From Mobula hypostoma (taxonomy: Eukaryota): DNA of 64,000 nt. The notes under the pieces were generated by a model, which saw only the letters and a list, made by a program, of their open reading frames with translations, was not told where the DNA came from and searched no databases. Below are positions 1 to 64,000 of the stretch, in pieces (position 1 is the stretch's first letter; each line of letters opens with the position of its first letter). The DNA is taken from NCBI RefSeq assembly GCF_963921235.1, contig NC_086097.1, positions 83,888,001 to 83,952,000 of the forward strand, written 5' to 3'. The position numbers and the translations under genes were made by a program.

Positions 1-169
1 TTTTAAAATGGGTCAGTGTCATTTCTTAAAGGCGATGCATTGTTTAAGCAGATGACTATTCCGGTACAGTTGTCAGATATTCAGGAAGATTCAAAGCTGT
101 TTATGTGAGATTAACAGTGTGATCTTAGTTTGGAATGTCACCACAGACAGATACATCCTCTTTCTGAAA

Positions 170-845
170 CAAAAGGCACCAGGGGGAGGTGATAGGCAGG
201 TGAGGAAAAGAAGTAAGAGAGGAGCCAGTGTAGGGAATTGAAGAAGAGGGAATGGGGAGGGAGGAAAGTTGAAATAGATGTTCATGTCATCAGGTTGGAG
301 GCTATCTAGAAGGGAATATGAGGTATTGCTCCTCCAACCTCAAAGTGACCTCATCGTGGCAGAAGAAGAGGTCATGGACAGACATTTTGGAACGGGAATA
401 GGGATAGGAATTAAAATGGTTGGCCACCGAGAAATTCCGCTTTTTGCGGATGGAGCAGAGTTGTTTGACAAAGTTGTCAATATCTATCCCCTCCCCCTGG
501 TACTCCTCCTCTTTCCCTTTCTCCCATGGTCTACTCTCCTCTCCTATTAGATTCCTTCTTCTCCAGCCCTTTGCCTTTTACATCTATCACCTCCCAGTTT
601 CTTACTTCATTCCCCCTGCCCTCACCTCTCCCTTACCCACTTGGCTTCACCTATCACCTTGCTTTCTTTCTTCCATCTTCTTATTCGGGCATCTTCCCCC
701 TTCCTTTCCAGTCATGGTGAAAGGTCTTGGTCTGAGAAGTCAACTGTTTATTCATTTAATTAGATGCTGCCTGACCTGCTGAATTCCTCCAGCATTTAGT
801 GTGTGTTGCTCGAGATTTCCAGCATTTGCAGAGTCTCATGTATTT
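170..845. mobile_element. Penelope-like repeat fragments in inverted arrangement (minus copy ~170-480, plus copy ~481-845)
   Basis: Purine-rich then pyrimidine-rich halves of one repeat, ending in the GATGCTGCCTGACCTGCTGA..TCCTCCAGCATTT motif that recurs at ~1030, 24310, 33450, 34250, 46740 and 47450. Degenerate hammerhead core at 710-745. Confidence 0.55.
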
Positions 846-1021
846 ATGATTTGCAGAATAGTGAGGTAGTGTTCATGAACAATTTAGAACTTTAATGGCT
901 GAAGGGAAGAAGCTGTTCCTAAAATGCTGAGTGTGCATTTTCAGGAGCAGACATTTTGTGATATGTCTTAGATATCATTATTTTGCCTACATTTTGCACT
1001 ATAGTTACAACATCAAATTTC

Positions 1022-1345
1022 ACAACACACACTAAATGCTGGAGGAACTCAGTAGGTTAGGCAGCATTTATGGAAATGAATAAATAGTCGATGTTTCAGG
1101 CTGACGCCCTTCTTCAGGACTGAGAGAGAAGGGGGAAGATGCCAGAATAAAAAGATGGGGGGGGGGTGGAAAGAGGCTACCCAGAAGGTGATAGGTGAAG
1201 CCACGTGGTTGGAAAACATAAGGAGTTGGGGAGGAAGGATAGGAGGATCTGATGGGAGAGGAGAGCGGACCATAGGAGAAAGGGAAGGAGGAGAGGACCC
1301 AGGGGAGGTGATAGGCAGGTAAGAAGAGGTGAAAGCCCAGAGTGG
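1022..1345 (-). mobile_element. Penelope-like terminal repeat copy
   Basis: Reverse complement of the 490-805 copy; contains a hammerhead-like core at 1086-1121. Confidence 0.6.
1086..1121 (-). ncRNA. Minimal type I hammerhead ribozyme-like motif
   Basis: Minus strand reads AGTC-CTGAAGA-AGGGCGTCAGCCT-GAAAC-ATC-GACT: stem I AGTC/GACT, CUGANGA box, short stem II, GAAA box and an NUH triplet. Confidence 0.55.
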
Positions 1346-1673
1346 TTCATGAGAATAAATCTGATTCTGACTTGAAATTTTCACTGTTTCTCTACAGAAT
1401 GCTACCTGACCTGAATATTTATTGCAATTGAAATGGAAATGGTTGTACTTGGCAGTATTCAGGGTGCAATGTTGTTTGTGGTTTTGAGCACAGTAGAACT
1501 CCCACGGCATTGTTTTCCTCTCGCCGTGTTAGCAACTGTTTCTAAAGATACGCTAGCTGTTCTAGCTTGCATGGTACTAAACTCCTTATTTTGTTGCAGG
1601 TCTAACAAGGGTGCATTGAGAATAGCACTCAGAGAATACCCAAGTGTGGGAGATACGATGGAGGATGCATTAA

Positions 1674-1895
<222 letters not shown>

Positions 1896-3347
1896 TGATA
1901 GTCGTTCGATTTTTCTGGCCGAGACTACTTGACTACAGTAAAGAATTCATTTAAGAAATGGGTGATGGGTTTAAGAGTGGAATGTTTGCCATGGAAACCA
2001 AAACTGGAGTGACTAGCTGCCCCTGAGACCCAGTTAATAAGCAGGAGAAGTTATGTGCAGTGGGGAGAGCTGTTAACAGTTCTGACACAAGATGCAACAA
2101 ACTAATTAGTGCTAAAGGATGTTCCTTCAGCATGCTTTTGTCTATGCTAATTCTCTCCCTTCTGAGCTGAAGGTAGAGGCTGGGACACATTATTTGTTCT
2201 TCAGTGAGATCACCAAGGAGCATTCCCACGGTGTGACAGTCTTTACTCAGCCGGGCAGAGCTGCATTTTCCATGTCCATTCCAGTGGCACTTGGGAACAA
2301 AGTCACCAGTTAACAAGAGATTCGGGGCAATTTCTTCTTTAGCAGCTTGTAGCTTGAACGTGTCCATGCATTGTGCCTCAGAGAATCGGATAGCATACGC
2401 CAGGTTTAGGGTCTCCGCGGCGTTTCAGTGCTGGTGCTGCAAAGAAGGAAAAAAGCTAGGCTGTAAGGGAAGGAATATCATTGATGGCTTCCCTCCATAG
2501 CAACTGGGTAAAGGGAGGTTGCCTGGCACCAGGAGGTGAAAATTCAGAGGTGATGCATGGGCTGGGAAGAAAATCAAAGTGAATTGCACAATGAGTAACA
2601 TACTATTCCTCATTAAAAGTAGATAATATGTGCTAGAGTAAGATTGTTTCTTAACGGTGTAGTCATCTTTATTCTATAACACACATTAATTTTCAGCTAA
2701 TCATTATATCTGCTCTTTAAACTGCCTGGATTATTAACATCAGGTTTCCATGTTGAAGTGCTGAATATTCTGAATTTTAACATTGCATTGTAATTGTCCA
2801 ATAAAAGTTCTGTTAAAGAAAATGAAAATGGTGCATTGAAAAATAAATATTGAATGTTTTTCTTACATGTTGACTGTAGACTTGCTTTAAAGGAGTTGAA
2901 TGTTTGACCTCGTACCTCTGGCTAAACTCGCCTGTCCTATCACATGCAACTGCTCTCACTGCATATCCTTATCCTGAGCACCGTGTGTCACTGCATCAAA
3001 GGACACATCCACTCTTGGATGTGCAGCTTTGTTAAATTGTATTCATACTTGTTTGTTTTAAGGTACTTCTGAATTTTAAAAAAAATCTTCTATCTAATGA
3101 CGTGGATTTGACAGGAAAATGACAGGGATCAATATTAACAATCATTTAATAATTGAAGTAATATGGGATTACTTCATAATGAAGTAATACGGGATGAAGG
3201 GGAGACTATCATTGTTTACAATTCATGTTCTTTTTGCTCAGTCTCCTGAACAAGCTCAGGTAGAGCAAGCATGCCAGCATGGACTGATTGGGCTAAATAG
3301 CCTGTTTTCATGCGGCTTATACCACGTTGACATCCCAAATTACAAAA

Positions 3348-3662
3348 GGGCGGCACAGCAGCATAGCGGTTAGCACCGTGCTCTACAGCACCAGTGATCA
3401 CCGGCCAGGGTTCAGCTCCTGCCTCTGTCTGTAAGGACTCTGTGTGTTCTCCCTGTGACAGCAGGATTCTCCCTGGCTCTTCCGGTGTCCTCCCGCATTC
3501 CAAAGACGCCTGGTTAGGGTTAATGAATTCTGAGCGTGCTATGTTGACACCAGAAGTGGGGTGACACTTGCAGGCTGCCCCCAGCACAATCTTTGACGCA
3601 AAACAACGCCTTTCACTGTATGTTTCAATGTACGTGTGACAAATAAAACTAATCTTCAATCT
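3348..3662 (+). mobile_element. tRNA-derived SINE with V-SINE-like central domain
   Basis: A-box-like TAGCGGTTAG, B-box-like GGGTTCAGCTCC, central TGTGTTCTCCC..TCCGGTGTCCTCCC..TCCAAAGAC, and a LINE-like tail with AATAAA and ATCTT repeats. Confidence 0.65.
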
Positions 3663-4178
3663 TTAAATTGTTCCAAAGTTCAACTCCGTTAGGGTTTTAT
3701 GTCCTTCCCACTCCTCCATTCCCTGCCCTTCCAGCTCTGAACAAAAGCTTGAAAAATCTGGATTGTGACCACTTCAGAAGGTGCAATACCAATCCACCAT
3801 CCAGTCTTTCCATGGGGTTTGTAAGCAGGGGGTGAAAGCACCTTAAAGATTTCTAATGTGCCCATAATTGTGACGGCCTTTCTACTACTGGTACACTGCA
3901 CCAGTCCTTAGTGGTGAGAGGTCAAAAGTGAGGGATTATCTGGAGATGCCTCCAGTGCTGTTGGCTTGTATGGATAATAATAATTTTTAACTTGCTCAAA
4001 ATTAGAAAACCTAACCATTGATATGCAATTGGTGTATTCTAACTCTTAAAATAAAACTGATTTGGAAAACTCCCCAATTCATCTCTTGTAATTAAAAGGA
4101 AGTCAATTGTTAGTTTTGGTCCCTGTCAGGCAAACCTACTGGGGAGCACAGCAGCTTTCTAGTAGTCTGGATATGAAG

Positions 4179-4386
4179 CTTTATCATTTGGAACCGTGAT
4201 GTTTAAACTGTTGCAATATCTAATATTATGCACTTTGTTTCCTCTTTCCACTTGCATGATCTCTTCCCTTCCCCATTTACCCCTTGCACGCACAACTATT
4301 CACTCTATCCCCGCCCCCTGCCCTCACCCAACAACTGCTGCCTCCATCACCATGCATGGCGTTCCACGTGGCAATGCCTAACCCAG
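4179..4386 (+). promoter_or_regulatory. Extended 3' splice site of the NM exon (AG-free zone, distant branch point, TGCATG and CAC motifs)
   Basis: No AG between 4179 and 4384. TCTAAT at 4219-4224 is followed by a pyrimidine tract. TGCATG at 4253-4258 and 4353-4358. Confidence 0.7.
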
Positions 4387-4467
4387 GATCACTCTGGCAC
4401 CCTTGGAGCAGAGGAATTCAAAGCCTGCCTCATCAGCTTGGGGTACGATATTGGAAATGACGCACAG
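4387..4467 (+). CDS. actn1: Alpha-actinin-1 non-muscle (NM) alternative EF-hand exon
   Basis: cccag acceptor and CAG|gtatt donor; 81 nt. Encodes [27 protein letters not shown], matching the ACTN1 NM exon as recalled. Confidence 0.96.
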
Positions 4468-4495
4468 GTATTGATTGCTAGCATATGATGTGAAG

Positions 4496-4847
4496 TAATG
4501 CACTCCCGTGTGCTGAATTAACTAAACTTGTGTTTTTTTTTCTCTTTTTTTTATCTGTGTTGATCTTATTGTTTCTCTGTGTCTGTGATGAATTGTCTTT
4601 TGTAATTTCTCTTCCTTTTCAATTGACTTTTCTCCAATTGCTTACAACTTTGAATCTGTCTTAATTGAAACATTCTGTACGCTTTTCGTCCATTTAAATC
4701 TCCCTTGGTTTCTGCTTGTGTTTTTTGCTTTGATTCATCGTTGACGTGTTTTTCCACTTGACTTTGCTGTCTCCTTCTCCCTTGTTGCCTAATGATGTTT
4801 CACTGTGTCTATGTCTTGTTGGTGTCTCCTTCCTCCTCTCTCTGTAG
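4496..4847 (+). promoter_or_regulatory. Extended 3' splice site of the SM exon (350-nt AG-free zone with distant branch point)
   Basis: No AG from 4496 to 4845. TTAACTAAAC at 4518-4527 is immediately followed by a long U-rich tract. Confidence 0.75.
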
Positions 4848-4913
4848 AAGAGGACTGGAATGATGGACAGTGATGATTTCAAAGCTTGCCTTATCTCCAT
4901 GGGTTACAATCTG
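4848..4913 (+). CDS. actn1: Alpha-actinin-1 smooth-muscle (SM) alternative EF-hand exon (not in the ORF track)
   Basis: Pyrimidine tract with tgtag acceptor and CTG|gtatg donor; 66 nt. Encodes KRTGMMDSDDFKACLISMGYNL, paralogous to the NM exon and matching the ACTN1 SM exon as recalled. Confidence 0.95.
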
Positions 4914-5304
4914 GTATGGTGACTTCCCGTTCCTTCTATTTTCAATTTATTAGCACTCGGTTCTGAAGCTGGCTGATTAATTCATGTTAACTGGTGTTTG
5001 TCATTGTACAAGTGTTTGGATTAGTGACTTGCTTTATCCAGAAACAGAGTTTGTTGGTTTCCTTGTTTGGGGTTGTTTTTTTTTAACACTAACAATAGTT
5101 TGCCTCTTCTTTCTATGGTGGAGAATTCTACCTTGTCCCAGAGGATTTCCATTTTACAAGAGTGACTAGTTAATATGCTCACATTGATACAGTAAGTTTC
5201 CCATAGATTACTGCAATGTGCCAAGTCGTTATTGCAAAAAATGTCCCTGGTCTGAGAAGTCCTCTCCTCCACTGTAGGTAATCTTGTTGGTACCTTGCAG
5301 GGCT

Positions 5305-5680
5305 TTTAAAATCCTAGAATCGTACAGCACAGAAACAGGCCCTATTGGTCCACTGTATCCATGCTGATCATGATGATTATCTCCACTCATCCCACCTCCC
5401 TCTACGCCTTTTAAATACCTTTTAAACATTGTACTTGTATCTGCCTTTTCCAGCTTCTCTGACAGCTCATTGCAAATAACCATCTCCCCTGATGTGGAAA
5501 ATCTTACCCCTCGATCTACTTTAAATTTCTCCCTTCATACTTCAAACCTGTGCCCTCTAGTTCAAGGCACCCATGTGACTATCTGTCCTAACCATGCTTC
5601 TCGTAATCTTAGAAACCTCCAATAAGATCAGCCCCCTGTGTTCCTGTGAGAGAATAAACCCAGACTCTCCAATCTAATTT
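5305..5680 (-). mobile_element. Decayed CR1-like LINE 3' fragment
   Basis: Resembles the CR1 3' ends at 16560-17000 and 45100-45570. Confidence 0.5.
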
Positions 5681-7859
5681 TTGGGTGATCTACTACAATG
5701 TCAGCAAAGTTAGCTTCAATTTGGAACATCTGCTTTCAAGAGATAATGGATTCCTCGACAGCTTCCATTTTTTTGTGAGGTAGAAGGTGGCTACGTTGGC
5801 CCTTCAAGGCTATCATCCAGATCCCTGCTTTCATGAATGAGATAGACTTACACTGGGAGAAAAATGTTGAGGGGCAATGGTGCAAAGGCAAGGAAATAAA
5901 GTTGAGATACAATTCAGTTCAACCTAGATCTGGGCCAATAGGATGCATGGTTACCACTTGTTCCTATATCCCTTTAAAGTATGGGACTCTGAGCCACAAT
6001 TATGCCTACAGTGTCGCTGTGCCTTTCCTTCCTCTCTCTTCCTGGCCATCCCAATCTGTCATGTGATTTCTGGGTTAGAGAGAATCCCAGGGGAAAGCTC
6101 CTTATCATTGACGCTTAAATGGGACATCATTAAGTGGGGAAGAACGTAAATTGGCAAGGTTTTGATGATGGAGGTGTATTGATTTACATTTGCAAAAGGC
6201 ATTAATGGATATTGAGCAATGACAGCAAAACAGAACTGATCTAAGCAGGCTTTTGAAGCCAAATGGCTTCAGCTGTTTCTACCATTAGCACACAATAAAA
6301 GGACAACCATAGGGAACAGCAACTTTGGATAAAGCAATCCAGACAAATTGTACAGATTGAAAAGGTTAAATATTCAGTAGAGTTTGTTTTTCTTTAAGAT
6401 ATTATTTGGAGCTGGGAATAAGAAAGCAATTTAGATCCTTAAAAAGAATAAGGTAAATAAATTAGCACTTAATTTGGCAACATCCTCTCTTTCACAGGGG
6501 CTGGAAGGTTGGATATGAGATTGCTTTAAGCACTCATTTGAAAAATATTTCTTTGTAATGTTGGTGTTCCGCCAGAGATAAATGGTGCAGGGTATAATGG
6601 ATATATCAGCAACTTAATACTGAGGTATTCCTAAAGTAGGCAAAACTTCTTCCTTGCTCTTGAGTGGGGGTGTAACATAGTCCTGGCAGAATACGTTTCC
6701 CTGTGCTTATACTAGGAGCCAAACTATATTGCAAATTTGGAGGGGAAGTGAGAAAAATTGTTCACGCTATCTAGGGACTCATTAAAACATGAGTTTATTT
6801 GATTTATTAATTGCTAAACTAATACAGATAAGGATTGTATGGTGTAATTTGTTGGTAAACGTTGCCCTTCCTCTCTGGGCACTGAATTTATCTCAAACTC
6901 AAATGGATCCTCGATTTTAGTTCCTCTAAAGCTGCCCAGAGTTATCCTACTGTTATAATTTACACTGTTTCACATAAGGTTGTATATTGGATATATTATG
7001 TCATATCCCCCCTACATAGATAAAAGTTATATCTACAGAAGCAGAGTTTACATGCAACTTTCTTCAGTTCTTTAACTTGTACCACCTCTAGTGTTGTTGC
7101 TGTAATATCTGCTTTCCCCTCCAAAAAAATGCTAAAATACAATTAGACAAGTTCAAATAATAGTAATGTTGACACAGAACTTTCTGCATCCCCCTTAATT
7201 CCACTTCAGCCCAACCCAGTCAGCCGTTGTATGGCAGAGACTGATCATCAACAGCAGATATCTTGGCACAGCAGACCGAGGTTACTCCTAGCTGACCTCC
7301 AGAGATTTGGAAGGCCACATTCGTTGACCAGTCCCTGTAGGTCTCAACCAGGCCAATTTTGGGAGGCTAAGTCAACCCCAACATCCCTTCAAGGAAGGGG
7401 AACTGTGCTTTGTTCTTTGATCTGAACTCCAGCTCGTCTGCAGTTACACCTTCAATAAAGCAGACATGCCTGCACATTATCAGAATAATTGTCAGCATTC
7501 TGGGGATTGGACAATGCCTGTCTCAACACCTTTTGGGTGTGTTATAGTATTATCTTTCTGATTGGGAGGACAGAAAGGGTGAAAACAGAATCAAGTTCTC
7601 AATCCACCTTAACGGCAGAACAAGACTATGAAGGAAAAATACTCAACTTCCCAGTTACAGTCCTAGTTAAACTTTAGTGGGATCAATGACTTTTACTCAA
7701 CAATTCCATCCAAACCCTTGTATGTATGCTTCTATGTTAGACTTAGACTGTTTTTAACAGAAAAAAAATATGTTGGCCTTAGTGTACACAGTTCAGGCAG
7801 TTAGGTATTGGCATGGGATTCCAGAAGAAATTCTTCATTCCCTATACCTAACCCAATCT

Positions 7860-8455
7860 CCTTAGCCTTTGTTGGTCAGGGTCGACCACAGATGTTGCAT
7901 CCTAGCTCTTGAAGTCAATACGCAAGCCGGGGCAGTACAATAAGGAGAGCAAGGTGTTGCCCATGCAGCAAGCTCCCCCTCTCCATGCAGCTGACGAATC
8001 CAAAGGAACAGCAGAGACAAATGTAGTTTGGTCAGTTTGGTACCAGCGGCGTCACAGGAGTTGCCAGTCGGTTTTGTACTCAACATCGGACTGCATTAAG
8101 GACTCCAGCTCTGGATTTTTCCTCGGGGTTTACTCATGAAACCTTCCCCATGAATGGGTATAGCCTCAAGGCAGCGGAGGTCTCAAATCAGTTTTCGTTC
8201 TCCTAGATGAGCTGCCAACCACAGCTGATAAGTCCTATTGGCCAGGAGCAAGTGATTTTATGGTGCCAGTAACCCACCTTTGCCCCTTCTCCTGTCAAGT
8301 AAAAACAGTTCCGCTGGACTTAGTTGCTAAGCCACATGTGAAGGCCAGGAGCTGGATTTGCTTTCAGAGCCTATTTGAAATGCACCCCATTGGGAGCAGC
8401 TAGTGGGAGCTTATCCCCACTACCCCCTCCCCAGCTCTACTAACTTAAGGAACCA
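7860..8455 (-). mobile_element. Non-coding retroposon fragment (RTE-like or SINE-like)
   Basis: GC-richer interspersed-repeat-like block with no meaningful ORF. Family assignment is tentative. Confidence 0.35.
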
Positions 8456-8873
8456 CATTGCCCATATCTCCAACAATATATATCAGAATCCAATAGCTCT
8501 GTAAGTAAAAGTTTGAACAGCAAACTCTCATCATCATTCCCCAAAGCCTCAACTCCATTAACCAACTTTGGGGGAGCTTCCCACCTTCATTTAATGTGAC
8601 TTCCTTTTCCATGTCCAATCTGGCTGCACCTTATCCTGGCATGGGGCAATCTCAGCCCCTCTTCCTCTTCCTCTTAATGTTGCCTCATGGCAACATGATT
8701 CTCACAAAGACAGTTTATATACAAATGCCAGTGATGTTAAGTTCATTTTCTGAAGCCTGTCTGCCTCTTAGCTCTACCATGGTTTCCTGGTGGCTTGCTT
8801 CACATCAGTCCTGGGAAGGGTTGCAACTTTTGGCAGTTCAGTGCAAGCAAAGTCATTCAAGAGTTACATCAGG

Positions 8874-10853
8874 GGGGCGTCACGTGATGACGTGGAATTG
8901 AGACGTGTAAATCCAGCTCTCCCATAAAAAATCAGCAAAGTACTGTTTAACCAAAGTAAAGTTAATAAATACTTTCCGAAAACTACTTATAAACTTCGTA
9001 AGACTACTCTACGATATGCCTCGTAAACCGCAACAGAAGAAGTCTGTTGTTGTGAAGTTGCCGCGATATGGGAAGAAAAAAGGGCCTACTGCAGCGATGG
9101 AGCCTTGGATTCAGGTTGGATCTCCTTCAGAGGAGACGCATTTTACCTCTGGCGTAGAAGAACAGGGAGCAATGGCGGCGGTAGCAGTCTCTCGGAAGAA
9201 GATGCCGGAATTGCGCATGTGCAAATCGACACAATTTAAACTACGAGAACCGACGGCCACTGCAACTGAAAGCAACTCAGTCAGAATTGGATATCACAGA
9301 GAATACAGATGAAGAAGAGGAGGAAGAACTGGAAGAGACTGGAAGTAAAGGAGACGATGAAGACATAAGAGAAGCTTTATTGCAGTTAACGACTGAATTA
9401 AGAAAATTAAGAACAGAGCTTAGAGACGTGAAGATGTGCTATGATAAAGCTATGAAAAGACAGGATAAAATGGATAAGAAACTTCAGAAGATGGAAACAA
9501 CAATGGAGCATATTAACGATAGAGTGGAAAAAACAGAAAATGATGTGCTTGTCTGGAACACGGAAAGAAATCGACTCTGGGAGAAAGTGGACGTGTTGGA
9601 AAATTTTAGTAGACGTAATAACATTAAAATTGTTGGTCTTAGAGAAGGTATAGAGGGAGATAATCCAATAGAATTTTTTCAAAGATGGATCCCGAAAACC
9701 TTGCAAATGAAAGAGGAAGACCGATCAATTGAAATTGAGCGCGTACATAGAGCCCTAAGACCAAAACCACAAGATGACCAATATCCACGATCAATTTTAA
9801 TAAAATTCTTAAGATTTCAAGACAAAGAAAGGATTCTACAGGCCGCTGCCCAAGCTGCCAAGAAGAGAAAAGGGCCACTGATGATAGAAGGGAAGAAAAT
9901 TTTTTTCTACCCTGACATAAGTTATGAACTTTTGAAAAGAAGGAAGAAGTTTAATCCAGTGAAAAAAGCCCTATGGGATCACGGTTATCAATTTATATTG
10001 CGTTATCCTGCAACCTTGAAGATATTTTTGCCTGGTGGAGAAAAAAGATTTTTTGACGATTACCGGAAAGCGGAGGAGTTTGTGCGAGATTCTTTGAAGA
10101 TTCACCAGATACAAGAACAAACTTAGGGGAGCGAGATGGATTGAAGATGAAGACTGGATCAAGGATTAGGCCTGTTGAATTTTTAGGCGGATGAATATAT
10201 AAATATATTATTAATTATATGAGGGAGGGGAAGAAAGGTTAAAATTTGAGGAATATTAGCTGGGAATAATATTAATTTTTTTCTATATATATATATAATT
10301 TTTTGTTACGGGGGAGCTGGAAGAAACACTGTCCAATTGCTACGTTATTCATGTGTGCAAGCGTGGCAATAGCCACCCATATCTTTTCATTCACAGCATT
10401 AGTGGGGGGGTATTTTGTTTTTTTCTTTTTTTGTATCTTCTATCTTTTTTTTCTTTTTGCCTGGATGATTTGGAGGGAAACACATAGCAACATGGTGAAG
10501 TTCAAAGAGATTTCCCCAGGGTACTATGAGAGTTGAGAAGCTAAGTAATGTTTTAGATTTTAAGAGATAAATATGTAACATTTTTGAATATTTGGAGCCC
10601 TTATTTATAGCTCCGATGATGAAGATCTTGGTTCCTTGGGGGAAAGTAACAAATATATATAAAATTTATTTTTATCTCATGGAGCATGTGCAAACTTTCC
10701 AATATTCAGGCAGTTCCTTTTTTTTTCTTTTTTTCTTTTCTTTTTAGGTAGGAGTATATATCAGGAGGGGGAGGGTTAAGGGGAGGGGGGAGGGTAGATA
10801 TTTTTTTCTCTCATGTATCACTTGAAAACTCAATAAAAATTATATATAAAAAA
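8874..10853 (+). mobile_element. L1-clade element with ORF1 but essentially no ORF2 (half-L1-like)
   Basis: 15-bp TSD AAGAGTTACATCAGG at 8859-8873 and 10854-10868. G-run 5' start, ORF1, G-rich 3'UTR, AATAAA at 10832-10837 and an A-rich tail. Confidence 0.9.
9016..10126 (+). pseudogene. L1 ORF1p (coiled coil, RRM, CTD) with a single frameshift near 9280
   Basis: Motifs LENFSRRNNIKIVGLREG, IERVHR, PRSILIKFLRFQDKERIL, FFYPDIS and LRYPATLKI. ORFs 9016-9312 and 9287-10126 overlap in different frames. Confidence 0.88.
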
Positions 10854-11983
10854 AAGAGTTACATCAGGAACTCACCACCAACATAAGCTCACTCAGGAGC
10901 AGGCTACAACCACTGTGTTTGAAAAGAAGTGAATTGCTAGTGCTGGAAGTGTTCAGCAAGTCAGGCAGCGCTAATGGTTGGAAGAGTCAGAGTTACTGTT
11001 ACATGTCAATGATCCTGTATGAGAATTGGAAATGAAAGTGGGGTAAAGTGGAGAGGATATTTACTCTTCCCCATCCCCCACTCTGCAATTTAAAATACAT
11101 TTGTTTTATTGCTTTTCCAGTTCCTGTGTAGATCATTCACATGGAGCATTACGCTCTGTTTCTCTCTCCACGGGTGCTGCCTGGCCTGCTAATTATTCAG
11201 GATTTGTTTTTATTGCACCCTCAATGTCGTATTCAATGTGGCTCTGAGCTTCTTATTCCCTATACTGTTCAGCATAAAACCTCCCCAGTACTTCAGCTCC
11301 ACCAGTGAAGCTGAACAACCCCCATTCCTCTGACTTTGTGAATACCTGCATTTGTTTAATACTTGCCAGCTGTGCTTTCATCTGCCAAAACCATAGGGTG
11401 GAATTTTCTCCAGAAAACCTTATTCCCGCTCCACCCCACCCCCCCCCCGCTTTCTTTAATAATCCCCTTAAAACCCCTGAATGTCAAACCTAAATAATTA
11501 GGGAATGCTATATGTTCCAATAAAGGTTTAATTCTGCAGGAATATCGTGTTCTCCATAACAACATGATTAATAAGGTAGAAAATAATGTCTAAACATATA
11601 GCCACATAATTTGCTTCTTCTCAAAGAAGCTGGCAGATGTAGTGAGCTAAATAGTCAGTTAATTATTTTTGATTTTTCATTGTGGAATGGTTAAGAAATT
11701 CTCGGTTACCTTGTGGGAAGATAATGTCCTTGAGGAGTTTTTAATGACTATTTGTATACCAGGTGAATAGTTGTTTTTACATCCAGTTTAGAAATTTACT
11801 GTGTGCAGGAATGCAGTACATAATTAGTGAACAAACGTTATATGACCAAGTCCTCAAATGGGTTTCAGTCGCAATCTTGTAGAGATGAGCCTTCACTTCT
11901 ACAGGAAGCTTGTGTAGAGAGATTTGATTTGTCCAAGTTACCACCTGCTAATCTTCAGCTGAAAATAAGGTTCAGCCAGTGTA

Positions 11984-12053
11984 AACTATAGCTGTAAAAT
12001 TCCACACATTGAACTTTAGCTGTCAAATTCCACACATTGAACTTTAGCTGTCA
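11984..12053 (+). repeat. 28-bp tandem repeat, about 2.5 copies
   Basis: The unit AACTTTAGCTGTCAAATTCCACACATTG starts at 11984, 12012 and (partial) 12040. Confidence 0.85.
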
Positions 12054-12124
12054 GAATGTGGATAGGTGCATGCTCTTAGACTCATAAGAGGCTTTGGTAC
12101 AATTGCTGTGGTTGATGATTTCAG

Positions 12125-12283
12125 AGCGAAGCAGAGTTTGGACGCATCATGAACATCGTTGACCCCAACAACATGGGTGTTGTAACATTCCAGGCCTTCC
12201 TGGACTTCATGTCTCGGGAGACCACAGACACGGACACCGCTGACCAGGTCATGGCCTCGTTTAAAGTTCTGGCTGGCGATAAG
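12125..12283 (+). CDS. actn1: Alpha-actinin-1 exon (EF-hand 2 to start of EF-hand 3)
   Basis: ttcag acceptor and AAG|gtgag donor; 159 nt. Encodes [53 protein letters not shown]. Confidence 0.96.
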
Positions 12284-12529
12284 GTGAGCTCTTCTACTAA
12301 GTACAAATACAACCTAAATTCCATTCATTCATTTGCTGCGGTCCATCCCCACACAATCAATATTTGTGCTGTTGGCCTGCGACACGAAGAGTGAGATTTC
12401 AGAAGAGGTTGTTAAAGTTTTTGCACTTGGCTTTGGAGCCATTCTACTGATGAAAATTGTTTAATTATACCATCTTCACCATCAATATGTGTGCAGGGCA
12501 TGATGGGTAGTAAAGGGCATGATGGGTAG

Positions 12530-12845
12530 TAAAGTGGCACAGCTAGTAGAAGTGCCACTCACAGCCCTGGAGATCTGAGTTCAATTCTTATCAAAGTTGC
12601 TCTAGGGGGAGGGGGTGTGAGTTTGCACATTCTTCCCATGAGTCTGTGGTTTCTCCCCATGCGCTGCAAGGACTTGAAGTTTGATAGTGATTGTCCAGAG
12701 TAAGTTGCTCATAGTGTGTGAGTGTGAGTGGTAGAATTGTGGGGGAAGATTTGAAAAGATGTGGATAAGGATCAGTGTAAATGAGTGGTTCATGGTCAAC
12801 ATGGATTCATTGGGCTGAAGAGCCTGTTTCCATGCTGTGACTTGA
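12530..12845 (+). mobile_element. HE1-like V-SINE with CR1-derived tail
   Basis: A box TGGCACAGCTAG, B box GAGTTCAATTC, V-domain-like GAGTTTGCACATTCTTCCC, tail GGGCTGAAGAGCCTGTTTCCATGCTG. Confidence 0.65.
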
Positions 12846-12904
12846 GTTGAATACGGGCAAGCATACAAAAGCTAGAGTTTTCCCAGCCAGTCAGTATATC
12901 TAGC

Positions 12905-13925
12905 GGATATGTAAAGGCAAGGCTGGTGAATCATGTAATGCTTGTCAAGGAGTGGGTATAAAGGGATCCTTTTTGGATTGGCTGGCAGTGACTGGTGCTG
13001 TCTTGCAGGGGTCTGTGTTGGGACCTTTTCTTTTTACGGTGTTTCTCAATGATTTGGATAATGAAACTGATGGGTTTGTGGATGACACAAAGGTAGGCGG
13101 AGGGGGCGGGTAGCGTTGAGGACGCAGAGAGGCTGCAGGGGACTTAGATTAGGAGAATGGGCAAAGAGGTGACACACGGATAAAGTGTGTGGTCGTGCAG
13201 TTTGGTAGAACGAATAAAAGCATATTTTCTTAACAGATAGAAAATTCAAATATTCGAGATGGCAAAGTGATTTGGGAGTCTTCGTGCAAGATTTCCTAAA
13301 AGTTAATTTGCAGGTCAAATCAGCGGTGAGGAAGGCGAATGCAATATTAACAATTATTTCAAGTGAACTAGTATATAAGAGCAAGGATGTAATGCTGAGG
13401 CTGTATAAGGCAATGGCCTCACTTGGAGTATTGTGAGCAGTTTTGGGCCCCTTATTTAAGAAAGGATGTGCTGATGTTAGAGAGTGTTCAGAGGAGGCTC
13501 ACTAGAATGATTCTTAGAATGAAAGGGTTATCATACGAGCAGCAATTGAAGGTTCTGGGCCTGTACCCGCAGGAATTTAGAAAATGAGGGAGGATCTCAT
13601 TGAAACCTATCGACTGGTGAAGGTGCTAGATGTGAAGTGTTTCCTTCGGTGGGAGAGTCTAGAACCAGAGGACACAGCCTCAGAATAGAGGGACTACTTT
13701 TACAACAGAGATGAGGAATTTCTTTAGCCAGAGAGTAGTGTATGAGTGGAATTCGTTGCCACAGGTGACTGTGGAGGCCAGGTTACTACGTGCATTTAAG
13801 GCAGAGGTTGATGGTTCTTATTAGTCAGGGCGTGAAAGGTTACGGGGAGAAGGCAGGATTGAGAGGGAAATGGATCAGCCATGGTGAAATGGTGGAGCAG
13901 ACTCGATGAACCAAATTTACTGAAG
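12905..13925 (+). mobile_element. CR1-like LINE, decayed RT C-terminus and 3' end
   Basis: Remnant QGSVLGP, DDTK, LEYCEQFWAP and RVV..WNSLP motifs with frameshifts. Confidence 0.8.
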
Positions 13926-14009
13926 CCCATTTACCATTTCTGTAATTTACAGTCTGAAGTAATTCCTTTTTCAGGCAGTAAAATGTGTGATTAATTTTGA
14001 AAGAAAATT

Positions 14010-16000
14010 TAGAGTTGAATAGCACAGAAACATGGCCCTCAGTTCACCCTGTACACGCCAGCCTTCTTTTGCATCAACATCAAGCCTGTTTGCCCACATT
14101 ACTTCAATGCATTACCTATTTATATTTATATTTAAGATACATTTAGACAGAGACGTAGCATGTCTGATGCCAACAGCCTCTCCAACTATCAGCCAGCTCT
14201 GCATTACAAAAAGGCTTACTCCTGAAGTCCCCTAAAATACTCCTTTCTTTCACCTTATTCTCTGTTCCCTTGCTTACCTCTACTACAGGACAAAAATTTT
14301 GACAATCTAATCAATCTAGGCCTCTCATAATCTTGAATACTTTCATCGGTTGTCAGTCAGCCTCCTTCACTCCGAGATAAACAACTGATCCAATCTCTCC
14401 CGATCGTTAAAGTCCTCCGATCCAGACAAGATCTTCACCAATTCTTACCACTCTCTTCAGCACAATCACATCTGTCTTATAGTATGGTGACCAGAACTGC
14501 ATTTCAAATGCAGCCTTACTACTTAATAGTAACATCTTATTCCTAGCCCTGAACCTAGGAAGACAAGCCATATGCCTTCTTCACCTGCATTACCATTTCT
14601 GGGAGCTGAGGACTTGGACTCCCTTGGTCTCTCTGTTCCTCAACATTTCTTAGAAGTTTGCCATTTACTGTATGTGTCCCACTCCTGTTTGACTTTCCAA
14701 ATTGCATTACCTTACACTAGTAGTTAGAATTTAATCCTGACCAATGTTCCTTCCAACTGATCTACGCTCAGCGACAACTTTTTTAGGTACATCTGAACAC
14801 CTCATTAACGTAAACATCTAATCAGCCAAGCATGTAGCAGCAACTCAATGCATAAGAGCATGCAGACTTGGTCAAGAGATCCAGTTGTTCAGACCAAATA
14901 TCAGAAAGGGGAAGAAATGTGATCTAAATGACCTTGACTGTGAAATGATTGTTGATGCCAGAAGGGGTGGTTTGAGCACCACAGAAACTGCTGGTCTCCT
15001 GGGATTTTCATGCACGGCGGTCTAGAGAGTTTATAGAGAGCGGTGGCTCTGGGTGAAAATACCTTGTTAATGAGAGAGGTCAGAGGAGACCGGCCAGATT
15101 GATTCAAACAGACAGGAAAGCAACAGTACTCAAATAACCACACGTTACAACAGTGGTGTGCAGAAGATCAACTCTAAATGCACAGCATGTTGAGTCTTGA
15201 AGTGGATAGCCTACAGCAGTAGAAGACCACAAATGTACACTGAGTATATATCCTGCTGTAGCCTTGGACATCCTCAATACTGACAATTTTTATGTCATCT
15301 GCAACTTTCTAAACATACCTCCTACATTCATAACCAAGTTGTTAATAATATATATCACAGACTGTAAAGCTCCCAGCACCAACTCCTGTGGTGAACCACT
15401 ATTCACAGACTTGGAAAAAATTTTCCACTTCACCTTCTATCACCAGGCTACTTTTGGATCCAATTAGCTTGCTCACCTTGTATCCCACATGCTCTAACTT
15501 TCTGGATCAATCTGCTATGTGGGACCTTGTCAAATGCCTCACTTAATATCCACCATGCTGCCTTTATCAATTTCTTTGGAGACCTCAAAAAAAATCTTAT
15601 CTGGCCCTGGGAATTTATTCACCCTTATACATTTCAATAGGTACCTCTTAATATCCACATGAACCAAATATTCATTGTATTCCTCCATGAATTCACTATA
15701 CAATGGATTATTTTTTCCTGACTGAATACAGAGGAGAGGTATTAATTAAGGACTATGGCCACATCCCCTGGCATCACACATAGGAACCCTTTTGGTTCCT
15801 CAAAGGACTCACACTTTCCCTGACCAATCTCATGCTCTAAATATGCTTACAAAATGATGTAGATTTTCACTTGTCTTACTGCCAAGGAGTTTTCATTACC
15901 TCCTTTTTCACTTCCTAATTTCTTTCTTAAGTACTTCCTACATACTTCATTGTCCTCAAGAAACCAGTTTGATTGTGCTTGCCAATACCTATTATATGCA
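14010..16000 (-). mobile_element. Old CR1-like fragments interrupted by a Tc1-like element
   Basis: Reverse-strand similarity to the other CR1 copies (for example ACCTTGTCAAATGCC, the AFDKV motif). Confidence 0.55.
14763..15248. mobile_element. Non-autonomous Tc1-like DNA element
   Basis: Termini TA-CGCTCAG...CTGAGTA-TA. A related TIR, TACACTCAGTGGCCACTTTATTAGGTACA, lies at ~49312-49340. Confidence 0.55.
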
Positions 16001-17220
16001 TCCTTCTTTTCGCCAATCAAACCTTCAATAACTAGAATTGGAATTGGTCTATTGTTGTCACATGTAGTGAGATACAGTGAAAGGCTTGCTTGCATACTGT
16101 TCATACAAATCATTATACAGTGCATTGAACTAGAACAAGGTAAAACAATATCAATGTAGAAGAAATTATGACAGCTGCAGATAAAGTGCAATGCAGGTAG
16201 ACAGAAACGTGCAAGATCATAACGAGATACATTGTGAGGTACAAGAGCTCCATCTTATCTTATGAAGGAACCATTCAATAGTCAGCAGGATAAAAGCTAT
16301 CCTTGAACCTGCTGGTATGCTTTTGTATCAGGCTTTTGTATCTTCTGTCCAATGGGAGAGGTAAGTAGAAAAGGTGCCTGGGGTAGATGGAGTCTTTGAT
16401 TATGCTGGCTATTCTACTGAAGCAGTGAGAGGTTTAGACAGAGTCCAAAGAGGGGAAACTGGTTTCTGTGATGTGCTGAGCCAACTAAGTTTCCCTAATC
16501 TTGCCCTCTTTTCCATTCACCCTTACTGGAACATTGTCATAGTAATAAAAAACTACAGCACAGAATCAGTCCATTCAGCCTATCTAGTCCATGCTGGACC
16601 ATTTAAACTGCTTAGTCCCATGGTCCTGCAACCAGACCATAGCCCTTCATACCACTACCATCCATGTACCTATCCAAGCTTCTCTTAAACATTAAACTTG
16701 AAATCACATTCACCATTTGTGCTGGCAGCCCATTCCACACACTCACCACCCTCTGAGTGAAGAAGTTCCCCCTCATGTTCCTCTTAAACATCTCACCTTT
16801 CACCCTTAACCCATGACCTGTAGTTGTAGTCTCACCAACCTCAGGGGAAAAAGCCTGCTTGCATTTACCCTATCTATACCCTCATGATTTTGTATATCTC
16901 TATCAAATCTTCCCTCAGTCTTCTACCTTCTAGGGAATAAAGTTGTAACCTATTCAATATTTCCTTATAACTCAGGTCATCCAGTCCTGGCAACATCCTT
17001 GTAAATTTTCTCTGTACTCTTTCAATCTTATTGACATTTTTCCTGCAAGTCAATGACCAAAACTACACATAGTACTCCAAATTAGGCCTCACCAATGTCT
17101 TATACAACTTCAACATAACATCCCAACTCCTGTACTCAATACTTTGATTTATGAAGGGCAATGTACCAAAAGCTTTCTTTACGACCCTATCTACCTGTGA
17201 CACCATTTTCAATGAATTAT

Positions 17221-17629
17221 TAGATTAGATTAGGTTCAACTTTATTGGCATTGTGCCGAGTACAGATACAAAGCCAATGAAATGCATTTAGCATCTGACC
17301 AGAAATGCAAAGAATAGTGTTATTTACAAAATAACTGTGAATAAAAAAAAGTGCTACAGCACACAAATATAAAAGTACTTGAGACAGTACAATACAGATG
17401 CAATACTGCTTAGCGGTGTGATGTGAGGTTCAGCAGTGTCACAGCCTCAGGGAAGAAGCTCTTCCTGTGCCTACTGGATGGAAGGACAGTAAAAAAATCC
17501 ATGGTTAGGGTGAGATGCATCCTTGATAATGCTTTTCACCCTGCCCTGGCAGCGTTTATGGTAGATGTTCTCAATGGTGGGCAATTGGGTGCAGATAATC
17601 CACTGGGCAGTTTTCACCACACGCTGGAG
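17221..17629 (-). mobile_element. 5'-truncated Rex1/Babar-like LINE tail nested in CR1
   Basis: 8-bp TSD TGAATTAT at 17213-17220 and 17630-17637; (TCTAA)n tail and AATAAA on the minus strand. Confidence 0.75.
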
Positions 17630-18380
17630 TGAATTATGGATCTATATTCCAAGATTCCTTTGTCCTACCACACTCCTCAGTGCCCTACTGTTTTCAGTGT
17701 AAGACCTACCCTGGTTAGTCTCCCAAAATGCAGCACCTCACACTTGTCTACATTAAATATCATCTGCCATTTTTCAGCCCATTTTTCCAGCTGGTCCAGA
17801 TTCCACTGTAAGCTTTGATAGCCTTCGTCTCCATCCTCTACACCCCAAATCTTGGTGTCATCTTCAAATTTGCTGGTCCAGTTAACCACATTATCATCCA
17901 GATTATTGATACAGACGACAAACAACAACAGACCAAGCACCAATCCCTGCAGCACTCTACTAGTCACAGGCCTCCAGTCAGAGAGGCAACCACCTACTAC
18001 CACTCTCTGACATCTCCTGCAAAGTCAATGTCTAATCCAATTTACTAGCTCATCTTGAATGCCAAGTGACTGAACCTTTTTGACCAGTCTCCCATTTTGG
18101 ACCTTGTCAAATGCCTTGCTGAAGCCCATGAAGACAACATCCAGTGCCTTGCTATCATCAACTCTCCTTGTGGCTCCCTTGAAAAACTCTATACGATCGG
18201 TTAGACACGACCTACCACACACAAAGGCACGCTGACTATCCTTCATCAGTCCTTGTCTATCTAAATACTCACATATCCGGTCCCCTAAAATACCTTCCAA
18301 TAACTTTCCCACTAGTAAGGCCAGCCCTCCCACTCTATCATCTCTAGATAGTGAATATTGAGCTGCCAGTCCTGCCCCTC

Positions 18381-18645
18381 GGCTGGGTCGGCTGGTGGCG
18401 CAGTGAGATCAGCGCCGGGCTCAAGAAAGGAGGTTCCCGAGTTCGATCCAGTGACAGACCGCTCCCGAGCGCACTCTCCGTCCGCGCTGGGTTGATGTCG
18501 AGCTCGCAACTCGGCCTCGTAAAATAATACTGTGAAATGTCTATGCGAGGAGTGGCGCCCCTCACAGCCTTTCGAACTGCTCCTTGTAAGGCATGAAAAT
18601 GCCAGACACTGGCCTCTCAGGTCTGAGTCGACGTCATCATCATCA
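18381..18645 (+). mobile_element. Young tRNA-derived SINE nested in CR1
   Basis: 10-bp TSD CCTGCCCCTC at 18371-18380 and 18646-18655. A box TGGCGCAGTGAG (18396), B box GAGTTCGATCC (18439), (TCA)n tail, CpG-rich. Confidence 0.9.
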
Positions 18646-19655
18646 CCTGCCCCTCCTGCAACAAAGTCTCACTAATGGCTACAATATCATAATTCCATGT
18701 GTTGATTCATGCCCTGAGCTCATCTGCCTTTCCTACAATATCTTTTGCACTGAAAGATACACAACTCAGAACATTAGCCCCCGCCATGCTCAACCTTTGG
18801 ATTCCTGACTTTGTCTGAGGTCTTAACAACTTCTGTCTCCACAATCTCACCACGATTAGTTCTGGCACTCTGGTTCCCATTCCCCTGAAACTCTAGCTTA
18901 AACGCCTCTGGACAAACTTTCCCACTAGGATATTAGTCCCCCTTCAGTTTAGGTGCAAACTCTCTCTTTTGTACGGGTCCCACCTTCCTCAGAAGAGAGC
19001 CCAATGATCCAAACATCTAAAGCTCTCCCTCCTACACCAACTCCTTAGCCATGTATTAAACTGTATGATCTTTCTATTTCTGGCCTCACTAGCATGTGGC
19101 ACAGGTAACAATCCTGAGGTTACAGCCCTGGAGATCCTGCCCTTTAACTTAGCACCTAACTCCCTGAAATCACTTTGCAGAAACTTTTCCCTCTTCCTCC
19201 TTATGTCATTGGTACCTGTACGGACCAGGACCACTGGCTGTTCACTTAGGAATGCTGAGGAGCCAAACTGAGATGTTCTAGACTCTGACACCTGGGAGGC
19301 AACATACCAACCTGGAATCTCGTTCTCATGCATAGAACCTCTTTTCCGTTCCCCGCTCTAATGAATTCCCTATTACCAAAGCTTGCTTCTTCTCCCCCCT
19401 TCCCCTCTGAGCCACAGAGCCAGACTCAGTGCCATGGTGGCCCCGAATCCTTACTTTTAAAAGTAAATCTTTCAAAAGACTTCCGCTTATCAGCTGCCAT
19501 TTTACCCACAAGCATCTTTACCCAGTCCAATTTCACCAAGTCCACTCTTGCAGTACTGAAATCAGCCTACCCCTAGTTAATGACCTTATCCTGAGGGCCA
19601 ACTTTATTCCTTTCTGCACAATTTTGACGTTGGAGCTTTGCAATTATTTTGCTAA

Positions 19656-19895
<240 letters not shown>

Positions 19896-22715
19896 CTCTG
19901 CATCTTTTGTATGCAAAACCTGTGTCTGCTCACCTCTATTTGGCTTTAAACTAAAGAAATTGCGGAGTGTCTGCTTGAGCTGGCAAGTGCAGTTTACAGA
20001 AGAAATATTTTTTTCTTCAGGCAACTTCAAAACATATTTTATTATAGAAATAGGTATTTTTCTCAAAACGTTCCAAAAAAAAATCAAAATGCACCATTTA
20101 CTTTTGTTGTGATATCTGTAGTTAAGCACAATGTTGCATTTCTTGATTTTCTACTAATGTACACATTTTATGTATATGAAAGCTGGTCACATTGTAACTC
20201 ACTGTTGCACAAAATTGAGCAAGTTCACTCATAACACCATATAATAAAGGATTTATTTTATAAATATGTTAAGTATTTTCAGACTTTTTTTTAAAAAAGA
20301 ACATCCCTGCCTTTTATGTGATGGGTGCCATTGCTTTGATATTTAATTTAAAATAAGCTGCCACAGTTACAATATGCACATTGGATGTGTCTTTCCAAAT
20401 GTGGTTCAAGTACTCACATCAAAAATGGCAGCAATAAGATTGCAGTAGTGGCTTTCAAACCATTTCTTTCCACTGTGGTTTGAAGAGTTTTTCCGAATGT
20501 CAGGTATATCCGGTTGGCAGCCCACGTGCTCTAACAGCTATCCAGCATCACAGCTATCCACACTTACTGAAGGGCCAAACGCTGCAGATACAGAAAATTA
20601 AACAAATAAAATTAGAAACTGCTGAAAATACTCAGCAGGTTGGGTGACAAGCATGAGGAGAGGAATATATTTTTTTCAGGTTGATGACGTTTCATCATAA
20701 CGGGGAACAGTTAGGAAATGAAGAGATTTTAAGTTGCAAAGGAGAAGAACGGAGAGAACAATGGACTTCCTGTGATAGGGTGAGGTGAGGAGAAACTGAA
20801 TGATTCAGACAGAATTTGTGCTGACTGAGAGAGCGTAGCGAGGATTCTTTTAATTGCAAGTGATTTATACAGAGAATGTGTAAATAGGGAGGTGAATAGG
20901 AATAGAGAAGTGGGGGAAGGGGGAATGAACCCAGTCTTATTCGCCTTATGGTCTTCTTTGACCTTTGCAGGCCCTAAATATCTACAGCTGTGACTTCCTT
21001 GATGAATAAATTTTAAATGAAGGCATGAAGGTGTATTAATAAAAAATAGGGATACAAACTCAATGAATCAATTAAAGGGATACAGATTTACAGAGGATTA
21101 GGAAGAGGCCTCTGAAGGCTGTGTGTCCAACCATGCAGTGGCTGACCTGTAATGCATCTTAACCCTGTCTTTCCCCTTAAATGAAAAATTAGCAAAAATT
21201 AAATCAAAAATCCTCTTATTCTATAAATCAAAACTTATTGGAATTCAGATCCAAAATCACCAGTTGGCTGTGCCTCAGATGCCCATTGCTGAAGAGAATT
21301 ACAAGCTGCTGCAAATCTCCTGCATTCAGAAGCATTTCCTACTATATCTCAATGCCCTTTGAGACTCGAGTAGTGGAAATATTTCATTTTCTTTATTAAT
21401 CCAAGTCAATTCATCTTAATATATGTTAAGTAGACATATGCTACCTCCTCCATTACTCCATCCCCTAAATTTACATGGTTTCCCTGTGTGTGGTCTACAG
21501 AAACTCAAAGCATCAAGTGATTGAGGATTCAGTGGTGTTGATAAATGAGGGGAAGAGGAAGTTAATGTTTTATTTGAATATGAAGCACAAGTCCATTCAT
21601 TACTTTTTACATGTCTGTTAGCATTGTATTCAAAGAACAAACATTCCCAAATTTGCAAGTGTTCCTTCTGATAAGAAGACAGGCTCTGCGTTCTTTTTCT
21701 TCCCTATCTCTCGAAACATTTTTTCACCTAAAGCACTAGTCTGTTTATTCCCAGTTATTTCTTTAATTCAGACTTCCGATATTTAAACAAGGGTATTTTT
21801 AATTAAAAATATGTCCAAAATGGATGTTGCTTTAGAAATGATTTCTATTCTGGAGATGAAAAAAATCTGTAACAAATGTGATGTTTTAAAATTCATTGAG
21901 GACAAACAAATTATAACTGAGTTTCCATCTAGATTACCAGAACCATAGTAAAGTAGAAGGGGGAAATGTTTAGCAGAATCAGCGATATTCACCTGTGCTG
22001 TGTCACAACTACGAAAATTTAAAAGCAATTATTAGTATAGCTATTCTTTGATTCATGAAAAGGAAAATGTTTTAAATGGGAATTTCAAAAATGCTGGGTA
22101 AAATGCTTTAAGGTATAATGTGTTGCAATGTACAAAATAGTAGATTACTCATACAGTGAAAATTATTTGTAATCGAAAACACACCTCAAAGAGTCAACAG
22201 TGTTACAGTAGAAATTTTTAAGTCAAATGTTTGCAAATTGAAGAATCACTATAACGCAACTGGACAATCATCTAAAATAGTATTGATTCAGCCTGGGAGA
22301 ATAATCCACTCAGCAATAAGCTTGAATGGGCTCCACTCAAATTTGGTGTTTCTCTTGCCTTCAAATAGCAAATGATGTCACCAACCAAACCGGATGTGTG
22401 ATTCAAACACGTTTACAGCTAAGTGCAGATTAACACATGACCATTTTATGCCATGTACTGTTAACTCGCTGGTCACAAGTAAACCCTTTTCCTGGCAAAT
22501 TTTAAAAAGTAGCTTTAAATTTTAATCTAAAGTACATTTTATATTTTAGAAGGTCAAATAAGTTAAAAATTACTGTCAAATTGCATTTATTTTCACCTTG
22601 AAAGAAAATGTGGAAATTTTTCACTGTGGCTTTTATGCATAAAATACCTATTTGTATTGGTACCTGGTTCTTAAAACTTACAAATAAAGATATTGTATTT
22701 GCAAATAATCTGTGT
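19896..22715 (+). other. Probable actn1 3'UTR (extent uncertain)
   Basis: AT-rich, transposon-poor region after the stop codon. AATAAA hexamers include 20243, 20605, 21005 and 22683. Confidence 0.5.
22683..22688 (+). terminator. Candidate distal polyadenylation signal
   Basis: AATAAA with upstream TGTA and U-rich sequence and a downstream GT-rich tract. Transposon-dense DNA resumes shortly after. Confidence 0.45.
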
Positions 22716-23329
22716 ATAGTATGTTAAATAGTAGCTTTATGAAAATGCAGGGCTGGTTGTACATTATCAATTGTTCCACTGTGCAAATATAGTGGTTTGC
22801 AAACACAAGCATTCTGCAGATACTGGAAATTCCAGAGCGACAAAAGTGATTTGCAAGTGCACCAATCCTTTGTGATTACTGGCACAATCTTACTGGCCCA
22901 CTCCCTGATGATCATCTACTAACCCCACCTCCAACACAAAGACTATGCTCATAATCAATATTATTGGCACACTTCCAGACTCCCTGACAATGCTCGCCTA
23001 GCACAAGGATTAACAGGCTTCAGTACCCACTTCCTCTACCAAACACATGTTCCAACAGCCCACAAATTCTAAAGCCATACTGGCCCTCCAAAACTTTTAC
23101 CAGCAGTTATATTGATGGACGACAAATATTGGTATGCATGCAAGTGTGTTCATTAATTTCCAAAAAGTGTCATTGACCAAATGGAATCTGTTATTACTGA
23201 TTATCTTTCAAATTAATATGTAGCTATAGAAAAAAATCTTGATAATAAATTAACATATGGAAATTTTGTGGTGATGAGTTTTGTTCTGACAACAAAACTT
23301 TGTTTTTACACTTTCAGTGTTGCTTAAGG

Positions 23330-24160
23330 TCATTTCCAGTACATAAGTATAAAGGAGAATGAAATAATTGTTACTCCAGATCCAATGCAGCAAAAAAAAC
23401 CGCTAAGATAAAGAACAAAACAATAATAAAAACAAATGAAGTGGAGATGAATAAGATAGCTTATATACGTAGATAGATTGTGTATGAATAAAGTGACACT
23501 AGGTACAGGAGTGTCCATACATAAGGTAACTCTGACAGGAAATAATAAAGTAGTGGTAGTGGGGTGGGTTAGTAGGTGGAGGAGTTGATCAGCATTGTTT
23601 GGGGAAGGAAACTGTTTCTGAATCTGGTGGTCCTGGTGTGGATACTATGTAGCCTCCTCCCTGATGGGAGTGAGACAAACAGTCCATGAGGGATCCTTCA
23701 TGATATTGCTGGCCTCTTATCGGCACCTTTCTGTGTACATGTCCTCGATGGCAGATAGGTGCTGGTGATGCACTGGGCAGGTTTGACTATGTTTTGTAGA
23801 GACTTCCTGGTACAGTCGCCATACCATGCAGGATGCTCTCTGCTGCACACCTGTAAAAGGTCATGGGTATTGATGTGCGTAGTGCAGCTCTCTTCAACCT
23901 CCTCAGAAAGTAGAGGCATTGGTGAGCTTTCCTGATTGTGTTGGATGAGTTCTTGGGACTATGAGAGGTTGTACTAGGCCTGCACTCCCAGGAGTCTGAA
24001 ACTGCTTGCAGTTTCCAGTGCTGTGCCACTGATGTAAAGAGGGATGTAAGAGGTTTGGGTTCTCCTGTAATGATAACCATCTCCATTGTCTTGTTGACAT
24101 TGAGGAAGATGTTTCTTGTCTAGCACTAGGTCTTGAACTCTTCCACCTCCTCTCTGTGCC
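23330..24160 (-). mobile_element. Rex1/Babar-like LINE 3' fragment
   Basis: KAHQCLYFLRRLKRA..FYRCAAESIL, a C-terminal RT-associated motif. Confidence 0.75.
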
Positions 24161-24823
24161 TGATATGAGACAATTTTAAGAGAAATATATAAAGATGTAT
24201 GTGAAATATTCCTCTCCCAATAAAATACACAGTGATCTTATAAATATAATACCTTTTGAGGGCAGTTCCTATACAAAAAAGAGACAAGTGTGTATGAATG
24301 TTACATCACAAACAAGAGAAAATCTGCAGATGCTGGAAATCCAAGTAACACACACAAAATGCTGGAGGAGTGCAGCAGGCCAGGCGGCTTCTATGGAAAA
24401 AAGTACAGTTGATGTTTCGGGCCAAATTTTACATCAACTTGTTGTTGCACAGTTGTTTGAGTGAATTTAAGATGAAAGCTTTTCAGATTCTTTTCATGCT
24501 GCAGCAATAAAATCATTCAGTCTAAACTGCTGAGAAATTAAATGATGTAACAGTTTGCACTACACATAAGAAAATCAGTGATTTGTGCTGCAGAGTGGAA
24601 TACAAGTGCGGTTGCTCTGAGTGGAACCACAACCCTCCAGGAGTTCAGTCTTGCAATTGCACTTGTGCAGATTCTGTTTTTTTCCAAGTTGGACTTTCAT
24701 GTAATGATACCATTCCCTTCTTAATACTCCCTGCTGTGGGAAAGTTGATGATTTTGAAGTGTGTTTGTCATTGGCAGCTCCTGGACCAATCACCTTTTAG
24801 TAGTGCACAATTTAAATGGAGCA

Positions 24824-25052
24824 GGGAGGGAGGGATCATCGACTCAGGCCAGACGCCAGCGTCGGGCATTTTCATGCCTTACAAGGCGCAGAACAAAAGA
24901 CTGTGTGGCCCGCCACTCCTCACACAGACATAGAGCAATGTGTGGTTAAGTGCCTTGCTCAAGGACACAAACACGCCACCTCAGCTAAGGCTCGAACTGG
25001 CGACCTTCAGATCACTAGACGAACGCCTTAACCACTTGGCCACATGCCCAAC
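24824..25052 (-). mobile_element. tRNA-derived SINE with CORE-like segment
   Basis: Minus strand: A box TGGCCAAGTGG, B box AGTTCGAGCC, GTCCTTGAGCAAGGCACTTAACC and a (TCCC)n tail. Imperfect TSD ATTTAAAT.G.GCA at 24810 and 25053. Confidence 0.8.
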
Positions 25053-25239
25053 ATTTAAATAGGGCACCTCTGTTTCAACAGTACCCCGCCCAGTGCTGGG
25101 AACTCTTGCTGTAATACTGACCTAGACTATTTCCCTCACCTAAACATTCCTGCATTTCCTCTCAAATCCCTGGAACCCCTGACCAGTATCACTTGCATTA
25201 GTGTTCACCCAGAAGAAGGGCATCGATGATCTGTGTTTA

Positions 25240-26500
25240 TCAGGGTAATATTCTGGGACATGTTGAGGTCAAGAAGGATGTGGTGTTGGGGCTTTTGAAG
25301 AACATTAAGGTGGGTATGTACCCAGGGCCTGATGGGTTTTGCTCTAGTTTATTAAGAGAGGCAAGGGAAGAGATTGTTGGGGCCTTGACACAATCCACTC
25401 CAGCCACAGCCAAGGTCTCAGAGAACGTTGTTCTTTTGTGTAATCCCACAAATTCTAGGCTGATGAGGCTTAGATCAGTTGTAGGGAAGTTAAAGGAGAG
25501 GGTTCTTAGGAATAGGGTTTACTCACATTTGGAAAAAGCTTTTGTTCTTTTGGGGTTTGTGGAGGGCAGGTCATGTCTTATGAATATGATGCAGTTTTTT
25601 TAAGGAGGTGATGGAAGATGACTGTTGAGGGTTGGCAGCATGTGTTGCCTGCATGGATTTCAGTAGAACATTTGATAGTAGGCTGATTCAGAAGATTGGG
25701 ACATATGGGGTCAATGGTGACATGATAGATTGGATTAAAATTGCTTTGACTATTGAAGATGATAATGGTGGAGTAGCCTTTCTCTGACAGGTTGTCTGCG
25801 GCCAGTGGTGTTCTATAGGGATCAATGTTGGAAACTCTTACTTATGACGTATATAAGCAATCTGGAAGAAAATGTAGATGAGCTGATTAGTAAGTTGGCA
25901 GATGAGACAAAATTTTCTGGAGTTATGAACAGTGCAGAAAGTTGTCAAATGACATGGCAGGGTACAGATCAGTTGGAGGTATGGGAAGAGACACATATTG
26001 CACTTTGGATGGTCAAGTGAATGGGGCAAGTTTACAGTAATCAGGACCTTAAGGAGCATTGATGTGCAGAAGGAGCCTGGGGTGCAATTTCATAGCTCCC
26101 GCAAAGTGACAACAGAAGTAGATAGGGTGATAAAGAAGGCATACAACTTGCTTGCCTTCACCAGTTGAGTATAACTCAGGAGCACACAGTAAAGATGCCA
26201 CTAAATTCAGTGGTGCTGGTGATAATGGGAAGAGAGCAGACTTATACCCTAGCACAACGTTAATGGCAGAATTTGATCCGGATAAGCATGTGATGATACA
26301 TTTTGGGGACACTAACCAGACACAATGACACATACACACAGGAAGTACAGAGCAACAGAGGGTCTCTGGCATACCGTACATATCCAATAATTCCTGAAAG
26401 TGGCCTTATGGGAAGATAGATGGTTAAGAAGGCACATGGTCTACTCACCTCATTAGATGTGACATAAAAAATGTGATCAGGGAAGTTATGGTACTCTTCA
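25240..26500 (+). mobile_element. Decayed CR1-like RT fragments
   Basis: Remnants PGPDG..LLREAREEI, GFVEGRSCL and ISKLADETK. Confidence 0.75.
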
Positions 26501-26989
26501 GTCTTAGAGATATATTAAAATGTCAAAATTTAGTGCCTTTCTTCCTCAGTCCAAATGTTATTTCCACCACTCTTTCTGTGCACGATTTGACTTACCACAA
26601 TTTTATCCCATAAACTTCTCTCGTTCTGCTGTTGATCAGTCCTTAAATATTTTTTGTGAAGAAAATACCCTTTACCCCCATCAAGTCCTGAAATCACATA
26701 TTTCTGCCATGATTTTATTATCAGTAAGGCACATTGAGGAAGTTAAACTGCAAAGAAAATTAAAGGGAAGTGGGCAAAACTAAGTCTAACTACAGGTGTA
26801 CACCACAAGATGACATCTTCTATCAAGATCCAGTGTTAAAGACATTAACATAAACTCTGAACTTTGCTTTCAGCTTTATGTCTCAGATCTTTGCGTTTGG
26901 CCAATTCACCTTAAATTTATTGCACTAGTAATCTTATTGAAAGAAGCCATAGCTGTACAAAGAGTGTTACAGAACAGTGCAAGCAAGTA

Positions 26990-28470
26990 GCTCCTGAAAG
27001 TAGTCACACAGCTAGGTAGACAGGGTGGTTAAGGAGGCATTTGGCACACTTGACTTCATCCATCAGGGCACTGAGTGCAGGGGTGAGGTGTCACGTTACA
27101 GCTATAGAAATCACTGGTGAGACCACATTTGGAGTACAATGTGCAGTTCTGGCCGCACAACAATAGGAAAGGTGTCATTAAGTTGGAAAGAATACAAGAA
27201 AAGATTCACAAAGATGTTACCGGGACTGGAGGGATGAAGTCAGAAGGAGAGAGTGAATAGTCATGAGATATATTTTCATGACACATAGGAGCCGTGACCC
27301 TAGAGAGGTCTATGAAATCAGGAGGTACGGTATATAGATAAGATGAATGGTCACAGACTTCTCCCTTTTATAAGGGAGTTTACAATTAGAGGGCATAGAC
27401 TTAAGATGAGAGGGTTCAAAGGAGACCAGAGAAGCAACTTTTTCACATAGAGGGTGGTTGGGACATGGAATGAACTGCCAGAGAAAGTGATGGCGGCAAG
27501 TACAATTATGCTATTTGAAAGTCATTTAGACAGGTATATGAATGGGAAAGGATTAGAGGGATAATGGTTCAATTTAATATCAGAGAATGTGTACAGTATA
27601 CAAACTGAAATTTTAGTCTTTGCAGATATCCACAAAACAGAAAAAACCCAGAGAATGAATGATAAAGAAACAACAGAACCCCAAAGCCCCCCTCCCCCTC
27701 CAAGCAGCAGCAGATGCATTGACCCTCCCCCTCCCTCTCCCCCTCCCCATCCCTCATTTGCACCAGCAAAAGTATTGAGTCACCCCCCCCCCAACCCCCA
27801 ACATGCAAGCAATGGCAAAAGCCCTCAAAGAGACTTTGATTTCGAGTCCATCAAAACTATAGACCATCCTACCACCTCAGTATCTGAGACAGGCTCTCGC
27901 TCACTAGCGAGGAAGAAAGAGAGAATGGGAGACAAGCAGCTCGCTGTTTCGATGCTACTATCTTCTCCATCTTTCCTCCGAGCCCCACGACTTGAGGACC
28001 AACAGGCTGCCGCTCACCATCAAAAAGAGAGGGGGGTGGGTTGCTTGAGTACAGGGTCTCCTTCCGACAGCAGCGTACGCCACCTGCTACCTCAAAGTTC
28101 CAGTCTCCCACGACGTTTCAGTCGACGAAATCGGCAAGGAACCGGATCGTCCACAGGCCGCACCTGGAGATATCAAAACGCCAGGCGGCACGGCGAATCC
28201 AAGAACCCATTGCTCACGGAGAACCGTAGTTTGTGTAGCTGTAAATCACGGACTCCGGCCGGTCTCCAGCCACTCTGAAAAGAAAAGAAAGACATGAGAA
28301 AAGAAGAGTACGCTGTTTCACAGATGCACTGGAAGAAGTCACCTGAGTCTAAAAAAACCTCTGGCACCAAGGGTCAAAACCAAGCAAATGGGATGAACTC
28401 TGGTGGACAATGTGGTCAACATGGTCAAGTTGGGCTAGTGAGCCTGTTTCCTTGCTTTACCATTCTGTGA
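26990..28470 (+). mobile_element. CR1-like 3' end split by an ~800-bp insertion
   Basis: LVRPHLEYNVQFW and RVVGTWNELP motifs. The CR1 3'UTR resumes at ~28372. Confidence 0.7.
27566..28371 (-). mobile_element. Non-autonomous LINE-derived element (GC-rich 5' part and LINE-type tail, no RT)
   Basis: Interrupts a CR1 3' end; ATTAAA and a TTGAACC-type tail on the minus strand. Confidence 0.5.
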
Positions 28471-29178
28471 CTCCGATTCCACAGTCCCCAATGTAGTTTC
28501 AAAGTGTAGCCTTCGCTTTGATACATAAAGACCAATAGTTAAGTGGAGCAAAGCAATTTGCCACAATTGACAACATGGCAATAGCCAGATCATCTATTTT
28601 ACAGTCATGGTGACTAAAGGGTAAATATAAACCAGGGATTTGGGGAATAATTCCCTTTATTACAAATTAATTAGAAATATAAATATGATGAGCATCTCTC
28701 ATTCATCTAGAGTCTACAGGACCTAGGGAGACAATTGCAGAAAAACTTTGAAGACCGCATCAGAAAAGTCACATTCCATTTATTCTGATATTATGAGATG
28801 CTCTTCATTCATCATTTACTTGTTAAATGGTCGAAAAAAAAATCATTCATATTGTATGTCATCCCTATGGAACATGGAACAGTACAGGCCCTTCACAAAG
28901 TTGTGCTGATCTTTTAACCTACTCCAAGATCAATCTAACCCTTCCCTCCCGCATATCCCTCCATTTTTCTTTCATCTATGTGCCTAAGAGCCTCTTGTGT
29001 GTCCCTAATGTATCTGCCTCTATCACCACCCCTGACAGTGCGTTCCATGCACTTCACATTCAAAACTATCTCTGACAACACCCTATTAAACTATGCCCTC
29101 TCATATTAACTATTGCCACCCTGGAGGTAAAAAAAAGTGCTGGCTGTTCACTGTATCTATGCCTCTTATCATCTTATG

Positions 29179-29323
29179 TACGAGGGGTGATTGATAAGTT
29201 TGTGGCCTAAGGTAGAAGGAGATGAGCTATACAGCTCTCGTTACATGCACATGCAGTTCAAGTCTTTGAGTGATTCATCAGGGGTGATTGATAAGTTCGT
29301 GGCCTAAGGTAGAAGGAGATGAG
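29179..29323 (+). mobile_element. Mariner-like terminal fragment with a 44-bp direct duplication
   Basis: Starts TA-CGAGGGGTGATTGATAAG, resembling mariner TIRs. Copies at 29183-29226 and 29280-29323. Confidence 0.5.
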
Positions 29324-29339
29324 CATGAGTTTCTTGGTC

Positions 29340-31061
29340 TCTATCTGGCTGTCGCCATTTAAATTTTCTTCTAGAAGGTCACCATTCCACTGCGTTCATT
29401 GACCTCAAACCCCAAAACATCAGACCCTTGGTCTGCACAGCAGCTGTGCCACCTGGCCTACATATCTGAGTTCACACAGATGTACAATATATCAAGGGGA
29501 AAAATAATGCTGTGGCTGATTGCCTCTCACGGCCAGCCATTGCGGCCGTACACATAGGGGTTGATTATGCTGACATCCAGCTGATCAAGTTACTGACCCA
29601 GAGGTCCGGGCTTATCAAACAGCAGTCAATGGGCCTGTGGTTGGCTGACATCAAGTTTAAGGAAGCTGGGGTTTCTCTCCTGTGCTATATCTCAACTGGT
29701 CGCCCTCGGCCATTGTGCCTGCAAACTGGAGACAGACTGCATTCATGGCCTCCCACATCCAGGCCGGAAGGCCTTACAGAAAGTGGTTGCACTGAAGTTT
29801 GTTTGGCAAGGCCTCAGAAAGGATGTGTGTGATTGGACTGCAGCCTGTGTGGAGTGCCAGAGGGCAAAAATTAACTGTCATGTTCAGGTGCCATTGCACC
29901 TTTTGAGGTCCCTGAGACCTTGTCGGTCCTCTTCCCCCCTCCCACTGTTTCACACCCCTTCTTGGACCATACCACCAGGTGGCCAGAGGTCATCCCTCTA
30001 GCATCAACGATGGCCGCAGACGTGGCTCATCAGCACCTGGGTTGCTTGGTTTGGCACCCCATCTGATATTTCCTCTTACCGTGGCCTCCAATTCACCTCA
30101 GATCCCTGGGCCGCGATGGCCCAGAACCTCGACATTAGGATACATCATCCACTGTCCAGTGTCCTATGTGAACAGATTCACAGCTCCTTAAAGGCTGCTC
30201 TGAGGGCTTCCCTGACCGATGAGCATTGGCAGGATCATCTCCCATGGGTCCTGCAGCGGTTCAGACTGGCTGGAAAGGAGGATCTGCGGTTGTCCATGGC
30301 TGACTTGGTATACAGGCAGCCATTGCTAATGCCAAGTGATTTCATTCTTGATGTCACAACTGTCTGGTTGGCCTCTCAATAATGTTCCACCCTCCTCAGT
30401 AAATTCAATTCCTTTTCACCTGTTCCTACCTCCCATCATGGCGTACAGCACTCTTGGGTACCTGTTGACCTACATTCCGCCTCGTTTGGTTTTGTCCGCC
30501 ATGATGCACACCAACATCCCCTTAGGTCCCCTTACAATGGCCTGTTCCACATTTTAGAACGGGGAGAAAGGACTTCTATTATAAATCAGGGGGGCAAACC
30601 TGAACATATTTCAGTAGATCACCTTAAACTGGCCCACCAAGATTTGGTGCATTCAGCTGCCAAGCCGCTGGCATCATAACGTGACCATGAGCATGTCAAA
30701 ATACCTCTGGACAAGCCAGAGGCACCTGCAGTTGCTCCACCCATGGAACATGGGACATGGGACTCGAGCCGGGCAGCTTGTCCAAACTCCAGGCAGGTTC
30801 ACAATGCCGGTTTTAGTGAATTCTGCAGGCCGGCGGGGGATGCTCTGTAAGGTAACGTAATTGTGAGGAATGTATGTACTTCACAACCACCGACACTGAG
30901 TTGGGGTTTTGCTTTAAGAGGCTGGTCTGACGTCATGACATTATTACATAAAAGGTTTTTAGCGTGCTTTTGGTGTGTAGGTTTTGGGAGTTCAATAAAA
31001 TGTGTTATGAGTTTTGTTTAACATAAAACGCCTTGCTTCGTTTTATTTGCAGAAACCTACA
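29340..31061 (+). mobile_element. Gypsy LTR retrotransposon 3' part (RNase H end, integrase, PPT, 3' LTR)
   Basis: ADCLSR, Zn-finger KFVWQGLRKDV.DW..ACVECQR and WQDHLPWVL motifs. G-rich tract at ~30833-30840. LTR TGT...ACA at 30846-31061 with AATAAA. Confidence 0.8.
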
Positions 31062-31074
31062 AACTCATCTCAGA

Positions 31075-32375
31075 ATGAAACATCACAACCATTCATGATG
31101 TGAAGTAATGGCCTGCAAAGCTTGCCGGAGATAACATGCATCTGATTCCATCTCTAACCTCAATTGGAATTGTTTTTTTTGCCCTTAAGTTGGGCTCCTG
31201 TAGGTTGTGCCTGGACTTACTGTATAGCTTTGGATCGCTGGTCTTGAATGCCACAGGTCTTCCCCTCTAGACCATGAATTTTCTGGTTCATCTAATGCTT
31301 TTGGTTGGATATGTCTGGTATGTTCTTGAAGGCACACATTCATCCATACAGGAGTTGATAAAGTTGGTGAAAACTGTAGCATGTTCATTCAGACTCAAAG
31401 CTGAATCCCCAAGTATTGTCCAGTCCACCAAATCAAAGCAGTCCTGAAAGCACTCATTCACCTCCCTGGACCATACCTTCTTGGTTCTTACCACTGGTGC
31501 TGTGGTTGTTAGTCTCTGCCTATATGCTGGGAGTTGAAGTACAGCCAGGTGATCGGACGTTCTTTCCAAAGTGTGGCCCTGGATGGCACGGTAAGCGTTT
31601 TTGATGGTAGTATAACGGTGGGCACGGCTGCTGGCTTCTCTGGTTCCACAGGTGATGTGTTGGTGGTAGTTGTTCAGAGACTTCTTCAAGCTGGCTGGGT
31701 TGAAATCCCCCACAATGATAGGGGAAGCATCACAGTGTGCAGTTTCATAGCTATTTATCATAGTGCTAATCTCCTCCAGTGCCTGCCTGCTATTGGCCTG
31801 AGGTGGAATGTACACCACTACCAGAATAACGGCTGAGCAGATAAAATGGACAACATTTGACCACTAGATGTCCCAGGTCGGGTGAGCAGGTCAGAGACAT
31901 GACTGCCATGTTCTTGCACCATGATGAGTTTACCATAAAGCATACTCCACCTCTTCTTCCTTTAAAAGATTCAGCAGTCCTGTCTTTGCAGAGAATGGTG
32001 AAGCTGTCAAGCTGCAGCACTGCATCCAAAATGACGGGGGATAACCATGTTTCCGTGAAGTGAAGTACACAACAGTCCCTGATGTCTCTCTGGTACTGCA
32101 ATCTTGCTCTGAGGATTTCATTCTTATTTTCCAAAGATTGTACATTCACCAGCAGGATCATCGGGAGTGGAAGTCTAGCCAGTGCTTTTCAATCAAAGTT
32201 GTTGACTTTCGTTTTCTTAAAAGGAATTGCGCTCGCAACTTGGGCCTGCGTCCGGGGTCCATCGATTTTGTGGATTGATAGAATTTTTAAACATCTTAAA
32301 ATGATGCTTCTTACTAAAGTCCTCATGGCTGTGACTGTGGATTTCAGCTGCTGTAGTCCTAAGCAGGAATATTAG
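31075..32375 (-). mobile_element. Rex1/Babar-like LINE 5' part (APE endonuclease)
   Basis: NVQSLENK, FTETWL, GGVCFMVN, VYIPP, GDFN and SDHLAV motifs. Confidence 0.85.
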
Positions 32376-33447
32376 ATTATTAAATTTGATGTTTAAGTAG
32401 ACAAGACCTCAAAAAAATGGCCTAATTCTGCTCCTATGTCTTATGGTCTTTTGATGTAAAACAGTTTGATTAATGGGACTGGATGTTACAATCCCTAAAG
32501 TTTCTAATGTACACAAATAGGAAACATGTAGATGGGCAGAAAGGTCAGCCTGGATGTGATGGGCCTGTTAGTAATTATTATGGAAGCAGATATTAAGTAA
32601 AATGAGAACCAGTTTTCAAGAAATGACCTGTTTACAATTTATCTTCAACTGATATTCTGATCATCAATACACAGATGTGGTCACTCACTTTATCACTGAA
32701 TTCAGAGCGATTTTGACTAGTCCATGCGAGGTCTGCCTTCCAGCCAGCATGAGGAAATGTGTACCAATTGCTGATCCCCCACTTGGCCTCTTGCAGGTCT
32801 TTGGAATCAGAACCTTTAACATTTACTCTCTTGCTGATGTGTAGCCTCATCCCAATTTAATCTTGACTTGGGTGACTAAACTTCATGTTGAGCTCTATAG
32901 GAACAATCAAACTGAAACAATTGTAAGTAACTGAGTCGCAAACTAACAACTGGCTTTTTTTTGCTGTGACTTATGATGTTATTCAAATACAGGACTGGAT
33001 TTGTCATACAGTATGTTTTTCATCGTTTTACTGATTTAAGAGTCTCAAGTTACTCCACCAGGTCAGGGGAAGTATTCATTTCCGAAACCTGACTTTTAGC
33101 TGAAGTAGGCAAGAATAATTTACCTTCTTTATCAATTTTTTCTTCTCGCCTGGTTAATATCAATCACTTGAAAAAGAGTTTCTGATAGCACTTAGAATAA
33201 TGTGGAAGATGGCCAGTTGAACAGAGAAATGGTTAGACACCAGGAAATCTGATTTAGTCTGGGCATCATGTCAGTTAGATATATTAGTTATTAAGACCAA
33301 AATTGGAATTTAAAAGGTTTCAATATTACTTTTTTCTGTTCTTCTTAACTATTTTGTATTTAAAATGAATACATTTCATGCAGGGTATAAAGTGCCTCTA
33401 ATTTAGAAATGCATTGTGGCTGGGTATTGGACTGGGTACAATTCATC

Positions 33448-33612
33448 TTACAAACAAGAGAAAATCTGCAGATGCTGGTACTCAAAGTAATACACACAAA
33501 ATGATTGGAGGAACTCTGCAGTCCTGATGAAGGGTCTCGGCCCGAAACGTAACCTGTTTGTTCTTTTCCACAGATGCTGCCTGTCTTGCTGAACTCCCCC
33601 AGCATTTTGTGA
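33448..33612. mobile_element. Inverted Penelope-like terminal-repeat unit
   Basis: CACAAAATGATTGGAGGAACTC on the left pairs with GAACTCCCCCAGCATTTTGTG on the right; hammerhead core in the middle. Confidence 0.6.
33519..33556 (+). ncRNA. Minimal hammerhead ribozyme-like motif
   Basis: CAGTC-CTGATGA-A-GGGT(CTCG)GCCC-GAAAC-GTA-ACCTG. Core boxes and stem II are intact; stem I is imperfect. Confidence 0.6.
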
Positions 33613-34247
33613 CAATTCAGCTTAGTCCTCATTTGCGCATTTAATGACGTCATCAATGTGCATGGTGTTCAATACTTCTTTTTCCAGCAAACATTAGAGC
33701 AAAAAGTTGCAATCTTTGACCTTCGTTTTTTTTTCTCTGTCCTAGCAGCAAACTGTGCAGCAGGTCAGGATCTGCAGGGGAATTAGTCGATCCCTGCGAG
33801 GACTTTTTTTTTGTAAGTTCTAACTCTGCCACACTGATTTTCATTTGTTGATCTTGTCACCGCAGTCCGTGTTTACTCTGATCTCTGCAATACTGCACTG
33901 TGTGCAGATCAGGATGCTGCAATGTCAATGCCCTTGATAACACTACTGCTTGCAGCAGCTTGAGCCAAATCTGCACAAGGCTGAAGCAGTTCTCACAGAC
34001 AATGCTCTCAGACAACACACACACACACACTTTCCCCCTCCAAAGTTTCCTACAGCCCTCTGTTTTCCCTTGTCTCCATGACAGCTCACGTGACTCCCAC
34101 TGAAAAAGCAGTGTAACTGAGACGACCTGCTTCTCATTGGCGTGGCCATGAATTCATTCTATAAACACACAGCTCGCACTCTGCCACTTCTAAACAGAAG
34201 AGAACCACAATAACAATTTCTTTAAAAGAGGCTGTCCTAATTTTCCA

Positions 34248-34370
34248 AACAACAGGAATTCTGCAGATGCTGGAAATTCAAGCAACATACATCAAAGTTG
34301 CTGGTGAACGCAGCAGGCCAGGCAGCATTATGCTGCCTGGCCTGCTGCGTTCACCAGCAACTTTGATGTA
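34248..34370. mobile_element. Penelope-derived fold-back insertion with 15-bp TSD
   Basis: TSD TGTCCTAATTTTCCA at 34233-34247 and 34371-34385. Perfect 44-bp inverted repeat at 34285-34328 and 34330-34373. Confidence 0.85.
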
Positions 34371-35974
34371 TGTCCTAATTTTCCAGTTCTCTTTTGGTGA
34401 CATCCCCTCCCAGAACAGGTCTATTCAATCAAATTAGGGTGAAATCCTTTCTCATCATTCCCATCCATGTGCATCATGACAGGTTAGTAATCTTCATTAA
34501 TGAACTGGGTAATGATCATCAATGGGTCAGGAAGCGAACATCATTGTTCATCTACAAGTCCACTGTTGCAGAATGGCAAACTACCCCCACTGACGTTGGC
34601 ACAAATATGTATTTTACCTTAAACCATTTGAGAGTGAACAGAAGGAAGATGCCAATTTACATTTATTTTGTTTGTTCAATCCTTTAACAGAGAAGAAAAG
34701 TTGTGCCTTTTTGCTGTGCTTTAACATCTGTCCCAGCTGAAATAAATTAACTAATTTTTTTTGGAAAAAATACTAGGAAGACATGGTGCATTACAACAAA
34801 CTCATCATGGTTTCTAATAGTTTCCAAATCCCAGCCATTTATTTTCTACTTGGCTTAGAAGACTCAAAACACTGTTCCTTCTTCAACTGTAAAAATCATA
34901 TTTGCGGTGTATTTATAGTGGTGAGCCATGACAGACATCTGAAATTATATGAGATCAGTGTAGTGGTACCTCAATCTCAAGACCGTTGTTAGGAATATCC
35001 AAATTGCAAACACTAGTGAGTTAACATGAAATGTTAAATCCAGACTTTATGATAAACTTGCAGGAAATTTCAGTAGCAAGGATAGACAAAATGATTCAAA
35101 ATTTGTATTTTGGGGAATACTTCTGCCCCAGCCTAATTGTCTTTTCATAATCTTTTGTCTCTTTCTTCTATAGGTTTTGTCTACAGACTTAGATAGTTGT
35201 CATTTAAGTGTATATTTCTTTTTTTTTAATTTTTAATAGTCAATATGTTCCTCTTGTGGCATCAAAGAGCAATTGACATCTTCTCTTTAGCACCTGCCTG
35301 AATGATCCCCACTGGTAGAGTTTTTTAATCTCCAAGAATATTGGCCAAGGGTATTTCAAAGTGCACATTTCAAAATGTATGTTACACTGTTTTTAATACA
35401 TCATCTTTAGATTATGAAGACACGTAGTCCTCTTTTATTATTATTTAGTAATGCATGCATTAAGAAATGATACTTTATTTCCTCCGGTGTGATATCACAA
35501 AACATTAAACTTTAAAAGATTAAGTTGTCCAACATTCATAACTTATTTGGAACTATTTATAAACAGAACCACTCCGCATATTAGACAACATCAGTGGCAA
35601 GATCAGTCCAGAAGTTGAGAAGATAGATCTCTTTGGTTTCCAGTCTCAGGAATATTTTGTTCATGTTAATATTTTACAATTAATTTAATCTGTCTCCGTG
35701 CTTTTGTACTCTGAACACTGAGGGGTTGCGTCCTTTGTTGGGTGGCTCTATTGGTTAAAAAAAATAAACAAAATCCTTAGAAAAAAGTGACATAGGGTCA
35801 GAAACGTAGAATCCTTGTGGGTAGAGTTAAGAAACTGCAAACGTAAAATGACCCTGATGGGAATTATATACAGGCCTCCCAAAAGAATCAGAATCGGATT
35901 TAATATTACCGGCATGTCATGAAATTTGTTAACTTTACGGCAACAGTACAATGAAATACATGATAAATAAATAT

Positions 35975-36215
35975 AAGACCATAAGACCATAAGATTTAGG
36001 AACAGAATTAGGCCATTCAGCCTATCACACCACCATTTCATCATGGCTGATCCCAGATCCCATTCAAGCCCATACACTGCCCTCTCACCATATCTCTTGA
36101 TGCCCCGACCAATCAGTAATCTGTCAACTTCCACTTTGAATATACCCGCGGAATTGGCCTCCACCACAGTCTGTGGCAGAGCATTCCACAGATTCACCAC
36201 TCTTTGGCTAGAAAA
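35975..36215 (-). mobile_element. CR1 3' end with (TCTTATGG)n tail
   Basis: VVNLWNALPQ..FKVEVDR motif and octamer tail. Confidence 0.8.
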
Positions 36216-36229
36216 AAAACAGAGTTACT

Positions 36230-37370
36230 TTAAGTATATGTGTCTATTAAATAGTTCAGTTAGAATAAGTAGTGCAAAATAACAGAAATAAAAAAGTAGT
36301 TTGGTAGAGTTCATGGGTTCAATGTCCATTTAGAAATCAACTGGTGGAGGGGAAGAAGCTGTTCCTGAGTCACTGAATGTGTGTCTTCGGGCTACTGTAC
36401 CTCCTCCCTTTCAGCAACAGTGTGACGAGGACACATCCTGGGTGGTTGGGATCTTTAATGATGGATGCCACCTTTCTAAGGCACCACACCTTGAAGATGT
36501 TTTGGACAGTGCGGAGGCTGGTACCCATGATAGAGTTGACTAATTTTACAAGTTTCTGCAACTTATTTCGATCTTGTGCAGCAGCCACACACCCCACCCC
36601 CAACACCAGACGGTGATGCAGCCTGTCAGAATGCTCTCCACAGTAAATTCGTAGAAGTTTTTCCGTGTTTTAGTTGACAAACTAATTTCCTCAAACTCCT
36701 AATGAAATAAGCCGCTCCCTTGCCTTCTTTATAGCTGCAGCGATATGTTGCACCCAGTTTAGGTCCTCAGAGATATTGACACCCAGGAACTTGAAACTGA
36801 TCACTCTCTCCACTTCTGATCCCTCTAAGAGGACTGGTATGCGACCCCTTGTCTTATCCTTCCTGAAGTCCGCAATCAGCTCTTTGGTCTTGTTGACACT
36901 GAGTGCAAGGTTTTTGCTGTGACATCACCCAACTAACTGGTACACAGTATCTTGCTCCTGTACGCCCTTTCATCACCATCTGAAATTCTGCCAACAATGT
37001 TTGTATCATCAGCAAAGTTATAGATGGCATTTGAGCTATGCCTAGACACACTGTCAGGGGTGTAGAGAGAGCAGAGCAGTGGGCTAAGCACACATCCCTG
37101 TGGAGTGCCAGTGTTAATTGTCAGTGAGGTGGAGGTGTTATTTCCAATCCGCATGGATTGTAGTTCTCCAGTAAGCAAGTCAAGGATCCAGTTGCAGAGG
37201 GAGGTACAGAGGCCAAGGTTCTGTAGATTTTCGATCAGGATTGTAGGAATGATTGTGCTAAATGCTGAGCTATCGTCAATAAACAGCTTCCTGACATAGG
37301 TATTTGCATTGCCCAGGTGATCCAAGGCTGCGTAGGGAGCCATTGAGGTCAGTTCTGCTGTAGACACCTA
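36230..37370 (-). mobile_element. Rex1/Babar-like LINE RT fragment
   Basis: [19 protein letters not shown] and FADDT motifs. Confidence 0.85.
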
Positions 37371-37439
37371 CAATTACCATTGTAGTTTATAGCCCATACC
37401 CTGGCTACTGTTTGCTGTACAGTAGCCAGGATGTGGATT

Positions 37440-38260
37440 ACAAATTACAATGGGAGATAGAAAAGGCATGTAAGAATGGCAATGTTGCAATAATCATGGA
37501 AGATTTCAATATGCAGGTAGATTGGGAAAAATCCAGTTGGTGCTGGATCCCTAGAGAAAGAATTTATTAAATGCTTAAAGAATGGCTTTTTAGAGCCCAT
37601 TAGGGGAACAGCAATTCTGGATTGGACATTATGTAATGACCCAAATTTGCTTAAAGCAAAAGGAACCATTCAGAGGCAGCAATCATAATATGATAGAATT
37701 CACCCTGAATTTTGAGGAGAAGCCAAAATCGGATGTATCAATATTATATTGGAGTAAAGGAAATGACAGAGGCATGAGAAAGCAGCTGGCCAAAATTGAT
37801 TAGAAGGGAACACTAGCAGGGATGACAGCAGAGCAGCGTTAGCTGGTATTTCTGGGGGAAATTCAGAAAGCGTAAGAAAAATGCATCCCAAAGATGAAGA
37901 ATTATAATGGGAGCATGACACAACTGTGGCTGACAAGGGAGATGCATAAAAGCCAAAGAGAGGTGATGCACCATCAATAACTCCAAAAGACTGGAAGTAG
38001 AGTAAATACTGAAAGGCTTTTATTAGCAGTAAAATGTGACCTCCACCATGCTGAGTATCTGCCCCTGGACTGAGAGGAGGAGCAATGGCACAATCGCCTT
38101 TATTCAGGGGTCTGTGGGAGGAGCCACGGGAGCAGTCAGCAGAGGGGTGTGTCCAGACAGGTAACCCAGTTACAACATACATATATGGTTTACCACAAGA
38201 GGGCAGATAATATAGCAAAAGGTAGTGGAAAGGTAGCGCATTAGGAAGCTTTTACCTGGG
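37440..38260 (+). mobile_element. CR1 endonuclease-region remnant hosting a solo LTR
   Basis: Remnant GDFN-like, AILD and SNHNMIEF motifs. Confidence 0.6.
37964..38197 (-). mobile_element. Solo LTR (234 bp)
   Basis: TG...CA termini; 5-bp TSD AGAGG at 37959-37963 and 38198-38202; AATAAA on the minus strand. Confidence 0.85.
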
Positions 38261-38494
38261 CTTGTTTGAGATTAGAAAAAATAAAAATGCAATAATAATA
38301 AATAATAAGCAACAAATATCGGGAACCTGAGATGAAGAGTCCTGGAAAGGGAGTCCATAGGTTGAGGGAACAGTTCAATGATGGGGCAAGGGAAGTTGGG
38401 TGAACCTAGTGGTGTGGGTCCTGAGGCTCCTGTATCTTCTTCCAGTGAGAAAAGAGCATGTTCTGCATGGCAGGGGTCCCTGAAAGTGGTTGGG

Positions 38495-38650
38495 GTAAAG
38501 TCACTTCAAAATAGCATTAAACAGTTAGGGCTACACAGCAATATCACAGTAAATCTCCAGAAAGCCACAATACAAGAGACCACTAGAATAGTTCAAAAGT
38601 TCCTAGCAATAGAGAAATGAGCGTGCTTGGCTATGCCCATACCTCAGAAC
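38495..38650 (+). mobile_element. 3' fragment of an RLE-type (R4/Dong-like) non-LTR retrotransposon
   Basis: KSLQNSIKQLGLHSNITVNLQKATIQETTRIVQKFLAIEK-stop resembles the QKA..L.T.RI C-terminus of R4-clade ORFs. Confidence 0.55.
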
Positions 38651-38679
38651 ACCAGAAGTAGAATGAGTGTAGTTATCCC

Positions 38680-39110
38680 CTTTTGTTCAGGAGCCTGATG
38701 CTGAGGGGTAGTAACTGTTCTTGAACCTGGTGGTGCAAGTCCTGAGGTACCTGTACCTTCCACCTGATGACAGCAGTGAGAAAGGAGCATGGCCTGGGTG
38801 GTGACGATCTTTGATGACGGATGTTGCTTTTCTACGGCAACGTTTCGTATAGATGTGCTCAATGATTGGGAGTGTTTTACCTGTGATGCACTGGGCCAAG
38901 TCCACTACATTTTGTGGGATTTTCCACTCAAAGGCATTGGCATTCCCCACACCAGGCCATAATGCAACCAGTCAGCACACTTTCCAGCACAAATCTATAG
39001 AGGTTTGCTAAGGTTTTTGATGACGTGCTGAATCTCCACAGACTCCTCAGGAAGTAAAGGAGTTGTCATTCTCTCTTTGCAATCATATTTATGTGATGGA
39101 CCTGTTATAT
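38680..39110 (-). mobile_element. Rex1/Babar-like LINE 3' fragment
   Basis: IKDRHHPGHAPFSLLSSGGRYR..TTRFKNSYYP motif. Confidence 0.8.
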
Positions 39111-39349
39111 GATAGACCTGGGAATCAACATCTCCCTTTGCATCCTTGACTTCCTGACCCACAGACCACAATCAGTAAGGATAGGCAGTAACATTTCTGC
39201 CACAATTGTCCATAACACTGGTGTCCCATGATGCGCATCTCAGCCTCTACCCCACACCCTGCACACTGCCAACTGTGTAACCAAATTCTGCTCTGACTCC
39301 ATCTACAAGTTTGCAAATGTTTTCCTCTGTAGTGGGGTCATATTCCAAA

Positions 39350-40330
39350 TTACTTACTTACTGCCCATTATGCTTGCTGGCGTTTAGGGCAGCAATGAAG
39401 GTTCTCCATCTCTGTCTATTCTTGGCCAGTTTTGGTCTTCATCGTGGCAGTGATCAGGCCCTCCTTCATCGAGCCAGTAGCTTCCTCTTGGTTTTCACTG
39501 CTGCCCACCATGCATGTCCTGAGCCTGGGCAGAGACTCAGAAATACTGGCACTCAAAGATGCAGAAGGATCTTTCATTGCTGTTTCCCTGACAGATTTGT
39601 TTGACCAGTTAGGGTTGTTAGCCCTGAGCTGAACCCCCAAACCTGGAGGATCCGTGACCGTTCTTAGTCTGGCCTCTACCCTTTGGCTGGGGTGCATGGA
39701 GTGTCCAGGGAGAGGTAGCACCTCTGATGAAGGGGCTTGCCATGTCTGGTCTGGGGCAGCTCATTCACCTTTGGTCCCCATCGGATACTCAGCTCTCACC
39801 TGTGGCTCCAAGTAGCTGCTTGCATTCAACAGCGTCCACATCCCAGTGCACTGCTTCAACAGGCAGGCAAAGCCGGGTGGGGATAGCCAGTGGTCTCATA
39901 TCCTGGTGAGATTGGGACATGCCTGTCCTAGTATGTGAAGTCAGCTCTGGCGGACAGGGCGGATGAGATCTGCAGCGGGATCCAACGGCCAGGAAGGTGG
40001 CACTGCAACGCTCCATCAAGAGCGAATGGCATGACAAGGCACAGAAGATGCCGTGGTCATTCACTGCAACCGAGTAAGACCCTAGTTTGTGACGTTCGTA
40101 CCTCTGGACCCAGACTTCTGAGATCGAGTGAGTGGATCTGTCGCAGTGCAACGGTTTTTCCACTTTAAAATCTCTTCCGCACAGACTTCCTGTCATCATC
40201 AGACACAATGGACAACCACCACCCTTTGACCTGTTTGGCATGGGTGACCCTACCTAGAGCCAAAAGCATAAGGCCCTTTCCAGGCAGCAGTCACTGAGGC
40301 ATGTAAACCTCCAAATCATGACCTTTGGAG
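39350..40330 (-). mobile_element. RTE-like non-autonomous element with (TAAG)n tail, interrupted by a nested insertion
   Basis: TACTTACTTACT tail at ~39351; continuity across the TSD ACCCTTTG. Confidence 0.55.
39686..40220 (+). mobile_element. Nested non-coding retroposon with 8-bp TSD
   Basis: TSD ACCCTTTG at 39678-39685 and 40221-40228; CAACCACC tail. A related copy lies in reverse orientation at ~44655-45085. Confidence 0.7.
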
Positions 40331-40657
40331 GTCGTATTTCAAATAATAATTAATAAATCAAAATTAGCACAATGGAAGTTCATAATTTCCTTAAAATTTG
40401 TCACAATTATAGCCGATGTCTAAAACTGAAATTAGCTTTAGAATGAGAGCAGTAAACATGGAATTGTATTACAGGAAATACATCTGCCTTGGATGGACCT
40501 ATTCATGCTTTAAATGCTCAGGACCAGTGTTACTGAATCATCTGCCAAGTAAAATTTTAATATATCTGTTCTGTGGTAGTTTGATTTACAATTCTTCTGT
40601 AATGTCAATGTAGTATTTCTTTTGGGTAAAATGCTCAATTGTTTAGTTTCCTGTTAT

Positions 40658-40689
40658 TGCAATAACTAATCTTTACCACTAGAGGTCAC
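40658..40689 (+). promoter_or_regulatory. Candidate CTCF site with upstream motif
   Basis: Core CCACTAGAGGTCAC at 40676-40689, with TGCAATA at 40658, in unique AT-rich DNA. Confidence 0.45.
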
Positions 40690-41735
40690 TTTTTAGTGAC
40701 CAATTTATTTGCAGTAGAATACTTTCAAACTCAAATCTCCCAATAATTTTCTCTACAGTAACAAAAAATTGTACACTCTTTTTTCTTGGGTTATTGTGTT
40801 ACATACTCCAGCATAGATGCATCATTAAATTTGTTTCTTTAATTGTTTTAGTAGTTTTTTTTCATAACTTGGAATGACTCAGCAAAGACAGTGCAGAACA
40901 TTCAAATCTTCATTTTTGATGTTATAATAGTTTCTATTTACAGAAAAATAGTTTCTGATTATCATGAATAAAGTTAAATTTGAATGTGAATAGGATTCCT
41001 TTTAAGGTTGGGTGTATTCAATTTTCCTTGTTGGAATGTGTCTAAATCCAACAGATTAGTCGGTAAGAATGCCTTTTTCAGTCAGATCCAAATACTTAGC
41101 AGTATGTTTTACAGGCATATAAATTCCAACCATGACTTTGGTTCCTGAGCAAATGCAGTATTCTGGTGTGAGATTAATATATTTATAAGCAGATCCTACT
41201 ACATATTCACTGAAATGAATTGCCTTCAGTCATTTGAGCTTCTGCATCCAAGAAAAGGATGGGGAGAGGTGTTTTAAGATATATGAACACATTTAAAAAA
41301 TCAACTTAAAAATGGCTTTGGCTTTGTGGTAAGTGCAAAGTATTTTTAGCCAGAGACATGATGAGTCACTGGCATGCATACAAGAATCACACTCGGTACA
41401 TTGGTTGGCAATGCAATTTACAATCAGTTCTTCTGTTCCAAAAATTTGAAGGTTGTAGAGATGTCGAAAGTGCAGCTTATGAGTTGAATAAGAAAGAGTT
41501 GTGCATTGAAAGGGGAAAGTTCACCAATCCATCATGATAGTTCTTGTGAGTCCTGACTCCATAACAAGCTATGTGAAAGCCGTGTTTAATACTGTGAATG
41601 CAAAAGACTTCTCATGAAATCAATTCAGTTTCAGGAAACAAGGTGTTAACCTTGTCTTGCAGTGATGACTAGATCTGTTGCTTAGTCAGTTTTTGATTAG
41701 TTAGCTCCATCTAAAATATTAAAATCCTGCCATAT

Positions 41736-43597
41736 TTGAATTGAATTGACTTTATTTCTTACATCCTTCACATACATGAAGAGTAAAAATCTGTACGTTA
41801 CGTCTCCATCTAAATGTGCAATGTGCAATCTTAGTAATTTATAATAAATAGAACAGTCAGTGCAATATAGAGTACTCTCAAATCAACGTGAATTCATCAG
41901 TCTGATGGCCTGGTGGAAGAAGCTGTCCTGGAGCCTGTTGGTCCTGGCTTTTATACTGCGGTACTGCTTCCCGGATGGTAGCAGCTGGAATAGATTGTGG
42001 TTGGGATGGCTTGGGTCCCCAATGATCCTATGGGCCCTCTTTTCATACCTGCCCTTGTAAATGTCCTGAATCATAGGAAGTTCACAACTACAGATGCACT
42101 GGGCTGTCTGCACCACTCTCTGCAGAGTCCTGCGATTAAGAGAGGTACAGTTCCCATACCAGGCAATCAGGATGCTCTCAAGTTCTTAAGATTTGGGGGC
42201 CCATACCAAACTTCCTCAACAATCTGAGGTAAAAGAGGCGCTGTTGTGCCTTTCTCATCACACAGCTGGTGTGTACAGACCACGTGAGGTCCTCGGTGAT
42301 GTGGATGCCAAGGAACTTGAAGCTGCTCACCCTCTCAACCCCAGATCCATTGATGTCAATAGGGGTTAGCCAGTCTCCATTCCGCCTGTAATCACCAACC
42401 AGCTACTTTGTTTTTGCGACATTGAGGGAAAGGCTGTTTTCTTGACACCACTGTGTCAAAGAGATAACTTCTTCCCTGTAGGCCACCTCATTATTGTTTG
42501 AGATAAAGCCAATCAATGTCGTGTCGTTGGAAAATTTAATTAGCAGATTGGAGCTGTGGGTAGCGATACAGTCATGGGTATACAGGGAGTAAAGGAGGGG
42601 ACTCAGTACGCTGCCCTGAGGGGTTCCTGTATTGAGAGTCAGAGGGGTGGAGCTGAGGGAGCCCACTCTTACCACCTGTTGGTGATCTGACAGGAAGTCC
42701 AGGATCCAGCTGCACAAGGCAGGGTGAAGGCCGAGGTCTCTGAGCTTCTTGTCGAGCCTGGATGGAACTATGGTGTTGAATGCTGAACTGTAGTCCAAGA
42801 ACAGCATTCTCACATAAGCATCCTTCTTCTCCAGATGTGTAAGGACGGTGTGTTGATCATTTGCATCGGTAGGTGAATTGTAGGGGGTCCAGTTTGGGTG
42901 GCAGCAAGCTGCAGATGTAATCCTTGACCAGCCACTCAAAGCATTTGCTTATTATTGAGGTGAGTGCCACAGGATACCAGTCGTTCAGGCATGTTACCTT
43001 GGTCTTTTTTGGTACAGGGACAATGGTGGATAATTTGAAGCAGGAGGGTACTCTACACTGGGAGAGGGAGAGATTAAAAATGTCAGTAAACACACCTGCC
43101 AGTTGTGCTGCGCACATCCTGAGTACTCGCCCTGGGATGCCGTGTGGTCCCGCAGCCTTGCGACTGTCCACTCATTGAAAACATCTGCGTACCTCAGCCT
43201 CAGAGATGACCAGGTTGCAGGTTGTAGCGGTGGCTTTCCTTGGAGGCTCAGAGTTAGCGACATCGAACTGAGCATAAAAGCGATTGAGCTCATCTGGGAG
43301 AGAGGCACCACTACGTTTGGCTTTGAAGTCTGCGATGGTGTGCAACCCTCACCACAATGTGCTATTTGTTGCGAATCTTGACTCAATCTTCTCCCTATAT
43401 TGTTGTTTCCCTGCCTTGATAGCTTTGTGCAGATCATAGCTGGTTTTCTTGAGCTCTAGTTGATCTCCGGCAATGTAAGCTCTATGTCGTGCTGTAAGTG
43501 CTGCTCGCACTGAACTATTGATCCAGGGTGTCTGGTTCGGGAACACCTTGACCAACCTTTGGGGGACAAAATCGTCAGTGCACTTCCAGATGTGGGT
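41736..43597 (-). mobile_element. Rex1/Babar-like LINE (RT and 3' end with (TTCAA)n tail)
   Basis: KAAGPHG, PVALTS, DYSSAFNT, PQGSVLSPLL, FSNDT and DPSHPNH motifs; frameshifted. Confidence 0.88.
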
Positions 43598-43782
43598 ATT
43601 TACTTATTACACTAGTCCAAAGAATAAAAACTTGTATACCCTTTTATTAATGGAAGATTCTTTGAAATCTATCAACTTATGTGAAAATTTATTTTCGGTA
43701 TATTTGAAGGAGGCAGAACTAAAAATTTTAAATACTGTGGATTCCTGTTAATTGGGACACATTGGGACCAGGACATTTTTTT

Positions 43783-44461
43783 TAGATTATGAGGACACTC
43801 AGTCCTCGTTTATTGTCATTTAGAAATGCATGCATTAAAAAATGATACAATGTTCCTCCAGAATGATATCACAGGAAAACACAGGACAAACCAAGGCTAA
43901 AACTGACAAAAGCACATAATTATAACATATAGTTACAACAGTGCAAAGCAATACCATAATTTGATAAAGAGCAAACCATGGGCACGGTAAAAAAAAAGGT
44001 CTCAAATTCCCTATAGACTCATCATCTCACGCAGATGGTAGAAGGGAGGAACTCTCCCTGCCATGAACCTCCAAGCGCTGCCAACTTGCCAATGCAGCAC
44101 CATTGGAAGCACCCGACCGCAATGGACTCTGAGCCCATCCGCAAACTTCGAGCCTCTGACCAGCCCCTCCAACACAGCCTCACCGAGCACCATCCTCTGC
44201 CGAACGCTTGGACCCCGCCCCGGCGGCCAAGCAACAAGCAAAGCCGAGGACTCGGGGCCTTCCCCTCCAGAGATTCTGGACCACACAGTAGCAACAGCAG
44301 CGAAGCAGGCATTTCAGAAGTTTCACCAGATGTTCCTCCGTGCTCTCACGTCTGTCTCCATCAAATCAGGATTGTGCATGGCACCCTACTTGACAAATAA
44401 CAGACACCACCACTGGAGTGGCCGCTGCGAGCTGCGTTGTGCCACCATCTTCTCCTCCCGC
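43783..44461 (-). mobile_element. Non-autonomous LINE-derived element
   Basis: Minus-strand 5' end GGAGAAGATGGTGGC and tail AATAAA..CATAATCTAAA. A related tail lies at ~35405-35505. Confidence 0.55.
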
Positions 44462-45099
44462 CATTTTGGCCCAATTAAGCAAATGCCCCAATTAGCTGAA
44501 GTTTCATGAAAATAGTTAAAAAGATATTAAGAAGACAAACTACTGTTCAACTGAGCAACAAATTATGTATTAAATGAAATATAGAACAAGTTAGAGCACT
44601 TTCACTATTACAGTACAATAAAGCTACGTATTAGTTCCTAACAGTTGGTTTGGAGGTTGTCGGTTGTATCCGACAATGACAGGAAACCTGTGCGGGAGAG
44701 TTTTTGAAGTGGAAATGCCATTGCACTGGGGCAGTTCCACTCTCTCGACCCGGAAATCCAGGTCCAGTGGAACAATGGTTATCACAACTGGAGTTCCTTG
44801 GTTGCAGTGGTTAACCATGAATTCTTCTGAGCATTGTCATGCCCTTCACTCTCCACGGATTGTTGCAGAACTGCACTCCTGGCTGTTGAAACTCACTGTA
44901 GATCTCATCTGCCTGTCCACCAGAGCTGACTTCACATCCTAGGACAGGCATGTCCCAATCTCTCCAGGGTGTAAGGCTTCCCGGCTCCTCTCACCTGATG
45001 TAGCCTGTCTGTCAAAGCAACGCAGCAGGGTGTGCCTGCTGTCGCGTGCAACAGCTGCTTAGAGCCACAGGTGAGAGCTAAGTGTACACTGCCATTTTT

Positions 45100-45572
45100 A
45101 TAAAGACCATAAGACCATAAGATATAGGAACAGAAGTAGGCCATTCAGCCCATCGAGTCTGCTCCGCCATTCAGTCATGGACTGACCCTATTCTTCCAGT
45201 CATCCCCACTCCCATGCCTTCACTCCATATCCTTTGATGCCCTGGCTAATCGAGAACCTATCTATCTCTGCCTTAAATGCACCCAATGACTTGGCCTCCA
45301 CAACCCCTCGTGGCAACAAATTACACAGATTTACCACCCTCTGCATCTCAGTTCTAAATGGACGTCCTTCAATCCTGAAGTTGTGCCTTCTTGTCCTAGA
45401 ATCCTCTAACATGGGAAATAACTTTGCCATATGTAATCTGTTCAGTCCTTTTAACATTCTGAATGTTTCTATGAGATCCCTCCTCATTCTCCTGAACTCC
45501 AGGGAATACAGTCCAAGAGCTGCCAGACGTTCCTCATACGGTAACCCATTCATTCCTGGAATCATTCTTGTG
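45100..45572 (-). mobile_element. CR1 3' end with (TCTTATGG)n tail
   Basis: FTRMIPG..YEERL..LGLYSLEFRRMR.DLIE motif. Confidence 0.88.
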
Positions 45573-46737
45573 AATATTGATTGACTGTAAATGGACAAAA
45601 TTAGTACAGACACCTCGTAAAGATAATGGACTGTCTTCATACAATTTTCAACGATTGCATTCTCCAAATCTTCATTTTCATTGTAACATTCAAGATGATT
45701 GTCAATACCTTCAAATTCATTGTAGTTCCTAACTTGTTAAAGTAGTTCTCTCCTGGCCCTTCCTGGCATCTCCCATCCTGAACACTTGAAACCACAGTGA
45801 GCAAACCAGTTCTGAATTGTCTTACTGTTTATTGCTTGACAACTATTAGTGACAAAGAATACTGTTATTTAAATAAAAGCACACATAACTGATACTATGT
45901 AAAAACTATTTGCTCTATGCACAGTGTAGTCTTTAACAGCTACACAAGTGCACACGTCTGCCACTAGTTAGAAACTGTTTGCAACAGTCTTCTGCCCCAA
46001 TTAAACAGCATAGTGCCCCAGATAAGCAGCTGCCCTGATTAACCAATGACCCAATTAACTGGAATCTAAGGTATATATTCATATTTATTTGCAAAATGTC
46101 ACAAATGTAATTCATCCTTACCATCGTTTTTGTCTGTTGTAGGCATATACATTATTGAACCTTGTAACATGGTTAAAACACTTAGAACTTGGCACTAATC
46201 AATTGACCACTGCATTTCAAGCGAATGTTTCCACCTACACACCTCCAAATGGAGAATTCATTGTCAAATATGTCTTGAAATGCTCTGCTGTCCGCCCCCA
46301 CTCAATCCTGGTGTCTGAATGGCTCTTTATGCCATTCTGGCTATTCTGTTGGAAAACGACAAATTGATCTCTTTGACAGAGACTGTTGAATATGGCTTTC
46401 TTCCATCCAAGTTTGCTTTAGAAATTGTTCACTTTTCAGATTAGTGTAGCATACTATGTCTTTTCTTCATTGATAAATGGGAAAGTCTGTTACTAAATGT
46501 ACTAAAAATTGTTTCAGTTTTGATTTGAAGTCCTCATCTCTTATGCTCTGTATCCGAAACTTTGTTTTACATCTACTGATAGGTCATGGTCATTACTCTG
46601 GTATACATTCAGAATATCTGGTTGGAAGATAGCTAGGGAGCATTTAACATGGACAAAATATAACAGTTGCAGAATAATCTGACCTTGCAGTTCAGCAATC
46701 CAGTTTCCTTCAGACTATTAAACACCAGAGATTTTGC

Positions 46738-46952
46738 CTATGCTGGAAATCCAGAGTAATACACACAAGATGCTGGAGGAACTGAGGAGGCATTCAGAAT
46801 CTGTGGAGAGGAATAAACAGTGAATGTTTTGGGCCAAGATTCTTCATCAGGCCTCAGCCTGAAATATCGACTGTTTATTCTTTTTTGTAGATGCTGCCTG
46901 ACCTGCTGAGTTCCTCCCGCATTTTGTGTCTGTTACTCTGGATTTCCAGCAT
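46738..46952. mobile_element. Inverted Penelope-like terminal-repeat unit
   Basis: TATGCTGGAAATCCAGAGTAA on the left pairs with TTACTCTGGATTTCCAGCATA on the right; decayed hammerhead cores at the centre. Confidence 0.7.
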
Positions 46953-47439
46953 ACTTAAATATGACAATTGCAATTTGTATAGCGCCTTTAAAATTAATCC
47001 TGTAAGGAAATATTAAGCAGATGACTAATGCTCGTTCTGTAGTGTGAAGGAATATCTATATAAAAGTGAACACAAATTGAGAATCGGAGGGAGGGAATCA
47101 CAGAGTGCTGCCAGTGATGGAATCATGTTCTTCTAGATTGGAGTCAGAGGGAGAATAAGTCATTCAGCTTCAGATATGGCTGCCGAAGTCATTCTGAATA
47201 TACAATTCTCTTACCTGGGGTCCACAGACCTCTTGGCTAATGGTAAGGGTCCACGGCATAGAAACAGATTGGTAACCCCTGCTCTAAGGTCATTTGACAG
47301 GGTGGTCCTGTGACTTATTCCCGCCATGTTTTATTGTTGTGATAGGCAATGCCTCAAAGTAATAATATCAACCGAGTAGAACTCAGAAATTGACTCAGTC
47401 AGACACTCTGGAGCCCACAAATCTTGCTACAGTTACAAT

Positions 47440-47880
47440 CCTGAGCAACACACACACAAAACGCTGGAGGAACATGGCAGGTCAGGCAGCATCTATGGAA
47501 AGGAGTAAAACAGTTGACGTTTCGGGCACAGAGCCTTCTTTGGGATTGGAAAGAAAGGGGGAAGATGCCAGGATAAAAAAAGGTAAGGGGGAGGGGAAGG
47601 AGGACAGCTAGAAGGTGATGGGTGAAGCCAGGTAGATGGGAAAGGTAAAGGGCTGGAGAGGAAGGAATCTGATGGGAGAGGAGATTGGATCGTGGGAGAA
47701 GGGGAAGAAGGAGGGGCACCAGGGGAAGGTGTTAGGCAGGTGAGAAGAAGAGGTAAGAAACAGCATGAGAAATAGAAGAAAAGAGAAGGGGGAGGGGAAA
47801 TTATCGGAAGGTGTTCATGCCATCACATTTGAGGCTACCTAGGTGGAATATTGTTCCTCCGTTCTAAGAGTGGCCTCATT
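47440..47880 (-). mobile_element. Penelope-like repeat copy
   Basis: Same family as 170-480 and 1022-1345. Confidence 0.6.
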
Positions 47881-48399
47881 TAGGTCTGTTTCATAGAATT
47901 TATTTCGATCATCATATTTTATTAATAATTCAGATACAAGAAACCTAAACAGATGATATCACATAAAACTTTGTTTTCATGCTTATTCCCCATCTGCCAC
48001 ATTTCCACAGTCAACCTGGAAAGTGATTCATATCTCCTCAAGATCCAGTATTTGTTAGCCTTGTGATCAGACTATGGAAGAGCTTTAACTATGGCATGTC
48101 TGTTTGTTTTCTCCTCTGAGTGGGCGTACTCTGTTGGCTCACAATGGCCCATCTAACAGAGTTGATAATGAAAAGCTGAAAGTGCATAAACATCAGAAGA
48201 CCATCAAATAAATTGTTTTATCTAAAGATTTATAATAAACTAGAATGTCTCCATGTTCCATTTATAGCTCAAAAATCTAAAATTGTCTATAAAGATGTGC
48301 TCTTGTTCTTTTCCAAAATAAAATCCTTGTACGAGGCCCTCCACAGCCCAAAGGGGGCCTAGCTTTAACTTTCCCCGATCAATTTCTGTGGTACTAAAT

Positions 48400-48825
48400 T
48401 GGGGAGCATGTCTTATGAGAACAGGTTGAGTGAACTTGGCCTTTTCTCCTTGGAGTGACGGAGGATGAGAGGTGACCTGATAGAGGTGTATAAGATGATG
48501 AGAGGCAGAGGCTTTTTCCCAGGGCTGAAATGGTTGCCACAAGAGGACACAGGTTTAAGGTGCTGGGCAGTAGGTACAGAGGAGATGTCAGGGGTAAGTT
48601 TTTTACTCAGAGAGTGGTGAGTGCGTGGAATGGGCTGCCAGCAACAGTGGTGGAGGTGGATACGATAGGGTCTTTTAAGAGACTTTTGGATAGGTACTTG
48701 GAGCTTAGAAAAATAGAGGGCTATAGGTAAGCCCAGTAATTTCTAAGGTCGGGACATGTTTGGCACAACTTTGTGGGCCAAAGGGCCTGTATTGTGCTGT
48801 AGGTTTTCTATGTTTCCATGTTTCT
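48400..48825 (+). mobile_element. CR1 3' end with (TTCTATGT)n tail
   Basis: TRGHRFKV..FFTQRVVSAWNGLP motif and octamer tail. Confidence 0.88.
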
Positions 48826-50465
48826 AAATATTTGTGTAAACTGACCTAAATGGATTTATCTACCTCAACTAGAAAAACTTGTTCACCGAGATTCTGTGAG
48901 AGACCGGCTAGATTGAAACTAAATATGTTCAGAGAAATATCAAAGAGATGCGTGAGTAGCTGTTACAGTAGCTATCCCCAATGATGAAGGAATCTTGGAA
49001 TCTATCGGTGGAATAGAAAATCCTTTCCTTATTCATCTGCTTTTGGCCAGTGGTTCAAACATGAAACATAACTGCCTTGGCCATGGCATCATCAGGCTTT
49101 GCTTCCACACTTGTAGGGAAGGAAGGGTGGGAGTTGTGTAGGGTCTGAACATGTGCCTTTTAAATTTGATAAATCTCGAGGCTCCAGCATGTAACATTGC
49201 TCTAAGTTAATGGAAGATGATAGTAGAAAGCAGCTAAAGAGAAAACCTGTATCAAAGTTCATAAATTTGGTAAATCATTAAATGATTACACCTAAAACCA
49301 AAATCCAAGCATACACTCAGTGGCCACTTTATTAGGTACATGAGATAGTGAAAATCAGCCGCTGAATAAGATTTCCAACAAATATTTAGAAAGAGCTCAT
49401 TCATATTTATGTTCTTACTATATTTTAGAATAAACACATTTCCCAATTAATTGTTTTGTGTAATTAATACATTTAAACCTGGATAATATGAGGTTAAATT
49501 TATGCAGCTGAAATATTTAATGATCAAATGATGAGTGTTGGCTCTCTGAATACTCACAGCAGAAATATTAATTTAGTTTCCTTCATGAATTTTTTTTCTT
49601 ACGACAAAAATAATCCAATCATTACCATAAACTATCTCAACAACATATTATAACTTTATATATTAATAACTGCTATATCTGGCAATGTTCAGGCCATTAT
49701 CCTGGCAATTATGTTTGTATTTATTTCCATGCAATCATGTTTTATAACACTCCTTGCAAATTGAAAATTAGAATTATTCCATGAATAATATAAAGAGGAG
49801 CTTAAAATTACGTAGTTTAACTTAAGCCACTAATAAAAAACTACACACTGAAAGTAAAAAATGTATGTACAAATTACACTTAATATAGTTCTCTTTAAGG
49901 AAGTATGCACAATGCATAAAACCTACTTGATTAAAATGCTGAAGTGCTCAAGAATACACTATTTTTTTGCTTTTCAATGCAGTGTATAAGTGTATAGAGT
50001 ACTTTTTAACTCTGGAGGATGCTAGATATAGTTGACTGTTGGAAAAATATTGAGTTTTGATATTAAGGTCAACTTTTTTAGTAATTGTCTTTGCACCTTG
50101 TTAATACTTATAGTAAACTGTGTTAAATAAGGAACTGAAGTTGCTTGAATTAAAAATGTAGATCAGATGGGATAATTAAAATGAAGGGGTGAGTAGTTTT
50201 TCTCAACAGCATTACCAGTCATTACTGTAACCTCAATTATATGTTTTGAACTGGTAATCTTATTCTGTTGTATAGTATTGGTGAATCCTGAGTAACATGA
50301 TTGGAGCTCCTTCGTTTCATTCAGATGATGGTAGCTTAAAAAATCACAGAAAAATGTAGTATAACCTCATCAATATCTGTCATACAGTTGAAAGATTTGA
50401 ATAGCACCAGTTGCTGCAAGGAAAACCTCTTATAATAATGATCAGGGAGGCACAGAGAGAATCTG

Positions 50466-53400
50466 TGTAATGCCTGGTTCTTTTTTTTACCGTTATGCTG
50501 TTCTGTATTTCATTTTGTGCTGTTCTGTGTGAGCTGCTTATTTCTCAGTTTATGTTTGGGTTACTGATGAAGATAAGAGATAGGAGAATTATGTGCCATT
50601 CAATTAGGATGGCCAGATTAAGAGGATTCTCTGACGAGGGACACTAAGGCTTTTGTTAGAAAGAGATGAAGAGAGAAGATGCTGGAGCGAAGAGGTCGTA
50701 GGATTCAATCTGGAGAGGGCCATGATTCGACGAAGCCTGGGGTGAGATCGAGGGAGGATCGGCGATGGGGAAACCGTGAGCTCCAACTTGTGCACATTAG
50801 ACTGTTACATTAAATGGGCCCTTTTCTTTTTTTGTTCTTTCTTTACTAACCCATTAGTCAAATTAAGAATTATAAAGCTAAATCGTTTAATTGTATGCAG
50901 TGTACTGTCTGTAATTTCGTGGCACTTATTTGTAACAGGGTAACGAATCACGCAGCATCTGTACAAACAGGGGGTTTCAGGGTGGGCTTGCACCTCAATC
51001 TCACACGTTTGGCGGGGCCAGAGAATGCCTTCCCTCGACTTACACAGCTGATGGAACCAGAACGTTTCATTGCAGAGGCTCGTCCAGGATCAATTTCATT
51101 GGATGCTGTGTGATTGCCCTGAGCATTGATCCAGTGGGTTGTGTGTTTAAGCCTGTGCTAAACTATTGTCCGGTAAAGTGATTACGAAACATAGTTATGG
51201 GTGCTGCAGGTTTGAGCGGTGGTGTGAGTCCACGGGGTTAGCGGTAACGAATGCGTGTGTGTTGAGTGGGGTAGACATTCATATCCCTGATGTTAATTTG
51301 AACATCATTAAAATTAATTCGAACCTTAAGTACTGTTAAAACCGTAGGAACAGTTGCGATTGTGGGGCGCAGGTTTGATATAATGGCTGGCGAAGACTTC
51401 GTTTTAGTCCAGACTAGCGCTGACGTAACCGCAGTGGGACTGCCCGTCACTACTGGGGCCTCGGGAGAGGGGGGCTGTGGGCTGTCCATACTTTCCGGGA
51501 GGAGGAGTGTATGGGAGAGTGAGCTGAATTGCAAGCCAAGTCTCCTGTAGCTGGGGGCGGAGACTTCAAAGACAGGTTGCTTGTGTTTCTGCGGAGCAAG
51601 GGGAAGGAGTGGTCTGAATTGGAATGTCTAATGAGTCCCCCAGCGAAGAGTGGGACTTCTGAGTTATCAGCCCTTACCTCCCTGACGAATAAATGGTCCA
51701 GTGCCCAGGCAGAGGATCCAAGTTATCGAAAGCGGAGAATATTCTCTGGAGTGAAGCCCACCCCTGAGGGGGAAGAGGAGTAGGAGACTTGGGCAGAGCA
51801 GGCCTCTCAGTTGTTAGATGAGTGGCAGTGCTCTGATGACGTAAAAAGACAGCGATTGGCTGAGAGCTTTCTAGGCGGGGTTGCTGACGCAGTGAGAGCC
51901 GTAAAGGCTCAGAACCCCTTTGCCACTTCTGCAGCCTACATGCAAGTGCTGGAGAAGGTGTTTGGTGTGACGGGAAGCCTGCTGGAGCTCATGATGGGGT
52001 TTCAGAGCATATGTCAAGAGAAGGGGGAGAAGCTTTCTGCCTACATTTTATGGCTAGAGAGGCAGCTAAATTGCTTACGGCGTACAGAGGCCATTCAGAC
52101 AGCTGAGGTGGATCAGCTAAGAATGGACCAAATAGCGAAAGGCGCCCAGTCCCAGGACCTGATCGCTTGGGGTCTCCGACTGTCTCGTTAGACATGCCCC
52201 CCTCCCTCGTTTGTTGAGCTGATCAGAGAAGTATGAGAGGAGGAGAATGCATCAGAGACACGGTGGGGGGGCTCTGTCAGCAGGGTACAGTCCTCTGTAG
52301 TAGCCCCCTGCATTGAAGTAACCACGGATAGCCAACCCTGTGGAGTGGTAAAGGATATCGTGGCAGAGTTGAGAACTGAGATGACCCAGTTGTTATCAGC
52401 GAGTGTGGCCCCCCACCCCCCGTACAGTAGAGCTGATAGGGAGGCGGATTCCCTAAGGGGACGGACTACACAGAGGACTGCTAGCAGCTGGGGTCCCGCA
52501 AGAAGGGGAGCGGCTGGTGTTGTCTGTTATAACTATGGTGAAGAGGGACACTTCGGGTGGGAATGTGAACGATGGAAATCCCCTCGGAGAGTGAGCCCCC
52601 GGGTACCTAAGCAGAGAGAGACTTAGAAGAGACCCAGTGAGGGAACGGCTTGGTGTCTCGGAGGGAACATGTTCCCAGCAATATATCAAGGAACACCCTA
52701 AAGCAAAAAACTCCAAGCTCCAAGTATCAGCGTATCACTACTGATAGAGGGTATTTATGCTCGAGCCATACTTGACACAGGGTCACAGGTCACTTTGCTG
52801 TACCATTCGTTTTACAACAAGTATTTGATGCATTTACCATTGATGCCACTTAGTGCGCTAGAGATCTGGGGTCTTAGTGCGGCTGATTATCCATTTGATT
52901 GTTATTTGTTCGTGAAGCTGGAGTTTTGGAGGCAGATGCGGAAGTGGCTGAGGTCCTTGATACATTAGCGCTGGACCCCGTTGAGAAGGGCGGAGTTTCA
53001 GTTCTTGAGGGGACAAATATTCCTATTGTGAGGAGGCTAAAGGGAGCCTCCAAGGAGAGAGCTTTCTGAAAACATTGTCTGTTCACCCTGTGTTTCCAGC
53101 TGCTTTTGAGAAGGGCGTGACGGCACTGGGCCAGGTAATGAGCTTGAACGTGGGGTTCCCCCAGTTAAAACCAATTGTTTTACGGCCTGGGGAAGTAGCG
53201 AGAGTGATGGGAAACCCCAAATTTCCCAAAATACCTGAGGCTGAGGCTCTCTTGGTGGACACTCACTCTGGAAGACCACGAAGAGGAGTCGGGCGTACCT
53301 GCTGGGGTACTGGTGAGGCCCGAACTGCAGAAGCCCCCGGTTGTACAGGCAAACAGGGTGGTAGTGATTGTCAGGAACACTACGTAGAGGGAGGTCACCT

Positions 53401-56400
53401 TCAAGCGGGGGATGCACCTGGCGCACCTCTTCCCAGTGACGGTAATGTCGAGTGTCCCTGTGAGACAAGCCGGAGAGAAACTCTCCTCAAAAAAGGGAAA
53501 GTTGACTGCGAGTTGGAAGAGGACATTGATAGAGGAGATGTTAAAACTGGAAGATATTTTTTCTACTGGTGAGTTTGATGTGGGTTGCTCCAAGAGCACT
53601 CGCCACACTATCTAGGTGACCGAGGACTCCCCGTTCAGAGAAGGGTTGCAGTGACTGTCCCCTGCAGAGGTGGAAGATGTTCAGCAGCATTTGCGGAAGC
53701 TGAAGGAAGCTGGGATCATCACTGAGTCCAGAAGCCCCTTATGGTCCCCAATAGTAGTGGCCAAGAAGAATAATGAGAAGGTACAGATTGATAGCCCCTG
53801 CAACTTTCCAGTGTGTCATGGAGAAAACAGTAGGGGATATGAACCTGCTTGAGGTATTAGTGTATTTGGATGACCTCGTAGTGTTTGGGTCCACCTTGGA
53901 AGAACATGAAGCAAGGCTACTGAAGGTGCTGGGCCACCTGGAAGCTGAAAGGTTAAAACTTTCATTGGATAAGTGCCAGTTCTGCAAGACTTCTGTCAGC
54001 TATGTTGGGCATATAGTCTTATGATTTGGGGTAGCTACAAATCCGTCTAAGGTAAAGGCAGTGACCACATGGCCAAGGCCCAGACTGTGAGCACTTTGTG
54101 CTCATTCCTTGGGTTCTGTGGTTACTATCGGAGATTCGTGAGGGGCTAAGCGAAAGTGAGTCACCCTTAAAATCAGCTTCTGTGCAGTAACCTTCCTTTG
54201 GGGAAGAAAGGGAGGAGGACAAAAAGAGAGGAGGGTAAAGTGTATCTTAGCCCTTTGGAGCCTTTTGGAGCGAGATGAGATGTGAAATGTGAAGAGGCCT
54301 TTCAGTCGCTGAAGGTGCTGCTGATACAGGCGTGTGTACTGGATTTTGCAGACCCCCGATAGCCGTATGTACTGCATACAGATGCCAGAAGAGAGGGCTT
54401 AGGGGGTGTCCTGTATCAAGATCAGGGCATTGGGTTGGGACCTATTGCATTTGTCAGCTGGAGTCTGTCACCCTCCGAGAAAAACTATCCCACGCACAAG
54501 TTGGAGTTCCTGGCATTGAAATGGGCTGTGATGGATAAGTTGAGCAGCTACTTCTATGGTGACAAGTTTGAGGTGAGGATGGACAACAATTCTCTAACTT
54601 ATATCCTGACCTTGGCAAAATTGGATGCCACGGCCTGAAGTACCGGCCAGGAAGCAGGAACGTTGATGCTGATGCTTTGTCCCAACGTGCACATGAAGGG
54701 CTGGACAGGGACAGAGAGTGGGAGAGCGTTCCTGCCCCGGGGGTGAAGGAGAGAGAAGGCAGAGGCAGGATCGAGTGGTAGATCAACTGGGGCCTTCTGA
54801 TGACACCATTCCACAAGCTTACTGTAACCTGACTGCTCTCTGAAGACCAACCAGTTGCCGGAATTGAGTCCTGGGGAAGTGGCAGCTGATCAGCGAGATG
54901 ACCCAGGTGTTGGTACCATTTGGCCAGCAGTCGAAAAGAGAGGCATGGCCCAAGTGGAGAAGACATGCCGCGGTGCCCCCATTACTGAGATAATGGCCCA
55001 GGTTGGAGTTGAGGAACCAGATCCTAAATCAGGTCACGTAGGCTCCGGACTGGCCTCAGCATTTCCAGCTGGTTCTGCCTGAGAAGTATTGGAGGATTGT
55101 TTTGAAGTCACTTCATGATTCTGGACATTTGGGAGTTGAAATGACTGATGGATTGCTCAGAGATCGGTTCTACTGGCCCTGAAAAAGCCAGAGGTTGAAG
55201 AATACTGCAAGTCGTGTATTTGATGCATATGGAAGAAGATGCTGCCTACGAGGGCCGCTCTGTTGTCCCACTTGTAGAGTGTGGGGCACCTTGACCTGGT
55301 CTGTATGGATTTCCTGTCAATAGATGTCAGCAACATGGTGAATGTCTTGGTCATTATGGATCACTACACCAGATATGTGCAAGGATCAGAGGGCATCCAC
55401 GGTGGCCAAAGTGTTATGGGAGGTAGTTCATTTATTATGGCCTCCCTAGGTGGATACATAGTGATCAGGGATGGGATTTTGAGAGCAGACTCCTCCATGA
55501 GTTACTGAGCATGCTTGGAGTCGAGAAGTTGAGGACTACGCCTTATCACCCACAGGTTTAATCAGACCTTGCTAGACATGTTTGGAACCTTGGAGATCAG
55601 CAAGAAGAACAAGAGGAGCCAACATATTGGACATCTGGTCCACTGCTACAACTGTACACGAAATGAAGCTACTGGGTACCTGCCATATTACCTGATGTTT
55701 GGGCGTGAGGCGAGGTTGCCCATCGACCTTTGTTTTGGGACTGGTGAGGAAGATCTACCAGCGAAGACTTATCTAAAACACGCGTCTGATATGAGTAGGG
55801 AGCTGAAAAAGGTTTATGAATTAGCTGAGGTCGCGGCTGCCAAGCGGAATCAAGGTAATAAGAGGAGGTATGATCAAAAGGTTAGGCTCTCCCAATTCAT
55901 GCCAGGAGACCGAGACCTCATAAGGAATTTGGGGCTACCTAGAAGCATAAGTTGGCTGACCGCTGGGCAGCTATGCCCCATGTAATGGAGAGTCAGAAGC
56001 CAAACATACCAGTTTTCCGGGTGAAACCAGAGGATGGGAATGGGCCTGTCGAGATACTCCATCGGAATCACCTTCCACCTTTGGGACAAGAGGTGCAGGT
56101 TGACCCAGAGCCTGACCTGGAACCTAAACCTAGTAAGAGGACTCTACAGCAACGCGGAGAGACTGAAGGACCAGCAGCAGGAAAGGTTAAACCGGCCCCC
56201 ACCCTTGAATGGGATACAGACCCGGAGGATGAGGAAATGGGGGGTATGGTATACCACCACGGTGGGCTTCACAGCTGAACAGGTGAGAAGACAGCTGAAA
56301 TGTCTCAACCCAAGCAAGCTGCAGGACCGGATGGTGTCAGTACCAGGGTGCTCAAAGCCTATACCCCTCAGCTATGTGGAGTACTTCGCCATGTATTCAA

Positions 56401-58301
56401 CATGAGCCTGAGGCTCCGGAGGGTTCCTGTACTGTGGAAGACGTCCTGCCTCGTCCCTGTGCCGAAGACGCCACGCCCCAGCGGCCTCAATGACTACAGA
56501 CCGGTGGCATTGACCTCCCACCTCATGAAGACCCTGGAGAGACTTGTTCTGGAGCTGCTCCAGCCTATGGTCAGGCCACACGTAGATCCCCTCCAGTTCG
56601 CCTACCAACCCCGACTAGGAGTTGAGGATGCCATCGTCTACCTGCTGAACCGTGTCTACACCCACCTGGACAAGCCAGCGAGCATGGTGAGGGTCATGTT
56701 TTTTGACTTCTCCAGTGCGTTCAACACCATCCGCCCTGCTCTGCTGGGGGAGAAGCTGACAGTGATGCAGGTGGATGCTTCCCTGGTATCATGGATTCTT
56801 GATTACCTGACTGGCAGACCACAGTACGTGTGCTTGCAACACTGTGTGTCCAACAGAGTGATCAGCAGCACTGGGGCTCCACAGGGGACTGTCTTGTCTC
56901 CCTTTCTCTTCACCATTTACACCTCGGACTTCAACTACTGCACAGTCTTGTCATCTTCAGAAGTTTTCTGATAACTCTACCATAGTTGGATGCATCAGCA
57001 AGGGAGATGAGGCTGAGTACAGGGCTATGGTAGGAAACTTTGTCACATGGTGTGAACAGAATTATCTGCAGCTTAATGTGAAAAAGACTAAGGAGCTGGT
57101 GGTAGACCTGAGGAGAGCTAAGGTACCGGTGACCCCTGTTTCCATCCAGGGGGTCAGTGTGGACATGGTGGAGGATTACAAATACCTGGGGATACGAACT
57201 GACAATAAACTGGACTGGTCAAAGAACACTGAGGCTGTCTACAAGAAGGGTCAGAGCCGTCTCTATTTCCTGAGGAGAGTGAGGTCCTTTAACATCTGCC
57301 GAATGATGCTGAGGATGTTCTACGAGTCTGTGGTGGCCAGTGCGATCATGTTTGCTGTTGTGTGCTGGGGCAGCAAGCTGAGGGTAGCAGACACCAACAA
57401 AATCAACAAACTCATTCGTAAGGCCAGTGATGTTGTGGGAATGGAACTGGACTCTCTTACGGTGGTGTCTGAAAAGAGGATACTATCCAAGTTGCATGCC
57501 ATCTTGGACAATGTCTCCCATCCACTACATAATGTACTGGTTGGGCACAGGAGTATATTCAGCCAGAGACTCATTCCACCGAGATGCAACACAGAGCGTC
57601 ATAGGAAGTCATTCCTGCCTGTGGCCATCAAACTTTACAACTCCTCCCTTGGAGGGTCAGACACCCTGAGCCAATAGGCTGGTCCTGGACTTATTTCCTG
57701 GCATAATTTACATATTACTATTTAATTATTTATGTTTTTATTACTATTTAATTATTTATGGTGCAACCGTAATGAAAACCAATTTCCCCCGGGATCGATA
57801 AAGTACGACTATGCTGCCTTTTGCTAACTTCCCACTGATTGAGGAAGAGATTCCCAACCCCTCCTCATGCTGAGACAGGTGAAATCAGGGAGGGGGGTAC
57901 TATCTGTAGACAGGCTGAGTTTCAGTGAGACCACGAAGGGAATGAAGCAGGGCTCAGCCAAGTGCCAGAGGGATTCGAGTTGCAAGAGGGCACGAGTGAT
58001 AGACCAGGGGAGGCCTCGCCATATAGATCAGAAGTATCCCAAGGACTGTCAGAATCTGAAGCAGATGATGGGCTAAGGAGGTCTCAAAGAATTAGGAGAT
58101 GCCTAGATAGGCTGGCCTATGTAGCACCAGGGGAACAGACTGCTAGGGCTATCCCCCTAGTGAGATATGTCAGTACCCTTTACAAATGGATTGGATGTTC
58201 TGACATCATCAAATTCCTTTGAAAATGTTGTTATTAATGATGGGGATGACAAATTATTTCAAAGTCATGAGGATATAACTATTTTGGTGGAGGAAGAGAA
58301 G
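50466..58301 (+). mobile_element. Decayed Gypsy LTR retrotransposon (5' LTR, PBS, PNMA-like gag, protease, RT, RNase H, integrase, PPT), 3' LTR absent
   Basis: LTR TG..CA at 50466-51069 and tRNA-Pro-like PBS at 51073-51090. Gag IFSGVKP..DVKRQRLAES, protease LDTGSQVT, RT YLDDL, RNase H YPTHKLEFLALKWAV, integrase PYYLMFGREARLPID. PPT at 58286-58301. Many stops and frameshifts. Confidence 0.9.
56254..57810 (+). mobile_element. Young 5'-truncated Rex1/Babar-like LINE inserted in the Gypsy integrase region
   Basis: Long RT ORFs 56300-56971 and 57027-57677 (AAGPDG, DYRPVALTS, DFSSAFNT, PQGTVLSPFLF). Gypsy sequence rejoins across the insert as VWY/MLPF. Confidence 0.9.
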
Positions 58302-58512
58302 TATCGACAAGTAGCTTTATTGTCTCAACAGAAGAACATGTCAACTTACTCTTCCAAATATCTGTGTGCACACCTACTAAGTTTTCCTGACATTCCATAA
58401 ACAGTCAAAGAAGAGAAAAGATAATACCAGTTTAAAAAGTGTCTTTGCTGGCCACATGTTCATCATAATCCCATTTTGAATCTCCTATAGGGTCATCATT
58501 GATAGAACATTC

Positions 58513-58991
58513 CAGACATACCACCTCTCCTGGAAGTTCCGGGAGTCTCCCACATATTGATAGTGGCTCCCTGATGCTCGCAAATTATATACAATATCCC
58601 GGAAATCAATTTTTTGAGAGCGAGCGAGAGAGAGAGCACGCCATGGCAGAGTGTTCCAAAAAAGAAAGTACAAAATTTAGTCACCCCAGACTAACTAAAG
58701 TGTACCCCTGCCTATAGGGGTAAAAAATAATGACAGTGTTGCTCGCTGCACTGTTTGCAACAGTGACTTTTCTATTGCCCATGATGAGTTAAGACTGTAA
58801 AAGACATGTTGAGGTGAGTTTAACAGGTGTCATTCATTTATTAGCATAGCTAACGTTATTTAAACTAGCTGGCTAGCTGCTAAGGAGCTATTCTATTGCA
58901 GACATCCCACCTCTCCCGGAAGTTCTGGGAGTTTCCCGCAAATTGATGGTGCTATCTCCCTGAAATGAGTTTTTGCAGGGTGGGATGTCTG
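58513..58991. mobile_element. Non-autonomous DNA transposon (MITE) with 6-bp TSD
   Basis: TIRs CAGACATACCACC and GGTGGGATGTCTG; ACATTC duplicated at 58507-58512 and 58992-58997. Confidence 0.75.
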
Positions 58992-59534
58992 ACATTCAAA
59001 GCATCTGCTTTTAATTTCATTCCTTACCAATTCACCTGATTGACCTTTAACACTTTCTTATTGGCTCTGCTCCAAACCAGCATCCATTTATTGCCCTCTT
59101 TCCAGCAAGTGACAACTGGTAATTTATGGCTCTTTGTTTGAAATCAGCAACCAGCTCAAATCTCTCAGGGCAGGCACAAACCCCAATAGTCACAAACCTG
59201 CATGTTATCTTCTTATTTGGAAATTATCTCTACTCCAGCAGATTACCTGGAGATTCATTGTGTTTACTTTAAGACACTGATCAAGCCTAGTGACTTAAGT
59301 TCACAAAATGGAGGACATAAAACAGTTCCACAAAATGGCAGCCTCCATTCCCAAGCACATGGCAAGAACAAAGACAATTGTCCTTCCGCTGTCCTTGATT
59401 CATTCAAATTCACTGATTTGTAGACTGCAGTCCTTTTGGACCAACAAGGTTGTCCAAGAAGCTTCAATTATTCATGGTCTGTGAGGACTAAAATTTTTGG
59501 TGCTAAATTTGTTTTTCAAACAACTATTGGTAAG

Positions 59535-59790
59535 GTAGTGAGTTCAAGCCCCATCCGCATGTTGTGTCCTTGAGCAAGGCACTTAATCACACATTGCTCT
59601 GCGACGACACTGGTGCCAAGCTGTATGGGTCCTAATGCCCTTCCCTTGGACAACATTGGTGTCGTGGAGAGGGGAGACTTGCAGCATGGGCAACTGCCGG
59701 TCTTCCATACAACCTTGCCCAGGCCTGTGCCCTGGAGAGTGAAGACTTTCCAGGCGCAGATCCATGGTCTCATAAGACTAAAGGATGCTT
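59535..59790 (+). mobile_element. 5'-truncated tRNA-derived SINE with CORE-like segment
   Basis: B box GAGTTCAAGCC, then GTCCTTGAGCAAGGCACTTAATCACACATTGCTC, shared with the 24824-25052 SINE. Confidence 0.7.
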
Positions 59791-60239
59791 TTGTTTTACT
59801 TTTATTTATTGGTAATTCAAATAGTGCTAAGTGACATTTGGGAAAGATCAGATTACCAAACGATGTAACAATTCAGCCCCAACTTTTCATCAAAATTGTT
59901 GAGTATTTATATTTAGTTTCCCCATTTGAGATTTGTACAGCCCAGCGTTTTTGTGGTTCCATGAACTGAACTCTTGAAATACAGATAGGGTTGCAGTGGC
60001 CATTGCTGCAGTGGACTTGGGGCCGGACTGAAACTTCAGGACAGATTGAAATGGCGGGGCTCAGGCCCAAGAGTGAAAAATAAGCTGATGTTTAGTTCAT
60101 TTAAATGCTGATCCAGATTAAAGGATTAAGGCTTTGAGGGCAAAGGATGAACCAGTGTTCACCTCACTACTCTGTGAGGCTTTATTCACCTCAGCACTGA
60201 ACTGATTCTGCCGCTGTGGCCTGTAGCTATTGGTACTCA

Positions 60240-62770
60240 CCTAAGTGTTGATAGTAGGGGATTCAGGGACAGTGATGCCATTGAATGTCAAGGGACGATG
60301 GTTAGAGTCTCTCTTGTTGGAGATGGTCATCGCCTGGCACTTGCGTGGCTCGAATGTTACTTGCCACTTGTCAGCCCAAACCTGGATATCGTCCAGGTCC
60401 TGCTGCATTTGGGTATGAACTGCATCACTATCTGAGGAATCACAAATGGTGCAGAATATTGTTCAGTCATCTGCGAACATCCCCAGTTCTGACCTTATGA
60501 CTGAAGGAAGGTCATTGATGAAGCAGCTGAAGACGATTGGTCCTAGGACACTTCCCTGAGCAACTTCTGTAGTGATGTCCTGAGGATGAGATGATTGACC
60601 TCCAACAACCACAACCCATCTTCCTTTGTGTCAAACAGCGGAGGGTTTCCCCCTAATTCCCATTGACTCCATTTTATCTAGAGCACCTTGATGCCATGCT
60701 TGATCAAATGCTGCCATGATGTCGAAGGTTATCATCCTCACCTCACATCTGGCATTTAGCTCTTTGGTCCATGTTTGGACCAAGGAGGTGATGCAGTCAG
60801 GAGCTGAGTGGCCTCGACGGAACCCAAACTGGACATCCGTAAGCAGTTTATTGCCGAGTAGGTGCTGCATGATAGTACTGTTGATGACCCCTTCCACTAC
60901 TGTGCTGATGATTGAGAGTAGGCTGATAGGGCAGTAATTGGTTGGGTTGGACTTGTCTGTTTCTTGCGTACAGGACATATCTGGGCAATTTTCCACATTA
61001 CCGGATTGATACTGGTGTTGTAGCTATACTGGAACAGCTTGGCTAGTGGCGGGGCAAGTTCTGGAGCACAAGTCTTCAGGACTATTGCTAGGATTTTGTC
61101 TGGGTCCATAGCCTTTGCAGTATTCAGTGCTTTCAGCTATTTCTCGATATCACATGGAGTGAATAAGATTGACTGCATACTGACATCTGGGATGCTGGGG
61201 ACTTCTGGAGGAGGCCAAGCCGGATCATCTACTCAACACTTCTGAATGAAGGTTGTCGAAAATTCCTCAGCCTTCTCTTTTGCACAGGTGTGCTGGGCTC
61301 CTCTATCATTGAGGATGGGGATATTTGTGGAGCCTCCTCCTCCAGTGAGGTGTTTGATTGTCCACCACCATTCATGGTTGGATGTGACAGGACTACAGAG
61401 CTTAGATCTGATCCGTTGTTTGTAGGACCACTTAGGTCTGCCTATTTCTTGCTGCTTATGGTATTTGCATGCAAGTAGTCCTGTACTGTGGCTTCACCAG
61501 GGTGATGCCTCATACTGAGGCATGCCTGGTATTGTTCTCAGATTGCCCTCCTGCACTCTTTGTTGAACCAGGGTGGATCCCCTGGCCTGGTGGTAATGTT
61601 AGAGTGGGGGATATGCTGGGCAATGAGGTTGCAGATTGTAGTTGAGTATAATTCTGCTGCTGCTGATGGCCCTCAGCGCCCCATTCTTGGGCTGCTAGAT
61701 CTGTTCAAAGTCTATCCCATCTAGCACAGTGGCAGTGCCACACAACGCCGTGGAGGGTTTCTTCAATGTGGAGACAGGATTTAGTCTCCACCATACTGTA
61801 CAGTGGTCACTTCTACCAATGCTGTCATGGACAGATGTTTCTGTGACAGGCAGGTTGCTGAGAATGAGGACAAGTGTGTTTTTCCCTCTTGTTGGTTCCC
61901 TCACCACCTGCTGTAGTCCCAGTCTAGTAGCTATGTCCTGTAGGACCCAGCCAGCTGTCTGTGGTGGTACTACCAGGCCACGGTTGGTGATGGACATTGA
62001 AGTCCCTCACCCAGAGTACATTCTGTGCCTTTGCCACACTCAGTTGCTGCTCTACATGGAGAAGTACTGATTCATCAGTTCAGGGAGGATGGTATGTGGT
62101 AATCAGCAGAGGTTTCCTTGCCCATGTTTAACCTGGTGCCAGAGTTGATGTTGAGAGTTGCCAGGGCAACTCCCTCTCTACTGTAGACCACTGTGCCGCC
62201 ACCTCTGCTAGGTCTGTCCTGCGGGTGAGACAGTACATACTCAGGAATGGCGATCGTGGAGTCTGGAACGTTAACTGTAATGTATGATTCTGTCAGTACA
62301 ATTATGTCGGGCTGTTGCTTGACTAGTCTGTGAGACAGCTCTCCCAACTTTGGCACAAGTCCCCAGATGTTAGTTAGGAGGACTTTGCAGGGGTTACAGG
62401 GCTGGTTTTGCCGTTGTCATTTCCAGTGCCTAGGTCGATGCCGGGTTATCCGTCTGGGTTCATTCCCTATTATTTTCTTTTCAGAATTGGATACAACTGA
62501 ATGGCTTGCTAGGCCATTTCAGAGGGCGTGTAAGAATCAACCATATTGCTGTGGGTCTGGAGTCACATATAGGCCAGACCAGATTCCTCCTCTAAAGAAC
62601 ATTAGTGAACCAGATGGGTTTTTATGACAATCGACATGGTTTCACAGTCATCAGATATTTTTATTGAATTCAAATTCACCATCTACCATGGTGGGATTTG
62701 AACTTATGTCCCCAGTGTATAATTGGGTCTCCGGATTACTGATCCAGTGGTAATTACCACGATGCCAAAT
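60240..62770 (-). mobile_element. Decayed CR1/L2-group LINE (APE and RT)
   Basis: PDIIVLTES, RGGGTVVY, SDH, LKTCAPELAPPL, PISLLS, QFGFR and AFD motifs. Confidence 0.85.
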
Positions 62771-63727
62771 CTCCCTTTGATTAAAATAATACTAAGAAAA
62801 TCATATGCAGGAAACTGTTGGCGCATCATGTATGACTAGAGTGTCTTTCTTTTGATTTTAACTTTGTTCCTTTGAAGCTAAATAAAATATATCATACTAA
62901 ATTACTACCAATTTGTATTTAAGAGAGTAATTTTATTTCTAGACTAATTATTCCCCGGCCAAAACCTACATGTAGATTCAAAAGAGCTTTTGTTAATAAG
63001 ATTGAAACAGAACAAATTCAAGATTTGTGTCACATGAATGATTTGTCTAATAAAAAATAGAAAAGTGCAGCTTTAACATCTATAGGCTTCCGGTAAAAGT
63101 CTAAAAAGTGTCCAGTAACTCTTTAATAATCTTATCCTGGACAAATACATAAAGCTAAAATATGAGGAACAGACAATGAAAAGTAACAAGTAAATACTAA
63201 ATTCAATTCAGATAACAATTTATTAATCCCCACTAAATTACAGAGTTGAGTGTGGGTAGGATGTTTCCATCGGTGAATGACCTTTGAAACATTTGAAAGG
63301 GATTGAAAGCAACAGCCTAATATAACATGTTTTTAAAAAGCTATTATGCCTTTCTACATCTCTAAATTACAGAACTGTGGGATATGACATAAACTTCTTT
63401 AGAAGTAAGAATCGAAAACCACAGTATTACTTAAATTGTGATGTTCCAAACAATCTGGATGTCTTCATACAAGAAGCAAAGTTATTTATGTAGTACAAGT
63501 AATTAAGGAGAAGCAAGGAAAATAAAATACCAGAATAAGAAAATTTGTCATAGATAATACAGGGCTTTGAAGTTTTGATCTCCAGCTACAAGGGTTCAAT
63601 TCTAACTGCCACTGCTATTAGTGTGGAATTTTTTAACAATTCTTGTGCAGTTTTGGGTTTTCTCTGGGTGGTCAGTTTCCTCCTATGCCCCAAGAACATA
63701 TTGGCTATTACACTAACAGGCTACTGT

Positions 63728-64000
63728 TGTGATGCGCAACTACATATCAATTAAATAAAAGCACACACACCAGAGATGGTTTTAATTGGTGTTTTCACAT
63801 TGCAGTGAGCGAGAGAGAGAGAGCGATTCATGTGCCTGCATAGAAAACAGTCCATGCAAAGTGCTAAGGGGAGTCGCTGCTCTAAAAGAAATAGATCCAC
63901 ACATTACACTTCCTCCCCCTTTAGATCAATGTTACATAAAACTGTATACTGAATGTACAAAATATTCAACTTCCCTTTTACAAACCATATTCAAAGAAAC
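63728..64000 (-). mobile_element. 3' LTR and PPT of an LTR retrotransposon running off the window
   Basis: Minus strand: PPT AAAGGGGGAGGAAG (63909-63922) directly before TGTAATG...CATCACA (LTR 63728-63908). Confidence 0.75.

What the first reader, a model, noticed from the sequence alone, without database searches (positions are those of the whole stretch)
8859..10868. Complete TSD-flanked 2-kb L1 with ORF1 only: candidate half-L1 (HAL1-like) non-autonomous family
Seen: a perfect 15-bp TSD brackets a 5'UTR, an ORF1 of ~370 codons with one frameshift, a spacer, a 3'UTR, AATAAA and an A tail. There is no endonuclease or RT. Only LRDKYVTFLNIWSPYL-stop (10560-10610) remains, which resembles the extreme C-terminus of vertebrate L1 ORF2. 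Established: ORF1-only HAL1 elements are known from mammals. Inference: this is either an independently evolved ORF1-only family mobilised in trans by L1 ORF2p in a fish lineage, or a one-off internal deletion at ~10555-10565.
Basis: partly seen in the sequence, partly recalled or inferred. Interest (0 to 1): 0.78.

Follow-up and report, generated by a model that had tools for sequence, protein, structure and literature searches.

The report
Ray LINE-1 lacking its enzyme gene
A 2-kb dead copy of a LINE-1 jumping gene in a ray's genome kept its RNA-binding gene but lost its copying-enzyme gene, and it probably jumped in this shortened form by borrowing the enzyme from full-length relatives, a way of life described for mammalian 'half-L1' elements.

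Summary
The structure is real. A 1,980-nt L1 (5'UTR, ORF1, spacer, 16 ORF2 codons, 3'UTR, A tail) lies between exact 15-bp TSDs in an intron of an alpha-actinin gene of a ray close to Mobula. Public contigs show the empty site in one related species (C) and the insertion in another (B). In three runs, contigs of a longer parent L1 break off on both sides of 10559: one side runs on to an ATG, the other arrives from ORF2-like codons. So almost all of ORF2 was removed at one point, without splice-type ends. One contig of species C, which lacks this insertion, is laid at least 16 letters across the junction. That suggests the shortened form existed elsewhere and was copied in trans, i.e. an independently evolved HAL1-like lineage (about 70%). 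The evidence is one contig, read indirectly and below the tool's 31-letter bridging standard; no genome was available, so copy number and ORF1 selection are untested. This copy is dead (frameshift, early stop). It is a new member of a known kind; my searches found no such report outside mammals for L1.

The parts
8859..8873 (+). Left target-site duplication (15 bp)
   Evidence: Exact repeat; empty site in organism C with 15 letters fitting both sides. Bottom strand at the edge reads CTT/GAA, a loose fit to the L1 endonuclease (pyrimidine)n/purine site (consensus recalled).
8874..9015 (+). 5'UTR, 142 nt, G-run start, 7 CpG; presumed internal Pol II promoter
   Evidence: Length and CpG count match short non-mammalian L1 5'UTRs; start resembles the frog consensus (PMC5381506 sections 7 and 9). 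Two contigs of organism C start here with other flanks (table 8). Promoter function inferred.
9016..10144 (+). L1 ORF1 (acidic N-part, coiled coil, RRM, CTD), broken in this copy by a 2-nt loss near 9278 and a stop at 10124
   Evidence: PDB human ORF1p E 2e-12 over residues 130-302 of the second frame; 83-88% identity to Mobula hypostoma models; two frames by tblastn; other copies lack the gap (table 4).
10145..10559 (+). Inter-ORF spacer, 415 nt kept, T-rich; about the last 21 nt before the parent's ATG are gone
   Evidence: fish spacers are 311-730 nt and T-rich; parent-type loose ends at 10559 (table 7).
10559..10560 (+). Deletion junction that removes nearly all of ORF2; 1-nt overlap, no GT-AG ends
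   Evidence: Loose ends on both sides at 10559 in X1 (4 and 3 contigs), X5 (4 and 5) and X9 (2 and 3); one X16 contig laid to at least 10575.
10560..10610 (+). ORF2 C-terminal remnant, 16 codons and a stop
   Evidence: Parent-type contigs arrive in frame from codons read by eye as E-K-I-T-Y-N. Identity as L1 ORF2 C-terminus rests on position and recall; too short for a database search. In X5, 8 contigs leave at 10607 and stay open for further codons, so the stop may mark a second loss.
10611..10853 (+). 3'UTR with T-rich and G-rich tracts, AATAAA at 10832, short decayed A tail
   Evidence: high depth in X1 and X5.
10854..10868 (+). Right target-site duplication
4914..12124 (+). Host intron of an alpha-actinin (ACTN1-like) gene, between the second EF-hand alternative exon (4848-4913) and the next exon (from 12125); element is in sense orientation
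   Evidence: Exons found with recalled peptide motifs, edges; Pfam EFhand_Ca_insen E 0.00094. Gene name from recall.

Best explanation
A dead copy of an ORF1-only, non-autonomous L1 lineage (HAL1-like) that arose independently in rays. Step 1 (shown): an autonomous-type L1 lost everything from about 21 nt before its second ATG to the last codons of ORF2, at a 1-nt overlap. Step 2 (inferred): the shortened element kept its promoter-bearing 5'UTR, ORF1 and poly(A) end, was transcribed, coated its RNA with its own ORF1p and took ORF2p in trans from the parent family. Step 3 (shown by hallmarks): target-primed reverse transcription placed a full-length 1,980-nt copy with 15-bp TSDs in an actinin intron, after the split from organism C and before the split of A and B. 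Step 4 (shown): the copy then decayed.
For: Empty site in C and insertion in B. Parent-type contigs break at 10559 on both sides in 3 of 4 runs. The single X16 contig covering 10522 has from_end 54; that column equals distance to the end of the laid piece in 17 of 17 checks, so it is laid to at least 10575, whereas a clip at 10559 caps the value at 38. Its depth is 30.9 against 3.3 for the empty-site contig, it has a 1-nt gap at 10511 relative to the window, and only the empty allele is listed at this locus in that run. A random deletion would land this neatly in about 0.1-0.9% of cases (no correction for ascertainment). Depth at 5' end is about equal to 3' end, as expected of a short, rarely truncated element (weak).
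Against: One contig only; 16 letters past the junction are certain, under the tool's 31-letter bridging standard; its letters were not seen. None of the 32 listed pieces (of 6,968) spans the junction. At 10522 X1, X5 and X9 give 35, 38 and 35, which fit a break at 10559. Loose-end counts (4 against 14 contigs at 10522 in X1; 4 against 17 in X5) are compatible with most copies being parent-type. Junction searches elsewhere were blank, though those collections showed no ray loci at all. ORF1 selection untested.
Confidence: 0.7

Rival explanations
1. One-off internal deletion: a full-length L1 inserted here and later lost ORF2 by DNA repair, or lost it once by a template jump during reverse transcription. 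No family.
For: Parent-type contigs are among the six listed loose ends per run in X1, X5 and X9 on both sides; no listed piece spans the junction; the copy's own ORF1 changes look neutral, 8 non-synonymous to 4 synonymous among 12 sites taken from the 40 of 426 rows shown.
Against: The X16 contig laid across the junction in a species with the empty site; the neat removal of ORF2 only; a possible second change at 10607.
Confidence: 0.2
2. Recurrent dead-end product: the parent L1 repeatedly yields the same deletion (a jump or processing hotspot), so several copies share the junction but none is a source element, as with spliced L1 insertions (SpIREs).
For: Would explain a shared junction together with an abundant parent. 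SpIREs are known dead ends (PMC5860796, abstract).
Against: The removed segment has no GT-AG ends in either register (read by eye table 7); only 1 nt of overlap; no stable fold across the junction (z -0.19, which tests only the joined form).
Confidence: 0.07
3. Assembly collapse of a full-length L1.
For: No listed X1 contig spans the junction; no long read seen.
Against: Breakpoints share only 1 nt, so there is no repeat to collapse; the spacer and 3'UTR T-rich repeats lie elsewhere; a different species' contig appears to cross the same point.
Confidence: 0.03

Closest known systems
HAL1 (half-L1) of mammals (Smit 1999; Bao and Jurka 2010, not held; known here from passages in PMC5753468, PMC3627910, PMC5786205, PMC3183009)
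   Same: L1-derived, encodes only ORF1p, keeps 5' and 3' ends, presumed to use ORF2p in trans; said to have arisen independently several times.
   Different: Host is a ray; ORF1 is closest to ray L1s, so not descended from mammalian HAL1; keeps a long fish-type spacer and a few ORF2 codons; family size and long-term ORF1 conservation (reported for guinea-pig HAL1) untested.
Non-mammalian two-ORF L1 with short 5'UTR and long T-rich spacer (Boissinot and Sookdeo 2016, PMC5381506)
   Same: 5'UTR 142 nt, ORF1 about 1.1 kb, spacer about 0.43 kb, 3'UTR 0.24 kb; adding a 3.8-kb ORF2 gives about 5.8 kb, the fish mean.
   Different: ORF2 is absent, so it cannot move by itself.
Other ORF1-only LINE derivatives: HeT-A (Jockey clade), Ag-Sponge (CR1 clade) (passage in PMC5786205)
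   Same: ORF1 kept, enzyme gene lost.
   Different: Other LINE clades, insect hosts.
SpIREs, spliced L1 insertions (PMC5860796, abstract)
   Same: Internally shortened L1 copies inserted with full ends.
   Different: SpIREs lose 5'UTR or 5'UTR/ORF1 parts at splice sites; here ORF2 is lost without splice-type ends.

Membership tests
L1 clade | ORF1p with coiled coil, RRM and CTD of the L1 type | tested here: met
   PDB human ORF1p E 2e-12; Pfam only weak.
L1 clade | Poly(A) end, variable TSD, T-rich/purine cleavage site | tested here: met
Autonomous L1 | ORF2 with AP endonuclease and reverse transcriptase | tested here: not met
   No such frame in the element; only 16 codons remain.
HAL1-like non-autonomous L1 | Encodes ORF1p only, with both element ends kept | tested here: met
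   ORF1 is broken in this copy.
HAL1-like non-autonomous L1 | Several independent insertions share the shortened structure | tested here: inconclusive
   One contig in organism C laid 16 or more letters past the junction, below the 31-letter standard.
HAL1-like non-autonomous L1 | Autonomous partner in the same genomes | tested here: inconclusive
   Parent-type contig ends on both sides of 10559 in 3 of 4 runs; only up to 30 letters shown, no full ORF2 seen.
HAL1-like non-autonomous L1 | ORF1 kept under purifying selection among shortened copies | not testable with these tools
   No genome held; copies cannot be sorted by structure.
Mammalian HAL1 by descent | ORF1 and UTRs derived from a mammalian L1 | tested here: not met
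   All 10 named hits of 14 are rays; short 5'UTR and long spacer.
SpIRE | Deleted segment bounded by splice donor and acceptor | tested here: not met
   Ends read by eye table 7 are not GT-AG.

The most novel reading that the evidence does not exclude
A long-lived HAL1-like family with hundreds of copies and several subfamilies in devil rays and kin, older than a 4% species divergence, that amplified beside its parent with ORF1 under purifying selection. It would be, as far as my searches reach, the first vertebrate L1 ORF1-only parasite outside mammals, and would show that cis-made ORF1p plus borrowed ORF2p is a general L1 strategy. The exact parent and breakpoint are still visible, so the birth of such a family could be reconstructed.
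Probability: 0.3. Interest if true: 0.62.

Novelty: new member of a known kind. Interest (0 to 1): 0.42.

Why it matters
HAL1 elements are the natural evidence that ORF1p is needed in cis while ORF2p can be borrowed, and the papers I read name only mammals for them. An independent origin in a ray, with parent and breakpoint still readable, would show the strategy recurs across jawed vertebrates and would allow a clean dN/dS and cis-preference test. If it is a one-off deletion it is ordinary. The insertion is also a presence/absence marker among three related ray species.

Tried and rejected
No whole genome was available, so the genome-wide junction BLAST could not be run. Related loci: none in viral or metagenome contigs; exact junction pattern 0 matches in metagenome contigs. 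An antisense frame crossing the junction (88 aa) had 0 hits among 1.84 billion representatives; expected to be weak. Longer ORF1 fusions: 0 of 4,161 candidates. The 17-aa ORF2 remnant is below the search minimum, so its identity was not confirmed in a database. No second copy or L1 ORF2 C-end motif in the window; Pfam scan of 95 of 147 frames of 85 aa or more found RT and other repeat domains elsewhere in the window only. No RNA holder on record; X9 is only guessed to be RNA, so expression is not claimed. Summed depth (about 1,500 times flank in X1, 670 in X5) is not a copy number and mixes parent and shortened forms. Depth bookkeeping for X16 fits both a short and a long crossing. No fold signal at the junction. 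Recombination between the T-rich repeats of spacer and 3'UTR rejected: the breakpoints are not in them. Splicing rejected: no GT-AG. The codon table was off by one base for the sites before the frameshift and is replaced.

Full report
Observation. An exact 15-bp repeat lies at 8859-8873 and 10854-10868; it is the only repeat of 8 or more letters between the two end zones. Between the copies are 1,980 nt: a 142-nt 5'UTR starting with a G run, ORF1 at 9016-10144, a 415-nt T-rich spacer, 16 codons and a stop at 10560-10610, a 243-nt 3'UTR with AATAAA at 10832 and a short A tail. The main ORF1 frame matches human L1 ORF1p structures at E 2e-12; Pfam gave only a sub-threshold L1 hit. There is no endonuclease or RT frame. 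Besides the frameshift near 9278 there is a stop at 10124, six codons early.

Host and site. The ORF1 search gave 14 hits among 1,828 candidates; all 10 named ones are rays, the best Mobula hypostoma at 83-88%. The element sits in sense orientation in an intron of an alpha-actinin gene (gene name recalled). No genome was available, so the key evidence comes from public contigs. Of 24 runs listed I laid 4 on 8400-11400: X1 (organism A, DNA, possibly the window's own source and so not independent), X5 (B, DNA), X9 (A, guessed RNA), X16 (C, kind unknown). The output shows 40 of 426 letter differences, 12 of 67 gaps, 24 of 481 loose ends and 32 of 6,968 pieces.

The insertion is real and can be placed in time. 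One X16 contig joins 8858 to 10854, skipping 1,995 nt with 15 letters fitting either side: the empty target. In X5, flank contigs run into the element from both sides (to 8895; from 10826), so B carries it. Flanks differ from the window at 16 of 979 letters in B and 25 of 601 in C. The insertion therefore fell after C split off and before A and B did. The bottom strand at the left edge reads CTT/GAA, a loose L1 endonuclease site (consensus recalled). Twelve ORF1 sites where about 90% or more of X1 depth differs from the window give 8 non-synonymous and 4 synonymous changes, and other copies lack the 2-nt gap: the copy decayed after insertion.

The deletion is mapped. In X1, X5 and X9, contigs break off at 10559 on both sides (4 and 3, 4 and 5, 2 and 3 contigs). 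Those leaving the spacer reach an ATG 21 nt later, followed by codons for T-N. Those entering at 10559 arrive in frame with the remnant from codons for E-K-I-T-Y-N (both read by eye from the loose letters). That these are the start and end of ORF2 is inferred from position and from recall of shark L1 ORF2 ends; no database test was possible. The two sides share 1 nt and the removed piece has no GT-AG ends. Its length was not measured; a 3.7-3.8-kb ORF2 would give a parent of about 5.8 kb, the fish mean in PMC5381506 (section 7). In X5, 8 contigs leave at 10607 and stay open past the window's stop, which may mark a second loss.

Family or one-off. No listed piece spans 10559. One indirect datum bears on it. 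The column from_end equals the distance to the nearer end of the laid piece in 17 of 17 checks against listed pieces. At 10522 the single X16 contig has 54, so it is laid from 10469 or earlier to 10575 or later; a parent-type clip at 10559 would cap the value at 38. It has depth 30.9 against 3.3 for the empty-site contig and a 1-nt gap at 10511 relative to the window, and X16 lists only the empty allele here. The simplest reading is a second locus with the same junction in a species that lacks this insertion. Then the junction is older than this insertion, and the shortened RNA was the template. Against: it is one contig, 16 letters is under the tool's 31-letter standard, and I did not see its letters. 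X1, X5 and X9 give 35, 38 and 35 at that site, which fit a break at 10559. Loose-end counts are compatible with most copies being parent-type. Weaker support: a random deletion would fall this neatly in about 0.1-0.9% of cases, uncorrected for the fact that neatness drew attention; depth at the 5' end is about equal to the 3' end, and 3'UTR depth is 0.6 of ORF1 depth. Summed depth (about 1,500 and 670 times flank) shows a large family but is not a copy number and mixes both forms.

Mechanism. Shown: deletion of nearly all ORF2; insertion by target-primed reverse transcription with full 5' end and TSD; later decay. Inferred: transcription from the 5'UTR, ORF1p made in cis, ORF2p taken in trans from the parent family through the poly(A) end. 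I put 0.70 on an ORF1-only lineage with at least two insertions, 0.20 on a one-off deletion, 0.07 on a recurrent dead-end product and 0.03 on assembly error.

Comparison. It works like HAL1, described as L1 derivatives encoding only ORF1p that arose several times in mammals (PMC5753468, passages), with long-kept ORF1 in guinea pig (PMC3627910, passages) and young families of 32-106 copies (PMC3183009, table passages). HeT-A and Ag-Sponge are parallels from other clades (PMC5786205, passages). It is not a mammalian HAL1 by descent. Architecture otherwise matches non-mammalian L1 (PMC5381506, abstract and sections 7, 9, 11, 15). SpIREs (PMC5860796, abstract) differ in needing splice sites. Passages of PMC5381603, PMC4161310, bioRxiv 050880 and a mobulid genome preprint (10.64898/2026.10.27.761883) name no ORF1-only L1 in cartilaginous fish. 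Nine paper searches (listings) showed none either. Bao and Jurka 2010, Repbase and Dfam were not seen, and preprint supplements are closed, so prior cataloguing is not excluded. Earlier scan notes hold no look-alike of this stretch; word search returned HAL1-like and one-off cases from other genomes, unchecked.

Verdict. Observation confirmed; breakpoint, empty site and relative age established; family status probable but resting on one indirect contig. New member of a known kind, interest 0.42. If a large, selected family is confirmed by a junction BLAST in ray assemblies (probability about 0.3), interest would rise to about 0.62.

Noticed in passing
Proteins P0003 (Hemitrygon akajei), P0015 and P0016 (Hypanus sabinus): Gene models fusing a TRIM RING/B-box start in frame to a nearly whole L1 ORF1, 94% identical between two stingray genera. 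A candidate domesticated ORF1 (L1TD1-like or TRIM-fusion), or a shared intronic L1 read through by annotation.
   Followed up: partly
Proteins P0001, P0004, P0006, P0012: Ray gene models named TADA1, ADAT1, STXBP6 and FAM122B isoforms consist largely or wholly of L1 ORF1; chimeric host-L1 transcripts or mis-annotation seem common in rays.
   Followed up: no
window 1716-19893: 3' part of an alpha-actinin gene with two alternative EF-hand exons (4387-4467, 81 nt; 4848-4913, 66 nt), like the non-muscle and smooth-muscle exons of ACTN1 (naming recalled).
   Followed up: partly
window 10607-10610: In X5, 8 contigs continue open past the point where the window has a stop; possible second deletion or 3'UTR exchange that could be diagnostic of the shortened lineage.
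   Followed up: partly
window 11154-11190: A 37-nt piece of a high-copy repeat with about 100 different flanks in X1 and X5.
   Followed up: no
window 10855-10939: One X5 contig skips 83 nt starting in the right TSD, at about half the flank depth: a possible deletion allele in organism B.
   Followed up: no
window 51500-56000 and 56279-57677: Decayed LTR element with a PNMA-type gag and RT pieces, followed by a LINE RT with an ALKBH8_N-like C-end in two long frames.
   Followed up: no
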